Assembly: GCA_016699305.1 (NCBI GenBank)
Contig: CP064970.1
Location: 522,066 to 586,065 of the forward strand
Reading direction: 5' to 3'
Length of the DNA stretch: 64,000 nucleotides
Origin: Alphaproteobacteria bacterium
GTDB taxonomy: Bacteria; Pseudomonadota; Alphaproteobacteria; GCA-016699305
Shown here: positions 1 through 64,000 of the stretch, one piece after another
Numbering within the stretch: position 1 is the stretch's first letter
Layout of the letters: each line of letters begins with the position of its first letter
Notes under the pieces: model-generated
Database searches by the model: none
The model's input: only the letters and a program-made list of their open reading frames with translations
Told to the model about the DNA's origin: nothing
Translations under genes and position numbers: made by a program

Positions 1-408
1 GAATTGCAGGGGGTTGTTCAAGAAGAATCCTGCCAGTCCGATCTTGCGACTGTACCCGTATATATGGACATTACCGCCACCGGCGAACCTTGTAGCCGCA
101 GCAAAAATGGCTTGATCGCTGAAGATGAAGACCTTCTCAAAGCTCAGCTTGCGCATCATCGCAACCAACGTGAAGAACACCGATGGCAGCTTTTCAGGCG
201 TTGTCAGATCCGCGCTAAGTATCTCAGCCGATAGCTCGACGAAACAATCCACCAGATCTTCCGGTTCAAGAATGCGGCGGGCGGCGGAAACATCACCTGT
301 GAGCAGGGTAACCTTTCCGCTGGGATCTTCAGCGGCTAGACGCCGAATAACGGGTTCATGCCAAATGAAATCACGCAGCCCCGCTTCGGGCAGAAATACG
401 CCGATCAT
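1..408 (-). CDS. hypothetical protein; gene starts at 408 and runs off the window edge, so only the N-terminal part is present
   Basis: The reverse strand reads without a stop from ATG (plus-strand 406-408) to position 1, giving MIGVFLPEAGLRDFIWHEPVIRRLAAEDPSGKVTLLT...GGGNVHIYGYSRKIGLAGFFLNNPLQF. It is absent from the ORF track only because no stop lies in the window. The plus-strand ORFs here (4..234, 125..529) are S/R-rich low complexity. Confidence 0.4.
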   Translation of the reverse strand, partial: MIGVFLPEAGLRDFIWHEPVIRRLAAEDPSGKVTLLTGDVSAARRILEPEDLVDCFVELSAEILSADLTTPEKLPSVFFTLVAMMRKLSFEKVFIFSDQAIFAAATRFAGGGNVHIYGYSRKIGLAGFFLNNPLQF

Positions 409-812
409 AGATTCCGAGACTTCCCGGGATGTGCCGGTATTGAGCGGCGACTCTAAGTCGAGTTTGGCCGACTCTTGCGATTCATTCGACACTCTCGGTT
501 CCCCTTCCGTGGCACAAGGACCTGATTAAGAGATGTTTTACGCCCTAAATCTTATCATGAAGTAAGCGGACGGAATATGTCCACGGCATTGTATTGTCCG
601 CGAGGTGTCATACCTGATGGGTGTGGATCGAGACGGATGCCTCGCCATCGGTGCGTATCGTGATTCCTGCGCCTCGACAGAGGAAGGCCTTTGTCTCTGG
701 CCACCGAAAGAAGGCCGAATCCCTTCGATCATTTCGTTTCACGGTTTAGTAACTGGTTGGTGATAGAAATGATCTTCAGTCGCGAGACTCGTCATTTCAA
801 GGAGCTACAAGA

Positions 813-2114
813 GTGCATACCGCTATGGCCGCCGTGGCGGTTCATGAATCGGATTGGCGATCATTCTTGTGGCGAGCTTTCGTCAAGCCGTTTACATCGG
901 GACGCTTGGGGTTGGTGTACGCCAGCGGGGTGCTGTCGCAACTTGGCTCGGTTTTGGCGAGCATTTTTATCGTTGTGGACATGGCACATGAAGGCCTATG
1001 GGCCATGGCAGCTTTTCTGTTCACGCGTTATTTAGTAACAGCCGTGGGCTTTTCCGGTCTGGCATGGGTGGCCCCCTATCTGTCCCGCGCCATTTTATGG
1101 ATCATGGTTTTGACGACGTCCGTTTTGGCTGTCACGGCGGCCATGATATGGGCACATAGTCCCATTGTGATCGGAGTGGCCTTATCTGTGGCCATAGTTC
1201 CCTTCTGGTTCGCCTTTCACACCATCATGCTGGCATCGACGCATGATGAAGACCGTGGCGAAGAAGTTTCAATGGCTTGGGTCAGCAATGTGTTAGGGGG
1301 AATGTTCGGAGCCATATTGGCTGGCGTTTTCCTGGCCAGCGGCGTGGAGCGCAGCGATGCAGCAGGCTTGGGCTTTGCCTTCAATGGCTTGGGTGCTCTG
1401 TGTTTGCTACCCCTGTTGCCAAATTTGCATGTACTGCATCAGAAAACATCTGCCGCACTTCGGGAAGGTGAGCAAGACGTGCTGCATAACGAGAGTCTTT
1501 GGCGCGCTTTGCACCGTCCGCGCCGGTATGTGTTTTCAACCCTTGCAACCAGTATGTCCGAAGCCCTGACGGCCTTTCTGTTACCCGTGTGGCTGAAGAT
1601 GGCGGGAGTCGCGGGTTTGGCTATCGGCTTGGCCTTTGCATTAAAGGCAAGCGTGCGCTTTGTGCTCTCGCCCCTGACGGGCATCCTGGTACGCCGGGCT
1701 AAGGGACAAGAATTGTCGCTCAGTGCTATATGTTCAGGGCTGGGTTGGTTGGGATGGCTGATCCTATCTCCATCGGCAGCTTTGCTCACAGGCACGACTT
1801 TGCTATGGACGGCGGGAGAGCATCTGTATGGTGTGGGCATGGATAGCCGGTGGTACGCTACCCGCTCCTATGCCTGCCTCGTTGTGCGCGAGATATATCT
1901 GACGGTGGGCCGCTGTTTGGTCACTTTAATCGCCTTGCCCATTATCTATGGAACGCCAGACCACTTCCCGCTGATCGGCATCGCGATCGCAAGCATTCTT
2001 TATGCGTGCAGTTTCGGATGGAATCCAAAACTGCATATGGCGAAGGAAAGTTCGCCGACAACGCTTGTTAAGGAAACCGCTCCCAAGTCATTACTTACGG
2101 GAAGTAGAGTCTGA
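813..2114 (+). CDS. polytopic membrane protein, MFS-transporter-like
   Basis: 433 aa with about 10-12 hydrophobic helices. GTG start at 813 preceded by AAGGAG (799-804). No specific family motif recognised. Confidence 0.5.
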   Translation: MHTAMAAVAVHESDWRSFLWRAFVKPFTSGRLGLVYASGVLSQLGSVLASIFIVVDMAHEGLWAMAAFLFTRYLVTAVGFSGLAWVAPYLSRAILWIMVLTTSVLAVTAAMIWAHSPIVIGVALSVAIVPFWFAFHTIMLASTHDEDRGEEVSMAWVSNVLGGMFGAILAGVFLASGVERSDAAGLGFAFNGLGALCLLPLLPNLHVLHQKTSAALREGEQDVLHNESLWRALHRPRRYVFSTLATSMSEALTAFLLPVWLKMAGVAGLAIGLAFALKASVRFVLSPLTGILVRRAKGQELSLSAICSGLGWLGWLILSPSAALLTGTTLLWTAGEHLYGVGMDSRWYATRSYACLVVREIYLTVGRCLVTLIALPIIYGTPDHFPLIGIAIASILYACSFGWNPKLHMAKESSPTTLVKETAPKSLLTGSRV

Positions 2115-2163
2115 CCTTTTCCCCGTTTAGTGCCTCACAGCGAATAGACCTTCCGTATAAAGC

Positions 2164-2197
2164 ACCGCCCGGCCCCAGAACTCGGGAACCGGGCGGG
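2164..2197. terminator. GC-rich hairpin between convergent genes; possible bidirectional terminator
   Basis: ccgcccgg ... ccgggcgg forms an 8-bp stem with a 16-nt loop in the 107-bp gap between the convergent 813..2114(+) and hsp20(-) genes. There is no clean U-tract. Confidence 0.3.
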
Positions 2198-2221
2198 TCT
2201 GAGCCTGCCTGCCGCTTGGGA

Positions 2222-2725
2222 TCAGGCGGCTTGCTTGCGCGGCGAAGCGATTTCCGCCCTCTTCTCAGGTCCTTTCATCTCTCCTGATTTGGCGGCGGCA
2301 ATGGCGATCGTCCGCGGCTTCATGGCCTCGGGCACCTCCCGCACCAGGTCGATGTGAAGCATGCCGTTGACCAAGGACGCATCCGTCACGCGGATATGGT
2401 CGGCCAGTTGGAACCTTCTTTCAAAGGCCCGCGTGGCGATACCCCTGTGCAGGTACTGTTTTTCCTCTGCTTCTTCCGGTTCGCGCAGTTGCTGACGCCC
2501 CGAGACGACAAGGGCGTTTTCCTGGGTGGTGATGCCTAGGTCGCTCTCGGCAAACCCGGCCACCGCCATACTGATGCGGTAATTGTCCTCCCCCAATTTC
2601 TCGATATTGTAGGGGGGATAGGACAAGGCGGCATCGTCCATCCGCATGGCCGCATCCATCATACGGGCCACGCTGTCAAAACCAACCGTGGAACGGAACA
2701 GGGGTGTGAGATCGAAGGTGCGCAT
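2222..2725 (-). CDS. Hsp20/alpha-crystallin family small heat-shock protein
   Basis: The internal start MRTFDLTPLFRSTVGFD is the typical alphaproteobacterial sHsp N-terminus. The alpha-crystallin core (ISMAVAGF..LVV..) is present. ATG at 2725 is preceded by a perfect AAGGAGG 7 nt upstream. The tool ORF extends to 2884, but that N-terminal extension has no support. Confidence 0.85.
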   Translation of the reverse strand: MRTFDLTPLFRSTVGFDSVARMMDAAMRMDDAALSYPPYNIEKLGEDNYRISMAVAGFAESDLGITTQENALVVSGRQQLREPEEAEEKQYLHRGIATRAFERRFQLADHIRVTDASLVNGMLHIDLVREVPEAMKPRTIAIAAAKSGEMKGPEKRAEIASPRKQAA

Positions 2726-2878
2726 GGTCGTATCCTCCTTGTTTGAGCGATAACCCACAGACTCGCCCACCACGGGCCAAGCCTGCATCCAACGCCCGGA
2801 GGCCCAGAATTCACCCGTGAACCCTTTGTTGGCACCTCCCGGCATAACTGTATCTAGTGCGGGACAGGACGCCGTCAA
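2726..2878 (-). promoter_or_regulatory. sigma70-like promoter plus a roughly 115-nt 5' UTR; candidate ROSE-type RNA thermometer for hsp20
   Basis: On the minus strand: TTGACG (2878-2873), a 16-nt spacer, then TAGATA (2856-2851). An AT-rich UP-like stretch (2870-2900) lies upstream. The long leader ends in an AAGGAGG SD with upstream CCUCC-containing segments that could sequester it. No folding was done. Confidence 0.3.
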
Positions 2879-2901
2879 GACCATCTATTATATTGATAAT
2901 A

Positions 2902-4548
2902 TTACCATTTTGGAGGAGATTCATACAGATCCGGCAGATCGTTCTCGTACAACACGACATCGTTATTTCGAAGATTGGAGTTTAGCCATGCCTTTGCCGC
3001 CGCAAAACCGGGAAAGGTTTCGATCTGCAGGTCCTGACGTTCTGATGCGCGAAGGCCTTGCATGAAGGTCGGAATCCGAATCGCCGCGATCACCAGCACG
3101 ATATCGGCCCATTGCGCACTTTGTTCACCCAAAAAGCGGTGCTCCGGGTCGTGCCTGACACCCAGTTCGACAAGGCCTGGCGTGACCAAGATGCGCCGAC
3201 CTTTCGACTCCTTGGCCAGCAGGTCCAACACTTCCAAGGCCACTTGGAAACCGCCGGGATTGGAATTATAGGCGTCGTCGATCACCGTCGGTGCGCCGGG
3301 TGTGCGACGCACTTCCAGCCGATGGCTGATTTGCGGCATATGGCTCAGGGCCGCCGCCGCCATAACCGGGGATACTCCGCAGCGCACGGCCAGGGCGAAA
3401 GCCACCGCCATATTGCCCACATGATGCACACCCCAAAGCGGGGCCTGAATGGCGTAATCTTGGCCTTGATGGCGCAGCGTGAACGACAACCCCGCCGTCG
3501 TCTGGCTGACATGAAGAATGCGTATGGTGGGCGCCTCGGGATGATCCTGCGCTGAAACCAGGCAGAAATGATCGGGCTCCACGCGGGACTGCCAGAACTC
3601 CTCGTCCATGGCATCGATGTTCAAAACCACGGTGCCGCCTTGCGCGGTCGCAGCGGTGGCGATCTCGAATTTAGCCTGAGCAACGGCGGATAACGTCTTG
3701 AAACGTTCATAATGCGCGGTGCCGATCGCGGTGATAGCGGCATGATTGGGCGGGAATAGGCGGCATAACCTGTCGATCGAACCCGGACCATAGGCCCCCA
3801 TCTCCACCACGAAGAAGCGATGTTGATCGCTCAACTGCCCGCGCACCACGCCCGCCACGCCAAGGAGCGTATTGACGCTGCCAGGCGTCACCAGAGTGGG
3901 CGATTGGGCCGACAAGATATGTCCCAGGATATGCTTGCACGATGTTTTGCCAAACGAGCCGGTGATGCCAATAACGCAGGGTTTAAGACGTTCAAGCTTG
4001 GCCTTGGCCTCACGCAGATAGCGGCGGCGTCCCGCCTCCTCAAGCGGCCACAGCAGAATATTCGCCGCCACCAACAGCACGGGCAATAATTGGATCACCA
4101 CCACCAGCGCCAAGGCTATGGGGTAACCGGGACCACGGGCGGCAAGGTCGATATCCATGAATGCCAGCAACGCCAGAATCAGCACCAGCGAGAACGCCAC
4201 GATCAACAGGCGATAAGCGCGGGGCGTCATCGCCAAAGGTTTTTTCGATTGATCGGCACGGCGCGGATCCGTCTCGCGCAGGAAAGACATCATCAGAGTC
4301 GATGCGGCCAGAACCGAGAATAAGGGCGACACCATGATGCCCATGGTGCAGCCCAACAGAACCAACACCATGCTGACATAACGATCCAGCCCATGCCGCC
4401 ATATCCAGGATAGGAAGCGGGCGTTGTCGTATTCTTCCTGCTGGAAATAGTGCAACAGGCGCATCAGTCGCTTGCTCGTGAAGGCCAGCGAGGCAAGGAT
4501 CAGCAGGATCAAGATGATGTGGGACAACCACGATGTCGAAGCGGACAT
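2902..4548 (-). CDS. Mur ligase family protein (MurF-like fold) with an N-terminal polytopic membrane domain; paralog outside the dcw cluster
   Basis: 548 aa. The first roughly 190 aa are strongly hydrophobic. GITGSFGKTSCKHIL matches the Mur ligase P-loop. The central and C-terminal Mur ligase domains are recognisable (…AYNSNPGGF…ILVTPGLVELG…). Confidence 0.7.
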   Translation of the reverse strand: MSASTSWLSHIILILLILASLAFTSKRLMRLLHYFQQEEYDNARFLSWIWRHGLDRYVSMVLVLLGCTMGIMVSPLFSVLAASTLMMSFLRETDPRRADQSKKPLAMTPRAYRLLIVAFSLVLILALLAFMDIDLAARGPGYPIALALVVVIQLLPVLLVAANILLWPLEEAGRRRYLREAKAKLERLKPCVIGITGSFGKTSCKHILGHILSAQSPTLVTPGSVNTLLGVAGVVRGQLSDQHRFFVVEMGAYGPGSIDRLCRLFPPNHAAITAIGTAHYERFKTLSAVAQAKFEIATAATAQGGTVVLNIDAMDEEFWQSRVEPDHFCLVSAQDHPEAPTIRILHVSQTTAGLSFTLRHQGQDYAIQAPLWGVHHVGNMAVAFALAVRCGVSPVMAAAALSHMPQISHRLEVRRTPGAPTVIDDAYNSNPGGFQVALEVLDLLAKESKGRRILVTPGLVELGVRHDPEHRFLGEQSAQWADIVLVIAAIRIPTFMQGLRASERQDLQIETFPGFAAAKAWLNSNLRNNDVVLYENDLPDLYESPPKW

Positions 4549-4560
4549 GATTTGACCTTG

Positions 4561-5343
4561 CTATAGTCTGTGCGTGAAATCCAGAATCAAAGGGCGGGTC
4601 TGGCTTAATCCCCGAGACAGGATCGTCAGATGATCCAGATGTGGCAAGATATGCAGCATCGCATGGGGCATCAATCGCGCGTAACGCTGGCCGAATTCGG
4701 GGGGCGTTTCGGTGTCATGTTCGCCATAGATCAGTAGGGCGGGACAGGCCACCTGCGGCGCGACGCTTGACAAATCCTCGCCCAAAATCCGCACGAGGAT
4801 TGGCCGCATTTTCTCCGCCGCGCGATAATCGGAACTGCCCATATGCGCGGCCAAAAGCGGCTTAAACTGCGTCCCCAAACAACGATCCGCCGCCCGCGCC
4901 AAGCGCGCCAGCGTTTTCATTCCCAAAGCTCGCGCGCGCCAAATAACAGAACGAGGTTTCTTTAATCCTGCCGCCGCCAAGCCGACGACTCCCCTCACCT
5001 GCCCCTTGTGCCGAGCCGCCAGCTGAATGGCGATCCGCCCTCCCAAAGAATGACCGATCACAATAACCGGCCCCATTCCCTGCTTGGCCAAATGCCGCGC
5101 GAGAGAGTCGGCATAGTCGCCGCTGTCCCCTATCTGGGACGGCGGCGGGCTTTGCCCGAAACCTGGGATATCGAATGACATGACATATGCGCCAGACTCA
5201 CAGGCCAATCGCTCGGCCAACGGGCGCATATCGGCGCGGCTGCGGCCCCAGCCGTGCAAGAGCACATAAATCGGGCCTTCCAGGGTGGAATTCCCCCAAG
5301 AATCATGGCTCCATTCCATCGGCCCGGATTCAGCATCAATCAT
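4561..5343 (-). CDS. alpha/beta-fold hydrolase
   Basis: 260 aa. HGWGRS oxyanion region, GHSLGG nucleophile elbow and a C-terminal His. Lies 12 nt upstream of, and co-directional with, the Mur-ligase-like gene. Confidence 0.8.
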   Translation of the reverse strand: MIDAESGPMEWSHDSWGNSTLEGPIYVLLHGWGRSRADMRPLAERLACESGAYVMSFDIPGFGQSPPPSQIGDSGDYADSLARHLAKQGMGPVIVIGHSLGGRIAIQLAARHKGQVRGVVGLAAAGLKKPRSVIWRARALGMKTLARLARAADRCLGTQFKPLLAAHMGSSDYRAAEKMRPILVRILGEDLSSVAPQVACPALLIYGEHDTETPPEFGQRYARLMPHAMLHILPHLDHLTILSRGLSQTRPLILDFTHRL

Positions 5344-5484
5344 TTATTAACCTTTGGAATGTCCTGATTCATCGGGTGAGGCGCGTGGTTCGGACGCTTA
5401 TAGCGTGCTGGCCCGTCTTCTCCCATGCTTTGTTTAGATAACGATCCGATAATTGGCGGGCATAACGGATCGGGAGCGGAGGCC

Positions 5485-6555
5485 ATGGCCGAAGATCAAG
5501 ACGAATCTCAAAAAACCGAAGCCCCGACCAGCAAGCGTCTGAGCGAAGCGCGCGAACAGGGCAATATTCCTGTCAGCCGCGAAGTGGGCAGTTGGTTCTT
5601 GTTGCTTGGTGGTTTATCTATCACCGCCATGCTGGCCGCGCCCCTATCAAAGACATTCATTGATAACATGAAATCTCTGTTAGAACATGTTGATGATACA
5701 GAAGTTACGACATCGAATGTCGGCGGCATTATGCTGTCGGCACTGGCAGCCCCGGGCTGGCCGGCGGCCTTGGTTTTTCTGCTGCTGTTGGTCGTGGCCA
5801 TTGCTGGAACCATGATTCAGACTGGCTTATTTTATTCAACGCAGCTTTTGGCTCCTCAATGGTCGCGCCTATCTCCATTGGAAGGAATGAAGCGCCTGGT
5901 GTCGATTCACAGCGTGGTCGAGATGATCAAGGGCATGTTGAAGCTGGCATTGGTCGGCACCGTAGCCTGGATGATCTTGTCTCCCGCACTGGAACACTCC
6001 GAAACCATGGTTGGCCTGGGGATGGTCGAAATTTCGCATCACCTTAAGAACAAAGTGGTGCATTTAGCTGGGTCGGTGCTATTGGCGGCCTCATTGGTGG
6101 CGATTGGAGATTTAATTTGGCAGCGAATGGAATATTATCGTCGTCTGCGCATGACCAAACAGGAGGTGAAAGACGAGTTTCGCCAGTCCGAAGGAGATCC
6201 GGTCGTCAAAAGTCGATTGCGCCAGATTCGCATGCGGCGTGCGCGGCAACGTATGATGGCCCAAATCCCCAAGGCCGATGTGGTCATCACGAACCCGACT
6301 CACGTCGCCGTGGCTTTGCGATACGCACCAAGCGAAATGCGCGCGCCGATGGTCCTGGCCAAGGGTGCCGACCTGATCGCCAAACGTATCCGCGATGTCG
6401 CCAAAGAACATGGCGTACCTCTGGTGGAAAATCCACCATTGGCCCGTACATTGTACGCCACAGTCGAGATTGACCAGGAAATCCCAACACAGCACTATCG
6501 CGCTGTGGCCGAGATCATCTCGTATGTATTCCGTCTCAAGAACCAGAAAATATGA
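5485..6555 (+). CDS. flhB: flagellar biosynthesis protein FlhB (type III export gate)
   Basis: N-terminal MAEDQDESQKTEAPTSKRLSEAREQGN is the FlhB signature. It has 4 TM segments and the NPTH autocleavage motif (VITNPTHVAVAL). The internal ATG at 5485 follows a GGAG; the tool ORF starts at 5425. Confidence 0.9.
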   Translation: MAEDQDESQKTEAPTSKRLSEAREQGNIPVSREVGSWFLLLGGLSITAMLAAPLSKTFIDNMKSLLEHVDDTEVTTSNVGGIMLSALAAPGWPAALVFLLLLVVAIAGTMIQTGLFYSTQLLAPQWSRLSPLEGMKRLVSIHSVVEMIKGMLKLALVGTVAWMILSPALEHSETMVGLGMVEISHHLKNKVVHLAGSVLLAASLVAIGDLIWQRMEYYRRLRMTKQEVKDEFRQSEGDPVVKSRLRQIRMRRARQRMMAQIPKADVVITNPTHVAVALRYAPSEMRAPMVLAKGADLIAKRIRDVAKEHGVPLVENPPLARTLYATVEIDQEIPTQHYRAVAEIISYVFRLKNQKI

Positions 6556-9173
6556 AGGACCCCTCCGTTACCATGCAAGGAAAACCCCTGACCATTCGTT
6601 CCAACCGACCCGCCGGGACCGTCCTGGCGATGCTGCACGACATGCCCGAAGTCAAGGTCACGCTGGTTGGTATTGTGGTCCTGTTAGGCTTGGGATTGTT
6701 GGTACTTGTGCTGCCACTGATCGGCACACGGATGGACGAGCCGGTCCTGTTATCCGTACTGGCGGCCACAATGCTGCTGGCTGCCGGGGTGTTCTGGTAC
6801 CATTTGCGTCGCGTGGCCTTGGGTCACGCCACCAGCGAGTCCCTCTTACGCGATGCCTTTCACGGCGGCGTGGTGCCCCGGTTGATTACAGACTTCGAAG
6901 GACAGTTGGTCCTGGCCAACCGCGCCTTCGCAGACTGGCTGCCGCCTTCCGGACGCGGCGATGTTGAGGAGAACCTTGCCGTCTTCTTCTCCACCACCTC
7001 TCCTGCCGTTCAATCGGAATTTCAACGCCTACGCCGCGCCGCTCATCAAGGACGTACGGCCAACGCCGACCTTCCGGTGCGCCGCACACCTTCTTCGGCG
7101 ATAGAATGGCGGCAGGTGATCGCCCGTCCCTTGCCCGGCTGGGTAGGATATGTGCAATGGGATTTCGAGGACGTCAGCGAAAGACGTCGCGTCGAGCGCA
7201 GTGTGCGCGAAGAAAAAGCCAAGCTGGCCGACTTTATGGCGCATGCGCCGGTGGGCATCTATTCCGCCAATCAAGACGGCCAGATTCTCTATGCCAACCG
7301 CACTTTGGCCGATTGGTTAGGCCGCACTCCGGCTGAATTAACATCGGGCAAACTATGTCTTCACGACTTATTGGCCGCACCACCCACCGGCGCGCGCCCC
7401 TACGCCGTCGTCGCAGGATCCAATGGGCATTTAGGTGGCGAAGTCTCGTTGCGACACCGCGAAGGACAGATGATACCCGCCTTTATCACGCAAACCGTTG
7501 TCGCAAGTGGAGAGGATGAAAAACAACTACGCACACGTTCAGTCGTGCGTAACCTGACCACCGAGCGACAATGGCAGCAGGCATTGGACCAATCCGAGGC
7601 GCGGTTTCAGCACCTGTTCGCTGAGGCACCCATCGGCATCGTCCTGCTTAATCCCGAGATGGCGATTGTCGAGACCAATCGCGCCTTTTGCACCATGCTG
7701 GGTTTTCGTGATGAAGACATGTCAGGGCGCGAGTTCCAAAATCTGATCGGTACGGATCAACAAGAACAGATCATCCAGGCTTTGCACAACTCCATCAACG
7801 GCGCGCACTTTCCCCATGGGCTAGAGACCATCTTGATCGGACGGCGCATGGCCGCCGTGCATCTGTTCGCGACTCCACTTGAACCCGGGTCAAAGCCCGA
7901 AGGTATGCGCGCACGTCTGATGAACGGCGGCTTGGTTCTGCATTTTATCGACCGCACCGAACAAAAGCGCATGGAAACGCAATTCGTTCAGTCGCAAAAG
8001 ATGCAGGCCATCGGCCAATTGGCCGGAGGCGTCGCGCACGACTTCAACAATCTGCTAACGGCCATGATGGGCTTTTGCGATTTGTTACTACAACGGCATA
8101 AGCCGGGCGACCAATCCTTCGCCGATATCATGCAAATCAAACATAACGCCAATCGCGCCGCCAATCTGGTGCGGCAATTGCTGGCCTTCTCGCGCCAGCA
8201 AACCTTGCAGCCCAAGGTGATCGATGTCACCGACGTTCTAGCCGAATTATCAAATCTGCTGCGTCGATTGATCGGCGCGACCGTCGAGATGCAGATGATC
8301 CATGGCCGCGATCTGGCTCCCGTACGCGTGGATCAAGGCCAGCTGGAACAGGTGATTATCAACTTGGTTGTCAATTCGCGCGACGCGATGCCAGATGGCG
8401 GCAAAGTGACTATTGTCACACGCAACCACCGCCAGGACAAAATCATCGTCCGTGGTCAGGATGAAATGGTACCAGGCAACTATGTGATGATTGAGGTCAC
8501 CGATACGGGCACAGGCATCGCCAAAGAAAACCTGGAACGCATCTTCGAGCCGTTTTTCTCGACCAAGGAAGTCGGCTCTGGTACGGGCCTTGGCCTATCC
8601 ATGGTCTATGGAATCATGCGACAGACAGGCGGATTTATCGATGTAGAAAGCGAGATGGGCCACGGCGCAAGATTTCGTATCTATATTCCTTGGTACGTCG
8701 ATCCCGGCAAATCCGCGCCACCTCTGCAACTGACAGATGCATCGCGCGAATCGAGCAACGCTGATCTGACAGGCGCTGGCACAGTGCTGCTAGTCGAGGA
8801 TGAGGACGCGGTACGCGTATTCAGCGCCCGCGCCTTACGTAACAAGGGGTATACCGTTCATGAGGCGCATAGCGGCGAAGAAGCTCTGTCGGTTCTAGAG
8901 CGATTGAAGGGCGATGTGCAGCTTCTCATTAGCGATGTGGTGATGCCGCAGATGGATGGTCCCACACTGATCCACAAAGTGCACGAGAAATGGCCGCATC
9001 TGAAAGTGATTTTCATTTCGGGATATACTGAAGACCGTTTCCGCGATCAGCTTAGGGAGGGCGAGATCGTCCACTTCCTCGGCAAGCCGTTCTCCCTGAA
9101 GCAATTGGCAGCCAAGGTCAAGGATGTTCTACAAAACGCCGAGGTTCACCCCGGCACCAACACCATCCACTGA
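6552..9173 (+). CDS. cckA: hybrid sensor histidine kinase / response regulator, CckA-like (TM - PAS x2 - HisKA - HATPase - REC)
   Basis: 873 aa. The H-box (QAIGQLAGGVAHDFNNLLTAMMGF) and the C-terminal receiver (LLVEDEDAVR…ISDVVMPQMDG…KPF) closely resemble CckA. Two PAS-like repeats follow a TM anchor. The start overlaps the flhB stop by 4 nt (ATGA). Confidence 0.8.
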   Translation: MKDPSVTMQGKPLTIRSNRPAGTVLAMLHDMPEVKVTLVGIVVLLGLGLLVLVLPLIGTRMDEPVLLSVLAATMLLAAGVFWYHLRRVALGHATSESLLRDAFHGGVVPRLITDFEGQLVLANRAFADWLPPSGRGDVEENLAVFFSTTSPAVQSEFQRLRRAAHQGRTANADLPVRRTPSSAIEWRQVIARPLPGWVGYVQWDFEDVSERRRVERSVREEKAKLADFMAHAPVGIYSANQDGQILYANRTLADWLGRTPAELTSGKLCLHDLLAAPPTGARPYAVVAGSNGHLGGEVSLRHREGQMIPAFITQTVVASGEDEKQLRTRSVVRNLTTERQWQQALDQSEARFQHLFAEAPIGIVLLNPEMAIVETNRAFCTMLGFRDEDMSGREFQNLIGTDQQEQIIQALHNSINGAHFPHGLETILIGRRMAAVHLFATPLEPGSKPEGMRARLMNGGLVLHFIDRTEQKRMETQFVQSQKMQAIGQLAGGVAHDFNNLLTAMMGFCDLLLQRHKPGDQSFADIMQIKHNANRAANLVRQLLAFSRQQTLQPKVIDVTDVLAELSNLLRRLIGATVEMQMIHGRDLAPVRVDQGQLEQVIINLVVNSRDAMPDGGKVTIVTRNHRQDKIIVRGQDEMVPGNYVMIEVTDTGTGIAKENLERIFEPFFSTKEVGSGTGLGLSMVYGIMRQTGGFIDVESEMGHGARFRIYIPWYVDPGKSAPPLQLTDASRESSNADLTGAGTVLLVEDEDAVRVFSARALRNKGYTVHEAHSGEEALSVLERLKGDVQLLISDVVMPQMDGPTLIHKVHEKWPHLKVIFISGYTEDRFRDQLREGEIVHFLGKPFSLKQLAAKVKDVLQNAEVHPGTNTIH

Positions 9174-9288
9174 CCCTATCATGCGTTTCATTCTTGCAAC
9201 AGTCACCAACGGCTCGCCTTTCTTGTGTTTGCGCATAAAGGGAGGGGTGTCTATCATTCTGGCGCGTTATGACTTTATCCGGCTTTAA

Positions 9289-11556
9289 ATGATGAGCAGC
9301 TTGCGCCATACCTTGGTGGTGGCCGCCCTGGTGTCGGTCTGCATAAACTTGGCTCCTTCCGTGGCCGGGGCCAGAATCGTCCCTGTCTATCGCGAGGCCG
9401 AGAAACCGGCTGTTATCGAGAAGCCGCCAGGCATGCTGATCCTGGCCGACCGCATGAATTTTGAGGATGCCTATGGCATCGCCAGCGCATCCGGCAATGT
9501 GGAAATCAGCTATGGCGAGCGCGTTCTTCTGGCCGACCAAGTGATCTATGAGCGTGACAGTGGCATCGTCACGGCTATTGGCAATGTGCGCCTATTAGAG
9601 AGTACCGGAGAAGTTGTCTTTTCCGATTGGGCGCAGCTAACCGGCAATCTAGCCGAAGGCTATGCCGACCGAATTCGCATCCTGATGACCGATAATGGCC
9701 GATTAGCAGCCGAAGACGGTGAACGTTTTGGTGAACGCTGGATGCGGCTGCGACGAGCCGTTTATTCGCCTTGCGATCTGTGCAAGGACGATCCCGAAGC
9801 CCCGCCTTTGTGGCAGATCAAGGCCAAACGTGTCACCCATGATCACGAGGCCAAGGACGTGATTTACCGGGATGCGTTCCTGGAAATGGCCGGCATTCCG
9901 GTGTTGTATTCCCCTTATTTCTCGCACCCCGATCCCACAGTGGAACGGCGCAGCGGGTTCATCACTCCTACTTTCGGTTCACGTTCTTCGCTGGGCACCT
10001 ATGGCGGTTTTTCCTATTACGGAATCGTGGATCGCGGCGCTGACATGACTATAACTCCGCTGATCAGCGCCAATGATGGCCTGCAGCTTTCGGGGCAATG
10101 GCGACAAAACTGGGACCGCACACAACTGGTAACTTCGGGCAGCATCGTCCACACGGACCGCCAAGAAACCAATGGCAGCATCAGTCGGGATCAACTGCGC
10201 GGCCACAATTTTGGCACGCTGCGCTATGAGCTGGGCCCCGATTGGCGGGGCGGGGCGGATTGGGCGGTGGCCACCGATTCCAGCTATCTATCGCGCTATG
10301 ACATTTACGCGCCCGACATTTTAAACAACCGCCTCTATGCAGAAGGCTTTTATGGGCGCTCGTATGTGGTCGGCAATGTGTGGGCCTTCCAAGATACGCG
10401 CCCTGGATTCTCGACCGAGGCTGCGCCCGTCGTCCTGCCCGATATGTCCTTCCAGGCTCTGGGCGATCCCGGAAAGACCTTGGGCGGACGCTGGGAAGTG
10501 CAAGGCGGCGTGCTGGCCCTTAATCGCAACAAGAGTCTGGCGACCACGCGCCGCGCCGATCTAGAGGCCAGTTGGCAGCGGCGCGTTCTGCCTGGACTGG
10601 GCCTGGTGACGGTGGCCGATGTCAGCATGCGCCAAAACGCCTGGTGGTCCGAGAATATGCCCGATGCACGACGTCCCGATGGCATACGCGGCACCGATTT
10701 ACGCACACGCTTCTTCCCTTCTGCGCATGTCACGACCAGCTACCCTCTTGTGAATCCGATTGATGATGGATGGCATTTATGGGTGGAGCCTCTTGTCTCT
10801 GTGACGGCGGCCACGGAAACTCATGAGAGCCTAACCGTCCCCAACGAAGACAGCCAAGACATCGAATTCGACGTTTTCACCCTGATGCGACGCAATCGTT
10901 TCAGCGGCATTGATCGCCAGGACGGCGGCGGACGCGCCACCTGGGGCGGACGCACGGCCATTCAAGGTCCCGACCACGCTTCGGCGGAAATATTCCTGGG
11001 ACAAAGCTATCGCTTTTATGGCGACGGCATGTTGTTCCCCGAGAATTCCGGTCTGCGGCGCGAGGTGTCGGATCTTGTGGGCCTCGTCCGTTTACAACCC
11101 TCATCATGGCTGGACTTTGACTACACCTTCCGCTTGGACCAAAAGACATTGGACGCGCGGCGTCAAGACATCATGGCCAGCATGGGACCGGATTGGCTGA
11201 AGGCAAGCGCGGTCTATCTGTTCAGCGCACGCACGCCGAATCTGGCGGTGAACGACACGCGCGAGGAAATCGCCTATGGGATCAACGGCCGTTTTTGGAG
11301 CTATTGGACAATGGGTGGCGGGCAACGTTATGACCTGTCGCGCAGCAATGGCCTGCTAACCACCTCTCTGACCGGCGGTTATCAAGACGAGTGCCTAACC
11401 TTTTCCGTCACCGGCAGCCGCGACCACACGGCGCGCGCCGATGTTGAATCGGGTGACAGCATCATGTTCCGCATTCTCTTTAAGAACCTGGGCGGCGTGG
11501 AAACACAGCCTACCTCAGCCACCAGCTTGATGGGCGACCAACGCTCGGGATTATAA
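9289..11556 (+). CDS. lptD: LPS-assembly outer-membrane protein LptD (OstA)
   Basis: 755 aa. Signal peptide, N-terminal OstA-like domain (LLADQVIYERDSGIVTAIGNVRL) and a long beta-barrel-type C-terminus. Confidence 0.85.
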   Translation: MMSSLRHTLVVAALVSVCINLAPSVAGARIVPVYREAEKPAVIEKPPGMLILADRMNFEDAYGIASASGNVEISYGERVLLADQVIYERDSGIVTAIGNVRLLESTGEVVFSDWAQLTGNLAEGYADRIRILMTDNGRLAAEDGERFGERWMRLRRAVYSPCDLCKDDPEAPPLWQIKAKRVTHDHEAKDVIYRDAFLEMAGIPVLYSPYFSHPDPTVERRSGFITPTFGSRSSLGTYGGFSYYGIVDRGADMTITPLISANDGLQLSGQWRQNWDRTQLVTSGSIVHTDRQETNGSISRDQLRGHNFGTLRYELGPDWRGGADWAVATDSSYLSRYDIYAPDILNNRLYAEGFYGRSYVVGNVWAFQDTRPGFSTEAAPVVLPDMSFQALGDPGKTLGGRWEVQGGVLALNRNKSLATTRRADLEASWQRRVLPGLGLVTVADVSMRQNAWWSENMPDARRPDGIRGTDLRTRFFPSAHVTTSYPLVNPIDDGWHLWVEPLVSVTAATETHESLTVPNEDSQDIEFDVFTLMRRNRFSGIDRQDGGGRATWGGRTAIQGPDHASAEIFLGQSYRFYGDGMLFPENSGLRREVSDLVGLVRLQPSSWLDFDYTFRLDQKTLDARRQDIMASMGPDWLKASAVYLFSARTPNLAVNDTREEIAYGINGRFWSYWTMGGGQRYDLSRSNGLLTTSLTGGYQDECLTFSVTGSRDHTARADVESGDSIMFRILFKNLGGVETQPTSATSLMGDQRSGL

Positions 11557-11559
11557 GCG

Positions 11560-12171
11560 TTACGTCAGACGTTTGCGCCAATGCTCTAAAATGGGGATGA
11601 ATTTCTCAGGGTGGAAATCGGCAGCCACGAGATTCATATCCACCTCGTCATGCCCACGCACAGGGATTAGTCCTGCACGCACAAAGCCCAGCTTCTCGTT
11701 GATGGCGAGCATCTTGTGGTTTTCGGGGCGGCTCTGGGTCCTCATATTCTTCAGCCCAAGCTGCTCAAAAGCCAAGCGTATCAACAGAATTTCCGCTTCC
11801 AGCGCAAAGGGGCCCACGGCTGTCTCGTCCACGACCAGGCGGCCCTTCATGGCCGTCATCCCGGCAGATTCAATGTCATAAAGCGCCGTGCAACCTACGA
11901 CCTGCCCTCGTAAATCCACGATGACAAACGTCATGTCGTTGTCGCGTTCCAAATACCCCTGCGTCCAGACAGTTTGCTCTTCAAGCGTATGGGGACTGGT
12001 GCGCGAGAGCATGGCCAAAGAGCGGGGGACGTTGCGCATCTCGATCACGCGCGCCCTATGCTCCATGCCATAGGGCACCAACCGCGTGGTAAGCCCCTCA
12101 TGCGTTGCGCAGCGAGCGGCGGCGACCCGACTCCTTAACGGTTCTGCCAAGGGCACGTACTCATCCGTCAT
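11560..12171 (-). CDS. GNAT family N-acetyltransferase
   Basis: Acetyl-CoA binding segment (VVGCTALY…RLAFEQLGL…LAINEKLGF). Start MTDEYV at 12171 overlaps the upstream SDR stop by 4 nt. Confidence 0.65.
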   Translation of the reverse strand: MTDEYVPLAEPLRSRVAAARCATHEGLTTRLVPYGMEHRARVIEMRNVPRSLAMLSRTSPHTLEEQTVWTQGYLERDNDMTFVIVDLRGQVVGCTALYDIESAGMTAMKGRLVVDETAVGPFALEAEILLIRLAFEQLGLKNMRTQSRPENHKMLAINEKLGFVRAGLIPVRGHDEVDMNLVAADFHPEKFIPILEHWRKRLT

Positions 12172-12953
12172 GTGATGCATCCATCGACACCGAGAACCTG
12201 ACCGCTGATAAAAGCGGCGCGGGGACTGACCAAAAAGGCGATGGCATCGGCCACTTCTTCGGGCCGACCGATGCGCCCGAGCGCCGTGCGGTCGATCCAG
12301 CTTTGCAGGGTCGCGGCATCGGCGGTACGGGCCATCTCGGTGTCAATGAGGCCAGGAGCCACGACATTGACGCGGATTCCTTGCGGCCCCAATTCTTTGG
12401 CGGCTGACAGCGCCAGTCCGATCAATCCCGCTTTGGCCGCCGCATAGACCGACTGCCCCACATGGCCGCGTCGTCCGACGATCGAACTGACCAAGACGAT
12501 TGCGCCACCCACCGCATCCGGCTTGGTACGCGGCATCAGCCGCGCCGCGCCTTGCAACAGATGCACCGCGCCCGCTGTGTTGGTTCTAAGAACCCTCTCA
12601 ATGCTATCGGGCGCGATCATGCCCAAACGTCCTGCCTCTAATATCCCGGCATTGGCCACCAGGATATCCAAACGTCCCAACTCTTGAAGAATGCGGCGAT
12701 ACATATCTCCCACCGCCTTGGCATCGCCGATATCGGCGGAGATGGCCGTGGCCATCACGCCGAATTCGCGCGTCAGTTCCGCCGCGCGGGCAGCTAAGCC
12801 ATCAGGATCGCTGTGACCGTTCACAACGACATGAGCGCCCAGGGCAGCTAAGGCGCGCGCGGTGGCCCAGCCGATGCCCCGGCTGGCCCCCGTGACCAAG
12901 GCCACTCGTCCCGCCAGTTCATCCCCCGCAGGCTTATCGGCATGTGCCGTCAT
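12168..12953 (-). CDS. classical short-chain dehydrogenase/reductase (FabG-like)
   Basis: TGASRGIG Rossmann motif and a YxxxK active site (SVYAAAKAG). 261 aa. Start overlaps the upstream gene's stop by 4 nt. Confidence 0.85.
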   Translation of the reverse strand: MTAHADKPAGDELAGRVALVTGASRGIGWATARALAALGAHVVVNGHSDPDGLAARAAELTREFGVMATAISADIGDAKAVGDMYRRILQELGRLDILVANAGILEAGRLGMIAPDSIERVLRTNTAGAVHLLQGAARLMPRTKPDAVGGAIVLVSSIVGRRGHVGQSVYAAAKAGLIGLALSAAKELGPQGIRVNVVAPGLIDTEMARTADAATLQSWIDRTALGRIGRPEEVADAIAFLVSPRAAFISGQVLGVDGCIT

Positions 12954-14215
12954 GGCTGTAGATCCTTGACGAAGTAATCCTGAGCAAAGACAGTCGGACC
13001 TTGCAGCAATCGTGTGACGCGCGCAAGTTCCAGCAACTCGCCCACCGCATTAACAAAGGGACGCGCGGCGCGCATCCGCTCGCTCAGCGCCCAACCCACA
13101 TCGCGCGCCTGATCGGGCTGGCTCAGCACATGATCCAGCACGTCTCCCAAACCCTGGCCGCCCTCGAGATCCACCAGATAGGGGGCAAGCTCGGGCCCCA
13201 GCGACTCCATATAGCGAATGCGGTTTGAAACCGGCAGCGCCCCGCAGCCAAAGGCCGACCATACACGGTCATGCGCCCCGTCTTGCGTATTGGGATTGAC
13301 GGAAAAAATAACATCCGCTTGGTGATACAGATTGGTCAAATCCTTATATTCGATGGCTCCGCGAAAATCGGCGCGTGGTGAGCGCGGCAAAGACGCCTTC
13401 AACGAATCCAAATTGCTTCCGTAAATGATCACCGGAAAATCGGCCAATTGACGCAGTGCCTGGTCCATACTCTCACGGCGCGTGTAATCATCCACCTGGG
13501 CCGCCAGCAGCGCCAAAAGCGGTTTGTCGTATTCCAGCGCCAAACCCGATTCATGGGCGGCATGGACCACCGCGCCCGCTATGCCGTGTTCGGGCCAGAA
13601 AGCGGGGTTTGCCGCCTTTAAGATCGTTTGGCTGGCATTTTCCAATACCTGACGCATCAGGGTCGGCCATGCGACCCATGATTGGCGCACCACGGCGGGA
13701 TCCCGATAAGATTTTGGGGCCAGGATCATCGGCTTGCCGCCCCGCGCGCGCGGCTGGGGGGGCTGGCCAAAACTCATCACGCCAAAATCCACCACGGCGT
13801 TGCGACCTGGTTCGCGCAGATAAGTTGTGTGGTAATCCAGAAAATCCGGGCAGGTATAAGCGCGAATAATCCAGGGGCTGGGATGGCGATGACGATGTTG
13901 GAAATAGGCCGGGGAATCTCCCAGCCAGCTTACAAAAGGAATGCCCAACCTGTGCCACATATTGCCTGTGGGCAGATCGTCGCCAATCTCTATGCCGATG
14001 CCATTGCATCCAATGCCGCACAGAATGGCAGATGGGCCGCGTTCTTTCAGAACTTTGGTCATGCGTTCGGCCCAAACGGGCTCGGATAAGGGCAAGAATA
14101 AAGGCTCACACCCCAGCTCAGGCAGAACTCGGGCAATTTCCGCATCCAAAGCGGTAAGACTGCCATAGGCGCTGGAGCCTTGCGCAATGGCTACAAGAGG
14201 TTTGGCATCGCTCAT
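12950..14215 (-). CDS. hypothetical protein with CgeB-like / GT-B glycosyltransferase-type C-terminal region
   Basis: 421 aa. The C-terminal half (YHQADVIFSVNP…RVWSAFGCGALPVS) resembles group-1 GT / CgeB-like folds. The N-terminal half is not recognised. First gene of a three-gene coupled operon. Confidence 0.4.
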   Translation of the reverse strand: MSDAKPLVAIAQGSSAYGSLTALDAEIARVLPELGCEPLFLPLSEPVWAERMTKVLKERGPSAILCGIGCNGIGIEIGDDLPTGNMWHRLGIPFVSWLGDSPAYFQHRHRHPSPWIIRAYTCPDFLDYHTTYLREPGRNAVVDFGVMSFGQPPQPRARGGKPMILAPKSYRDPAVVRQSWVAWPTLMRQVLENASQTILKAANPAFWPEHGIAGAVVHAAHESGLALEYDKPLLALLAAQVDDYTRRESMDQALRQLADFPVIIYGSNLDSLKASLPRSPRADFRGAIEYKDLTNLYHQADVIFSVNPNTQDGAHDRVWSAFGCGALPVSNRIRYMESLGPELAPYLVDLEGGQGLGDVLDHVLSQPDQARDVGWALSERMRAARPFVNAVGELLELARVTRLLQGPTVFAQDYFVKDLQP

Positions 14216-14430
14216 TTTGGCATATGAGAGTGATAATGGTTAACGTTAAGTATAGGACATATATAACGGAATCGGAACTTCCGCACCATATCTTGTTCGG
14301 ATCATGATATTCACGGGGACATCCATGATACCGCCCATCCTCATATCCCCTTCATATCGACCAACATCGCTGGCCCCAACGATTTCCTAAAAAATTAGCC
14401 TGGTGGCCGTCTCTGACTGATGATGTCCAC

Positions 14431-14470
14431 CACAAAAAAGGCCTGGCCGTCCAATGGATCAGCCAGGCCT
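14431..14470 (-). terminator. rho-independent terminator after rpoC
   Basis: Perfect 9-bp inverted repeat aggcctggc / gccaggcct (14439-47 and 14462-70) with a 14-nt loop. The minus-strand RNA then has a U5-6 run (plus-strand A-run 14434-38). Lies 26 nt downstream of the rpoC stop. Confidence 0.55.
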
Positions 14471-14495
14471 AAGAAGGATCATGTAGCCGATCAGC

Positions 14496-17400
14496 TTAGC
14501 CGATCATGTCCGATCCACTGGAAGCGGAAGCATCGAGTTTCTCGTTCGAGACCGACACGGCAGCCAATGTCTTTTGACGCTGGGATTCTTCGATCAACTC
14601 ACGATCGCGCAAGGCGGCCAAACGCTTGAAGTGACTGACGGTGCTGCCCGTGCCGGCCGGGATCAAGCGACCGACGATCACGTTTTCCTTCAGCCCTTGC
14701 AAGGTGTCCACCGCGCCATCGACCGCGGCTTCGGTCAGAACCCTTGTCGTCTCTTGGAACGATGCCGCCGAGATGAAGGAACGAGTCTGCAAGCTGGCCT
14801 TGGTGATGCCCTGCAGAACGCGCCGCGTATGAGCGGGACGCAGATTCTCGAGCGCCGCCTTGGCGTTCACCGCCTCCCATTCCATGCGATCCACCTGCTC
14901 ACCCGTGACAAAAGTGGTATCGCCCGGATCGGTGATCTCAACCTTTTGCAGCATCTGACGCACGATGACTTCGATGTGCTTGTCGTTGATCTTCACGCCC
15001 TGCAGACGATAGACCTCTTGAATGCCGCGCACCATGTAGTCGGCCAAGGGGGCCACGCCCAGAACGGCCAGGATATCGTGCGGCACGGGCGCGCCATCCA
15101 TGATGATGTCGCCCGGTTGCACCAGATCGCCCTCTTGCACCACGACGTGCTTGCCCTTGGGGATCAGGTATTCGCGCACTTCCTCGGTCGCCTCTTCGGA
15201 ACGCAGGATCACGCGGCGCTTGGCCTTGTAGTCCTTGCCGAATTCGATGCGACCCGCGATTTCCGCGATCAAAGCGGCATCCTTCGGACGGCGCGCTTCA
15301 AACAACTCGGCCACGCGCGGCAGACCGCCGGTGATATCGCGAGTCTTCGTCGATTCGCGCGGCAGACGGGCCAACAGATCGCCCGGACGCACCAGATCGC
15401 CATTGTCCACCACCATCGTGGCATCCACCGGCAAGAAGTGACGCGCCTCAAGGCCGTTCTTCAGCTTGATAGGCTCGCCCGACTTGTCATGCAGCATCAG
15501 GCGCGGCTTCAGCGAGTCGCCCTTGGGCTGCTGACGCCAATCCATGATCTTCTTGGACGAGATACCCGTGGCCTCGTCCATCACTTCTTGCATCGACAGA
15601 CCTTCGACCAAGTCCACGAAATGGACCAAGCCTTCGGCTTCGGCGATGATTGGCAAGGTATAGGGATCCCATTCGGCCAGCTTCTGGCCCTTGGTCACCA
15701 TGCCACCGTCGCCCGCCAGCAAACGTGCGCCATAAGGTACACGGTGACGTGCGCGCTCGCGCCCATGGGCGTCCAGCAAAGCGACGTCGCATGTGCGGCT
15801 CATGACGATCAGTTTGCCTTCGCTGTTGGTGGCGACATTACGATCCTTGATCTGAATCTTCGAGTCGAAGCTGACCTCGATCGAGGATTGCTCGGTCCCG
15901 CGCTGAGCCGCGCCGCCGATATGGAAGGTACGCATCGTCAACTGCGTGCCAGGCTCGCCGATCGACTGGGCCGCGATAACGCCGATGGCCTCGCCGATAT
16001 TGACGCGCGTTCCGCGCGCCAGATCGCGTCCATAGCACTGCGCGCACACGCCCTCGCGAGCCTCGCAGGTCAGCACCGAACGAACCCGCACGGTTTCGAT
16101 ACCCGCCTTTTCGATACGGGCGATATCCACCTCTTCCATCATATGGCCGGCTGGGGCCAAGACCGCGCCGCTTTGCGGATCGGTAATGTCCACCGCCACC
16201 ACGCGGCCCAGGATACGGTCGCCCAGAGACTCGACGACATCGCCGCCGTCCATCGCCGCGCCCAACAGCAAGCCGTTTTGCGTGCCGCAATCCTCGATCG
16301 TGATAATGGCGTCTTGAGCCACATCGACCAGACGGCGCGTGAGGTAACCGGAATTGGCGGTCTTGAGCGCCGTATCGGCCAAACCCTTACGCGCACCATG
16401 CGTGGAGTTAAAGTATTCGAGAACGCTGAGGCCTTCCTTAAAGTTCGAAAGGATCGGGGTTTCGATGATCTCGCCCGACGGCTTGGCCATCAATCCGCGC
16501 ATACCGGCCAACTGCTTGATCTGTGTCGCCGAACCGCGCGCGCCCGAATGAGCCATCATATAGACCGAGTTGATCGGCTTGCCCGGCTCTTGGCGGGAGA
16601 TTTCCTTCATCATCTCCTCGGCCACGCGCTCGGTGCAGGCGGACCACACGTCCACGACCTTGTTGTATTTCTCGCCGTGGGTGATGAGGCCGTCCAGATA
16701 TTGCTGTTCGTATTCCTTCACCTGCAGCTTGGCCTGTCCGACCAGCTTTTCCTTGGCAACCGGGATGACCAGGTCGTCCTTGCCAAAAGAAATACCCGCG
16801 CGGCAAGCTTGGGTAAAGCCCAAGGTCATCAAGCGATCGGCGAAAAGAACCGTCTCCTTCTGGCCGCAATGACGATAGACCGCGTCAATGATCTGCGAGA
16901 TTTCCTTCTTGGTCAGCAGGCGATTGATCAGCGTGAAAGGCAGCTTGATGTTGCGCGGCAGAATCTCGGAAAGCAGCATGCGGCCAGGGGTGCTGTCCAC
17001 CACCTGATAGACCGTGTTGCCATGCTCGTCGATGGTCTGGTACCGCGCCTTGATGCGCGCATGCAGCGACAAAACATTGGCAGCCAAGGCATGCTGAATT
17101 TCGCCGATATCGGCAAAAATCATGCCTTCGCCCTTTTCGCCTTCGCGTTCAAGGGTGATGGTGTAAAGGCCCAACACGATATCTTGCGTCGGCACGATGA
17201 TCGGCTTGCCATTGGCGGGCGAAAGGATGTTGTTGGTGGACATCATCAACACGCGCGCTTCCAACTGGGCCTCCAGCGAGAGAGGCACATGCACGGCCAT
17301 CTGATCGCCGTCGAAATCGGCGTTAAAGGCGCTACAAACCAGAGGATGCAGCTGGATGGCCTTACCCTCGATCAACACCGGCTCAAACGCCTGAATGCCC

Positions 17401-18695
17401 AAACGGTGCAAGGTGGGAGCGCGGTTCAGCAGCACCGGATGCTCGCGGATGACTTCCTCCAGGATGTCCCAGACCTCCGGACGTTCCTTTTCCACCATGC
17501 GCTTGGCGGCCTTGAGGGTCGATGCCATGCCGTATAATTCAAGCTTGGCGTAGATGAAGGGCTTGAACAGCTCCAACGCCATCTTCTTAGGCAAGCCGCA
17601 CTGATGCAGCTTCAGTTCGGGACCCACGACGATCACCGAACGGCCCGAATAATCGACGCGCTTGCCCAGCAGGTTCTGACGGAAGCGACCTTGCTTGCCC
17701 TTGAGCATATCCGCCAGCGATTTCAGCGGACGTTTGTTCGCGCCGGTGATGACGCGACCACGACGACCGTTATCGAACAGAGCATCCACGGACTCTTGCA
17801 ACATGCGCTTTTCATTGCGGATGATGATGTCCGGCGCGCGCAGTTCGATCAGGCGCTTCAGGCGGTTGTTACGGTTGATAACGCGGCGATACAGATCGTT
17901 CAGATCCGACGTGGCGAAACGCCCGCCATCGAGCGGCACCAAGGGGCGCAGATCCGGCGGAATGACCGGCACGACGTCCAAGATCATCCATTCGGGGCGC
18001 GATCCGCTCTCCAAGAAAGATTCGACGATCTTCAGGCGCTTGACCAGCTTCTTGCGACGCGCTTCGGACGCGGTGCTGCGCATATCCTCGCGCAACGACA
18101 CGCGCAGTTCCGATAACTGCAGATCGCTCAGCATGCGCTTGACCGCTTCGGCACCGATCAGGGCGGTGAAATTGTCTTGGCCGTAGGTGTCCTGGGCTTC
18201 GAGATATTCGTCTTCGGTCAGCAATTGCTGAGTCTTCAGCGGGGTCAGGCCCGGCTCGATGACGATGTAGTTCTCGAAATACAGAACCTTTTCCAGATCG
18301 CGCAAGGTGACGTCCAACAACATGCCAATGCGCGACGGCAGCGATTTGAGGAACCAGATATGCGCGACCGGCGCGGCCAGCTCAACATGCCCCATGCGCT
18401 CGCGGCGCACCTTGCTTAGGGTCACTTCCACGCCGCATTTTTCGCAGATGATGCCGCGATATTTCATGCGCTTGTACTTGCCGCACAAGCATTCATAATC
18501 CTTGATCGGGCCAAAGATGCGCGCGCAGAACAAGCCGTCACGCTCGGGCTTGAAGGTACGGTAGTTGATGGTCTCCGGCTTTTTCACCTCGCCAAAAGAC
18601 CACGAGCGAATGCGCTCGGGGCTGGCCAGCGAGATGCGGATCAGATCGAAATGCTGGTCCTGTTGTTGCTGGAAGGCGTTCATCAACTCATTCAT
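14496..18695 (-). CDS. rpoC: DNA-directed RNA polymerase subunit beta'
   Basis: 1399 aa. NADFDGD catalytic motif, zinc-binding [17 protein letters not shown], and the trigger-loop and bridge-helix regions are recognisable. Confidence 0.98.
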
Positions 18696-18833
18696 CGCTT
18701 CGTTCCCCTAGCTTCTGCAAAACCGTCTTGCGGTATGCCTGTCCGTCTTGACTTCGCGATCCCGTCCCGCCTGGCAAACACCCATGGCGGGACGGTCATT
18801 CTCTATGCTGACCCCATACTGACCGGGCGGCGG

Positions 18834-23099
<4,266 letters not shown>

Positions 23100-23288
23100 G
23101 ATCCCTCCTGACCAAACATACCGCGTCCCTCAAGCCCGAGGCCGCGGCTTTGCGTGAACATCCCAACAACATGTGCAGCGGCACAGACCCGACCAAGAGA
23201 ACGTTTGCATTGTTCTCTTTGACATACCTGCCCCACCGCATGCCCAAACCGCCCTTCTCACCCTATAATGCTAGGGAAAGACAAGCGC

Positions 23289-23323
23289 GCGCGGGCTGGA
23301 GTCACCGAAGACTCCGCCCGCGC
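23289..23323 (-). terminator. rplL-rpoB intergenic attenuator hairpin
   Basis: 14-bp GC-rich stem (gcgcgggc-t-ggagtc / gactcc-gcccgcgc) with a 6-nt loop. The downstream minus-strand RNA is moderately U-rich (UUGUCUUUCCC). This is the classic position of the partial terminator between rplL and rpoB. Confidence 0.4.
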
Positions 23324-23456
23324 TGAGCGCCATCAACATCGTGCGTAAGCGCCTTTTTATCGGTCCGCATCCACAAACGCAAGAAAAAATTAATTTCTTC
23401 GTAGCAGACGCGAGCAAAAAAGGATTCCTACGCCCTTTTAGATGACGCCTTTGAAA

Positions 23457-23828
23457 CTACTTCAGCTCGACGGCAGCGCCGACGGCTTCGAGCTTCTTCT
23501 TGGCTTCTTCGGCGGACTTCTTGTCCATGCCGCTCTTCACTTCCTTGGGCGCGCCTTCGACCAAGTCCTTGGCCTCCTTGAGGCCCAGGCCGGTGATGGC
23601 ACGGATTTCCTTGATCACTTCGATCTTCTTGTCGCCGGCCTTGGCCAGGATCAAGGTGAACTCGGTCTGCTCTTCAACAGCCGCCGCCGCTACGGACGCC
23701 ACAGCCGCCACAGCGACCGGAGCCGCCGCCGAGACGCCCCATTTTTCTTCCAGCAACTTGGCCAGATCGGCCGCTTCCAGCACCGACAGACCCGACAGTT
23801 CTTCGACCAGCTTTTCCAACTTCGACAT
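23457..23828 (-). CDS. rplL: 50S ribosomal protein L7/L12
   Basis: [32 protein letters not shown]… and the …AVELK C-terminus. Internal ATG at 23828; the tool ORF begins at an upstream TTG. Confidence 0.97.
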
Positions 23829-23921
23829 GACCCTTACTCCCTTGGTTGAGCGTTTGTTTGCGAGTGAAACCCATCCCGCGACACCCAAAACCTTGGGTAA
23901 GGCGGGAATTCCTGAGTGACT

Positions 23922-24431
23922 TTATTGACGACCGCGCGCGGCAAGAACGCGCGACACTTGACCGGCCGGAGCCTGCAACACGCCCACCATCTTCGAGGCG
24001 GGAGCCTGCAACAGGCCGATCAGCTTGCCGCGCAGAGTGTCCAGCGGCGGCAGACTGGCCAACGCGTTGATATCGCTGGGCGTCAGACGGCGTTCGTCCA
24101 AAGAGCCGCCGATCATGGTCAGCTTACCCTTGAAGTCCTTGTTGAATTCAACCAGAGCCTTGGCGGCAGCCAGCGGGTCTTGCGACCAGGCCAGGGCGCG
24201 TGGGCCCTTGAACAAATCGCTCAAGCCTTCATGCGGGGTGCCCTTGACCGACAAAGCCGCCAGTTTGTTCTTGATGATGCGCCAGTTCGCGCCGGCCTTG
24301 CGGCTGCGGCGACGCAATTCCGTCTGCTGAGAAGCCGACAGATTGCCCGGCTCCACCACCAGCACCAAACGGGCCGACGGCAAATCTCCGTGCAGAGATT
24401 CGACTTTGTGTTTTTTGGTCGCGCGATCCAT
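23922..24431 (-). CDS. rplJ: 50S ribosomal protein L10
   Basis: MDRATKKHKVESLHGDL…LRGKLIGLLQAPASKMVGVLQAPAGQ is a typical L10. ATG at 24431. Confidence 0.95.
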   Translation of the reverse strand: MDRATKKHKVESLHGDLPSARLVLVVEPGNLSASQQTELRRRSRKAGANWRIIKNKLAALSVKGTPHEGLSDLFKGPRALAWSQDPLAAAKALVEFNKDFKGKLTMIGGSLDERRLTPSDINALASLPPLDTLRGKLIGLLQAPASKMVGVLQAPAGQVSRVLAARGRQ

Positions 24432-24900
24432 CTGAGTACCCTTCAGTTGGCCATGAATTCCAATCGGCACACGAGAACGCATCACGCATTCCCATGCGGC
24501 TTTTCACCTCTAACCATGCAAGAAAGTCGGGCCGACGTCCGCAAAACACCTAGCCGCGCTATACAAAAGCCAGCGGGCCGAAAGTGAACGTCCTATCAAG
24601 CCCATCCTTCTGCGCCGGACATTAAGCCACCCCCAAGAGGCTGGCACCGGCGGTCTTCGGACGACGAGCGCCCCCGTTATAGCGCCCTCACTCGGACAAT
24701 GCCAAGCTTTTTTTATATCGTGCTCAACCGAGCAAAATGAGACAGCGAGATGTCGCCAATGTTCGAGAAATGGTATAGGCCGCTTTGGTTCAAAAAAGCG
24801 CCTAGGCATGGTCTTTCTGAAGGTGGGCGTCAGTGGCGCAGCCACCACATCGCTCGCCAAGCCATAGGCGAAGCCTCTTCTCACAGGGTATGAATTCGAG
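24432..24900 (-). promoter_or_regulatory. rplJ upstream leader / promoter region (expected L10(L12)4 autoregulatory leader)
   Basis: By position only: about 470 nt non-coding upstream of rplJ. The leader structure was not modelled. Confidence 0.25.
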
Positions 24901-24965
24901 TAAGTTCGGCGGAGTGGTGCCAGCCGCCCTGCTTAGAATCATGTCGATGACGACAGAGGTCAGAT

Positions 24966-25739
24966 GTGTATGCTGAAACCGCCCCCCCCCCGCGCTGGGT
25001 ATCGGTGTCTGAATTAGGCATTGTCATCGGGCCGATTCTGTGGGTGGTGGCGATTCTGGCTGTCCTGGCCGCAGCCATTGCAGCGGGGTCGGGCGCATTC
25101 AATGGCGATATTTCCGCAGTCAGCGCTAAAGCCCAAGCATCGGCTATTCTTGGATATACCCATGAAGTAAAACTCGCCGTGGATAGAGTGATTGCTAAGG
25201 GCTGCACCGATACGCAAGTCAGTTTTGAAAACCCTATCGTCAGCGGATACACAAACCCGAACGCGCCTTCGGATAAATCCTGCCATGTCTTTGATGTCAA
25301 TGGCGGCGGTATTTCATATAAATATCCGCCACCACAAGTATTGGATGCAAGTCTTTCTGGATATACGGGGTATGGACAATACTTTTTCACGAGCACACTA
25401 TCTGTTATAGGTATTGGGAATGGTCGAACAACAACATCATTAATTATGATGATGCCACATTTGAATAAAAAAATTGCAAATAAAATTAACGAAATAAACA
25501 ATATAACTGGTAGCATTGGCGGGATTTCATTATGTAATTTTCATTACACTTCGGCTAACTACTTCATAGGAAATTACTATACTCCATGCGGCGGCTTTTT
25601 CGATGCAGATGGGAATGCTCGACAACAATACGGAACAGAAGCAACGGCTAATGTTGCGGGGCATACATCTGGTTGCGTTCTCAACAACCACGCCGGGTCG
25701 TTTGAAGCAAACTGTTTCAAAGTTCTTATTGCACGCTGA
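24966..25739 (+). CDS. hypothetical exported / membrane-anchored Gly-Tyr-Asn-rich Cys-containing protein; candidate phase-variable surface protein
   Basis: 257 aa. One N-terminal hydrophobic helix (GIVIGPILWVVAILAVLAAAIAAG) is followed by a pilin-like amphipathic segment (SAKAQASAILGYTHEVKLAV), then a G/Y/N/T-rich region with 6 Cys. The gene starts at GTG 24966, and a C10 tract sits in codons 6-9. The 3' third has low-GC codon usage. Confidence 0.5.
   Translation: MYAETAPPPRWVSVSELGIVIGPILWVVAILAVLAAAIAAGSGAFNGDISAVSAKAQASAILGYTHEVKLAVDRVIAKGCTDTQVSFENPIVSGYTNPNAPSDKSCHVFDVNGGGISYKYPPPQVLDASLSGYTGYGQYFFTSTLSVIGIGNGRTTTSLIMMMPHLNKKIANKINEINNITGSIGGISLCNFHYTSANYFIGNYYTPCGGFFDADGNARQQYGTEATANVAGHTSGCVLNNHAGSFEANCFKVLIAR
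24982..24991. repeat. poly-C(10) homopolymeric tract (poly-G on the opposite strand)
   Basis: The tract encodes the PPP at codons 7-9 of ORF 24966..25739. Length 10 is the only value consistent with the tool translation TAPPPRW. ATGs at 24964 and 24970, with GAGG at 24955-58, lie in the +1 frame relative to the long ORF. Confidence 0.8.
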
Positions 25740-25883
25740 TTCATTAATTATTGCTACGATCAACTTTTATCAATCTTGTTCGTCTCGTCTGCCAGCTTCC
25801 TCGTTCCCCTGCCGAACCATCTTTTGACTTTTCCGTTTTAATGGGGCGTGGGATGGCTGCCCTAGCTTTTTCCAGACCATTCT

Positions 25884-25924
25884 TGGCCACTCCTACGGGC
25901 CTCTACAGGCTGTAGGAGTGGCCA
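25884..25924. repeat. perfect 12-13 bp inverted repeat (ggccactcctac / gtaggagtggcc) with a 15-nt loop between convergent island genes
   Basis: Read directly from sequence. No flanking U-tract on either strand. Could be a factor-independent hairpin terminator or a protein-binding palindrome. Confidence 0.55.
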
Positions 25925-25959
25925 ATGGCTCAAGCCTTCACTGTGCGAAGCAAGAAAAT

Positions 25960-26610
25960 TTATAGTCTGGCTTCTGGAACAGCCGGTCTTTGCCTCATCA
26001 CACCGGGATGCATGGAGGTGGGCTGATCCTGCGGATCATTCACCATCATGGTTTTAAACACCGCGAGAGAATCTTTGTCCTTGATCCGCGAAGCCAAGAG
26101 GTCTTGCCACGTCTGAGCCACCACGGGGCATGCCCTGACAGCGACGGGAAAAACACGAATAACCCCTTTTTCGATCTGGCTGAACGCCACGCGATGATCA
26201 GGCTGCGCGATCATGAACATCGCCGTTGACGCCTGCTTAAAATACTGCCCGACCAATCCATCTATCGTGGTGAATTTAGGTCTGCAACCCCTTCTAATAA
26301 TAGCTTTCTTGACCGTTGCCGTTCTTAGCTTGCCACTATTGTCTGCGGCATCCTTCACCAAGTTCTCGATCTGCCGCAGGCCTAACATTTGCTGACGAAC
26401 CACATCCGAATCGGAATACCCCAAATGGCCCGGACTGCCGGGGACCTCAGAACGCGATTCTCGCATTGCCGAGGCCAATACACCGCTTTGTTGGTCTTGA
26501 TCAGTCATTGAACACCAGCTCAACATGGGGTTAACCCTTTCCATGAAGTGCGGCGCGTGGGGCGCGTCATAGGACGCGAGATCGACGTCGCGTGAGACAT
26601 TGAACGCCAC
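25960..26610 (-). CDS. hypothetical protein
   Basis: 216-aa ORF with GC-rich, plausible coding composition. No recognisable motif. The start codon is uncertain. Confidence 0.35.
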   Translation of the reverse strand: MAFNVSRDVDLASYDAPHAPHFMERVNPMLSWCSMTDQDQQSGVLASAMRESRSEVPGSPGHLGYSDSDVVRQQMLGLRQIENLVKDAADNSGKLRTATVKKAIIRRGCRPKFTTIDGLVGQYFKQASTAMFMIAQPDHRVAFSQIEKGVIRVFPVAVRACPVVAQTWQDLLASRIKDKDSLAVFKTMMVNDPQDQPTSMHPGVMRQRPAVPEARL

Positions 26611-26921
26611 AACCTTGCCATCGTTCCGTTAACGGGGGCAGAAACTTCATTTTGAGATCGTTCCTTGCAGCGCTTCAGATAGGACAACTCCCGTTCCATA
26701 TCTGATGGATACACTATTCCTTAGAGATCGATTCGTTCAAAGAAGATATAAAAACATGGATAGATTTCAGTGCCTGCCTTTAGCTTGCAACTATTCTTTA
26801 CCAAGATCACGGCACTATTCCGCATATCATTGTATGTATATCATTTATTTATTTATAACCATGGGTTGTTAATATGTCTAACTGTTGGCCCCAGATAGAA
26901 CCTGTCTAAGGAAATGAAGAC

Positions 26922-27233
26922 ATGATGATTTTACCCGCCATTGTGGACTTCGACACAGCAAACTCATTACGCATAAAGATTGATAAAATATCAACCCCTG
27001 ACATGGCTTTCTGCTGTGACGGTCACAATGTTTTGAAGCTAACAACATGGGGACTTCAAGCTCTGCTGGCTGCCGACCGCGATCTGCAGGCGAATGGAAA
27101 GAAACTTGGCCTCACGCGCATCTCCCCCGAATTCAGCCAAGCCTTGGAAGATTTTGGGTGCAAGGAGCAGATGGAACGCTGGAGTCAGATATCGAACCTG
27201 GATGCCCCCTCAAGCAAAGGATCATCGGCATGA
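26922..27233 (+). CDS. STAS-domain protein (anti-sigma-factor-antagonist-like), first gene of the che operon
   Basis: 103 aa. The SpoIIAA-like pattern (LPAIVDFDTANSLR…CDGHNVLKL…GLQALLAADRDLQANGKKLGLT) matches the STAS proteins that lead alphaproteobacterial che operons. Its stop overlaps the cheY ATG (ATGA). Confidence 0.6.
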   Translation: MMILPAIVDFDTANSLRIKIDKISTPDMAFCCDGHNVLKLTTWGLQALLAADRDLQANGKKLGLTRISPEFSQALEDFGCKEQMERWSQISNLDAPSSKGSSA

Positions 27234-27595
27234 GCAAGAAAGTGCTGGCGGTTGACGACTCGCAGACCATGCGCGAGATGGTGGCCTTCGCGTTGCGGCA
27301 AGCAGGCTATGACGTGCTGTTGGCCGAGGACGGGCAAAAGGCGCTGGGCGTGCTGGGCAGCAGTCCCGTGGACTGCGTGATCACCGATCTAAACATGCCG
27401 CAGATGGACGGCATCGGCCTGATTCAAGCGTTACGAGCGCATCCCACGCATCGCGGCACCCCCATTCTGATGCTGACCACGGAAAGCGACGACCAGAAGA
27501 AACAAGCGGGTAAGGCCGCCGGAGCCACCGGCTGGCTGGTCAAGCCCTTCAATCCCGAGAAACTGCTGGATGTCGTGCGGCGGGTTTCGGGTTAA
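27230..27595 (+). CDS. cheY: chemotaxis response regulator CheY
   Basis: MSKKVLAVDDSQTMREMV… with receiver residues D(DD), D57-like ITDLNMPQMDG and K(LVKPF). 121 aa. Confidence 0.9.
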   Translation: MSKKVLAVDDSQTMREMVAFALRQAGYDVLLAEDGQKALGVLGSSPVDCVITDLNMPQMDGIGLIQALRAHPTHRGTPILMLTTESDDQKKQAGKAAGATGWLVKPFNPEKLLDVVRRVSG

Positions 27596-27604
27596 GAGCG
27601 CGTC

Positions 27605-29617
27605 ATGACAGACACCCCCTTCGACCAATTCCGTCGGACTTTTTTCGAAGAATGCGCCGATCTTCTGACCATGGCCGAAGGCGAGCTGCGCGGGCTTGAC
27701 CTGAACGCGCCCAATTCGGAAAGCTTACACGCCATTTTCCGCGCCGTGCATTCCATCAAGGGCGGTGCCGGGGCTTTCGGTTTTGATCGCCTGGTGGCTT
27801 TCGCGCATGGGTTCGAATCCACGTTGGACGCGCTACGCGATCATCGCTTACGCCTTGACCGCGACCACCACGATCTGATCATGCGGGCTTTCGATGTATT
27901 GGCCGATCTGGTGCAGGATGCGCACGGCGAATCCCCCATGCAAGGCGGCAGTGAGCAGGACATTGCCGATGCCCTGACCCGTTGGCGCGGCGACACCGCC
28001 TCCCCTGCCCCGCTCTCGGCCAGCCCTGCCGCGCATGAGAAAAATTCTGGCGGCGGTTGCTATCTCATCCGCTTTACGCCCAACACCCAAATGCTGGCCA
28101 AGGCCAATGAACCCTTACTGATTCTGCGGGAATTAAAACGTCTGGGACAGGCCACCATCACCGTTGATCTATCGCGCCTGCCGGGCCTATGCGAAATGTC
28201 GTCACAAGAAAGCTATTTATCTTGGACCATCGAGTTACACACCGCGCATGATCTGGATCGCGTGCGCGAGACCTTTGAGTTTGTCCTGGACGACTGCGAG
28301 CTTTCCATCACCGAGCACGACACGCGCAAAACGGAGGCACCCGCCGCCGAAGGGACAGAAGCGCCGCGCGGCCAGACCAGCGCCGCATCGCCCACATCCA
28401 TGCGGGTGGATATCGACAAGGTCGATCGCCTGGTCAATATGGTGGGCGAGATCGTCATCACCCAAGCCATGTTGTCGCAGCAGATCGCGCATATGCAAAT
28501 CGACAAACACCAGGAGCTGATGACCGGCATCGAGCAAATGGCCTGGCATACCCGCGAATTGCAAGAAAGCGTGATGGCCATTCGCGCGCAACCGGTGCGC
28601 TCGGTGTTTCAGCGTATGCCGCGCCTGGTGCGCGAGCTGTCCTTCGCCCTGGGCAAAGAGGTGCGCCTGGTGACCGAGGGGGAAAACACCGAAGTGGACA
28701 AGACGGTGATCGAACAGCTATCCGATCCCTTGACTCACCTGATCCGCAACAGCGTGGACCATGGCATCGAAACGCCCGACCAACGCGAAGTGGCCGAGAA
28801 ACCGCGCATAGGCACCATCACGCTGTCGGCGGCGCATCGGCACGGACGGATCGTGATTGCCGTCGATGATGACGGCGCTGGCTTGAATCTGGAACGCATC
28901 CGCGCACGCGCGATCGAGCGCGGCCTGATCGACGCGCAAGCCGATCTGGATCAAGAGGCCATCTTAAACCTCATCTTCCTACCCGGTTTCTCCACCGCCG
29001 CCGCCGTCACGAACATCTCCGGTCGCGGCGTGGGCATGGACGTGGTCAAGCGCAATGTGCAGGCCATGGGTGGGCGCGTGACGGTGGAGTCGCGCCCAGG
29101 CCAGGGCGCGCGTTTTACCTTATCCCTGCCCCTGACACTGGCCGTTCTGGACGGCATGTTGGTGCGGGCGGGCGGCGAGCGTTATGTCATTCCCTTGGCT
29201 GGCATCATCGAAAGCATCTGTCCCGCGCCGGGCATGGTGGCCAAGCTTGTCGGATGTGGAGACGTGCTGCATATCCGGGGTGAATATGTGCGCCTTATTC
29301 CCCTACATACCGCCTTTAATCTGCATGACGACGCTCAGACCAACGGACTGGTCGTGCTGGTCGAGGCCGAAGGCGGACGCCGCGCCGGATTTATCGTTGA
29401 CGAGATCATAGGACAACAGCAGGTTGTGATTAAAAGCATGGAGACAAACTATACACACATCCCGGGAATATCTGCCGCCACCATCTTGGGCGACGGGCGC
29501 GTGGCTCTTATCCTTGATATTTCCGGCTTGATGGATATGAGGATGATGAATCCGTCCTCTTCATTCGCGCCCGATACGACCGCCTATCCCCTGTCATCCG
29601 ATTGCCTACCATCGTAG
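27605..29617 (+). CDS. cheA: chemotaxis histidine kinase CheA
   Basis: HPt (AVHSIKGGAGAFGF), a dimerisation domain, HATPase (DDGAGL…GRGVGMDVV) and a C-terminal CheW-like domain. 670 aa. Confidence 0.95.
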   Translation: MTDTPFDQFRRTFFEECADLLTMAEGELRGLDLNAPNSESLHAIFRAVHSIKGGAGAFGFDRLVAFAHGFESTLDALRDHRLRLDRDHHDLIMRAFDVLADLVQDAHGESPMQGGSEQDIADALTRWRGDTASPAPLSASPAAHEKNSGGGCYLIRFTPNTQMLAKANEPLLILRELKRLGQATITVDLSRLPGLCEMSSQESYLSWTIELHTAHDLDRVRETFEFVLDDCELSITEHDTRKTEAPAAEGTEAPRGQTSAASPTSMRVDIDKVDRLVNMVGEIVITQAMLSQQIAHMQIDKHQELMTGIEQMAWHTRELQESVMAIRAQPVRSVFQRMPRLVRELSFALGKEVRLVTEGENTEVDKTVIEQLSDPLTHLIRNSVDHGIETPDQREVAEKPRIGTITLSAAHRHGRIVIAVDDDGAGLNLERIRARAIERGLIDAQADLDQEAILNLIFLPGFSTAAAVTNISGRGVGMDVVKRNVQAMGGRVTVESRPGQGARFTLSLPLTLAVLDGMLVRAGGERYVIPLAGIIESICPAPGMVAKLVGCGDVLHIRGEYVRLIPLHTAFNLHDDAQTNGLVVLVEAEGGRRAGFIVDEIIGQQQVVIKSMETNYTHIPGISAATILGDGRVALILDISGLMDMRMMNPSSSFAPDTTAYPLSSDCLPS

Positions 29618-29705
29618 GCTTGCCCTTTAAGTTTTTTCAATTCTTTGTTGTCATCTTTTGTAATCAAAAGTTGAGTTACATCTCTTGATGAAAGGGGTTA
29701 CGGAA

Positions 29706-30269
29706 ATGGCTTTGGAAGCAAATCCCCCACATTCCGAAGATGGCGCGAGCCGACAGGAGCAAGGGTCCACCCAGGCTCGGCAATATGTCACCTTCACGAT
29801 CAACAGCGAGGAATACGGCGTCGATATCATGGACGTGCGCGAGATCAAAGGCTGGACGCATGCCACGCGCCTGCCGAACGCGCCTTCCTATGTGCGCGGC
29901 GTCATCAATCTGCGCGGACTGATGCTGCCGATTTTCGATCTGCGTTCGCGCTTTGGCCAAGGCGAGACGGACGCCAGCAAGACCCATGTGATTGTGATCG
30001 TCGCCGTCGGCAGCCGCACCATCGGCATTCTGGTGGACGCCGTGTCGGATATCCTTTCGATCACCCAAGACCAAATCCGCCCCGCGCCGGAATTCGAGCA
30101 AGGCCATGAAGCCGCGTATCTGCACGGATTGGTCAGCGTCAGCGAACGCATGGTGGCTCTGCTGGCCTTGGACCGACTCTTCGACCTGGCCGGCGTGCGC
30201 GAAGGAATATTGGACGCAGCCGTTGCCGAAGCCGTCCCGCAGGCCGCCGCCCAGCAAGCCATCGCCTAA
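29706..30269 (+). CDS. cheW: chemotaxis coupling protein CheW
   Basis: QYVTFTINSEEYGVDIMDVREIKGW…VRGVINLRG is a CheW domain. ATG at 29706 follows AAAGGGG; the tool ORF starts at 29685. Confidence 0.9.
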   Translation: MALEANPPHSEDGASRQEQGSTQARQYVTFTINSEEYGVDIMDVREIKGWTHATRLPNAPSYVRGVINLRGLMLPIFDLRSRFGQGETDASKTHVIVIVAVGSRTIGILVDAVSDILSITQDQIRPAPEFEQGHEAAYLHGLVSVSERMVALLALDRLFDLAGVREGILDAAVAEAVPQAAAQQAIA

Positions 30270-30305
30270 CCATCCTTACTCATCATCCTTTCCAGGAGAA
30301 CAGAC

Positions 30306-32750
30306 ATGTCATCACTTCACGCCTCGGCCACGCCCGCCCGCGCCGGACTTCTAAACCGCCTGCGCATCAGCCATCGCCTAACCTTGGGCTTCTTATTGGT
30401 CTTGGCGATCATGGCCGTCAGCAGCGGCATTACCGCCTATTCCGCCGTCCAGTCGTCGAAGATATCGTCGTCCTTAAAGGAAACCCGCATCCCCAGCGCC
30501 CTATTGCTAACCGACATAGAAACCATGGTCAGCGTGGCGGAATTCAAAATGTCCGACTACATCGCCGACAAGGGCGTAGCTTACAAAGAGGATTTCAAAT
30601 CCTATATCGAAAAAGTCCACGCCGATGTCGAAAAAATGGATGAACAAGTTAAATCCTGGACTTTCCCCGAGCAAATCGAAAACTGGCAGGACATCAAAAA
30701 ACGCATGGAAGTCGTTTATCGCTCATTCGACGACACGCTTAAACTCTACGATTCGGGCGACAAGGCCAAAGCCAGCGAGACGTTTTACAAGGAAGTCCGC
30801 CAGTCCGTCAGCCAGATGAAAGACGTTTTATCCGGCAAGAAAGGCAAATCGGGCTTTCGTGAAGGGGGCCTGACCGATGATCGGGTCGAGGTCCTGAACA
30901 CCGCAGGCGTCGAATTGGTCGATAGCATGCAGACCATGATCCGCCTGACATTGCTATTGCTGGCCATTGGGATCACGACGGGACTGACCGTTGCCTTCTT
31001 CACCGCCCGCGCCCTCACCCGCCCGATCAACAGCATGAAGGACGCCATGGCGCGGATCGCCGCCAGCGACGTCGAGGTTCAGATCCAAGGCATGAATCGC
31101 GGCGATGAAATCGGTGACATGGCCCGCGCCCTGGCCGCCATCCGCGAGATCGGCATCAACGCCGCCAAGGCCAAGAGCGCCCTGGATAATGTCGGTGCCA
31201 ATGTGATGATGACCGAAAACGACGGCAAAGTGGCCTATGCCAACCGCTCGCTGGGCGACATGTTCCGTCACGGCGAGTCCGATATCCGCAAGGAGATCAG
31301 CGGCTTCGACACGTCGCGCCTGTCCGGCATGTCGATCGAGGAGTTCCAGCGTTTCTGCGCCAATCCGCATGAATCCCTGGCACGGGTCAATGCGCGTTCC
31401 CAAAACCGTGTCGTGGTGGGTGGACGCACCTATGACCTGACCGCGAACCCCGTCACCAACGACAAGGGCGAACGGCTGGGCACGGTGATCGAATGGGTGG
31501 ACATGACTCAGCAGCTCAGCGTGGAGAACGAGATCGCCGAACTGGTGGATAGCGCCGTCAAGGGCGACCTAAGCCGGCGCATGGATCTGGCCGGCAAGGA
31601 CGGGTTCATGCGTAAGCTGGGCGAGGGAATGAACAATCTCACCCGCACCACCAACGACGCTTTGGAAGATATCGCCAGCTTCTTGGACGCTCTCTCGCGC
31701 GGCGACCTCACACGCCGCATGGAACGCGCCTATCAAGGCATGTTCGAGCGCATCAAGAACGACGCCAACGGCTCGGCGCAGCGCTTGGCCGAGATCGTGG
31801 GACGGATCATCGAGGCTTCCACCACCATCTCCACCGCGGCGGGCGAGATCGCATCGGGCAGCAGCGACCTTTCGGCCCGAACCGAGCAACAAGCGTCCAA
31901 TCTTGAAGAAACCGCAGCGTCCATGGAGCAGCTGGCCGCCACCGTGCGCCAGAACTCCGAAAACGCCCAACAGGCCAATAAGCTTGCTTCCGGCGCGCGC
32001 GGCTCGGCCGAGAACGGAGGCAAGGTGGCGCAAGACGCCATCGCCGCCATGGGACGCATCGAGACCTCCTCGCGCAAGATATCGGACATCATCGGCGTGA
32101 TCGACGAAATCGCCTTCCAGACCAACTTGCTGGCCTTGAACGCCGCCGTCGAGGCCGCAAGGGCGGGCGACGCGGGCAAGGGCTTTGCCGTGGTCGCCAC
32201 CGAAGTCCGCGCCCTGGCCCAGCGTTCGGCTCAGGCCTCGCGCGAGATCAAAGCGCTGATCGTGGATAGCGGCAATCAGGTCAAGGACGGCGTGTCCCTG
32301 GTCCGCAATGCGGGCGATGCGCTGAACGAGATCGTCGACTCCATCAAGCGCGTGGCCGATATCGTGGCGGAGATCGCGGCGGCCAGCAGCGAACAGGCAT
32401 CGGGCCTAGAGCAGGTGAACAACGCCGTCTCACAAATGGACGAGATGACGCAAAAGAACGCCGCCCTGGTCGAAGAAAGCGCAGCAGCCGCAGGTTCCTT
32501 GAACGAGCAATCCGCCAACTTGACCGAGATCATGGGCTTCTTCCAAACCGAACAAGGCCGCGTCAAAGCCACGGCACCCAAGCCCATCACCGCAGCCGCG
32601 CCCGAACCACGCGCCAGGACACAAACAATGGCCGCTGCCAGAACCGGCACACGTTCATCCGCGCGCAATGCCCCGGCCAGCGCAAACGGCAAAACCCCGC
32701 CCAAAAGCCTAGCCGCCGCCTCAGGCGAAGGCGAATGGAAGGAGTTTTAA
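30306..32750 (+). CDS. methyl-accepting chemotaxis protein (TM, HAMP, PAS-like segment, MCP signalling domain)
   Basis: 814 aa. The highly conserved MCP hairpin ([45 protein letters not shown]) and HAMP repeats are present. Confidence 0.9.
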
Positions 32751-32777
32751 GCAGAGCAAGAGGGGACGCGCGTCGCC

Positions 32778-33671
32778 ATGCTGATGAACCTGCCCGATGG
32801 AATCGATTCTGTCCCCATGGCAGAGCATGCGACCCGTCCCCGTGAATTCGCCTTCACTCCTCATGACTTCACTTATCTGGCCGAGTTGGTCACGCAGCAC
32901 ACCGGCATCCGTCTGCCGCCCGAAAAGAAAGAAATGCTGTATGGCCGCTTGTCGCGCCGATTGCGCCATCTGGGGCTTGGAAGTTTTGGCGACTATCGCG
33001 CCTTACTGGAAGGCCCCGATGGCGAGCAGGAAATCACGCACACCATCAACGCCCTGACCACCAACCTGACCGGGTTCTTTCGTGAAGCGCATCACTTCGA
33101 CCATCTGGCCAAAGTGGCGTTGCCACAGATTTTAGAAGCTCAAAGCCAAAGCGGCACGCGCCGCCTGCGCCTATGGTCGGCGGGTTGCTCGACAGGCCAG
33201 GAACCCTATTCCATCGCCATGACCTTGCTGGCGAGCATGCCACAGCGCAATCAGTGGGACGTGCGGATCCTGGCGACAGATCTGGACAGCCAGGTTCTGC
33301 AGCATGCGCGCGCGGGTTGCTATGATCGTGGATTGGCTGAAAAAATTCCCGCGAATTGGCGATCCGCCTATGCCGAAAGCCATCCAAACGGCCAGATGCG
33401 CATGGCCAGGTCCTTGCGAGAGATCATCACCTTCAATCACCTAAACCTGATGCATCCTTGGCCGATGCGCGGACCTTTCAGCGTCATTTTTTGCCGCAAC
33501 GTGGTGATCTATTTCGACAAGCCAACCCAAAGAATATTATTCGACCGCATGGCCGACCTGCTGACCCCGCGCGGCTATTTGTATATCGGCCATTCCGAAA
33601 CCTTGTTCAACGTCTGCGACCGCTTTGAGGCATGCGGAAAAACCATATATCGCAAAAAGGAAGACGCATGA
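32778..33671 (+). CDS. cheR: chemotaxis protein methyltransferase CheR
   Basis: SAM-MTase motif (LRLWSAGCSTGQEPYSIAM) and the CheR N-terminal helical domain. Confidence 0.93.
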   Translation: MLMNLPDGIDSVPMAEHATRPREFAFTPHDFTYLAELVTQHTGIRLPPEKKEMLYGRLSRRLRHLGLGSFGDYRALLEGPDGEQEITHTINALTTNLTGFFREAHHFDHLAKVALPQILEAQSQSGTRRLRLWSAGCSTGQEPYSIAMTLLASMPQRNQWDVRILATDLDSQVLQHARAGCYDRGLAEKIPANWRSAYAESHPNGQMRMARSLREIITFNHLNLMHPWPMRGPFSVIFCRNVVIYFDKPTQRILFDRMADLLTPRGYLYIGHSETLFNVCDRFEACGKTIYRKKEDA

Positions 33672-34300
33672 GCTTGGTCACGACCATCGAACGCCGCGCA
33701 CCGCGCGATAAGCAACCTATTTTCGTATCGCGTTACTTCGACTCTCAAATCGACGGCATGGCCGTGACGGTCCTTCCCGCACAACATGCCATCAGCGCCA
33801 GTCCAGATGAGGTCCTTGTGACTGTGCTGGGAAGCTGCGTGGCCGCCTGCATCCACGACCCAGTGATGAATCTGGGCGGGATGAACCATTTCATGCTGCC
33901 GGGCGAGGCCATGAGCAATTGGAGCGACGCGAACCGCGAGATGCGCTACGGCCACACGGCCATGGAAAAGCTGATCAACGACCTGCTCTCGCGCGGGTGC
34001 CGCAAAGAACGCTTTGCCATCAAGCTGTTCGGCGGTGCCAGCGTCATTCAATCGCCGATCCCCGTGGGCGAACAGAACATTATCTTCGTGCGGCGCTATC
34101 TGCGCGACGAAGGGCTTAGCATCATGGCCGAAGACCTGGGCGGATTTCATGCGCGGCGCATCTATTTTCGCGCCAGCGCGGGCAAGGTGGACCGCCTACT
34201 TCTGAAGCGCCAGGAAGACGAGACGATCTTCACCAACGAACTGTCCTTGCGCCAGACTCTGCGTCAAGCCGACATGTCTGGCAGCGTGGAGTTGTTCTGA
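33668..34300 (+). CDS. cheD: chemoreceptor glutamine deamidase CheD
   Basis: …VLGSCVAACIHDPVMNLGGMNHFMLP… is the CheD catalytic Cys region. The start overlaps the cheR stop (ATGA). Confidence 0.8.
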   Translation: MSLVTTIERRAPRDKQPIFVSRYFDSQIDGMAVTVLPAQHAISASPDEVLVTVLGSCVAACIHDPVMNLGGMNHFMLPGEAMSNWSDANREMRYGHTAMEKLINDLLSRGCRKERFAIKLFGGASVIQSPIPVGEQNIIFVRRYLRDEGLSIMAEDLGGFHARRIYFRASAGKVDRLLLKRQEDETIFTNELSLRQTLRQADMSGSVELF

Positions 34301-35352
34301 TGGCCGTGCGCGTGCTGATTGTGGACGACTCCGCCCTGATGCGCCAAATGCTGACCAGCCTGTTGCATGGCGACGATCTGCATGTGGTGGGCGCGGCCGA
34401 GAACCCCTTGGTGGCACGAGAGATGATCAAGGCCCTAAACCCCGACGTGTTGACCCTGGACGTGGAAATGCCGCGCATGGACGGGTTGGATTTCTTGTCG
34501 CGGCTGATGTCCTTGCGACCCATGCCGGTTGTGATGATCTCGTCCTTGACCCAGGAACACGCCGAAGCCGCCTTACGCGCCCTAGAACTAGGGGCGGTGG
34601 ATTGCATCGCCAAACCACAAACGGATCTGGCCAAGGGAATGGAGGCCATGCGCGAGGATATGCGTAGCCGAATCCTGGCCGCCGCCAAAGCGCGTGTTCG
34701 ACCTTTGACCTCGCGCACGCCCAAGACCAAACCAGCGCATGGCGCGGTGCCGTTTACCTCCAGCGAGAAGATCGTGGTGATAGGCGCATCCACCGGCGGG
34801 GTGGAGGCCCTGACCGAAGTGCTCTGCGCCCTGCCCGCCGCAAGTCCGGGCATTTTGGTGGTTCAGCATATGCCGCCTTTGTTCACGGCCTCATTCGCCA
34901 AACGCCTGGACGGACTGGCCGCGCTAAGCGTTGTCGAAGCGCGCGACGGCACACGCATCATGCCCGGACATGTGCATATCGCGCCGGGCAGCATGCATCT
35001 GGAACTTGCGCGTAGCGGCGCGGATTATATGTGCCGCGTTCATGACGGGCCCTTGGTGTCGGGGCATCGGCCTTCGGTGGATGTCTTATTTCATTCCGCC
35101 GCGCGTTGTGCCGGAGCCAACGCGCTGGGCGTCATCCTAACCGGCATGGGCCGCGACGGCGCGGAAGGTCTGTTAAAAATGCGCCAAACCGGCAGCGCGA
35201 CGGTGGGCCAAGACGAATCCAGCTGCGTCGTCTATGGCATGCCCAAAGCCGCCTATGACCTGGGCGGCGTGGCCCAACAACTGCCCCTTGATCGCATCGC
35301 CGAATCCATCCTGTCATATTCCCACGAAGCACGTCAGGCCTTGCGCGTTTAA
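34300..35352 (+). CDS. cheB: chemotaxis methylesterase/deamidase CheB
   Basis: N-terminal REC (VLIVDDSALMR…LDVEMPRMDG) plus a C-terminal CheB methylesterase domain (GASTGG…GMPKAA). Confidence 0.95.
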   Translation: MAVRVLIVDDSALMRQMLTSLLHGDDLHVVGAAENPLVAREMIKALNPDVLTLDVEMPRMDGLDFLSRLMSLRPMPVVMISSLTQEHAEAALRALELGAVDCIAKPQTDLAKGMEAMREDMRSRILAAAKARVRPLTSRTPKTKPAHGAVPFTSSEKIVVIGASTGGVEALTEVLCALPAASPGILVVQHMPPLFTASFAKRLDGLAALSVVEARDGTRIMPGHVHIAPGSMHLELARSGADYMCRVHDGPLVSGHRPSVDVLFHSAARCAGANALGVILTGMGRDGAEGLLKMRQTGSATVGQDESSCVVYGMPKAAYDLGGVAQQLPLDRIAESILSYSHEARQALRV

Positions 35353-35421
35353 TAGGGCTTTATTATTTATCGCCCTTTGCCTTTTGCCATGCTCGTACCA
35401 TATTGATACACAAGATTTGGC

Positions 35422-36003
35422 ATGACGGCGGAAAGGAACGCGGCTTTGAGCGATAACGGCAACATGCCCATTTGGCACGGCACGACCATCTTATGCGTGC
35501 GCAAGGGCGATAGCGTGGTGATGGCGGGGGACGGTCAGGTCTCGTTCGGCAACACCGTGATGAAGGGCAATGCGCGCAAAGTGCGCCGTCTGGGAACCGG
35601 CGGGGATATCCTGGCCGGATTTGCGGGAGCGACCGCCGATGCCATGGCGTTGTTCGAACGGCTCGAAGCCCAGCTCGAAAAGCACCCCGGCCAACTGGCG
35701 CGTGCTTGCGTGGAAATGGCCAAGGATTGGCGCACCGACCGCTATCTGCGCCGGTTAGAGGCCATGCTGGCCGTAGCGGATAGAGGTGTCAGCCTGGTGC
35801 TGACGGGCGTGGGCGATGTGTTGGAGCCAGAAGACGGCCTGATCGGCATCGGCTCGGGCGGGTCCTATGCCCTGGCCGCCGCACGCGCCCTGATGGACAC
35901 CGACCAAGACGCCGAGGCTATCGCACGCAAGTCCTTGGACGTCGCCGCCAGCATTTGCATCTATACCAACCGCAACGTCACTTTGGAGAAATTGGCCGCA
36001 TGA
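35422..36003 (+). CDS. hslV: ATP-dependent protease subunit HslV
   Basis: …[24 protein letters not shown]… with an N-terminal Thr nucleophile context. 193 aa including a short N-extension; the true start may be the Met at 35464. Confidence 0.93.
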
Positions 36004-37313
36004 GCGCGTTAACACCCCGTCAAATCGTCGCCGAATTGGACCGCTACATTGTCGGCCAGCATGAAGCCAAACGCGCGGTGGCTATTGCTCTGCGCAATCG
36101 CTGGCGTCGTCAGCAATTGCCCGATGCGCTGCGGGAAGAGGTCTTACCCAAAAACATTTTGATGATCGGTCCCACAGGCGTGGGCAAGACGGAGATCGCC
36201 CGTCGCCTGGCGCGGCTGGCCGATGCGCCTTTCTTGAAGGTCGAGGCCACGAAGTTCACCGAGATCGGCTATGTTGGCCGCGATGTCGAACAGATCGTGC
36301 GCGACCTGCTGGACGTAGCGATCAAAATGGCGCGCGCCAAGCATCGGCGCGAGGTGGAATCCCGCGCGGCGGAATTGACCGAGGAACGTCTGCTGGCCGC
36401 GTTGGTGGGCGACAGCGCGACACCTGAGACGCGCCAAAAATTCCGCCAAATGCTGCATGAAGGCAGTCTTGATGATAAGGAAATCGAGATTGCGATGAAT
36501 GATAACAGCGCCGAGAACATGCCCATGTTCGAGATTCCCGGCATGCCCGGCGCGCAAATGGGCATGATGAATATCGGCGATATGATCGGCAAAGCCTTTG
36601 GCCAACGCACCAAGACCAAGCGCCTTACCGTCGCCGCCGCCCGCAAGGCGGTGGAGGAAGAGGAATCCGACAAATTGTTGGATAACGACAAAGTAGTCGG
36701 CGAAGCCATCGAGATGGTCGAGCAAAACGGCATCGTCTTTCTGGACGAGATTGATAAGATCGCCGCACGCAGTGACTTGCGCGGCGGCGATGTCAGCCGC
36801 GAGGGCGTGCAGCGCGACTTGCTCCCCTTGATCGAAGGAACGTCCGTTTCCACCCGCCACGGCACAGTACGCACCGACCATGTTCTTTTCATCGCCTCGG
36901 GCGCATTCCACTTGGCCAAGCCTTCGGATCTGTTGCCCGAGCTGCAAGGTCGTCTGCCCATTCGCGTGGAACTAAAAGCCCTGACGCGCCAGGACTTTCG
37001 CCGCATCCTGACCGAGCCTGAAGCCAGCCTAATCCGGCAATACAAGGCCCTGATGGCCACGGAGCAACTGGACCTTGAATTCTCCGACGATGCCATCGAC
37101 GCCCTGGCGGACCTGACCACCACCATCAACGAGCAGATCGAAAATATCGGCGCGCGGCGTTTGCACACCGTCCTTGAAAGACTGCTGGAAGAGATCAGCT
37201 TCGAGTCGGATGGAGAAAAAGGCGCACGCAGCCTTCGCATCGACGCGGAATATGTCCGCACCCATGTGGGTGAATTGGCGCGCGACAACGACTTATCGAA
37301 GTTCATTTTATAA
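36000..37313 (+). CDS. hslU: ATP-dependent protease ATPase subunit HslU
   Basis: [27 protein letters not shown]…[15 protein letters not shown]… AAA+ motifs. The start overlaps the hslV stop (ATGA). Confidence 0.95.
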
Positions 37314-37395
37314 AAGAACTTCAATGAGCTAAATGCCATTTACACAATCTTAAGCCCCCAGACGGCACGCTAGGTGTCAAGCGGGAGAATGTGTC

Positions 37396-37797
37396 ATGGC
37401 TATTGCCCTGCAAAATCTTTTGTCCAAGCGCATGTCTTACCTGATGCAGCGTCAGGACGTGATCGCGCGCAATGTCGGGAATGCCGACACCGCAGGATAC
37501 CGCGCGCAAGACTTGACGCCGTTTCAGCAAATCATGTCGGCAAGCGGCGGCGGGTCGCCCACCGGATTGCGAGTCACCAATGCGCGCCATATCACGGCGG
37601 CTGGCGGTTTGGCGGGCGCGGGGGCCACGGCGGTGAACGAGCGTAAGCCCTATGAGGTTCTACCCTCGGGCAATTCCGTGTCCTTGGAACATGAAATGTT
37701 GAAGCTGGCCGAGACCACACAAGACTACAGCGTGACGACGTCGATTTATCGCAAGCTGCATGGCTTGTTCCGCACCGCGCTAGGTAAGGGCGCATAA
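37396..37797 (+). CDS. flgB: flagellar basal-body rod protein FlgB
   Basis: 133 aa. Rod N-terminal motif (RQDVIARNVGNADTAGYRAQDL). Confidence 0.85.
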   Translation: MAIALQNLLSKRMSYLMQRQDVIARNVGNADTAGYRAQDLTPFQQIMSASGGGSPTGLRVTNARHITAAGGLAGAGATAVNERKPYEVLPSGNSVSLEHEMLKLAETTQDYSVTTSIYRKLHGLFRTALGKGA

Positions 37798-37826
37798 CGA
37801 AAACAGCCAGGGGAGAAGGTCGAAAA

Positions 37827-38261
37827 ATGGCAAATCGCGACTCCACCACCGGCGATGTAATGGCTCCCATGCGCCAGGCGGCCTATGGCCTGAAGGCGCA
37901 AGGACAAAGACTGCGCGTGATCGCGGAAAACATGGCCAATGCCGACACCACCGCCGACACGCCCGGCGGCACGCCCTATCAGCGTCAGATCAGCACCTTT
38001 CGCAATGTCCTGGATCGCGTTTCGGGCATGCGCCATGTGGAATTTGGCGGCGTGCGCACGGATACCACCGATTTTCAGAAACGCTATCAGCCCGGACACC
38101 CGGCGGCGGACAAGGACGGCTATGTGCTGATGCCCAATGTCCAGCCGCTGGTGGAGATGATGGATATGCGCGAAGCCCAGCGCAGTTATGAAGCCAATCT
38201 CAACATCGTCGATGCCGTCAAGCAGGTCGTCCGCCAGACATTGGACGTGCTGCGTGGCTAA
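37827..38261 (+). CDS. flgC: flagellar basal-body rod protein FlgC
   Basis: AENMANADTT…PGHPAADKDGYVLMPNV…EMMDMREAQRSYEANLNIV is typical FlgC. Confidence 0.9.
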   Translation: MANRDSTTGDVMAPMRQAAYGLKAQGQRLRVIAENMANADTTADTPGGTPYQRQISTFRNVLDRVSGMRHVEFGGVRTDTTDFQKRYQPGHPAADKDGYVLMPNVQPLVEMMDMREAQRSYEANLNIVDAVKQVVRQTLDVLRG

Positions 38262-38292
38262 CCGCTAGGTCGAAGAAGGGAGAGCATCCGCC

Positions 38293-38610
38293 ATGATCGC
38301 GAATATCAATTCCGCCTTATCCGCCTATCGGAATACCATCACCGGAGGCGAAGGATCGTCAAAGAACTTGGCCAGTGCCGCCACCGAAGCCGGCGACTCC
38401 TTCGGCGGAGTCCTGGCCGGCATGGGAAGCCCGCTGATCGGCGCGCTCAAGAACGGCGAAAAAGCCATGATGGATACCGCCTCGGGCAAAGGGAACCTTG
38501 CCGCCTTGGTCAGCTCGCTCAGCGAAGCCGACATCATGCTGCAAACCGTCTCAACCGTCCGCGACAAAGCCATCCAGGCCTATCAAGACATCATGCATAC
38601 GGCAATTTGA
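38293..38610 (+). CDS. fliE: flagellar hook-basal body complex protein FliE
   Basis: 105 aa. The C-terminus (LQTVSTVRDKAIQAYQDIMHTAI) matches the FliE signature. Confidence 0.8.
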   Translation: MIANINSALSAYRNTITGGEGSSKNLASAATEAGDSFGGVLAGMGSPLIGALKNGEKAMMDTASGKGNLAALVSSLSEADIMLQTVSTVRDKAIQAYQDIMHTAI

Positions 38611-38940
38611 TGGAATAAGGGGCTTGGCCACTACCTAATGCGAAACCTGTTGCGCAGGGCCAAAAATAATAAGAACCACAAGCCGATGCTAAATAGTTTT
38701 TGAAGAAGCTGAAGGACGTTCCACCAAAACTCGCTCCACGGGCCGCATGTCGCCTTGATTTCTGCCCGATTGGAATCACAAGAAGCGTTGAATGCTTGTG
38801 GAAATCCCGTTCTTTCCCTTGTCACGAGAGTCACCCTCGCGCATGCGGGGGTCCATCTCCTATCCCTGCCGATGGAACTTATGGTGCAGACATATCGCTT
38901 CCATACAGGCCGATATGGACATGAGTCGAATTGAGTATGC

Positions 38941-39375
38941 TCATCGCCTTTGCCGAAAAAACTCTTTCAGCAATTCGCCGCATTCCGTTTCCTGGATGCC
39001 GCTATACACTTCGGGCCGGTGGTGGCAGGTGGGTTGCGAGAACCAAACGGGGCCGTGCTCGATCGCTCCGCCTTTGGGGTCGGGGGCGCCGTAATAGAGG
39101 CGGCGAATGCGGGTATGGCTGATGGCCGCCGCGCACATGGCGCAAGGCTCTAAGGTCACATACAGGTCGCATTCGGGCAGGCGCGGCGCGCCTAAAATCC
39201 TTGCGCCTTCGCGCAACACCAGGATTTCGGCATGCGCGGTGGGATCGGCCAGGGATTCGACGGCATTGCCCGTTGCGGCCACGACCTTGCCCGTGCGCCC
39301 GTCAACAAGGACGGCACCCACGGGGACCTCTTGGTCAAGGGCCGCTTTACGAGCCTGTTCAAGGGCTTGGGACAT
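38941..39375 (-). CDS. tadA: tRNA-specific adenosine deaminase TadA
   Basis: The HAE…PCAMC zinc-binding deaminase motifs (PTAHAEILVLREG…LYVTLEPCAMCAAAI). Start chosen at MSQALEQARKAAL, although the RBS is poor. The tool ORF extends to 39435. Confidence 0.8.
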   Translation of the reverse strand: MSQALEQARKAALDQEVPVGAVLVDGRTGKVVAATGNAVESLADPTAHAEILVLREGARILGAPRLPECDLYVTLEPCAMCAAAISHTRIRRLYYGAPDPKGGAIEHGPVWFSQPTCHHRPEVYSGIQETECGELLKEFFRQRR

Positions 39376-39497
39376 ATATGAAGGGGGAGGCGTGAAGATC
39401 ACGGGAATGCCTTGTCTTTGCCGCTTTGCTGACACGATCGCGAGGCATAGAATGCACGATATCTTGGTTTAAAACATCAAAGGATGGAAGCCGAACG

Positions 39498-40193
39498 ATG
39501 CGCCCTTGCATTGCCCTGGTGGATGACGACCGCAATATCCTGACTTCCGTGCGTATGGCTTTGGAATCGGAAGGTTTCGACGTGCGCACTTACAGCGACG
39601 GCGACGAGGCACTTAAGGGCCTGACCGCCCAACCGCCCAATCTGGCCGTGCTGGATATCAAGATGCCGCGCATGGACGGCTTGGAGCTTTTGGCGCGTTT
39701 GCGCCAAACCAGCCGCATGCCGGTGATCTTCCTGACATCGAAGGACGATGAGGAGGACGAGTTGGAAGGTCTGCGCGTGGGCGCGGACGACTATATCAAA
39801 AAGCCTTTCTCGCAACGCCTGTTGATCGAGCGTATCCGCGCCCTCTTGCGGCGCGAGCAATTGGCCAATGAGCAAAAATCCGATCCCAACACCGTCTTGG
39901 TGCGGGGGGAATTGGTCATGGACAGCGCCCGCCATTCCTGCACCTGGAAGGGCAAACCCGTGGATCTGACTGTCACGGAATTCCTGCTGGTCCGCGCCTT
40001 GGCGCAACGGCCTGGCCATGTCAAAAACAGAGATCAATTAATGGATGCCGCCTATGGCGAGTCCATCTATGTTGACGATAGAACAATTGATAGCCATATC
40101 AAGAGGTTGCGTAAGAAATTTAAATCTGTGGATGATGATTTCTCGCAGATCGAGACTCTGTACGGCGTGGGGTATCGTTATAAGGAGGATTAG
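39498..40193 (+). CDS. chvI: OmpR-family response regulator, ChvI-like
   Basis: The start [27 protein letters not shown]…[10 protein letters not shown]…[34 protein letters not shown] closely resembles ChvI. There is a winged-helix C-terminus. ATG follows AAGGA. Confidence 0.8.
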
Positions 40194-40278
40194 ATCGGAT
40201 CCTTCCATGGAGGGCTGATATTATCGCTCGGCCAAAGATCATCTTCCATCGCATTGAAGAATTGAAGAGGAGAAATCC

Positions 40279-41328
40279 ATGTTTTTCGCCAGTGACACGA
40301 CGGCTCCGGTGTGTAGCGAAATTCTAGATGCTATTCGCGATTCTTCGGATGGTTTTGAACACAGTTATGGAGCGGACAGTCACACGCAGCGCCTCAATGA
40401 GCGTGTATCGGAGCTATTCGAAACATCTTGCGTGGTTTATCCCGTGATTACAGGTACAGCCTCTAACGCCTTGGCCTTAAGCGTTCTAAGTCCGCCTTAT
40501 GGGGTCGTTCTGTGTCACCGCACGGCACATATCCAAGAAGACGAATGCGCTGCACCGGAGTTTTTCTCAGGTGGGGCCAGATTGGGTTTATTGGAAGGTG
40601 AAAATGGACGCATGACAGTCACATCACTGACGGAGGCGCTGTCTGCAATGAGCCATGGCGTTCACAGTGCGCCGATGTCGGCTTTGTCGTTGAGTCAGGC
40701 GACTGAATGGGGAACCGTTTATCGTCCCGAACATGTGTCTGAGCTAGCAGGAATAGCCAAACGTCATGATTTATCTGTGCATATGGACGGAGCCAGATTT
40801 GCCAATGCTTTGGTTTCTTCGGGCGCGACTCCCGCGCAGATGACTTGGAAGGCGGGAGTGGATGTTTTGTCTTTGGGGGCGACCAAATGCGGCGCTCTGG
40901 GAGCGGAGGCTGTGATCTTCTTCCATCCCGAACGTGCCGCCGACTTTGAGCGCCGTCGGAAGCGGGCGGGACACCTGATCTCAAAAATGCGTTTTGTGTC
41001 GGCGCAATTGAACGCATGGTTCGAAAATGATCTGTGGCTACGACTGGCAGGTCATGCCAATCAAATGGCGCAGATTTTGGCACATTCGCTGCAGGAGTTG
41101 CCGGGCGTGTCTATCGTGGTTCCTGTTGAAGCCAATGAGATTTTTGTGCAAATGCCCGCCTTAGCCGTAAGCGCGCTTGAAAAGGCAGGTGCGGATTTCT
41201 ATACCTGGACTGGTGGTACGTCACAATTCCCCATGATTCGCCTGGTTACACATTTTGCGACAACGGAACAGCATGTGCGTGACTTTGTAGGCTGTGTGGA
41301 AAAAGCGCTAGAAGAACAAGCGGCTTAG
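40279..41328 (+). CDS. ltaE: low-specificity L-threonine aldolase family (PLP-dependent)
   Basis: 349 aa of the beta-eliminating lyase / threonine aldolase fold, with PLP-lysine context (VLSLGATKCGALGAEAVIF). Confidence 0.75.
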   Translation: MFFASDTTAPVCSEILDAIRDSSDGFEHSYGADSHTQRLNERVSELFETSCVVYPVITGTASNALALSVLSPPYGVVLCHRTAHIQEDECAAPEFFSGGARLGLLEGENGRMTVTSLTEALSAMSHGVHSAPMSALSLSQATEWGTVYRPEHVSELAGIAKRHDLSVHMDGARFANALVSSGATPAQMTWKAGVDVLSLGATKCGALGAEAVIFFHPERAADFERRRKRAGHLISKMRFVSAQLNAWFENDLWLRLAGHANQMAQILAHSLQELPGVSIVVPVEANEIFVQMPALAVSALEKAGADFYTWTGGTSQFPMIRLVTHFATTEQHVRDFVGCVEKALEEQAA

Positions 41329-41444
41329 TTCGTTTGGCGCGACTATCAAAATGCATGAAATGATTGAAATGATCCGTTGTTTTCCCTAGAGTTTTACAAG
41401 ATAGTAGATGGTCGTCCGGGGACGAGGGAGATGAGGTAAGGTCA

Positions 41445-43412
41445 ATGGCAAAGAGTACACTCCTCGCTCAAACGGCGTTTGCGCCGCAGGCTTGGCCCGA
41501 TGAAGACGCCGGCCTTGACGAGTCGATCTCATTTGCGCGGGATGCCTTGTTGCGTCGGCAGAATCCCGATGGACATTGGGTGTTCGAGCTGGAGGCGGAT
41601 GCCACCATCCCATCGGAATACATTCTTCTGCTGCATTATCTGGACCGTCGCAATTCCGAGCTTGAGCGGCGTTTGGCCGTTTATCTGCGGCGGCGACAAA
41701 GCGCGCAGCATGGCGGTTGGCCTTTGTTCCATGAAGGGGCTTTTGACATCAGCGCCAGCGTGAAGGCCTATTTCGCCTTAAAGGCGGTGGGCGACGATCC
41801 GCAGGCGCCTCATATGCGCCGCGCGCGCGAGGCGATCTTGGCCCATGGCGGGGCCGAGAAAACCAATGTTTTTACACGGTTTCAAATGGCGTTATACGGG
41901 GCGGTGCCTTGGCGCGCCGTGCCGGTGATGCCCGTTGAGATCATGGCTCTGCCGCGCTGGTTCCCGTTTCACCTGGACAAGGTGTCCTATTGGTCGCGCA
42001 CGGTGATCGTGCCCATGTTGGCGCTGATGGCCCTAAAGCCCCGCGCGCGCAATCCGCTGGGCATATCGGTGGATGAGCTGTTCCACACGCCGCCGCACAA
42101 AGTGCGCAATTGGCACAGCAATCGCGCTAAAAGCTTTTGGGTGCATGTCTTTAGGGGCATCGACGCCGTTTTGCGTGCGACCGAGCCTATGTTTCCCAAA
42201 GCTTTGCGTCAGCACAGCTTGGATAAGGCCGTTTCCTTCGTGCGCGAACGCTTGAATGGCGAAGACGGTCTGGGCGCGATTTATCCGGCCATGGCCAATA
42301 GCGTGATGATGTTCGATGCGCTGGGCTACAGTCCCGACCATCCCGATTTTGATATCGCTTGGCGTTCGGTGAACAAGTTGATCGTCGAAGGCCGTGACGA
42401 GGCCTATGTCCAGCCTTGCGTCTCGCCGATTTGGGATACGTCGCTGACCGCGCATGCGATGTTGGAATCGGGTGAAGAGGGTATCTTGGCGGCGCGGCGC
42501 GCGGCGCGTTGGCTGGCGGCCAGGCAGATCACCGATGTCGTGGGCGACTGGGCCAGCCGTCGGCCCGATACGCCGCCGGGCGGCTGGGCGTTTCAATACG
42601 CCAATCCCCATTATCCGGATACGGACGACACCGCCGTGGTGGCGATGGCGTTGCATCGGACCGATGCGATTTCTTACAAATCGCATATCGACCGCGCGGC
42701 CCAGTGGATTCTGGGCATGCAATGCCGGGATGGCGGCTGGGGCGCTTTCGACGCCGATAACACGCATTCGTATTTGAATGCCATCCCCTTTGCCGATCAT
42801 GGAGCCTTGCTGGACCCTTCGACGGCGGATGTCACGGCCCGGTGTTTGGGGATGCTGGCTCAGTTGGATTATCCCACGGACCATCCCGCGATTCAGGCGG
42901 CGGTGGCCTATTTGCGGCGCGAGCAGGAACCCGATGGTTGTTGGTTTGGCCGCTGGGGCACCAATTATATCTATGGCACATGGTCGGTGCTGAACGCTTT
43001 GAACGCCGTGGGCGTGCCAGGGGATGATCCATCCATGCGCCGCGCGGTGGATTGGCTGTTGGCGCGACAACGCGCCGATGGCGGCTGGGGCGAAGACGGC
43101 GCCAGTTACGAGCCAGGCAAACCCAAGGGCGAAGGGCCGATCAGCACTCCCGCGCAAACCGCTTGGGCGGTGCTGGGGTTGATGGCGGCGGGAGAGGTAA
43201 GCCACCCTAGCGTGGCGCGCGGGATCGCCTGGCTGATGGACAACCAGACCGAAGACGGCCTATGGCAAGAAGATCATTATACGGCGGTGGGTTTCCCGCG
43301 CGTGTTCTATTTACGCTATCACGGCTACCGCGCTTTCTTTCCGCTATTCGCCTTGTCGCGCTATCGCAACCTGACCCAAGGGCGCGCCAACCGCGTGGCA
43401 TTCGGGTTTTAG
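41445..43412 (+). CDS. shc: squalene-hopene cyclase
   Basis: 655 aa. DTDDTA catalytic motif (HYPDTDDTAVVAMAL), multiple QW repeats (QxxDGGWG), and the C-terminal region typical of SHC/HpnF. Confidence 0.95.
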   Translation: MAKSTLLAQTAFAPQAWPDEDAGLDESISFARDALLRRQNPDGHWVFELEADATIPSEYILLLHYLDRRNSELERRLAVYLRRRQSAQHGGWPLFHEGAFDISASVKAYFALKAVGDDPQAPHMRRAREAILAHGGAEKTNVFTRFQMALYGAVPWRAVPVMPVEIMALPRWFPFHLDKVSYWSRTVIVPMLALMALKPRARNPLGISVDELFHTPPHKVRNWHSNRAKSFWVHVFRGIDAVLRATEPMFPKALRQHSLDKAVSFVRERLNGEDGLGAIYPAMANSVMMFDALGYSPDHPDFDIAWRSVNKLIVEGRDEAYVQPCVSPIWDTSLTAHAMLESGEEGILAARRAARWLAARQITDVVGDWASRRPDTPPGGWAFQYANPHYPDTDDTAVVAMALHRTDAISYKSHIDRAAQWILGMQCRDGGWGAFDADNTHSYLNAIPFADHGALLDPSTADVTARCLGMLAQLDYPTDHPAIQAAVAYLRREQEPDGCWFGRWGTNYIYGTWSVLNALNAVGVPGDDPSMRRAVDWLLARQRADGGWGEDGASYEPGKPKGEGPISTPAQTAWAVLGLMAAGEVSHPSVARGIAWLMDNQTEDGLWQEDHYTAVGFPRVFYLRYHGYRAFFPLFALSRYRNLTQGRANRVAFGF

Positions 43413-43550
43413 CCTATAGCGCATAGGAAAGCGGTGCAGGCGGTTTGGTTAGTAAATGACGGGATTCCAGCATCTGCCCCGGCCGATGGTGCTGAGGATT
43501 TGAAAGAGTCTGCCTTAGCAAGCATCAAAACCAACCCTCGTGATCCCTTC

Positions 43551-43907
43551 CTACAGCATCTGACTCAATCCCGTTTGCACCACGGTCCATTCCTGTTCGA
43601 TGGCTTGGAGATAGGCGCGCTTCTCAGATGCGGAGGCTTCATGGGCGTGTTGGGCTTTTTGGCACAGCTCGGATAATCGGGCCGCGCCCAGATTGGCCAT
43701 CTCGCCCTTGATGGCATGGGCCGTCTTACGCCATGTTTCGTTCGCGCCATCGGTGCATTCGGCGGTCAGTGTGGTCAGGGACTCTTGGGTGCTGGTGATC
43801 AGCGTATCCACCAGAAGACGCGCGCCCTCTCTATCTTCGCCGAACACATCGCTCAGATTGGTTAAATCCAAGGACTCGAGCGGGACGATCGGTTCAGGAA
43901 TGTCCAT
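43551..43907 (-). CDS. single-domain histidine phosphotransfer (Hpt) protein
   Basis: 118 aa. HAIKGEMANLGAARL is the Hpt phospho-histidine motif (HxxKG…GA..L). Confidence 0.65.
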   Translation of the reverse strand: MDIPEPIVPLESLDLTNLSDVFGEDREGARLLVDTLITSTQESLTTLTAECTDGANETWRKTAHAIKGEMANLGAARLSELCQKAQHAHEASASEKRAYLQAIEQEWTVVQTGLSQML

Positions 43908-43918
43908 GCTTCCTCCCT

Positions 43919-45091
43919 CTATTGAGCCAGATGAGCCAAGGGAACAAATGAGCCGTCTTTTTGTAAACGGGTGAAATACACCGCATCCGAGCCTTGGGTT
44001 CGTCCCGCGCCAAAGGTCAGTTTAAATCCGTCCAGATCGTAACTGCCTTGCGACAGCTGTTCCAAAAGGGCCACGCGTGTCGGGCGGCCTTCGATTCTCC
44101 TAAGGGCCTCTATGACCAGACGGCCCAGAACATAGCCTTCCATCGAGACATAGCCGGGGGACTCGTCGGGTAGGGCGGCTTTCAAGGCCGCTCGGTATCT
44201 GATGGCCAGGGGCAATTGCGCGTCGGAAAAAGGCGGCAGAATTTGGGTCATCACAACGCCATCTCCCTCTTCGCCCAGTTCCTGGGCCAGCGTGTTGGCC
44301 CCGACGATGGACAGGTTAAAGAACAAAGGACGCATTCCCTGCTTCCGCGCCTGTTTGATGAATTCCGCGCAAGGTTCATAAACGCAGATCATGGCCACGG
44401 CTTGGGGGGCGGAAGCTTGTATGTTGGCCACGGCGGCTTTGACGACGGCGGTGTTGCGTTCATAACTGGATTCGGCTGAAGGGGTCAGTCCGTGCCGTCG
44501 CAAGGCGGCGCGTATGCCGTCGCGCCCAGCCTCGCCGAACCCGTCGGATTGATAGAAGATGGCGATTTGGTTGATCTTTAGGTCCCTTATGAGATGTTCA
44601 ACCCATGTCGAGGTTTCCTGGTCATAGGACGGACGCAAATTCACCACATGTTTCAGGTCGTGACGGCGCAGAAGGCTCGCCCCTGTGAATGCGCCGATAT
44701 AGGGAACGCCTTCGCGTCCCAGCATAGGGATAAGAATGCTGGATGTCTGGGTGCCCACGGCCCCGATGATGGCGAAGACGCGGTCTTCTTCGATCAATTG
44801 CCGCGTGATGGCGATGCTTTTCTCGGGCGTGTAGTCGTCATTGCGCGAGATCAAATCAATCTGACGGCCATGGACTCCGCCTGCGGCATTCGTCTCGGCA
44901 AAGGCGGCCAATAACCCAGCGCGCATGCCGCGTCCCAGTGCCGAGACTGAACCGCGCAAAGGCGTCGGCTGACCGAATGTGATGGTCGTATCCGTAACGC
45001 CGTCGCTGGCCGCATCGCTTGCCGCCCGGGCGTCGCCGCCGGACAGCCCCAGGATCATCAGCACCAAACCAAGGCCAACAGAGAGTCTCAT
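43919..45091 (-). CDS. periplasmic binding protein, LivJ/LivK-like (Peripla_BP_6 fold)
   Basis: Signal peptide followed by a type-I PBP fold (ITFGQPTPLRGSVSALG…VFAIIGAVGT…). No permease or ATPase genes are adjacent. Confidence 0.8.
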   Translation of the reverse strand: MRLSVGLGLVLMILGLSGGDARAASDAASDGVTDTTITFGQPTPLRGSVSALGRGMRAGLLAAFAETNAAGGVHGRQIDLISRNDDYTPEKSIAITRQLIEEDRVFAIIGAVGTQTSSILIPMLGREGVPYIGAFTGASLLRRHDLKHVVNLRPSYDQETSTWVEHLIRDLKINQIAIFYQSDGFGEAGRDGIRAALRRHGLTPSAESSYERNTAVVKAAVANIQASAPQAVAMICVYEPCAEFIKQARKQGMRPLFFNLSIVGANTLAQELGEEGDGVVMTQILPPFSDAQLPLAIRYRAALKAALPDESPGYVSMEGYVLGRLVIEALRRIEGRPTRVALLEQLSQGSYDLDGFKLTFGAGRTQGSDAVYFTRLQKDGSFVPLAHLAQ

Positions 45092-45160
45092 ATGATGGTC
45101 CTGGAAAGAAGAGGTCCGCCCTGCGTCTTGTATTATGCCAGCAGGAAGTTAACTGATCGT

Positions 45161-46405
45161 TCAGGAAAAACGTCTCTTGGAATCAAGGGCTAGGCCGGTG
45201 GCAACGCTGGCGAAGGCGTCAGTTTCCTGGACGCGCGCGGTGGGTACGGCCAAGGCGATGGCTTGATGCACGGCCGGAATGCGCGAAGCTCCGCCGGTGC
45301 AAACCACGCTGCCGATCCGCTGCGCCGGAACGCCCGAGTCTTGAATGGTCCGCGCGAGGGCCTGGCTCATGCGTTCGATATGAGACTGGTTTTCCTGTTC
45401 AAACACCGCGCGGCTGGCGGGGATGCACAGGTCTTTTTGGCAAAAACCGAGATCCAGCGACGTCATATCGGCACTCGATAGACGTATCTTAGCGGATTCG
45501 ACCTCAAAGGATAGGCGGTGCCCAAAACGGTTTTCGATCACATGGATCAATCTATCGATCAGTTCCGGATGCTCGGCCTCGCGCCGGATATGTCGCAGCT
45601 CGGCCACCGTGCGGTGGGTATAGAGCAAATGGATGCGGTGCCAACTGGACAAATCGAAATAGCATCGGGCGGGAATGGGCAGATGTTTATGATGCGTGAA
45701 GCTGCCATAGCCAAGGGCGGGCATGGCACAGGCCATGCTGAGGCAACGGTCAAAGTCGTTGCCGCCGATATGCACGCCGCCATTGGCCAGGATGTCTTGA
45801 TGTCTTTCGATTTGTGCGCGGCGATCCGGCCCCACGCGCACCACGGAAAAATCCGATGTGCCGCCGCCGATATCAGCGATTAAGACAAGCTCTTCTCCGG
45901 TGACGCGCTGCTCGTAATCGAAGGCTGCGGCAATGGGCTCGAATTGAAAGGCGATATGCCTAAACCCCGCCAGACGCGCGGCGTGTTCCAATTGCTCTTG
46001 CGCCAGGGCATCGGCTTTTTTGTCATAATCGACGAAAAAGACCGGACGGCCCAGCACCACATTCTCAGCCAGATCGCCGGTTTCGGCCTTGGCCTTTTTG
46101 CGCAGATGGTCAAGGAAAGTGGCCACGATCTCGACAAAAGTCGTGGATCGCTTGTTGATCATGGTGCGGTCTTCGGCCAGGGCGGTGCCCAGAATGCTTT
46201 TGATGGAGCGCATGAACCGCCCAGGCAGAGCATCGGCATAAGCCGTCATGGCCGCGCGACCAAAAGCCACGCCGCCGGCCGTGTCAAAGAACAAGACGGT
46301 GGGAAGGGTGGGCTGGTCGTTTTCTAAATCAATCAGACCGACGCCTTCAGGGCGCACCACGCCTATGGCGGAGTTCGATGTTCCAAAATCGATACCGATG
46401 AACAT
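45161..46405 (-). CDS. Hsp70-family ATPase, YegD-like
   Basis: MFIGIDFGTSNSAIGVV… (DnaK phosphate-1 motif), …LIADIGGGTSDFSVV… (phosphate-2) and actin-like ATPase connect regions. 414 aa with no substrate-binding domain. Confidence 0.8.
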   Translation of the reverse strand: MFIGIDFGTSNSAIGVVRPEGVGLIDLENDQPTLPTVLFFDTAGGVAFGRAAMTAYADALPGRFMRSIKSILGTALAEDRTMINKRSTTFVEIVATFLDHLRKKAKAETGDLAENVVLGRPVFFVDYDKKADALAQEQLEHAARLAGFRHIAFQFEPIAAAFDYEQRVTGEELVLIADIGGGTSDFSVVRVGPDRRAQIERHQDILANGGVHIGGNDFDRCLSMACAMPALGYGSFTHHKHLPIPARCYFDLSSWHRIHLLYTHRTVAELRHIRREAEHPELIDRLIHVIENRFGHRLSFEVESAKIRLSSADMTSLDLGFCQKDLCIPASRAVFEQENQSHIERMSQALARTIQDSGVPAQRIGSVVCTGGASRIPAVHQAIALAVPTARVQETDAFASVATGLALDSKRRFS

Positions 46406-46474
46406 AGGCTTTATCCCTAAAGGGGAGGGTCATGTATCATGCATTTTCCGAGTGCGTCAAGAAATAGGCGCGCG

Positions 46475-47125
46475 TTACTTCGTCACGCAATCCGTGCGTG
46501 GACCGTGAGTGTGGCAGCGCGTGCGCTGGGGGCGGTTCATGGCGCGGATCATTTCCTGCTGCATATACCATTGCATCATGGCGTCGGATTCGGCCTGACG
46601 CTGGGCCAGTTCGGTTTGATGCGCGTTGTCCAGATCGCGCTTGATTTGCACAGAGGCGGCGGCGAATTGAGGCATCATCTCGGCCACAATCCGTTGATCC
46701 TCTTGCGCGGCCTGACCCCATGTGAGCTGGCGTTTGACAAGGCGCAGCATCACCTCGTCCCGACGTGTCATCAGGTTATTCATGATCGGCACAAGGCTTG
46801 GGGTCACGGACCACATCTCGTCCATGGCCACCTTTTTACAAGGAATCTTGTCATCATGCAGGGCCATCAGAAGCTTGGCTTCGGCCTTGGTGGGCTTGGT
46901 GTCGTCCGTTAGCTCCGCCATTCTATAATCGGGATTGTCGGGTGTGGTGATGTGACGAATGATGGGCAGATATTGCGGCTTGCTGTTCGCCGCTTGGATA
47001 CAAGCCTTCAGGTTGTTCATCGAAACCTGGCTAACTTGCGCGATTTTTTGGGATTCTTGTTGAGCCGCTGTGGCCGTACAGGCGGCCAAGGACACAGCGA
47101 CAAGACATAGCATCAGCATCCGCAT
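46475..47125 (-). CDS. putative lipoprotein, function unknown
   Basis: Signal peptide with lipobox (LAAC). Otherwise unrecognised. Confidence 0.45.
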   Translation of the reverse strand: MRMLMLCLVAVSLAACTATAAQQESQKIAQVSQVSMNNLKACIQAANSKPQYLPIIRHITTPDNPDYRMAELTDDTKPTKAEAKLLMALHDDKIPCKKVAMDEMWSVTPSLVPIMNNLMTRRDEVMLRLVKRQLTWGQAAQEDQRIVAEMMPQFAAASVQIKRDLDNAHQTELAQRQAESDAMMQWYMQQEMIRAMNRPQRTRCHTHGPRTDCVTK

Positions 47126-47202
47126 GGCCCGCTCCCTTAAGATGGGTTCAAGCGGGGATGGTGCCAGAGCTTTTCGTCATTCTTGTGACAAGAAACCGTT
47201 TC

Positions 47203-48303
47203 TTACACGTTGAACTTAAAGTGCATGATGTCGCCGTCCACGACCAGATATTCTTTGCCTTCCTGGCGTACCTTGCCGGCTTCGCGGCAAGCCGACTCGC
47301 CGCCCAGGCGGACGTAATCGTCATAAGCGATGGTCTCGGCGCGGATAAAGCCGCGTTCGAAATCGGTGTGGATGGCCCCAGCGGCTTGCGGAGCCTTAGC
47401 CCCGTGAGGGATGGTCCATGCGCGGGTTTCTTTGGGACCTACGGTAAAGAAGGTGATCAGGTCAAGCAGGGTATATCCCGCGCGGATCACTCGGTTCAGG
47501 CCGGGTTCGTCCAGGCTTAGCGTGTCGAGAAAGTCTTTCTGCTCTTCCGGCGCAAGCTGGGCGATTTCCGACTCGATGGCGGCACTGATAATCACCGCCG
47601 CGCCGCCCTCGCTTTTTGCCATGGCAGCGACCTTGGCCGCCAGCGCGTTGCCGGTGGCCGCCTCGCTTTCACCGACATTGCACGCATACAAGACCGGCTT
47701 GGCCGTCAATAATTGCAGAGTTTGCAAACGCGCCGCGTCTTCATGGGATAGTTCCGTGCGCAAACGGCGCACGGGTTTGCCCTCGCGCAGCAGGGCCAGG
47801 GCTTGTTCCATCACGGGGGCGATAGCCTTTGACTCCATGTCACCGGCGCGAGCCTTCTTGACGGTCGCATCGGTGCGACGCTCTAAGGAATCGAGATCGG
47901 CCAGCATCAACTCGGTCTCAACCGTGGCGGCATCGCGCAACGGATCCACCGAGCCTTCCACATGAGTCACCTCGCCCTCGAAGCAGCGCAGCACATGCAC
48001 CAGGGCATCGACTTGGCGGATATGCCCCAAAAATTGGTTGCCCAATCCTTCGCCCTTGCTGGCCCCGCGCACCAGTCCGGCGATATCCACAAATTCCAGC
48101 TGAGTGGGCACTGTTTTGACGGAGTTGGCCAATATCGCCAATCGGTCGATCCGTTCATCCGGCACCGCCACGCGGCCCACATTCGGCTCGATGGTGCAAA
48201 AAGGATAATTCGCAGCCTGCGCCGACATGGTGCGCGTGAGGGCGTTGAACAAGGTGGATTTGCCGACATTGGGCAAACCGATGATGCCGCAGTTAAAGCC
48301 CAT
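47203..48303 (-). CDS. ychF: ribosome-binding ATPase YchF
   Basis: [23 protein letters not shown]… G1 motif, TGS C-terminal domain. Internal start at 48303; the tool ORF extends to 48354. Confidence 0.95.
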
Positions 48304-48925
48304 GGGAAGAAGCCTTTTCAGTGTTTTTGGGAGCCGCCTTGTCTTGCATGGCAATAGCCACGCGACTGGCGAAGGTGTCGTTCTGGCCTGTCAGCATCAA
48401 GGGCAATTCTCGCGCCACGACAGACAGCCACAGGCTAAGGGGGGCTTGCTCGTCATCGCCAAAGCGGCTGAGAACATGGCCGGTCACGTCTTCGCGCTCG
48501 CCCGGATGGCCTATCCCCATGCGTATGCGCCAATAATCCGTGCCGATTTGCTGGTCGATGGAGCGTAGGCCGTTGTGTCCGCCCGCGCCGCCGCCGCGTT
48601 TCACGCGAAGTTTGCCAAAGGCCAAGTCCAGATCGTCGTGGAACACGATCAATTGGCCGGGCTTGGCCCGGCAGGCTTGCAGCATCGGGCCGACGGATTG
48701 GCCGGAAAGATTCATGAATGTTTGCGGCTTAAGCAGAACAAGGCGGTGTTCCCCAATGCTTCCTTCGGCTATCAGAGCGTCCCGACTCTTTTTCCAAGCG
48801 GGGAAGCCATAAGCTTGCGCCACCGCATCCAAGGCCAGAAAGCCGATATTGTGGCGTGTGCCGGAATAGGCAGGGCCGGGATTCCCCAGCCCTGCCAATA
48901 TCCAGTGAGTGCCTTGCAAAGACAA
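48293..48925 (-). CDS. pth: peptidyl-tRNA hydrolase
   Basis: …WILAGLGNPGPAYSGTRHNIGF… and GHNG motifs. Confidence 0.9.
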   Translation of the reverse strand: MSLQGTHWILAGLGNPGPAYSGTRHNIGFLALDAVAQAYGFPAWKKSRDALIAEGSIGEHRLVLLKPQTFMNLSGQSVGPMLQACRAKPGQLIVFHDDLDLAFGKLRVKRGGGAGGHNGLRSIDQQIGTDYWRIRMGIGHPGEREDVTGHVLSRFGDDEQAPLSLWLSVVARELPLMLTGQNDTFASRVAIAMQDKAAPKNTEKASSHGL

Positions 48926-48949
48926 GACGGAACCAGACGTGAAGGCGTG

Positions 48950-49675
48950 TTAGGCCTTCTTGCCTTTGTCGCCACCGCCCGCAGGGGCCTTGCCCTTGTC
49001 GCCGCTGGCAGGCGTTTTGCCGCCAGCTGCAGGGGTGCCTTCGGCTTTCTTCTCGCCTTCGGCAGCGCCTTCGCCTTCGCCCGATTCGGACTTCTCTTCC
49101 GAACGTTGGGCAGATGGCGCGGCGATGGTGGCGATGGTGGTATCCATCTCAATCATCGGCGTGACATCTTTGGGCATGCTGACATTGGACAAATGAATCG
49201 TATCGCCAATGTCCAAGCTGCCAATATCCGCCACCAATTTTTCGGGGATGTTCTCGGCCGAGCACATCACGTCGATTTCATGCAGAACGATGTTCAGCAT
49301 GCCGCCGCGCTTGATGCCTGGCGAGGTCTCGATGTTCAGGAATTCCATGGGCACATGGGTGTGCACGCGCGTGTTCTTGCCCACGCGCAGGAAATCCATA
49401 TGGATCGGCTGATCCGTGACCGGATCGCGCTGAATGTCGCGCGGCAATACGCGATGCTTCGTGCCATCCACGTCCAGCTCAATGATATGGCTGAAGAAGC
49501 CGGCACGACGGATGGTCTTGACGACTTCAAAGCCGTCCAGGGAAAGCATCACCGGCGTTTCACCGCCGCCATAAATGACCGCCGGCACACGATTGGCGCG
49601 ACGTGTCGTACGAGCGGCCCCCTTGCCGGCTCGGTCCCGCCGCTGCGCGGCGAGAGCAACTGTTGTCTGGCTCAT
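48950..49675 (-). CDS. rplY: 50S ribosomal protein L25 / general stress protein Ctc, with a low-complexity K/G/A/E tail
   Basis: MSQTTVALAAQRRDRAGKGAARTTRRANRVPAVIYGG… is the L25 N-domain. ATG at 49675. Confidence 0.9.
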   Translation of the reverse strand: MSQTTVALAAQRRDRAGKGAARTTRRANRVPAVIYGGGETPVMLSLDGFEVVKTIRRAGFFSHIIELDVDGTKHRVLPRDIQRDPVTDQPIHMDFLRVGKNTRVHTHVPMEFLNIETSPGIKRGGMLNIVLHEIDVMCSAENIPEKLVADIGSLDIGDTIHLSNVSMPKDVTPMIEMDTTIATIAAPSAQRSEEKSESGEGEGAAEGEKKAEGTPAAGGKTPASGDKGKAPAGGGDKGKKA

Positions 49676-49818
49676 TGGCCCATACTCCTTGATTAAGACA
49701 CAACAACCCCCTGGCCTCCAAGGGTGCCTCGGTGGGTGCGCTTTGATAGCAGGTTTTTTGTGGGAATGGAAAGAGTTGCATGCCGTTTCATACAAAGAAA
49801 CGGCATGGCTGCATGGAT

Positions 49819-49992
49819 TTACGGGAAAAGGCTTAACAAACGCTGATAGAAGGTCTGATCAATCTTCGTGCCCAGACCGCTTAGCGCGCCAAGAATGGCG
49901 ATCGAAACCATGCCCGCGACCAAGGCGTATTCGATGGATGTCGCGGCGGCTTCATCTTTGAATAATGCTTTAAAGTCTAGGAGTTCGTACAT
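49819..49992 (-). CDS. Flp/Fap family type IVb pilin precursor
   Basis: 57 aa, MYELLDFKALFKDEAAATSIEYALVAGMVSIAILGALSGLGTKIDQTFYQRLLSLFP, carries the Flp motif (TSIEYALVA). It is below the ORF-track length cutoff. Found by reading the reverse strand. Confidence 0.75.
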   Translation of the reverse strand: MYELLDFKALFKDEAAATSIEYALVAGMVSIAILGALSGLGTKIDQTFYQRLLSLFP

Positions 49993-50044
49993 GCATGCCC
50001 CCCGCCTGCATCACGATGCGTTTGTCCCTATACGGATCAGGACA

Positions 50045-50092
50045 CAAAAAAACTCCCGCCGACGGGGGGGCATAGAGGGGCCCCCCCGCGGC
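50045..50092 (-). terminator. rho-independent terminator between the two flp genes
   Basis: G7…C7 stem extended by gccg/cggc (about 12 bp) with a 10-nt loop (50058-50092). The minus-strand RNA continues GGGAG then U7 (plus-strand A7 at 50046-52). Confidence 0.5.
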
Positions 50093-50129
50093 TGGAGCCA
50101 AGCCAAGTTCGACTTGGCGGACGTCCGGC

Positions 50130-50282
50130 CTTATGGAAGCGCGGCGTCGACCTTGCTAAAGGTGTTCGACAGTTTCGGACCAAGGGCTGTCAACACACCG
50201 ACGATCGCAACGGCAATCAGGGCAGCGATCAAGCCATATTCAATGGCGGTGGCGCCCGATTCATCTCTTAGCATCTTCATCA
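50130..50282 (-). CDS. Flp/Fap family type IVb pilin precursor
   Basis: 50 aa, MMKMLRDESGATAIEYGLIAALIAVAIVGVLTALGPKLSNTFSKVDAALP, with a canonical G/ATAIEYG prepilin-peptidase site. Below the ORF-track cutoff. Confidence 0.75.
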
Positions 50283-50283
50283 T

Positions 50284-50700
50284 GGGACATTCCTCCGTTC
50301 CCTAGTTGACCGACGGTACCGTACTGATTTATTCGATGGGTCTTTCAAACCCACGATGTCATCATAGCGTTACAGTACTTAAATAATCGTAAAAAAACCG
50401 AACAATCATCATTAATATGCAGTAAATTCTTAGATAAAATTCTATTTCAATTTTATTTAAAGTCAGTTAATTATAGTATTACTTGATATAAGCAATATTT
50501 TTAATTAGAATATTTTTATCATTGTACTAATATTATCATATAAAGACAGGATATGTCATAGATAATGTTACATTAAATTTGATTTATTCCAATCGATCCA
50601 TACCTTAAATATATTTCATATTTTTTTATAACTGGAGTGACATTTCCATTCATTATGGAAAAGCGGGAACTTCTTTTTAGAGATTCCATTGAAGCAACGC
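50284..50700 (-). promoter_or_regulatory. extremely AT-rich (about 25% GC) upstream region of the flp pilin genes; probable promoter and regulatory region
   Basis: About 400 bp of A/T-rich sequence with many TATA/TTAA runs, directly 5' of flp gene 2. The ORF 50573..50947(-) drawn through it is unlikely to be real. Confidence 0.35.
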
Positions 50701-50933
50701 ATGTGTTGCTTGGCTTGATTCTAGAAAACGGCCTTCTTTGAGGGCAACTAATCCAGGCCGGGTCCGAACCGATTTGGGGCCGGCCTACCCCCATGCTAGA
50801 CACAATAAAACCGTTACTCCCCACGATGTTAGTCAGCATGAAGAGCTTGCACAACGATAGGCGGGCGTAGCGTAAACCCGCTACGACCACACCACAAACA
50901 GATGGTAGGGACTGGGCAGGTGCTACGCTCTTC

Positions 50934-52187
50934 CTACCCAGCCTCATAGCTCAGCACTTGTCCGCGCGGCGTGGTGATAGACAGTTTCCGCCCATGTCTA
51001 TTTGGCAAAGATTCGACTCGGCCCAGAGTGTGCGTCTTGATACCGACAGCATGGGCCAGGCTAGTGATCGTGGCAACGGCCTTGGGATCGCAGACGATCT
51101 CCATGCCCCAGCCCATATTGAAGGAGGGATACATATCCTCATCCGGCAACTGGGTCTCACGCTGGACGAACTGGGAGAAGGGCGAGACAGGCACATCGTC
51201 TTTGACATAATGCACGCCCTTGCCAAATCCCAGGCCTTTGGTTTGACCGCCGCCTGTGTTGTGGATCACGGCGGATAGCTGCGAGCGGCACTCGCGGAAT
51301 ATCAGCGCCATCAATGGCAGATAGGTGCGCGTGGGGGAAAGCAATGCATCTTGAACCGTCATGCCATTCAGTTCAGGAATTCCATCGGCCAGGTGGCACG
51401 GGCCGGCATAGGCTTTTTCGCCCAAACGCGCCTCGAATGTGTCGGGATAAGCGCGATAATCGGAGTGCAGCAGGCGATGGCGCAGCAAGGTCAGCCCGTT
51501 GGCGCGGACGCCTGAATTGGGACGATCTTCCCAAACCGCCTGACCGTCCGAAGCCAATCCCACAATGACATGGCCGGGTTTGACTTTGCTGGCATTGATG
51601 AAATCACGGCGATCCATCTCGGTGACCATGGCCACATTTAGCAATAGGCTGGGCGTTAGGTCGCTGACATCGGCGGTCTCGCCAGATCCGATGCGAAGAT
51701 GAATAGCGTCTTGGTACCCACAGATTTCTTTCGTCACGTTATGGATATGCGCGGCGAAATCATGATAACCGCCGATGATGGCCGCCAGAATAGGATCGGC
51801 ATCGGCGCGCGAAATTCGATTGCGATCCACCACATTCATCACATGAAACGGGCCGAGCGCTCCGACGCAAAGCAAGTCATCCGTATTCATCACCAGGGCA
51901 TCTTGCGCCAGGCCAGCAAAAATGCTTTTGGCCAATTCGGTGCGCACCTGGGCAGATGTGTGAGGTTGAATCTGTGTCAGATAGACCAGCCACGCCAATG
52001 CGGCCTTGGTCCCTGCCCCGTCCACGTGATCGAGCATGCATGTGCCTAGATTGCCGCTGAGGCTGGGCCAAGCCTTACAAAAAGCCCCCGGGAAAATGCT
52101 CTGATCGTTTTGATCAACCACGTCATGCACGGCTTCTTTGCTTGTGGACACACCAAGTTTTGCGTAAGCGGCGGACTCGACGGCCAT
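50934..52187 (-). CDS. AIR-synthase-related protein (PurM-like superfamily, not canonical PurM)
   Basis: 417 aa with PurM-superfamily N- and C-domain character (…DAGVD-like HVDGAGTKA…, Gly-rich C-terminal region). It does not match the canonical PurM N-terminus or length. Confidence 0.55.
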   Translation of the reverse strand: MAVESAAYAKLGVSTSKEAVHDVVDQNDQSIFPGAFCKAWPSLSGNLGTCMLDHVDGAGTKAALAWLVYLTQIQPHTSAQVRTELAKSIFAGLAQDALVMNTDDLLCVGALGPFHVMNVVDRNRISRADADPILAAIIGGYHDFAAHIHNVTKEICGYQDAIHLRIGSGETADVSDLTPSLLLNVAMVTEMDRRDFINASKVKPGHVIVGLASDGQAVWEDRPNSGVRANGLTLLRHRLLHSDYRAYPDTFEARLGEKAYAGPCHLADGIPELNGMTVQDALLSPTRTYLPLMALIFRECRSQLSAVIHNTGGGQTKGLGFGKGVHYVKDDVPVSPFSQFVQRETQLPDEDMYPSFNMGWGMEIVCDPKAVATITSLAHAVGIKTHTLGRVESLPNRHGRKLSITTPRGQVLSYEAG

Positions 52188-52515
52188 GGATGTATTCTCC
52201 TAGAATTAGAACGGATGCCCAGCCGTTATAATTTTCTTTCCGTCTAATGACAATGGATATTGTCCACATTTCTTACCGAAGGGGCTTCTACATCGAGGCG
52301 TTGAGGAAAGCGATGGCCAAACACGGCAAACTGGAAATCTTCAACACGGATATCCTATGATTCTATAGCCGAGATGTTTTGTATGCGTGCCAAATATTTC
52401 GGCTTACACCCTAATTCTCGACATAAATAGGACCATTGCATTCCCATCTGCACTCTATGATCATGAATGATGTTAGCGTTCGAATCATCGATGATTCTGT
52501 GAGAAGAGGTGAAGC

Positions 52516-52908
52516 ATGTATCAACGCACCACGCGCAGTATCAGCGTCAGCGTCCAGCCGATTTTCTTGGAGGACGAGTCGGAGCCCGACAGCAATCGCT
52601 ATGTCTGGGCTTACCATATCCGGATCGAGAATAAAGGCCGCGAGACGGTCCAGCTGCGCCAACGCTATTGGAAGATCACCGACGCGCATGGCCATACCGC
52701 CGAACTGCGCGGCGCGGGGGTCGTGGGTGAGCAACCCGTTTTGAACCCAGGCGAAAGCTTTGAATACACCAGCGGAACCCCATTGACGACGCCCACCGGA
52801 ATCATGCTGGGCAGCTATGAGATGTCAACCCAGCAAGGGGAGACCTTCGAAGTCCCAATCCCGCCCTTTTCATTGGACAGTCCGCATCATCCGATGGTCA
52901 GGCATTAG
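52516..52908 (+). CDS. apaG: ApaG (DUF525) protein
   Basis: …YVWAYHIRIENKGRETVQLRQRYWKITDAHGHTAELRGAGVVGEQPVLNPGESFEYTSGTPL… is a very typical ApaG. Confidence 0.9.
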   Translation: MYQRTTRSISVSVQPIFLEDESEPDSNRYVWAYHIRIENKGRETVQLRQRYWKITDAHGHTAELRGAGVVGEQPVLNPGESFEYTSGTPLTTPTGIMLGSYEMSTQQGETFEVPIPPFSLDSPHHPMVRH

Positions 52909-53654
52909 AACGGCATGATGACGTCCAAGACCTGCTGACCGTAACGCGGTTGTTGCACGTCGATGATCTGGCCACGCCCACCATACGAGACTCGGGCTTC
53001 GGCGATCTGGTCGTAATTCACCGAATTGGCCGAGCTGATATCCTCGGGCCGCACAACGCCGGCCACGGTCAATTCACGCATTTCGTAGTTCACCACGATT
53101 TGTTGTTTCCCTTGTAGGACCAGATTTCCATTCGGGAGGACCTGGGTAATCATCGCGGCCACGCGCAATTGAATCGTCTCGCCGCGATCAATTTCGCCCG
53201 AGCCGGAATTGCTGGTTTTGCTGCTCAGATCCACCAGTTTTTCAGGGTCCACCGCATCGGGGAAATATTTGGCCAACTTACTTTCAAAGCCCCATAGGCT
53301 GGGCATGCCCGCGCTGTCGCTATTGTCGCGGCCACGCTTGGTCTTATTCGACATCTTGGCCTTTTCATCCAAGTTGATATTGATGGTCAAGATATCCCCC
53401 ACCCTACTGGCACGCTGGTCACGGAAAAATGCGCGCGAGCCTGCCCGCCACAACGAATTGGGCTGACGATTATCGGGCATCGGCGTGGGCATGGGCAGGC
53501 TGACCGTTTGCGCCTGAGCGGGCGGAGGCGCGATCTGCGCCAGCTTTGGCGCGGAGCCGATCTCCTCGAACCGCGAACCGGCATTGCATCCGGGCAAGGC
53601 CAGGACGGCAATCAAGGCAGCCGTACCCACGGCGCGGCACGAGAAAGGCTTCAT
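52905..53654 (-). CDS. flgH: flagellar L-ring lipoprotein FlgH
   Basis: Lipobox (LPGC) and the FlgH core (…GDILTININ…NGNLVLQGKQQIVVNYEMRELTVAGVVRPEDI…). Confidence 0.9.
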   Translation of the reverse strand: MKPFSCRAVGTAALIAVLALPGCNAGSRFEEIGSAPKLAQIAPPPAQAQTVSLPMPTPMPDNRQPNSLWRAGSRAFFRDQRASRVGDILTININLDEKAKMSNKTKRGRDNSDSAGMPSLWGFESKLAKYFPDAVDPEKLVDLSSKTSNSGSGEIDRGETIQLRVAAMITQVLPNGNLVLQGKQQIVVNYEMRELTVAGVVRPEDISSANSVNYDQIAEARVSYGGRGQIIDVQQPRYGQQVLDVIMPF

Positions 53655-54430
53655 GGAATATCCCCTTGTGTCTGTTGAATCTGGGCAGTTTGACGGCTCT
53701 CTTGCGGCAGATTGACCTCGACCAAACCGCTGCCTATCACGACGGCCTCGATGGTGCGGTTGCTTTGCGTATTCAAGATGCGTACGACCTCGCCCTTAGC
53801 GCCATCTTGTTGCGCGCGGCCTTGCATCGACATGTGCAAAACGGGGGAGCGCACTTCCACCGTCACCGGCTTGCCGCGCAAGACCAGGCGTTCGGCCTGC
53901 ACATCAGCGCGGCGCAGAGGTTGACCGACCAACAAGGCACGGCGCGCCTCCTTACCGATCAACGAACCGGCATCCTGGATGGCATCTCCCGACACGCGAT
54001 CGGCGGGCCATAGCTGGTCTTCAAGGTCCACGGCGCGCACCACCTCGCCCAATTCGATCCGGCGCACAGGAACGGGAAGGCTGATTTGCGTGTTCACGCG
54101 ACCCGTCACCGTCACCACATCCTCACCCGCCGTCAGGCTGGCAGTGAAGAAATTGCGAGATTTCTCATAAGTGATATCCGCAACGCGCGCCATGCCATGC
54201 CCATCGGCAGGCAGCTTTAGACTGATCGTGCTTTGGCCGGGCAAGACGGTCCAGGACGCGCCGTCCACTTTGTCATGCAAGGCTTCCGTCAACAGGCCCA
54301 CCAACGCGGCGCGATCCAGGCTGACCCGGTTATCAGCGCCCGTTGCGATCTGCGGCGCGCCAAACATGACCAAGGCCAACACAGCCATGATCTCGAATCT
54401 AAGTGCTCTTGCTATCTGCCTTCGTGTCAT
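53651..54430 (-). CDS. flgA: flagellar P-ring assembly chaperone FlgA
   Basis: Signal peptide plus a C-terminal SAF/FlgA domain (…VLRGKPVTVEVRS…GEVVRILNTQSNRTIEAVVIG…). Overlaps the flgH start by 4 nt. Confidence 0.75.
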   Translation of the reverse strand: MTRRQIARALRFEIMAVLALVMFGAPQIATGADNRVSLDRAALVGLLTEALHDKVDGASWTVLPGQSTISLKLPADGHGMARVADITYEKSRNFFTASLTAGEDVVTVTGRVNTQISLPVPVRRIELGEVVRAVDLEDQLWPADRVSGDAIQDAGSLIGKEARRALLVGQPLRRADVQAERLVLRGKPVTVEVRSPVLHMSMQGRAQQDGAKGEVVRILNTQSNRTIEAVVIGSGLVEVNLPQESRQTAQIQQTQGDIP

Positions 54431-54457
54431 GTCAGCCCCCGAATGCTTTCTTCACGA

Positions 54458-55243
54458 TTAGCGGAGATTGCTTACTTCCTTGGACATTTCGTCGGCCGTC
54501 CGTATCACGCGCGAGTTCATCTCATAGGCGCGTTGGGCGGTGATGAGATTGGTGATCTCGCTGACGATGTTGACGTTCGACGTTTCCAAAGAACCTTGCA
54601 CAACATTGCCAAATCCCACTGCCTGCGGATTGCCCACCACAGGCGAACCCGAAGCCGGGGTTTCGCGCAACAGATTCTCTCCCAAGGATTCGAGACCGGC
54701 GGGGTTGGGAAATGTGGCCAATTGCAGTTGCCCGACATTGCTGGGCGTCGTCTGACCATCAATTTTCGCCTGAATTTGTCCGCTGGCATTGATGGTGATG
54801 CCGACTGTCCCGGCGGGAATAGTCGCCTGAGGAAGAACGGGATAACCGTCTGCCGAGACGATTGCGCCTTCGGCATTGACCTGGAAGGAACCAGCCCGGC
54901 TATAGGCGGTTGTTCCATCGGGCATCTGCACTTGGAAGAATCCCCGACCGTTGATGGCCATGTCCAAGGGATTATCGGTCACGGTGAAATTGCCTTGCTC
55001 GTTGATGCGATACACCGAGGCCGTTTTGACACCCGAACCAAGCTGAATGCCCGAAGGCAAAATGGTGCCCGCATCCGATGATGTCGAACCAACGCGACGA
55101 ACCTGCTGATACAACAGATCTTGAAACTCCGCGCGTTGGCGCTTGAAACCTGTGGTGGACATATTGGCGATATTGTTGGAAATGACTTCCACATTGGTCT
55201 GCTGAGCCAGCATGCCGGTGGCGCCGATATTCATCGTCCTCAT
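54458..55243 (-). CDS. flgG: flagellar distal rod protein FlgG
   Basis: MRTMNIGATGMLAQQTNVEVISNNIANMSTTGFKRQ… and the C-terminus …LITAQRAYEMNSRVIRTADEM…. Confidence 0.95.
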   Translation of the reverse strand: MRTMNIGATGMLAQQTNVEVISNNIANMSTTGFKRQRAEFQDLLYQQVRRVGSTSSDAGTILPSGIQLGSGVKTASVYRINEQGNFTVTDNPLDMAINGRGFFQVQMPDGTTAYSRAGSFQVNAEGAIVSADGYPVLPQATIPAGTVGITINASGQIQAKIDGQTTPSNVGQLQLATFPNPAGLESLGENLLRETPASGSPVVGNPQAVGFGNVVQGSLETSNVNIVSEITNLITAQRAYEMNSRVIRTADEMSKEVSNLR

Positions 55244-55289
55244 GGCATCAATCCTTCCCTCATCGTGTTCTTACTCGATCTCTGGTTCA

Positions 55290-56012
55290 TCAGGACACAC
55301 GGCCCAGCTGCCGCACGGCATTGCGTTGACGTTCGGTCTCTGTCTCCAGCATGCGCTGGGTCTGCTGGTACGAACGCAAGGCCTCGATCATGCGTGTCAT
55401 TTCCACGACCGGCTGAACGTTCGAGGCCTCGATGACGCCTTGGACAACATGGGAATTTTCGTCTGCCTGCCCGGCCTCGTCGGTCATGAAGTAACCGCTT
55501 TGGTCCGGATCCAAGGCTTGCGGGTTCTCGAAACGGGTTAGTTGCAGTTTTCCTACCTGCCCCAATTCCGTCGAGATGGTCCCATCCCCCTTAATCTGTA
55601 CATTCTGCGCCCCCGTGGGCAGAACGGCGGGGGCATCGCCTTGTAGCAGAACTTTATCGCCCGAAGCCGTGGTCAATTCGCCTTCGCTGTTCAAGGTAAA
55701 GGCGCCCGCGCGCGTGTAACGCTTACCCTCTGCCGTCTGAACAGAAAGCCAAGCATCACCCTGCACAGCCACATCCAAGGCGTTGTCCGTATGCTGCAAG
55801 GGACCGGCGCGATCATCGCGCCAAGTGGCACGATCCAATACAAATTGTAGCGGACGTGTCTCGCCCGGAGGCAGAATGGGCGCATCTTCAGCAACCAGTT
55901 CCTGGCGCTTAAAGCCCGTGGTGTTCATATTGGCCAAATTATTGGCCAGAACATCTATACGCCGCCTTAGGACATCCTGGCGCGACAACGCTATCAGTAA
56001 TGGCGATTCCAT
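55290..56012 (-). CDS. flgF: flagellar proximal rod protein FlgF
   Basis: …DVLANNLANMNTTGFKRQ… and rod C-terminal motif (VQGVIEASNVQPVVEMTRMIEALRSYQ). Confidence 0.9.
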   Translation of the reverse strand: MESPLLIALSRQDVLRRRIDVLANNLANMNTTGFKRQELVAEDAPILPPGETRPLQFVLDRATWRDDRAGPLQHTDNALDVAVQGDAWLSVQTAEGKRYTRAGAFTLNSEGELTTASGDKVLLQGDAPAVLPTGAQNVQIKGDGTISTELGQVGKLQLTRFENPQALDPDQSGYFMTDEAGQADENSHVVQGVIEASNVQPVVEMTRMIEALRSYQQTQRMLETETERQRNAVRQLGRVS

Positions 56013-56098
56013 GACGCCTCACATTCCACGCGGTTATTAAACCAAACTCACCGCATGTCGTGATGCAAGGCGCGTGCCAAGTTGGAAGAAAGCAATCT

Positions 56099-56608
56099 TC
56101 AGAATGATCGCTTTCGACGATATTGAGCGTCTTTGAACAAATTAGCCGCCAGGGCCGGCTCCCATCGATCGCCGTTATCCAATAAGCGTGATTTATCAAA
56201 AAACAATTCCGGCCTCGTTTCTGTTGAGAATTCAAAATTGGGGCCTTCAACAACCGCATCCACTGGACAAGCCTCTTGGCATAGGCCGCAATAAATACAC
56301 TTCGTCATGTCTATATCATAACGTGTTGTGCGGCGGCTGCCATCCTCAGCACGAGGGGCGGCTTCGATGGTAATGGCCTGAGCCGGACATACCGCCTCAC
56401 ACAGCTTACATGCGATACACCGCTCTTCCCCACTGGCGTAACGGCGCAACGCATGTTCCCCACGGAATCGGGGGCTGAGCGGTCCCTTTTCATAAGGGTA
56501 GTTCAAGGTGACCTTGGGACGCAGGACGTAGCGCAAGGTCAGCCACATGCCGCTTGCGATCTCGGCAAGAAACAAGCGGTTAAAAAACGCCCGCAAGGAA
56601 GCAGCCAT
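56099..56608 (-). CDS. nuoI: NuoI-type 2x[4Fe-4S] ferredoxin (NADH-quinone oxidoreductase subunit I homolog), stand-alone
   Basis: [48 protein letters not shown]…[34 protein letters not shown] is near-identical in pattern to the NuoI/Nqo9 signature. No other nuo genes are adjacent. ATG at 56608 follows GAGAAAGG. Confidence 0.85.
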
Positions 56609-56625
56609 CAAGCTACCTTTCTCGC

Positions 56626-57720
56626 TTAGCCGCCCCCGCCCATGCCGCCGCCTTGGCTTTGTGTGGTTGATAGAACCACGGTAGCATGCATGATCGACAA
56701 CATGGCCCAGACGATCACGCCGGCCACCAATACCATGCCGCCGAACCGCGCGACATTAGCCTGGTTTTGCAGCTCAATGACCTGCTCTTCGATCCATTCA
56801 TGCGTGATCTGCTCAATCACCGTGCCGACATCGCCCCGTTCCGAGAGGATTTCAAGATCCAAAGCCACCATAGGATCGGGAAAGCCAAAGTTGCCAGCGC
56901 GCAGCGCTTCGCCGAGATTGCGACCGCGCAAAACTTCCTGACGCGCTGTGCTTAGACGCTCTTGCAGCCAAGGCGTCGCTTCTTCCTCAAGGATTTCCAG
57001 GGCACGTTTCAAAGGAACCTGAGCGCCCAACAGTGACGATATACCCAGCAAGAAGGCACTGCCTTGCCACACGCGATACCACGACCAAGGAGGGAACTTG
57101 TCGAGTTTCACACGCAGCGATCCGCGCCAATGCGGCAAGGTACTGGCGATCACGGCCATAATCGCGAAGAGCCCCAACAGGGTCCAGATGCCATAATTGT
57201 GGATATAGTCGGACACCATGACCAATCCGCCCATGCTCTCCAACACCGCCTTGGATGCAAGTGTCTTCATCTTGTCGATCAGCACATAGCCGAACATGAA
57301 CAAGACCGCCGAAAGCAGCAGCAGCATGAAGAACGGATAACTGACGGCGTAAATGATGGCCTCTTTCATCTTTCGGGCCTGTTCGCCGATGCTCATAATG
57401 GCACTGAAGGATTTCGAGACGGTGCCCGATTCTTCGCCCGAGCGAATCATGTACAGCTCGGCCACCGGCACCCAGCCCGACATAGCATCCGAAAGCGAAT
57501 CACCGGCGCGATCGCGGCTAAGCCATTCCTGCAAGGCGATCGCCTCGGCCCGGTCAGGCTTTTTTCCCATTTCGGAGTAGTTGTACCAAAGCCGCTCTAA
57601 CGAACGAGACAAAGCCTCGTTCATATTCAGCATACCTTGCAGCTTTCGATAAATGCGCCAACGACGGCGACGATTATTGCGCAACGTCCATTGCGCCATA
57701 CGGCGCCCTAAATCAGCCAT
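56626..57720 (-). CDS. type II secretion / type IV pilus platform protein, GspF/PilC family (two T2SSF repeats)
   Basis: 364 aa, polytopic. Two repeats with the GspF signature (…[15 protein letters not shown]… and …[17 protein letters not shown]…). ATG at 57720 preceded by AGGAGG. Overlaps the upstream ATPase gene's stop. Confidence 0.8.
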
Positions 57721-59861
57721 TTTTCAATGCCTCCTAGGCGATTCTCGACTTCACGGACCTCTCGGTCACGCGCCAGAAAGCCCACGTCAAACTCCGCATC
57801 ACGAGCGTCAATCTCACCGCGTCGCAGCTTGTCCAGCGCGTGCCACATCATGGTAATGCCGCCTTTTCCTTCGGGAGCGGGCGCCAACCAATACTGTCTG
57901 GCGGACTCCATCTTATTCTTCTGTAACCAATCCATCAACCTATCATCTGCTTCAGCCACTTCCGCGATGATCGTGCGTCCGGAACGACCTTGATAACAGT
58001 GTGGGCAGCCCTGGGGATGAGCAAAATAGACCTGCCCCAAATCCGGTTCATGTAAATCCAGCATAGAAGGATCAATGGGCCGCCAATCATCTGGGTTTTC
58101 GCTGGGTTTGCGGCGATATTGACGCTGGGCATCCATGACGGACAAGGCCGCGCGCACACGCTGCGCATATATCTTAAGCGTTGAATCTATCTGCACAGCT
58201 TCACGCATAGGCATGCGGCAATGACGACACAGGGTGCGCATCAGACGTTGGCAGATCAATCCGCGCAGCAGATTCGGGTCATAGACCAGATAATCGTCGA
58301 TCCCGAGATCGCGCAGACGCTGTGGAATCGCGATCGCCGAATAGACGTGCAAGGTGGTGTACACCTGGCGTCCTGTCAGCGTCAGACGAAACGCGAAGGT
58401 TGCCGTTTGCATGTCGCGCATTTCGCCCAACATCACGATATCGGGATCCAAACGCAGCGCGCAACGCATGACTTCAAGGAATGAGCGTTCGCGCTGTTCG
58501 TCTTTGACGGAGGCCGACACACCGACCTGACGTCCGCCAAGGACGCCGCCTTCGGGAGGGTCTTCGATCATCAGACAGTTCAGCTGCATGTTGGTCTCGG
58601 CCATACGGCGATTGAGCATCACGCGCAACGTGGTCGTCTTACCTTGGTTCACAGGGCCCGAAAAGACGCGCATGGCGCCCGGGATGGCGCGTAACTGACG
58701 CACCAAGTCGGTCTGATCCTGGGAAAAACCCAGCGAATCGACATCCGCCGCCACAAAATCCGGACCGAATATCTTCGCGCTGTCATATTGCAGACGCATA
58801 TCCAGATAACGCCCACCATCCGCCAAAGGAATCCACTGGCAGCGCACCGCGATGACATTGTCAGGCAGAATCAGCGTATCGGGACCGCTCATTGGAATGA
58901 GCATGGCGGCTTGCGGTTCCAGCCAGTTCGCCGTAGAGCCTGACTGTGCCGCCGAATGCGAATAGATGGAGGAAAGGACCTGCTCGCCTTCTTTTTGCGT
59001 CCATGTCTCCCACAGACGCAGCTTACCATCGACGCGGAATTCCACTTTGGTGCGATCGGCCGTCGATTCGATGTGAATATCGCTGGCTCCCAGCTCAGAT
59101 CCTTTTTGTAAAGTCTCGACAATGCGCCGACGCACGGCGTTGTCGTCCAGTCGGATCGACGTGGCATTTTTATCGGCATAATGATAGGCGCGGCGAATAA
59201 CGTCCGGCGTCACATATCGCGGCGGTTCAACCGTAAAACCCTGACGGATGGCCAATTGGCGAACCGAGGTTACCAAGGGCGAATTTTTGTGGCTTTCACT
59301 AACCAGCCACAGCCCCGAGTCAAACAAGGCGCAGACAGTGCGCGATTCGGCCGGAACGCGCAATGGCCCACCCACTGCCGTCAGCACCATGCCGCTAAAG
59401 ACGATTCTCTGCGAACCGATAACAGCCTTTTCTTCAACGGAAGACTTAATATCCATATCCAAGGGAGGTAGATCGACCTCTGAAATATCCTGACCTTCCT
59501 TCTTGGCCTCTGTATTGGAGCCGCGCAGATGCGCTCGAGCGATAGGTGGAGTCACCAAGCCACGCGCCGGACCAGTTCCAGCCAAACTGCCCGGCGCCCC
59601 TGAAGGAGAAGCTTTGAGAGGTAAGGACGCAGGCGCGTCCGAGAGGATTCCTGAATACGGCACGGCAGCTTTGGGCGTTTGCGCCTTAGACGGCTGAGCC
59701 ACAGACGGCTGAGCCACGACCGATGACGGCTTAGAACTGCTAAAGAGAGCCCCACGCTTCGTCCCGGACGAGGGTTTGTCAGCGGCCTTGTTCTGCTCCT
59801 GACTAGAAGAAGACGCATTCAGGCGCCCACGCAAGGAATCAAAAAACTCTCCCATCCGCAT
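57708..59861 (-). CDS. GspE/PilB-family secretion ATPase with a roughly 250-300-aa S/P/A/Q-rich N-terminal extension
   Basis: Walker A (SGPVNQGKTTTL), Asp/His boxes and the tetracysteine motif (CRHC…CPHC) of GspE/PilB-type ATPases. The N-terminal third is low complexity. Start chosen at MRMGEFF (ATG 59861, GGAGG 6 nt upstream). The tool ORF extends to 59981. Confidence 0.85.
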   Translation of the reverse strand: MRMGEFFDSLRGRLNASSSSQEQNKAADKPSSGTKRGALFSSSKPSSVVAQPSVAQPSKAQTPKAAVPYSGILSDAPASLPLKASPSGAPGSLAGTGPARGLVTPPIARAHLRGSNTEAKKEGQDISEVDLPPLDMDIKSSVEEKAVIGSQRIVFSGMVLTAVGGPLRVPAESRTVCALFDSGLWLVSESHKNSPLVTSVRQLAIRQGFTVEPPRYVTPDVIRRAYHYADKNATSIRLDDNAVRRRIVETLQKGSELGASDIHIESTADRTKVEFRVDGKLRLWETWTQKEGEQVLSSIYSHSAAQSGSTANWLEPQAAMLIPMSGPDTLILPDNVIAVRCQWIPLADGGRYLDMRLQYDSAKIFGPDFVAADVDSLGFSQDQTDLVRQLRAIPGAMRVFSGPVNQGKTTTLRVMLNRRMAETNMQLNCLMIEDPPEGGVLGGRQVGVSASVKDEQRERSFLEVMRCALRLDPDIVMLGEMRDMQTATFAFRLTLTGRQVYTTLHVYSAIAIPQRLRDLGIDDYLVYDPNLLRGLICQRLMRTLCRHCRMPMREAVQIDSTLKIYAQRVRAALSVMDAQRQYRRKPSENPDDWRPIDPSMLDLHEPDLGQVYFAHPQGCPHCYQGRSGRTIIAEVAEADDRLMDWLQKNKMESARQYWLAPAPEGKGGITMMWHALDKLRRGEIDARDAEFDVGFLARDREVREVENRLGGIEKWLI

Positions 59862-60303
59862 TAGCCTCCAAGTCCTGACCATCACCCCATAGACGGGACA
59901 GCTTAGTCCGGGCGTACGATTCTTGCCATACCTGTCCGCCTCACATTCAAATATAAAATGGCTTGTACAGCCTATAGACAACGTCTTTATAAATTATTGC
60001 AATACGGCACATGAACAAGCGAGCCAAGGAGATACCATCCATCACATTGATTAAATGCAATATTTTAGAGTCATAAACGACGTGATTCAGACTTACCGTG
60101 CGCCGCCACAGGGGATGGCAGCGGTCGGCCCCGGCTCGGACGCCGTCAACACGGCCATCGACTTTGCGCATAAGGCATGTCCTCGACCGTCGCCAGCCTA
60201 ACGCCCAGTGAGCAGGAGCTTTTGTTCAATCTCTCGGCGGGAAAATAACTCCTAGAACGCAATCCCCCCTACATTTTTCTTCCTGATCGGCAAGCGAGAC
60301 ACG

Positions 60304-60335
60304 CTTATCCGCTTTCCTTCTGGCAAGCCCCATAT
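60304..60335 (+). promoter_or_regulatory. candidate RpoH (sigma32)-type heat-shock promoter for dnaJ
   Basis: CTTATC, 18 nt, then CCCCATAT (60328-35). The -10 matches the sigma32 CCCCATNT consensus, but the -35 is imperfect (CTTA versus CTTG). Lies about 115 nt upstream of the dnaJ ATG. Confidence 0.3.
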
Positions 60336-60449
60336 ATATATTGGTCGCCATGATCTGCCACGGAGAGGGCCTTCATCTGGTATCCTCATCGACCGGCAAA
60401 TTCAGCTTATGGAAATAGGCCGACAACATAGGGACATGGTCGTGATCGG

Positions 60450-61577
60450 ATGAAGCAGGATTTCTATGAACTACTGGGTGTGGCGCGTGACGCCGGCACC
60501 GAGGACATTAAGACCGCCTATCGCAAATTAGCGATGGCGCATCATCCCGACCGCAACCCGGGCAACAAAGAATCCGAAGAGCATTTCAAGCGGATCAACG
60601 AGGCCTATGACGTTCTGCGCGATCCCCAAAAACGGAGCGTGTATGACCGCTATGGCGCGGGTGGTCCCGGCGGCGCGGGGGCCGAGGCGCAGGGCTTCGA
60701 TTTTGGCAATATCGGCGGGATCTTTGAGGAAGTTTTTAGTGAATTCGTCGGCGCGCGGGCAGGCGGGCGCGGCGGCGCGGGTCCGGCGCGCGGCTCCGAT
60801 TTGCGCTATGACATGGAAATCTCCTTGGACGAGGCATTTAGCGGCATAGAGCGCGAGATACGTATTGCCAGCGCCGCCGCATGCGATAGCTGCAAAGGCA
60901 GCGGATCGAAACCCGGCACACAGCCGCAAACCTGCCCCACCTGTCGTGGCCATGGCCGCGTGCGCGTGCAGCGCGGCTTTTTTACTTTGGAGCAGGCTTG
61001 TCATGCATGCCAAGGCGTCGGGCGGATCATTAAGGACCCCTGCCCTTCATGCAAAGGCGCGGGCCGCAAACGTGTCGAACGCCAGCTTTCCATCAGAATT
61101 CCCCCCGGGGTCGAAGACGGAACCCGCATCCGCCTGACGGGCGAGGGCGAGGCCGGACCCAACGGCACCCCTTCAGGCGATTTGTATGTTGTGCTGGGAA
61201 TCCGCGCCCATCCCTTCTTTCAGCGCGAGGGGGCCAGCATCTATTGCCGCGCGCCCATTCCCATGACCATCGCGGCGCTGGGTGGCCAGATCGAGGTGCC
61301 GACCATCGACGGATCGCGCATCATGCTCGACATACCGGTAGGAACCCAGACCGGCCAACAATTCCGCCTACGCGCCAAGGGCATGTCCGTCCTACACAGC
61401 GAATCGCGCGGCGAGATGTATGTGCAATCCATCGTGGAGACCCCGACAAACCTGACCCGGCGGGAAGAGGAAATCCTGCGCGAATTCGCCCGCGAACGCG
61501 GCGAACGCGAACATGAGGATACCGAAGGGGGTTTTCTGTCGAGGATCAAAGAATTCTGGAAAGATATCAGTGAATAG
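60450..61577 (+). CDS. dnaJ: molecular chaperone DnaJ (type I: J domain, G/F region, four CxxCxGxG zinc motifs)
   Basis: YRKLAMAHHPDRNP (HPD motif), a Gly-rich linker, and CDSCKGSG / CPTCRGHG / CHACQGVG / CPSCKGAG. Confidence 0.95.
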   Translation: MKQDFYELLGVARDAGTEDIKTAYRKLAMAHHPDRNPGNKESEEHFKRINEAYDVLRDPQKRSVYDRYGAGGPGGAGAEAQGFDFGNIGGIFEEVFSEFVGARAGGRGGAGPARGSDLRYDMEISLDEAFSGIEREIRIASAAACDSCKGSGSKPGTQPQTCPTCRGHGRVRVQRGFFTLEQACHACQGVGRIIKDPCPSCKGAGRKRVERQLSIRIPPGVEDGTRIRLTGEGEAGPNGTPSGDLYVVLGIRAHPFFQREGASIYCRAPIPMTIAALGGQIEVPTIDGSRIMLDIPVGTQTGQQFRLRAKGMSVLHSESRGEMYVQSIVETPTNLTRREEEILREFARERGEREHEDTEGGFLSRIKEFWKDISE

Positions 61578-61637
61578 CCATTCTCTTGCATAATTCCATT
61601 TAGTCGATATTCATCGTCTTGGGTCATACTGAACGGC

Positions 61638-62441
61638 ATGATGGATATTCCTGTTCCGAACTCTTCCTCATCTCCGATCTGCGCCGGTCGCAAACTGGCC
61701 GTATTCTCGGATTTCGATGGTACATTAATCGAGTTCCGCCCCATAGGCATGGTCGCGCTCGCCCCCGTCGATCAAGAGCTGCAAGACCTGCTGACGCTGT
61801 TGCTGCGTGCCATGGAAGGTGCCGTGGCGGTGGTCAGCGGGCGGGAAATGAGCAGCCTTGTCCGTCTCTTGCCGCCCGAACGCATCCCCTTGCCCATCTC
61901 CGGTTCGCATGGGGCGGAATGGCGTCTGTCCCTCAACCAAGCCATTCAATGTATTCCGCGAGCGGTCGCATTGGACGAGGTGCATCTTCGTCTGAGACAA
62001 AGGCTGGAGCATGTAGAGAACGTCTTCCTTGAAAACAAAGATTTTAGCGTAGCGGTTCATGATCTGAAAGCTCCCTTGAATCAGCCCATACTGAACAGCC
62101 TGCGCAGCATTGCACAGGATTTGCCGGAGGTGGCCACTCTGGATGCCCAAGGCGTGATCGAATTTCGTATGCGCGGCGTTACCAAAGGAACGGCTGTTCA
62201 AGAGATGATGCGCCATGCGCCCTTTACCGATCGCCGACCGATTTTTCTGGGAGACGACACGACCGATCTGGATGGATTCGCCGCATGCCGCGCCATGGGC
62301 GGATTGGCGGTGTCGGTAGGAGCTAAGTTGAAAGGCCGGGGCGACCTTGACCTAGCGGGACCGGACGAGGTGCGGACCTGGCTGCGCCTTCTGGCCCATG
62401 ATCCCGCCCAAGCCCTCGCCACGGCCTCTATCGAGGCCTAG
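61638..62441 (+). CDS. otsB: trehalose-6-phosphate phosphatase (HAD-IIB family)
   Basis: VFSDFDGTL (HAD motif I), …SGR… and GDDTTDLDGF (motif IV) in an OtsB-like arrangement. Confidence 0.8.
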   Translation: MMDIPVPNSSSSPICAGRKLAVFSDFDGTLIEFRPIGMVALAPVDQELQDLLTLLLRAMEGAVAVVSGREMSSLVRLLPPERIPLPISGSHGAEWRLSLNQAIQCIPRAVALDEVHLRLRQRLEHVENVFLENKDFSVAVHDLKAPLNQPILNSLRSIAQDLPEVATLDAQGVIEFRMRGVTKGTAVQEMMRHAPFTDRRPIFLGDDTTDLDGFAACRAMGGLAVSVGAKLKGRGDLDLAGPDEVRTWLRLLAHDPAQALATASIEA

Positions 62442-62467
62442 GCCCCGCTTTCGCCCTTCTCTGGCCC

Positions 62468-63859
62468 TTACTTGCTTACGCGCAGATTCGACAACGAGTC
62501 GCCGATGGCTCTGAACGCATCGTTCAGCTCGGTTTCCGTCGGCGAGTTGAAGTAGTAGTCCGACTGCGTGGCACAGCTCTTCAACAGGTTCTTAATGCTG
62601 GTGCCAGGGTTACCGAACGCGATGGTATACACTTGGATGTTTTTGCTCTTCATCGCGTTACAAACGGTGGTCAGTCGTTGATTTAACTTCGTCACCGCCG
62701 TGGACGAGCTGGTAGTGCCCAGCAAGCCTTGAGACAGCCATCCATAGGCGGTAAAGACACTGCTGCTCATCGTGTTCTCACCGTCCGTCATGATCACGGC
62801 GGCTTTGTTCATGTTCGGCGCGTTGTAGTCAAGCGGCAGACCATTGGCATCCATCTCACCGCCCCAGAGACCGCGCCAACGCGGTGACAACATACGCCAT
62901 CCCCATACCGCGCCATAATTGACATGCGTGTTCCCCGTGGCCTGCATGGTATTGATGGCATTGACGATGGCCGTCTTGCTGGCGGTCAGGGGCTTCATCT
63001 CTTGCGAACAGTATTTATTCGGGCCGTTATCTGTGCCCAATGGAGTGTTGTAGCTGCCGTCCCAACCATTAATCCAGTCATTGCCGCTGCTATCCGCCCA
63101 ATAATACGCGTTGAAGGGCGCAACCGAGGGCGGATCGTCGGTAGTGTCGCGATTGGACGCCGTGCGCGCCATCACACAGCCCATCCATGATGTCGGCCCC
63201 CAGTTCAGGCCGGCATAATGCGTGCCGTCGAGCCATGCGGTGCGCGAGGAACCGATATTGACACTCTGCGCGAAAGGCACCAGGCCAATCCACAGATCGT
63301 CTACCGATTCCTTCCCACCGTATAGAATATCGACCAGCAGATTGGCGGCATTTTTTAAACTACTAAGCTTCGAGCCTGCCATGGAGCCGGTATTGTCCAG
63401 CACCATCACCAATTCCAAGCCGTTGACGGCGCGGGTGATTTCCGATTGCACGCTGACCGTGACGTTGTTGATGTTGAAGATGCGCATGAAGATCGTCGGC
63501 ACCGTGGCCGAGGCCGTCATGGTCAGCACCGTCTTGTCGCTATTCACGGCGATCGACGAGCTGGTGATGCTGGCGTCCAGGTAATGCGCCGGAAAGTTGG
63601 CGCTTAGATATTTGTTGAACTCTGTCTCAACATTGGCCGTACTCACGGTCGATCCAGCCGCCAAGCCCGCCGCGTCCACCGCCGTGGATAGGCGCGATTG
63701 CACCAATTGCGTACGGGCGGTATCGATCGACAGGCCCACGAAGCCGCTGAGCGCAACAAAGGACAGAGCCACCAAGATGGCCGCCGATCCCGACTCGTCA
63801 TTGGCCAGGACACGGAAGTTGCGGCAGATGGTGCTGCCAATTTTCTTTTGTGCGGACAT
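62468..63859 (-). CDS. TadG-like pilus-assembly protein (TadE/G-like N-terminal helix plus vWA domain)
   Basis: N-terminal pseudopilin-like hydrophobic segment (ESGSAAILVALSFVALSGFVGLSIDTA) followed by a vWA MIDAS region (LVMVLDNTGSM…). 463 aa. Strong GGAGGA RBS. Confidence 0.75.
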   Translation of the reverse strand: MSAQKKIGSTICRNFRVLANDESGSAAILVALSFVALSGFVGLSIDTARTQLVQSRLSTAVDAAGLAAGSTVSTANVETEFNKYLSANFPAHYLDASITSSSIAVNSDKTVLTMTASATVPTIFMRIFNINNVTVSVQSEITRAVNGLELVMVLDNTGSMAGSKLSSLKNAANLLVDILYGGKESVDDLWIGLVPFAQSVNIGSSRTAWLDGTHYAGLNWGPTSWMGCVMARTASNRDTTDDPPSVAPFNAYYWADSSGNDWINGWDGSYNTPLGTDNGPNKYCSQEMKPLTASKTAIVNAINTMQATGNTHVNYGAVWGWRMLSPRWRGLWGGEMDANGLPLDYNAPNMNKAAVIMTDGENTMSSSVFTAYGWLSQGLLGTTSSSTAVTKLNQRLTTVCNAMKSKNIQVYTIAFGNPGTSIKNLLKSCATQSDYYFNSPTETELNDAFRAIGDSLSNLRVSK

Positions 63860-63885
63860 GGTGCTGTTCCTCCTCTTTCCCTTCC

Positions 63886-64000
63886 CTATGGCGCCGTGAT
63901 AAGCGCGCCAAGACGCGGTTTGAAGATGGCCGTCTTGTAGATATCTCCCGGTGTAATGATGTCGGACGCAAAGAAGGTCTGATAGTCGTAATAGACTTCG
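63886..64000 (-). CDS. hypothetical protein, C-terminal fragment (gene continues beyond the window); possibly a TadE/TadF-like pseudopilin upstream of tadG
   Basis: The reverse strand reads …EVYYDYQTFFASDIITPGDIYKTAIFKPRLGALITAP* open to the window edge. Its stop lies 27 nt upstream of the TadG-like ATG. Confidence 0.35.
   Translation of the reverse strand, partial: EVYYDYQTFFASDIITPGDIYKTAIFKPRLGALITAP

Follow-up and report, generated by a model that had tools for sequence, protein, structure and literature searches.

The gene considered here is an ORF of 257 aa (24966..25739, + strand), given a GTG start in the ORF list, within a window of 64 kb, by which we mean the whole stretch of DNA that was analysed. 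Its product is identical to the MAG protein IPI58_02485 (QQR69552.1). The gene lies in a low-GC island, with rplJ on one side and the che operon on the other, and is foreign in composition: GC3 is 0.55 in its N-half and 0.31 in its C-half, versus 0.71 in housekeeping genes. An earlier, sequence-only reading had placed ten consecutive C within the opening codons of this ORF, and the sequence confirms it (Table 1). The run is flanked by G 24981 on the 5′ side and by GCGCTGG on the 3′ side, and in the present frame it encodes (A)PPP(R), codons 6 to 10. The sequence from 24940 to 25000 is CATGTCGATGACGACAGAGGTCAGATGTGTATGCTGAAACCG-C10-GCGCTGGG. No promoter-like site was seen upstream of the gene, the promoter/terminator scan being at background, and Rfam gave no match in the window or around the locus.

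Table 1. Features at the poly-C locus
Feature	Position	Strand	Evidence
Shine-Dalgarno-like AGAGG, common to three candidate start codons	24955..24959	+	direct sequence reading
Dual-frame start block ATGTGTATG	24964..24972	+	sequence, in-silico series, paralog leaders
Leader-coding module, 17 codons at C10	24966..25016	+	blastn, leader comparison
TGA closing the third upstream frame	24974..24976	+	sequence; ORF 24833..24976
C10 homopolymer, candidate slipped-strand tract	24982..24991	+	direct sequence reading, homopolymer scan, shuffles
Wrong-frame stops TGA 25010-25012 and TAG 25015-25017	25010..25017	+	sequence, in-silico series
Family-homologous part of the gene, stop codon included	25017..25739	+	homolog alignments, AlphaFold2, blastn
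Conserved non-coding segment 3′ of the gene	25774..25910	+	common to plasmid copies, 73-81% identity

The sequence upstream of the tract offers translation starts in two frames. AGAGG, the Shine-Dalgarno that the sequence-only reading had assigned to the GTG and to both ATGs, is indeed present, 4 nt from ATG 24964, 6 nt from GTG 24966 and 10 nt from ATG 24970. The two ATGs are in frame 1 and the GTG is in frame 0, which is the frame of the ORF at C10. The third frame is shut by a TGA, which leaves two frames open for entry into the tract. Beyond the tract, both wrong frames end within at most 8 codons, and the out-of-frame peptides are 12 to 18 aa long. In silico, versions of the locus with tracts from C6 to C15 were translated from every start codon. 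At C7, C10 and C13 the full-length product came solely from GTG 24966. At C8, C11 and C14 it came from ATG 24964 (258 aa at C11) or from ATG 24970 (256 aa), and at C6, C9 and C12 it came from no start codon. This series bears out the claim that GTG 24966 is the sole start of the long ORF at C10, and likewise the claim that C11 or C8 would fuse the ATGs in frame. The GTG was also said to be shut off by any change of one base: it is productive at C7, C10 and C13 alone, and throughout the series a change of +/-1 shifts the frame into the early stops. For the ATG frame at C10, a stop after about 16 codons had been claimed, and the computed peptide, MCMLKPPPPRAGYRCLN*, is close to this at 17 aa. 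One Shine-Dalgarno for starts in two frames, together with a closed third frame and early stops in the wrong frames, gives the locus three states, set by tract length modulo 3.

C10 is the only homopolymer longer than 7 in the 64-kb window, and TRF found no other contingency-type simple sequence repeats there. The C/G runs of lengths 6, 7, 8, 9 and 10 number 8, 3, 0, 0 and 1, respectively, and C10 is an outlier in this empirical distribution. From base composition alone, such a run is not particularly unlikely. Its i.i.d. expectation is 0.35 per window, C10/G10 arises in 15 of 100 dinucleotide-preserving shuffles of the window, and with the local codon usage (CCC 40%, GCC 51%) a pure C run is expected in approximately 8% of A-P-P-P peptides. 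The significance of the tract rests on its position and on the paralogs rather than on its length. Located at the 5′ end within an ORF, it exceeds the minimum length of 9 that was set for phase-variable poly-G/C loci in the Neisseria phasome (PMC5953494). The tract length is known from one genome, the protein's cluster having a single member; this genome is a MAG consensus that may misreport homopolymers, and C10 versus C11 is uncertain for that reason.

The part of the protein shared with homologs begins with an invariant Gly18, followed by an I-x-I-G-P motif and a TM helix (residues 19-41). The conserved N-domain extends to approximately residue 116 and contains invariant C80 and C106 and GG(G) at 113-115 (N-G-G-G motif); the C-domain is variable and AT-rich. 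In the AlphaFold2 model built from the alignment (mean pLDDT 84.8), residues 22-41 form a TM helix and residues 49-77 another helix, and a beta domain that contains Cys follows. The predicted helix is interrupted at residues 42-48, with the break at GSGAFNGD. The N-terminal helix, pilin-like segment and Cys-containing domain described in the sequence-only reading are all recovered in this model. Together, the TM helix and the predicted fold point to a pilin-like product, predicted to be exported and located at the surface.

A word-index search returned 184 family matches. A search of 1.84 billion proteins with a profile of 94 homologs gave 3,525 cluster representatives, of which 535 have E <= 1e-30. 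The family is large and unannotated. Its match to the Pfam Pilin model is sub-threshold (13.6 bits vs a cut-off of 22). NCBIfam, including TIGR02532, gave no match at E <= 1, and PHROGs gave none. The PDB yielded no meaningful match by sequence with the 94-homolog profile and no match when the model was compared with it by Foldseek. Members of the family start with a short basic leader of the form M-x(3-10)-Q/E-R/S-G, ending in the invariant Gly, which is followed by I-A-I-G-P-I-L or N-V-L-F-L-I-L and a hydrophobic stretch of about 20 residues. The leader at the C10 locus is longer than this (17 aa) and is not basic. The short basic leader, Gly and approximately 20 hydrophobic residues of the type IV pilin criterion are thus all present in the family; the methylation motif G|F/M-x-x-x-E (TIGR02532 / PS00409) is absent, the consensus being G|I-A-I-G-P or G|N-V-L-F. 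Because the Glu at +5 is missing, we call the family pilin-like and do not file it as type IV pilin. Compared with type IV pilins and pseudopilins, especially those of type IVb (CofA, TcpA, PilS), the family lacks the GFxxxE motif and has Pro at +5 and I-A/V-I-G at +1 to +4. The C10-locus protein further departs from them in having no NCBIfam match, a sub-threshold Pilin score, a helix broken at 42-48 and an empty Foldseek result. Two other readings of the N-terminus were dropped. A lipoprotein was rejected because there is no lipobox, and a classical Sec signal because a class III-like leader is a better match to the conserved junction of Gly and hydrophobic residues.

Type IV-filament genes are present elsewhere in the window. 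They encode a T2SS-F platform protein (56626-57720) and a T2SS-E ATPase (57708-59981), and two Flp pilins and a TadG-like protein are also encoded there; no prepilin peptidase was seen in the 64-kb window. These genes suggest that the organism builds type IV-family filaments, their association with the C10-locus gene being one of co-occurrence in the window only.

The closest outside homologs (62-65% identity) are found on contigs of 4-5 kb, which also encode a MobA/MobL relaxase, a TrfA or RepA_C replication protein and a type II toxin-antitoxin pair. Two such contigs, L001 (4,801 bp) and L021 (4,672 bp), have terminal overlaps of 141 nt and are therefore circular. The pilin-like gene is the only cargo of these contigs, and many of the outside homologs are in the same way the single cargo of mobilizable plasmids of approximately 4.5 kb. 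No family members were found in PLSDB plasmids, INPHARED phages or IMG/VR.

The 5′ part of the gene is not shared with these homologs. Approximately 230 outside homologs (about 100 + 130 representatives) have a short leader, M-x(3-10)-Q/E-x-G, without poly-Pro. When 24400-27100 was compared by blastn with the fetched homolog loci, all alignments began at 25017-25019, and 25017 is the first base of the Gly18 codon. None of these loci showed similarity to the Shine-Dalgarno, the start block, the poly-C tract or the next 25 nt. Since DNA homology begins at the Gly18 codon, the tract is part of a lineage-specific 5′ module. A 5′ homopolymer in a family gene was found in 0 of 15 genome relatives. 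In JGI metagenome contigs, a search for poly-C-leader copies (C8 + 18-48 nt + GGNATYGYNATYGGNCC) gave 8 matches, all of them in unrelated genes. The truncated outside homologs P0107 and P0062 were considered as possible cases of a hidden poly-C frameshift; instead, one proved to have a 1-nt insertion in the TM-coding region and the other a GTG start chosen by the gene caller.

At least 17 copies of the family are present in the same genome: 16 full-size IPI58 proteins and one clear fragment, IPI58_00470, found with an 88-aa N-domain query that returned 7 short fragments. The comparison that follows is based on the annotated protein N-termini, not on the DNA of the paralogs. Two copies, P0019 and P0020, have the leader MRQT[HN]QRG (type MRxxxQRG), which is the short leader type of the approximately 230 outside homologs. 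Eight copies, including the C10-locus gene, have long, non-canonical leaders: MYAETAPPPRWVSVSELG (the C10-locus gene), MCAETVIPPRWASASESG, MCAETAPPPALWVLVPQSGLESG, MCAEPAPPCRV.., MCAEPAPPPCRV.., MEEAGYTPPPACC.., MKPPPPPRWASASEHGPESG and MYAKIPSASGIG... The remaining six are annotated from an internal GTG and begin with MAILAVLA, corresponding to VAILAVLA in the middle of the TM helix; they are without G-I-x-I-G-P, and their bodies of 200-250 aa are intact to the conserved C-terminal VLIxR.

Seven paralog leaders contain PP to PPPPP. The tracts of the close paralogs P0063 and P0072 are exactly one Pro apart in length; in P0015 (VIPP) and P0088 (KIPSAS), the tract is interrupted. In P0015, P0042, P0063 and P0072 (MCAET/P..), the tract is entered in the GTG-24966 frame, and the MYAET leaders are in the same frame. 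By comparison with the three-frame translation of the C10 locus, the MKPPPPP of P0026 (MKPPPPPRWASASE..) corresponds to the ATG-24970 frame (MLKPPPP). Both leader types converge on one downstream frame, RW[AV]S[AV]SE. With two entry frames and one exit frame, the tract lengths of P0026 and of the MCAET-type copies must differ modulo 3. In P0042, the ALG.. frame is used for two residues after the tract and then the W-V frame is resumed, as would result from a compensating 1-nt indel. Neither P0015 nor P0026 has a Met, Val or Leu in the stretch from the tract to the Gly, so that in these copies translation must cross the tract. An unconserved leader peptide whose ORF stays open is the pattern to be expected if a dispensable leader contains a slippery segment. 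The six copies with an internal-GTG annotation have the look of genes that may be out of frame yet maintained. This is suggestive rather than proof, because in the outside homolog L021 the gene caller picked the same internal GTG although a longer frame was open.

We propose that C10 mediates translational phase variation by slipped-strand changes in the part of a pilin-like gene that codes for the leader, a proposal that in our judgement has an even chance of being correct. On the MAG consensus, the locus is a plausible candidate for switching of the Opa/pilC type. Replication slippage would shift the number of C by +/-1 at high frequency, and a clonal population would hold cells in all three states: full-length product from ATG at 8, 11 or 14 C, from GTG only at 7, 10 (the assembled length) or 13, and none at 9 or 12. 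The GTG state would probably yield less protein than the ATG state. The leader upstream of Gly|I-x-I-G-P may be cleaved like a prepilin leader, cleavage at G18 being predicted to leave I19 as the first residue, or may be a mere cytoplasmic tail, and in either case the number of prolines would be immaterial to the mature protein. An N-terminal PPP may slow translation in an EF-P-dependent manner; it is speculation that in-frame changes of +/-3 in the tract could tune expression through this effect.

The same switch module may be present on most of the at least 17 paralogs, which have differing C-terminal domains, and the outcome would be an Opa-like combinatorial repertoire of pilus or surface variants. 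In its widest form, this model would have a 5′ switch module (one Shine-Dalgarno, starts in two frames, a closed third frame and poly-C) grafted onto most chromosomal members of a pilin-like family that was spread by plasmids and whose C-terminal domains vary. Each copy would then be independently ATG-ON, GTG-ON or OFF in a small-genome, motile, possibly predatory alphaproteobacterium (Micavibrio-like, a label taken only from the record titles of MAGs with family homologs), and the specificity of a pilus tip or surface toward prey, partners or phages could, for example, be varied. We regard this wider model as less likely than not. L7/L12 gave no useful placement of the organism: the best named matches were Hyphomicrobiales at about 80% identity, and the top match, P0121, is a duplicated rplL that is unrelated.

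Some of the same observations could be explained without any switching. The tract may be a passive, neutral homopolymer, coding for poly-proline in a little-constrained leader of a decaying, recently expanded mobile family, with the differences among paralogs due to slow indels and pseudogenisation and not to rapid, reversible changes. The foreign GC3 of the gene (0.55/0.31 vs 0.71) and its position in the low-GC island between rplJ and che are consistent with this explanation, as are the small plasmids that carry its homologs, the fragment IPI58_00470, the decayed look of the interrupted tracts of P0015 and P0088, and the fact that C10 is not very improbable by composition. However, drifting pseudogenes would not be expected to keep full-length bodies to VLIxR, as the six internal-GTG copies do. 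Moreover, the leader frame varies among the paralogs while eight copies retain ORF continuity, and a two-frame start block combined with a closed third frame is a specific arrangement. We regard a purely passive tract as unlikely. It is less probable still that translation starts independently of the tract at GTG 25005 (MSELG|IVIGP..); the tract would then be part of a small upstream ORF or of a 5′ leader, and its length would have little effect. GTG 25005-25007 is in frame, and the leader would then have 5 residues, the conserved Gly being the last. However, the sequence before it (CTGGGTATCG) contains nothing like a Shine-Dalgarno, the resulting leader would be acidic in a family whose leader is basic, and P0015 and P0026 have no possible start between tract and Gly, so that such a start is not a general rule of the family. 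We regard such a start as highly improbable.

Two further alternatives concern the tract length and its effect on the reading frame. The consensus length may be wrong, the true main tract being C11 (or C8) and the ORF an ordinary ATG-initiated one, in which case the GTG-only state would be an artefact of assembly or polishing. The record is a single MAG contig of 2,060,775 bp with QQR-series protein accessions, and its IPI-prefixed locus tags presumably mark a Nanopore-based activated-sludge MAG set. According to PMC9262707, errors in assemblies of this kind fall mainly in long homopolymers. The P0026 leader, MKPPPPPRW.., is exactly the leader that C11 would give at the locus. Against this, rpoB, rpoC and cheA are intact in the window, with no sign of widespread indel errors, and we consider a wrong length improbable. 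Even with another length, the tract and the switch geometry would persist, since this objection concerns the present state and not the mechanism. Finally, transcriptional slippage or ribosomal frameshifting on the C run could keep in-frame product at a steady low level irrespective of the tract length in the DNA. Frame mixing at the RNA or ribosome level has been described for homopolymer-interrupted genes in some small-genome bacteria, and here a 10-nt homopolymer lies beside the start codon in a small (2.06-Mb) genome. However, known transcriptional slippage occurs mainly at A/T runs, no stimulatory structure or motif was found at the locus, and the dual-frame start block would be left unexplained. 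We give this alternative very little credence.

If the tract is a phase-variation switch as proposed, its mechanism is of a known type; the novelty would lie in the gene family, in the lineage and in a dedicated leader module that appears to have spread to several loci. Homopolymer phase variation is a textbook property of host-adapted pathogens; to our knowledge, few cases are documented from Alphaproteobacteria or from environmental uncultured lineages. A literature search, which was not exhaustive, found no description of it in Micavibrio-like or comparable Alphaproteobacteria, consistent with the statement in the sequence-only reading that it was undescribed for such an organism. In Neisseria, pilC carries a genic G(9-20) tract (PMC5953494). 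Like pilC1/pilC2, the candidate described here encodes an exported, pilus-related protein whose ORF contains a G/C homopolymer of 9 or more, and changes of +/-1 would lead from ON to OFF. The C10 locus differs from pilC in its product, a pilin-like subunit from an unannotated family rather than a PilC/PilY1 homolog, and in its two-frame starts, which give three states instead of two. Its host, an uncultured environmental alphaproteobacterium, is also unlike Neisseria.

In the Opa genes of Neisseria, the repeat sits in the region coding for the leader peptide, so that repeat number is neutral for the mature protein. There are 11-12 Opa paralogs with CTTCT repeats, and each copy can switch alone (PMC11868660, PMC5953494). 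The C10 family resembles Opa in being multi-copy, with variable domains (here predicted to be exposed) and a repeat in the leader-coding part. It differs in that the repeat is a mononucleotide and not a pentamer, and the protein is pilin-like and not a beta-barrel; moreover, its multi-locus tracts are deduced from protein N-termini (PP to PPPPP), not from DNA. The PilV adhesins of R64/IncI1 are plasmid-borne and have a constant N-terminus and a variable C-terminus, the latter exchanged by shufflon inversion in one gene on a large conjugative plasmid. The C10 family is like PilV in its association with plasmids, its conserved N-terminal part and its seemingly interchangeable C-terminal domains. 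It is unlike PilV in consisting of separate genes, on mobilizable plasmids of approximately 4.5 kb and in many chromosomal copies with a homopolymer tract.

If the proposal is true, a whole family of pilin-like paralogs would be under stochastic control through a lineage-specific leader module. The locus would also be a clear case of the origin of a contingency locus, in which a slippery leader was grafted onto a mobile adhesin gene. It would provide a functional handle on a large unannotated pilin-like family with thousands of clusters, which in wastewater and other metagenomes makes up the entire cargo of many very small mobilizable plasmids. On the practical side, it is at such loci that consensus sequences of long-read MAGs and the automatic calling of start codons are least to be trusted.

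The plasmid copies share with the C10 locus a conserved non-coding segment downstream of the gene (Table 1). There was no covariation support for a structured RNA in this segment. It contains ACCATCTTTTGACTTT at 25817-25831, and in the plasmids this sequence occurs twice, 159 nt apart.

The closest homologs of the pilin-like protein outside its own genome are encoded by mobilizable plasmids of about 4.5 kb (L001, L021, L031, L032 and L033), in which the pilin-like gene is the sole cargo. It is accompanied by backbone genes for a MobA/MobL relaxase and TrfA or RepA_C, and by a toxin-antitoxin pair, either YafQ/RelB or Gp49/HTH. L001 and L021 are circular, since the ends of each overlap. L001 has been placed in a Hydrogenedentota MAG, which is probably a binning error. 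Within the homologous gene of L021, a G9 tract (2838-2846) codes for the invariant N-G-G-G motif and is potentially another slippage site; the DNA for this motif in the window reads GGCGGCGGT.

In the chromosomal relatives (L002, L006, L010, L011 and L015), which are MAGs with the title Micavibrio sp. or Alphaproteobacteria bacterium, copies of the family are arranged as tandem pairs or triplets. At the N-terminus these tandem copies carry a second variant, G|N-[VA]-[LF]-F-L-I-L-I-A-V-A-L-F-A-A-L, where the bar follows the invariant glycine that ends the leader.

In the window, the pilin-like gene lies in a low-GC island, together with a minus-strand ORF (25960-26610) that has no family match. 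The island interrupts the arrangement of ribosomal-protein genes that is usual upstream of rplJ. GC3 is 0.31 in the C-terminal half of the pilin-like gene, versus 0.71 in housekeeping genes. The chemotaxis operon on the far side of the island encodes a STAS-domain protein, CheY, CheA, CheW, an MCP (814 aa), CheR, CheD and CheB. In the search with rplL, the L7/L12 gene, protein P0121 of the ENA contig L030 (864-1454) scored above the self-hit; it is an L7/L12 of 196 aa with a duplicated C-terminal domain. It belongs to an organism unrelated to that of the window, with DNA identity of about 74%.

The conserved segment that follows the pilin-like gene may be a site connected with recombination or replication; a covariation test gave no support for reading it as an RNA. 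The motif ACC[AG]TCTTTTGA[CT]TTT within this segment occurs once in the window, at 25817-25831, and twice in each of L001 and L021, spaced by 159 nt. The inverted repeat is placed between two convergent reading frames, the pilin-like gene and ORF 25960-26610, and may serve as a bidirectional terminator; no T-run follows it.

Features of the window and of two plasmids carrying homologs
Feature	Position	Details
Plasmid L001	1-4801	141-nt terminal overlap
Plasmid L021	1-4672	141-nt terminal overlap
Low-GC island	24486-27000	GC down to 36-38% vs 57% for the window
Conserved non-coding segment	25774-25910	directly 3' of pilin-like gene stop codon; 73-81% identity to plasmid copies
Perfect 14-nt inverted repeat	25883-25925	TTGGCCACTCCTAC / GTAGGAGTGGCCAA; loop 15 nt
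Complete chemotaxis operon	26922-35352	immediately downstream of low-GC island
Two tandem Flp/Fap pilin genes	49819-49992 and 50131-50283 (minus strand)	products of 57 aa (Pfam Flp_Fap E 1e-11) and 50 aa (E 6e-20)
flgH, flgA, flgG, flgF (flagellar)	52905-56012	
Type IV-filament motor pair and TadG-like protein	56626-59981 and 62468-63859 (minus strand)	

Type IV-filament, Flp pilin and flagellar genes are also present in the window. The motor pair consists of a long T2SS-E ATPase (757 aa) and a T2SS-F platform protein (364 aa) with two T2SSF stretches, and the TadG-like protein contains a VWA domain. A G7...C7 hairpin (50064-50087) separates the two Flp/Fap pilin genes, and after them the DNA is very AT-rich for about 550 nt (about 50380-50640).

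Follow-up and report, generated by a model that had tools for sequence, protein, structure and literature searches.

The locus analyzed here raises the question of why genes for a pilus- or secretion-type motor ATPase, its membrane platform and the complex I subunit NuoI are located directly ahead of the flagellar operon flgF-flgG-flgA-flgH, and whether these genes form a functional unit. They are encoded on a 64-kb stretch of DNA, in the following referred to as the window, which originates from a 2.06-Mb metagenome-assembled genome (MAG). A preliminary description of the window had listed seven co-directional genes, all of which were confirmed as minus-strand open reading frames with corresponding domain calls (Table 1).

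Table 1. Coordinates of the features in and around the ATPase-platform-nuoI block of the window.
Feature	Position	Strand	Evidence or remark
PilQ-type (BfpD-class) type IVb pilus assembly ATPase	57708..59861	-	Pfam T2SSE, E = 2e-52
PilR-type (BfpE/TcpE-class) polytopic platform protein	56626..57720	-	Pfam T2SSF, two stretches, 1.5e-23
nuoI, complex I 2x[4Fe-4S] subunit	56099..56608/56611	-	14-17 nt after platform stop
Sigma-54 (-24/-12) promoter consensus TGGCACGCGCCTTGCA	56064..56079	-	exact TGGCAC-N5-TTGCA
flgF-flgG-flgA-flgH, rod / P-ring chaperone / L-ring operon	52905..56012	-	Pfam, NCBIfam
FlgF	55290-56012	-	
FlgG	54458-55243	-	
FlgA	53651-54430	-	
FlgH	52905-53654	-	
Flp/Fap pilin gene	50131-50283	-	Pfam Flp_Fap, 6e-20
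Flp/Fap pilin gene	49819-49992	-	Pfam Flp_Fap, 1e-11
Intergenic region ATPase to dnaJ, 588 bp	59862..60449	.	presumed promoter region of the ATPase-platform-nuoI unit
Uncharacterised 74-codon ORF in the 588-bp region	59947-60171	-	
dnaJ, divergent from the ATPase gene	60450-61577	+	
TadG-like pseudopilin with VWA domain	62468..63859	-	Pfam Tad + VWA

The ATPase features all characteristics of the PilB/GspE class, namely a T2SSE domain, Walker A and Walker B motifs, Asp and His boxes, and a tetracysteine. The latter (CxxC...CxxC, represented by C545, C548, C619, and C622) was found unchanged in all 25 family members compared, the window protein among them, as were the Walker A sequence GPVNQGKT and the motifs EDPPE, DPD..GE.RD, and TT.H. 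Together with the Pfam results, this confirmed the earlier recognition of a tetracysteine ATPase of the GspE/PilB class accompanied by a platform protein with two T2SSF repeats. Among solved structures, BfpD was the best match (4.4e-68, residues 159-556), as compared to 7.6e-37 for EpsE/GspE and 2e-22 for PilB; among plasmid-encoded proteins, the values were 1e-38 to 1e-44 for IncI PilQ versus 2e-27 for GspE. Furthermore, the ATPase is 55-64% identical to ATPases situated within complete type IVb pilus (T4bP) loci, with the best non-self match among those listed reaching 66% identity. Its N-terminal part of about 150 residues is rich in Ser, Ala, and Pro and varies in sequence across the family. 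Translation may start at ATG 59861 or 59855, GGAGG being located directly upstream of both, and the open frame extends further upstream to a TTG at 59981.

All equivalog models for GspE, GspF, PilB, and TadA gave scores far below their cutoffs. GspE was rejected with 170.7 against a cutoff of 630 for TIGR02533 and 152 against 617 for NF007755. TadA/CpaF was rejected with 24.7 bits against a cutoff of 373 for TIGR03819, as well as by the presence of the tetracysteine. Because of this low TIGR03819 score, the GenBank label 'TadA' is considered to be inaccurate for this gene, and the earlier statement that the pair does not represent a Tad motor was corroborated by the same value. The platform gene shares a 13-nt overlap with the ATPase gene, and the N-domain of TcpE was the sole match of its product in the PDB search (5e-4). 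GspF was rejected for the platform (TIGR02120, 65 bits against a cutoff of 424), and likewise TadB/TadC, since Tad systems need two single-repeat proteins and a single protein with two T2SSF stretches is encoded here.

In sequence, both proteins are nearer to T4bP proteins (PilQ and BfpD, or PilR and TcpE) than to those of T2SS, T4aP, or Tad systems. [quoted passage not shown] The GspE/GspF-like naming used in the preliminary description is, accordingly, still appropriate for the superfamily, but not for the precise family, which is BfpD/PilQ for the ATPase and BfpE/TcpE/PilR of type IVb pili for the platform.

The genomic context of the pair was surveyed in about 77 related loci from Micavibrio-like alphaproteobacteria and read wherever the flanking DNA sufficed; loci with enough flanking sequence to be counted for the PilQ-PilR context were L001-L004, L006-L074, L084, and L085. 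The related loci feature the gene order TcpQ/PilL-PilN secretin-PilO2 (PF06864)-PilP-PilQ-PilR. PilN-PilO was located upstream of the pair in every locus with enough upstream DNA, and PilP and TcpQ were located there nearly always. Downstream of the pair, PilS-type pilins were encoded in most loci, often together with a PilV-like gene, and Dot/Icm-type genes usually resided upstream of the T4bP genes. This gene order equals that of the annotated R64-type operons of the IncI plasmid pHU590 and of Methylovorus pMsip01, and agrees with the published operon of the Tfpb R64 variant (PMC3984277). Gsp pseudopilins and GspC/L/M were found in none of the related loci, and no Gsp context was found in the window.

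NuoI, Flg, or DnaJ genes adjoined the pair in none of the about 77 related loci. The window is the sole exception, its arrangement occurring once in about 78 loci examined, which supports the initial impression of an unusual arrangement. P0002 and P0024, checked as closer relatives, both possess a complete pil context, and GCA_027485855.1, one of the two closest FlgF relatives, harbors a complete Dot and T4bP locus, with flgF facing fliL-fliM on another contig. The preliminary description had suggested a survey of gene neighborhoods and had named a complete T2SS or T4P locus in related genomes as an outcome speaking against its interpretation; this is essentially what was observed, as the pair belongs to a complete T4P locus in all relatives with sufficient flanking DNA, without nuoI or flg genes beside it.

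Phylogenetic trees placed the window PilQ and PilR both within the clade of proteins from T4bP loci, with root-to-tip distances of 0.767 (family median 0.771) and 0.798 (family median 0.791), respectively. Family-invariant columns were retained at 138 of 138 positions in PilQ and at 44 of 45 positions in PilR, including residues in the family-specific N-terminal domain, and both genes are devoid of frameshifts and truncations. The pair is, as deduced from these data, regarded as intact and under normal purifying selection. Because it is nested in the clade, evolves at a normal rate, and has kept the invariant residues, it probably still acts as a working pilus motor that was split from its partners by rearrangement.

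The third gene of the block encodes a protein passing both NuoI models (NF004539 with 296 bits, cutoff 225; TIGR01971 with 163.6 bits, cutoff 113). It shares 77-85% identity with canonical alphaproteobacterial NuoI proteins, and both CxxCxxCxxxCP 4Fe-4S motifs are legible in its translation. The gene for an 82%-identical homologue is part of a full nuoA-N operon, where it is flanked by nuoH and nuoJ. The window gene does not occupy this canonical operon position, having the platform gene and flgF as neighbors instead of nuoH and nuoJ, and none of the other annotated window ORFs is a nuo gene. A second NuoI of the source contig did not appear among the best 120 NuoI matches. The gene product is best described as a canonical complex I subunit encoded outside a nuo operon, and nuoI is probably co-transcribed with the ATPase and platform genes.

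Between nuoI and flgF, a gap of 86 nt contains an exact match to the sigma-54 promoter consensus, which follows the nuoI stop codon at a distance of 20 nt and precedes the ATG of flgF by 51 nt. No second exact match exists in the 64 kb of the window, where 0.09 would be expected by chance. Comparable sites were detected upstream of flgF in the relatives L078 (TGGCACgattaCTGCA) and L079 (TGGCACggcagATGCA), which also possess the gene order flgF-flgG-flgA-flgH. Owing to the consensus in the gap and the similar sites in two relatives, flgFGAH is predicted to be equipped with its own sigma-54 promoter. Neither an rpoN gene nor a gene for an enhancer-binding activator was seen in the window. An upstream activator site for this promoter, if any, would fall within nuoI. 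A terminator was not apparent in the gap, so that transcription could continue from nuoI into flgF. As to the earlier claim that the motor genes and nuoI are fused onto the head of the flg operon, the co-directional adjacency holds true, but the term fusion goes too far in view of the gap and the perfect sigma-54 consensus. The best non-self FlgF matches among those listed were about 50% identical, the databases containing no near relative of this genome. Of the relatives examined, the two with the closest FlgF (50% identity) have flgF arranged divergently from fliL-fliM.

Searches of the complete 64-kb window by means of tblastn (E <= 1e-5) yielded no secretin, PilO/PilP, PilS-type pilin, or Dot gene, in agreement with the preliminary description as far as the secretin is concerned. 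Peptidase_A24 was absent from the Pfam-scanned ORFs of the window, with few ORFs being outside the scan or without a match. When the 588-bp region ahead of the ATPase gene was searched for a PilP remnant by tblastn with 62 PilP sequences (E <= 10), noise only was returned, and no sigma-70-like site was found on its minus strand, sigma-70 and terminator scans being at or below chance level and of no diagnostic value. Around the block of ATPase, platform, and nuoI genes, neither repeats nor signatures of mobile elements emerged beyond short chance matches. The Flp pilin genes are located about 6 kb downstream of the pair and tadE-F-G about 2.6 kb upstream, TadF and TadE lying just past the window end, as seen on a Logan contig. 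They are part of a separate Tad-type system to which the pair does not belong. In general, flhB, flgBC-fliE, flgFGAH, the Flp pilin genes, and tadG are all scattered separately among housekeeping genes in the window.

Taking these results together, we consider it probable that the pair represents PilQ/PilR of an R64-variant type IVb pilus that was relocated by rearrangement, and that its adjacency to the rod genes is positional rather than functional. The original locus would have been of the TcpQ/PilL-PilN-PilO2-PilP-PilQ-PilR type conserved in Micavibrio-like alphaproteobacteria. A strain- or lineage-specific rearrangement in a streamlined genome probably cut out the two motor genes, which, together with nuoI, would have been inserted with dnaJ on one side and the predicted sigma-54 promoter of flgFGAH on the other. 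The hexameric assembly ATPase and the inner-membrane platform would most likely power a type IVb pilus, the partner genes of which may reside elsewhere in the genome. ATPase, platform, and nuoI would probably be expressed as one transcript from the 588-bp upstream region, and flgFGAH would be driven by its own promoter. Family identity, the conserved context in relatives, the singularity of the arrangement, the retained residues, and the promoter consensus are shown by the data, while the location of the partner genes, the transcript structure, and the continued function are the parts of this explanation that we infer. As the pair seems to be an ordinary T4bP motor that was moved, and as the flg operon is predicted to have its own promoter, the neighborhood looks accidental and not like a new machine.

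It is rather unlikely that the pair represents a stranded remnant, left behind after deletion of the rest of the T4bP (and Dot/Icm) locus and being either non-functional or kept for the promoter of nuoI. No other T4bP or Dot gene within 64 kb, and no second PilQ-like protein of the source contig among the best 120 ATPase matches, are consistent with such a remnant, as is the small genome, by inference the Micavibrionales MAG called streamlined in PMC8012365. Moreover, nuoI follows 14 nt behind the platform gene, leaving no room for its own promoter, and could thus keep the unit transcribed. However, unless the loss of its partners was very recent, a pair left alone should have drifted, and the retained invariant residues, the lack of excess branch length, and the undisrupted reading frames argue against this scenario. 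Very unlikely, too, is a type IVb motor that stayed under full purifying selection though its cognate secretin, PilO2/PilP, and PilS were lost, and that acquired a new role in this reduced alphaproteobacterium of the predatory type. Such a motor might drive the nearby Flp/Tad pilins, or might be co-regulated with nuoI and the rod genes via read-through into flgF.

The preliminary description had proposed that motor and NuoI are expressed along with the rod genes as a functional module, which might be a minimal motor for secretion or pilus assembly or an accessory unit that energises or regulates rod assembly. The common direction of the seven genes, the short distances between them, and the lack of an apparent terminator ahead of flgF would fit this proposal, which is nonetheless scarcely credible given that the arrangement was encountered in only one locus, that all orthologues of the pair serve a complete T4bP locus, that flgF is preceded by its own sigma-54 consensus, and that fliL-fliM takes the upstream position in the two closest FlgF relatives. 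To our knowledge, no flagellar system requires a PilB-class ATPase. Flp pilins are known to be assembled by CpaF/TadA-class ATPases. With Flp pilin genes and tadE-F-G nearby and no CpaF/TadB/TadC in the window, PilQ/PilR might have been recruited to replace the latter, but this is extremely improbable, since the relatives L002 and L085 encode separate complete Tad loci (CpaF + TadB + TadC) beside the T4bP locus and the sequences of the window pair show no departure from the T4bP family. Finally, a chimeric join has to be considered as the source is a MAG; its probability is practically negligible here. Misassembly is unlikely because the separate short-read Logan assembly SRR11674044, probably obtained from the same or a related sample, has the identical gene order from TadE to Hsp70 on a 26.7-kb contig, which reaches 1.4 kb beyond the window. 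Furthermore, GC content is even across the junctions.

For a relocated PilQ/PilR pair, the mechanistic weight of the finding is small. The annotation is corrected to a type IVb ATPase of the PilQ/BfpD class, instead of 'TadA' or 'GspE-like', and the tempting but false idea that a pilus motor, a complex I ferredoxin, and the flagellar rod are linked is removed. The locus also provides a clear case of how operons become fragmented in a streamlined genome, the pil, tad, flg, and nuo genes all being scattered. A more interesting by-product is the conserved chromosomal cluster of Dot/Icm-like and R64-type pilus genes in Micavibrio-like bacteria, no description of which was found in the literature searched. 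The Micavibrio genome paper refers only to 'multiple dispersed pil genes' and ICEs, the words 'Dot' and 'Icm' being absent, and a 2025 review on contact-dependent predation does not tie Micavibrio to a type IVb pilus or T4SS. The cluster could bear on prey attachment or contact-dependent predation.

Compared to known systems, the window NuoI corresponds to the NuoI (Nqo9/TYKY) subunit of respiratory complex I, with about 80% identity and both 4Fe-4S motifs. TadA(CpaF)/TadB/TadC of Flp (type IVc) pili share the ATPase superfamily with the pair, and Flp pilins and TadE/F/G are encoded nearby; however, the Tad motor consists of an ATPase without tetracysteine and two one-repeat platforms, and the window pair differs in both respects. 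GspE/GspF belong to the same superfamily and share the domains and the zinc-binding tetracysteine, whereas the GspE and GspF scores given above fall short of the cutoffs and the pair is closer to BfpD or PilQ. BfpD/BfpE of the EPEC bundle-forming pilus and TcpT/TcpE of the Vibrio cholerae toxin-coregulated pilus have the type IVb class in common with the pair, but represent another T4bP variant that is distant in sequence and features BfpC rather than PilO2. R64-type PilQ/PilR, like the window pair, comprise a tetracysteine T2SSE ATPase and a two-repeat T2SSF platform, although IncI PilQ shows only about 30% identity to the window ATPase, and the window pair differs in being chromosomal, away from every other pil gene, and next to nuoI. 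On IncI plasmids, the R64-type pil genes are located beside Dot/Icm-type (MPF_I-like) genes, as they are in the relatives.

On the minus strand between 52.9 and 59.9 kb, all seven co-directional ORFs claimed in the preliminary description were present, and their domains were confirmed when the gene assignments were checked against Pfam and NCBIfam models. The platform and ATPase genes share 13 nt, the NuoI gene begins 14-17 nt past the platform stop, and after a gap of 86 nt downstream of it follow flgF, flgG, flgA, and flgH. The ATPase frame is open as far as a TTG at 59981, with GGAGG just 5' of the ATGs at 59861/59855. Since a separate short-read assembly (Logan, SRR11674044) yielded a 26.7-kb contig on which the genes, tadE through an Hsp70 gene, are identically arranged, an assembly artefact at the junctions is unlikely.

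Features of the window and the model matches or neighbourhoods recorded for them
Feature	Position	Strand	Remark
flhB	5425-6555		alone, adjoins hybrid histidine kinase
Low-GC stretch	24000-26700		upstream of rplL; GC 0.52 vs ~0.58 elsewhere
Two ORFs in low-GC stretch	24881-25516 and 25960-26610	-	no Pfam match
Full che operon (cheY-cheA-cheW-mcp-cheR-cheD-cheB)	27047-35352		followed by hslVU, then flgB-flgC-fliE
flgB-flgC-fliE	37396-38610
Two Flp/Fap pilin genes	49819-49992 and 50131-50283	-
417-aa protein, then 124-aa ORF	50573-52187	-	between apaG/flgH and Flp pilins
FlgH			NF001305 above cutoff
FlgA			TIGR03170 above cutoff
FlgG			TIGR02488 above cutoff
flgF	55290-56012	-	Flg_bb_rod, D1 and C-terminal domains
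Sigma-54 consensus site	56064-56079	-	TGGCACGCGCCTTGCA
NuoI	56099-56608/56611	-	NF004539, 296 bits vs cutoff 225 (NCBIfam)
Platform	56626-57720	-	T2SSF, two stretches, 1.5e-23 (Pfam)
ATPase	57708-59861	-	T2SSE, 2e-52 (Pfam); QQR69583.1
74-codon ORF	59947-60171	-	dnaJ-ATPase intergenic region; gene called in Logan assembly; no Pfam match, no PilP similarity
tadG (VWA)	62468-63859	-	tadE-tadF-tadG set extends beyond 64000

The ATPase scored far below every specific GspE, PilB, TfpB, ComGA, PilT, and TadA model. An assignment to GspE/GspF was rejected on the scores of both proteins (GspE, 170.7 vs a cutoff of 630; GspF for the platform, 65 vs 424). The TadA model gave 24.7 bits (cutoff, 373), and the preliminary description was thus right to discard a Tad motor; on this score, the GenBank name 'Flp pilus assembly complex ATPase component TadA' is to be regarded as wrong. 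The closest solved structure to the ATPase was BfpD, the bundle-forming-pilus ATPase (4.4e-68), followed by EpsE/GspE (7.6e-37) and PilB (2e-22), and the sole PDB match of the platform was the TcpE N-domain. Plasmid matches to the ATPase were mostly IncI 'PilQ type IV pilus ATPase' proteins (~30% identity, 1e-38 to 1e-44), outranking GspE (2e-27); the top one, on Methylovorus pMsip01 (34% identity, 1e-71), lies in a locus annotated with TcpQ-family, PilN, PilO2, PilP, ATPase, T2SSF, pilin, PilM, and PilV. The pair was assigned to PilQ and PilR, the type IVb pilus motor of the R64-thin-pilus variant, and is a machine component of a known kind whose position is unusual and apparently one-off.

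The protein collection contained more than 600 homologues of the ATPase, the closest non-self ones being 55-66% identical among the matches listed. Genomic context was examined for ~77 related loci, comprising 3 long contigs, 72 loci of species-representative genomes (named Micavibrio, Rhodospirillaceae, 'Bdellovibrionales', or Alphaproteobacteria MAGs), and 2 more (the highest-scoring match and a full-length match), with partner genes mapped by tblastn using reference proteins. Wherever the upstream flank was long enough, the PilN secretin and PilO2 stood ahead of the pair, nearly always together with PilP and TcpQ/PilL. Most loci also carry DotD, TraI (in R64, the equivalent of DotC), DotB, and IcmT further upstream; most have PilS/bundlin-type pilins, often plus a PilV-like protein, downstream. 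NuoI, Flg genes, or DnaJ adjoined the pair in none of the ~77 loci, and no pil or dot partner genes were found in the window (tblastn, E <= 1e-5).

The window pair was aligned with 70 PilQ and 68 PilR sequences from complete loci. The ATPase keeps all 138 columns invariant among the other PilQ sequences and 53 of 59 columns of >=95% conservation, with conservative exceptions; for the platform, 44 of 45 invariant columns are retained. In neighbour-joining trees rooted with IncI PilQ/PilR, both proteins branch within the clade, later than L069/L071 and the L064/66/67/68 group, whose members all come from complete loci. By this evidence, the complete locus is ancestral and the detached pair derived. 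Root-to-tip distances equal the family median (PilQ, 0.767 vs 0.771; PilR, 0.798 vs 0.791), and neither these nor the invariant columns gave any sign of relaxed constraint. From these data, we infer that the pair still serves as a type IVb motor, in all likelihood with partner genes that would lie elsewhere in the genome.

The site in the nuoI-flgF gap matches the sigma-54 consensus TGGCAC-N5-TTGCW exactly, is the single exact match in the window (0.09 expected by chance), and lies 20 nt past the nuoI stop and 51 nt ahead of the flgF ATG. Comparable sites, TGGCACgattaCTGCA and TGGCACggcagATGCA, precede flgF in the two closest FlgF relatives examined (50% identity), where fliL-fliM and flgF are divergently oriented; in one of the two, GCA_027485855.1, a complete Dot and type IVb pilus locus occurs on another contig (L030). 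Judged by promoter consensus, flgFGAH is thus a self-contained unit of the sigma-54 type, and the sequence places the rearrangement breakpoint no more than ~20 nt 5' of the core promoter. With the ancestral fliL-flgF intergenic region lost, any enhancer or activator site would have to be inside the nuoI coding sequence.

The preliminary description had proposed a flagellum-linked or minimal motor. The spacing of only 14 nt behind the platform gene suggests that nuoI is co-transcribed with the pair, and some read-through into flgFGAH may occur because no convincing terminator was found ahead of its promoter. The proposal is nevertheless not supported, since relatives hold the pair in a complete type IV pilus locus and flgF has a separate predicted promoter, which is essentially what the description itself had named as counter-evidence. 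A genuinely repurposed motor is very improbable, and the odd neighbourhood of a displaced pilus motor is sufficiently explained by the fragmentation of operons in a streamlined genome. NuoI itself shares 77-85% identity with its ordinary alphaproteobacterial counterparts and has both 4Fe-4S motifs; an 82%-identical homologue is flanked by nuoH and nuoJ within a full nuoA-N operon, and the window has no other nuo gene among its annotated ORFs.

The window is core chromosome, with rplL, lptD, the che operon, hslVU, ychF, pth, and genes for squalene-hopene cyclase and ribosomal protein L25; two very large ORFs are presumably rpoB and rpoC. Flagellar genes are spread as small blocks between housekeeping genes. 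The Flp/Fap pilin genes and the tadE-tadF-tadG set are ~12 kb apart, with no CpaA-F/TadB/TadC machinery in the window; the Tad genes of the relatives L002 and L085 form one locus. AIR-synthase-related N and C domains matched the 417-aa protein at sub-threshold level only (22 and 19.6 bits), and the 124-aa ORF, which belongs to no Pfam family, is low in GC3 (0.46). The GenBank accessions QQR69583.1 and QQR69581.1 belong to a single 2,060,775-bp contig, 'MAG: Alphaproteobacteria bacterium'. This is probably the circular activated-sludge MAG that Singleton et al. 2021 (PMC8012365) present, under the description 'novel Micavibrionales (2 Mbp)', as an example of genome reduction.

A chromosomal syntenic cluster is kept in ~70 species-level Micavibrio-like genomes (loci L001-L004, L006-L074, and L085; e.g., L003, 2140-18440), in the order DotD, TraI (DotC-like), DotB, IcmT, TcpQ, PilN, PilO2, PilP, PilQ, and PilR, ending in several PilS/bundlin pilins plus a PilV-like prepilin whose C-terminal domain is Peptidase_S74. 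The cluster seems to belong to the core of these (predatory) bacteria, and no description of it was found in the literature searched. Regarding known systems, the flgF operon of Caulobacter is class III, which the putative sigma-54-type flgFGAH unit of the window matches, and the layout of the Micavibrio-like cluster resembles IncI tra/pil.
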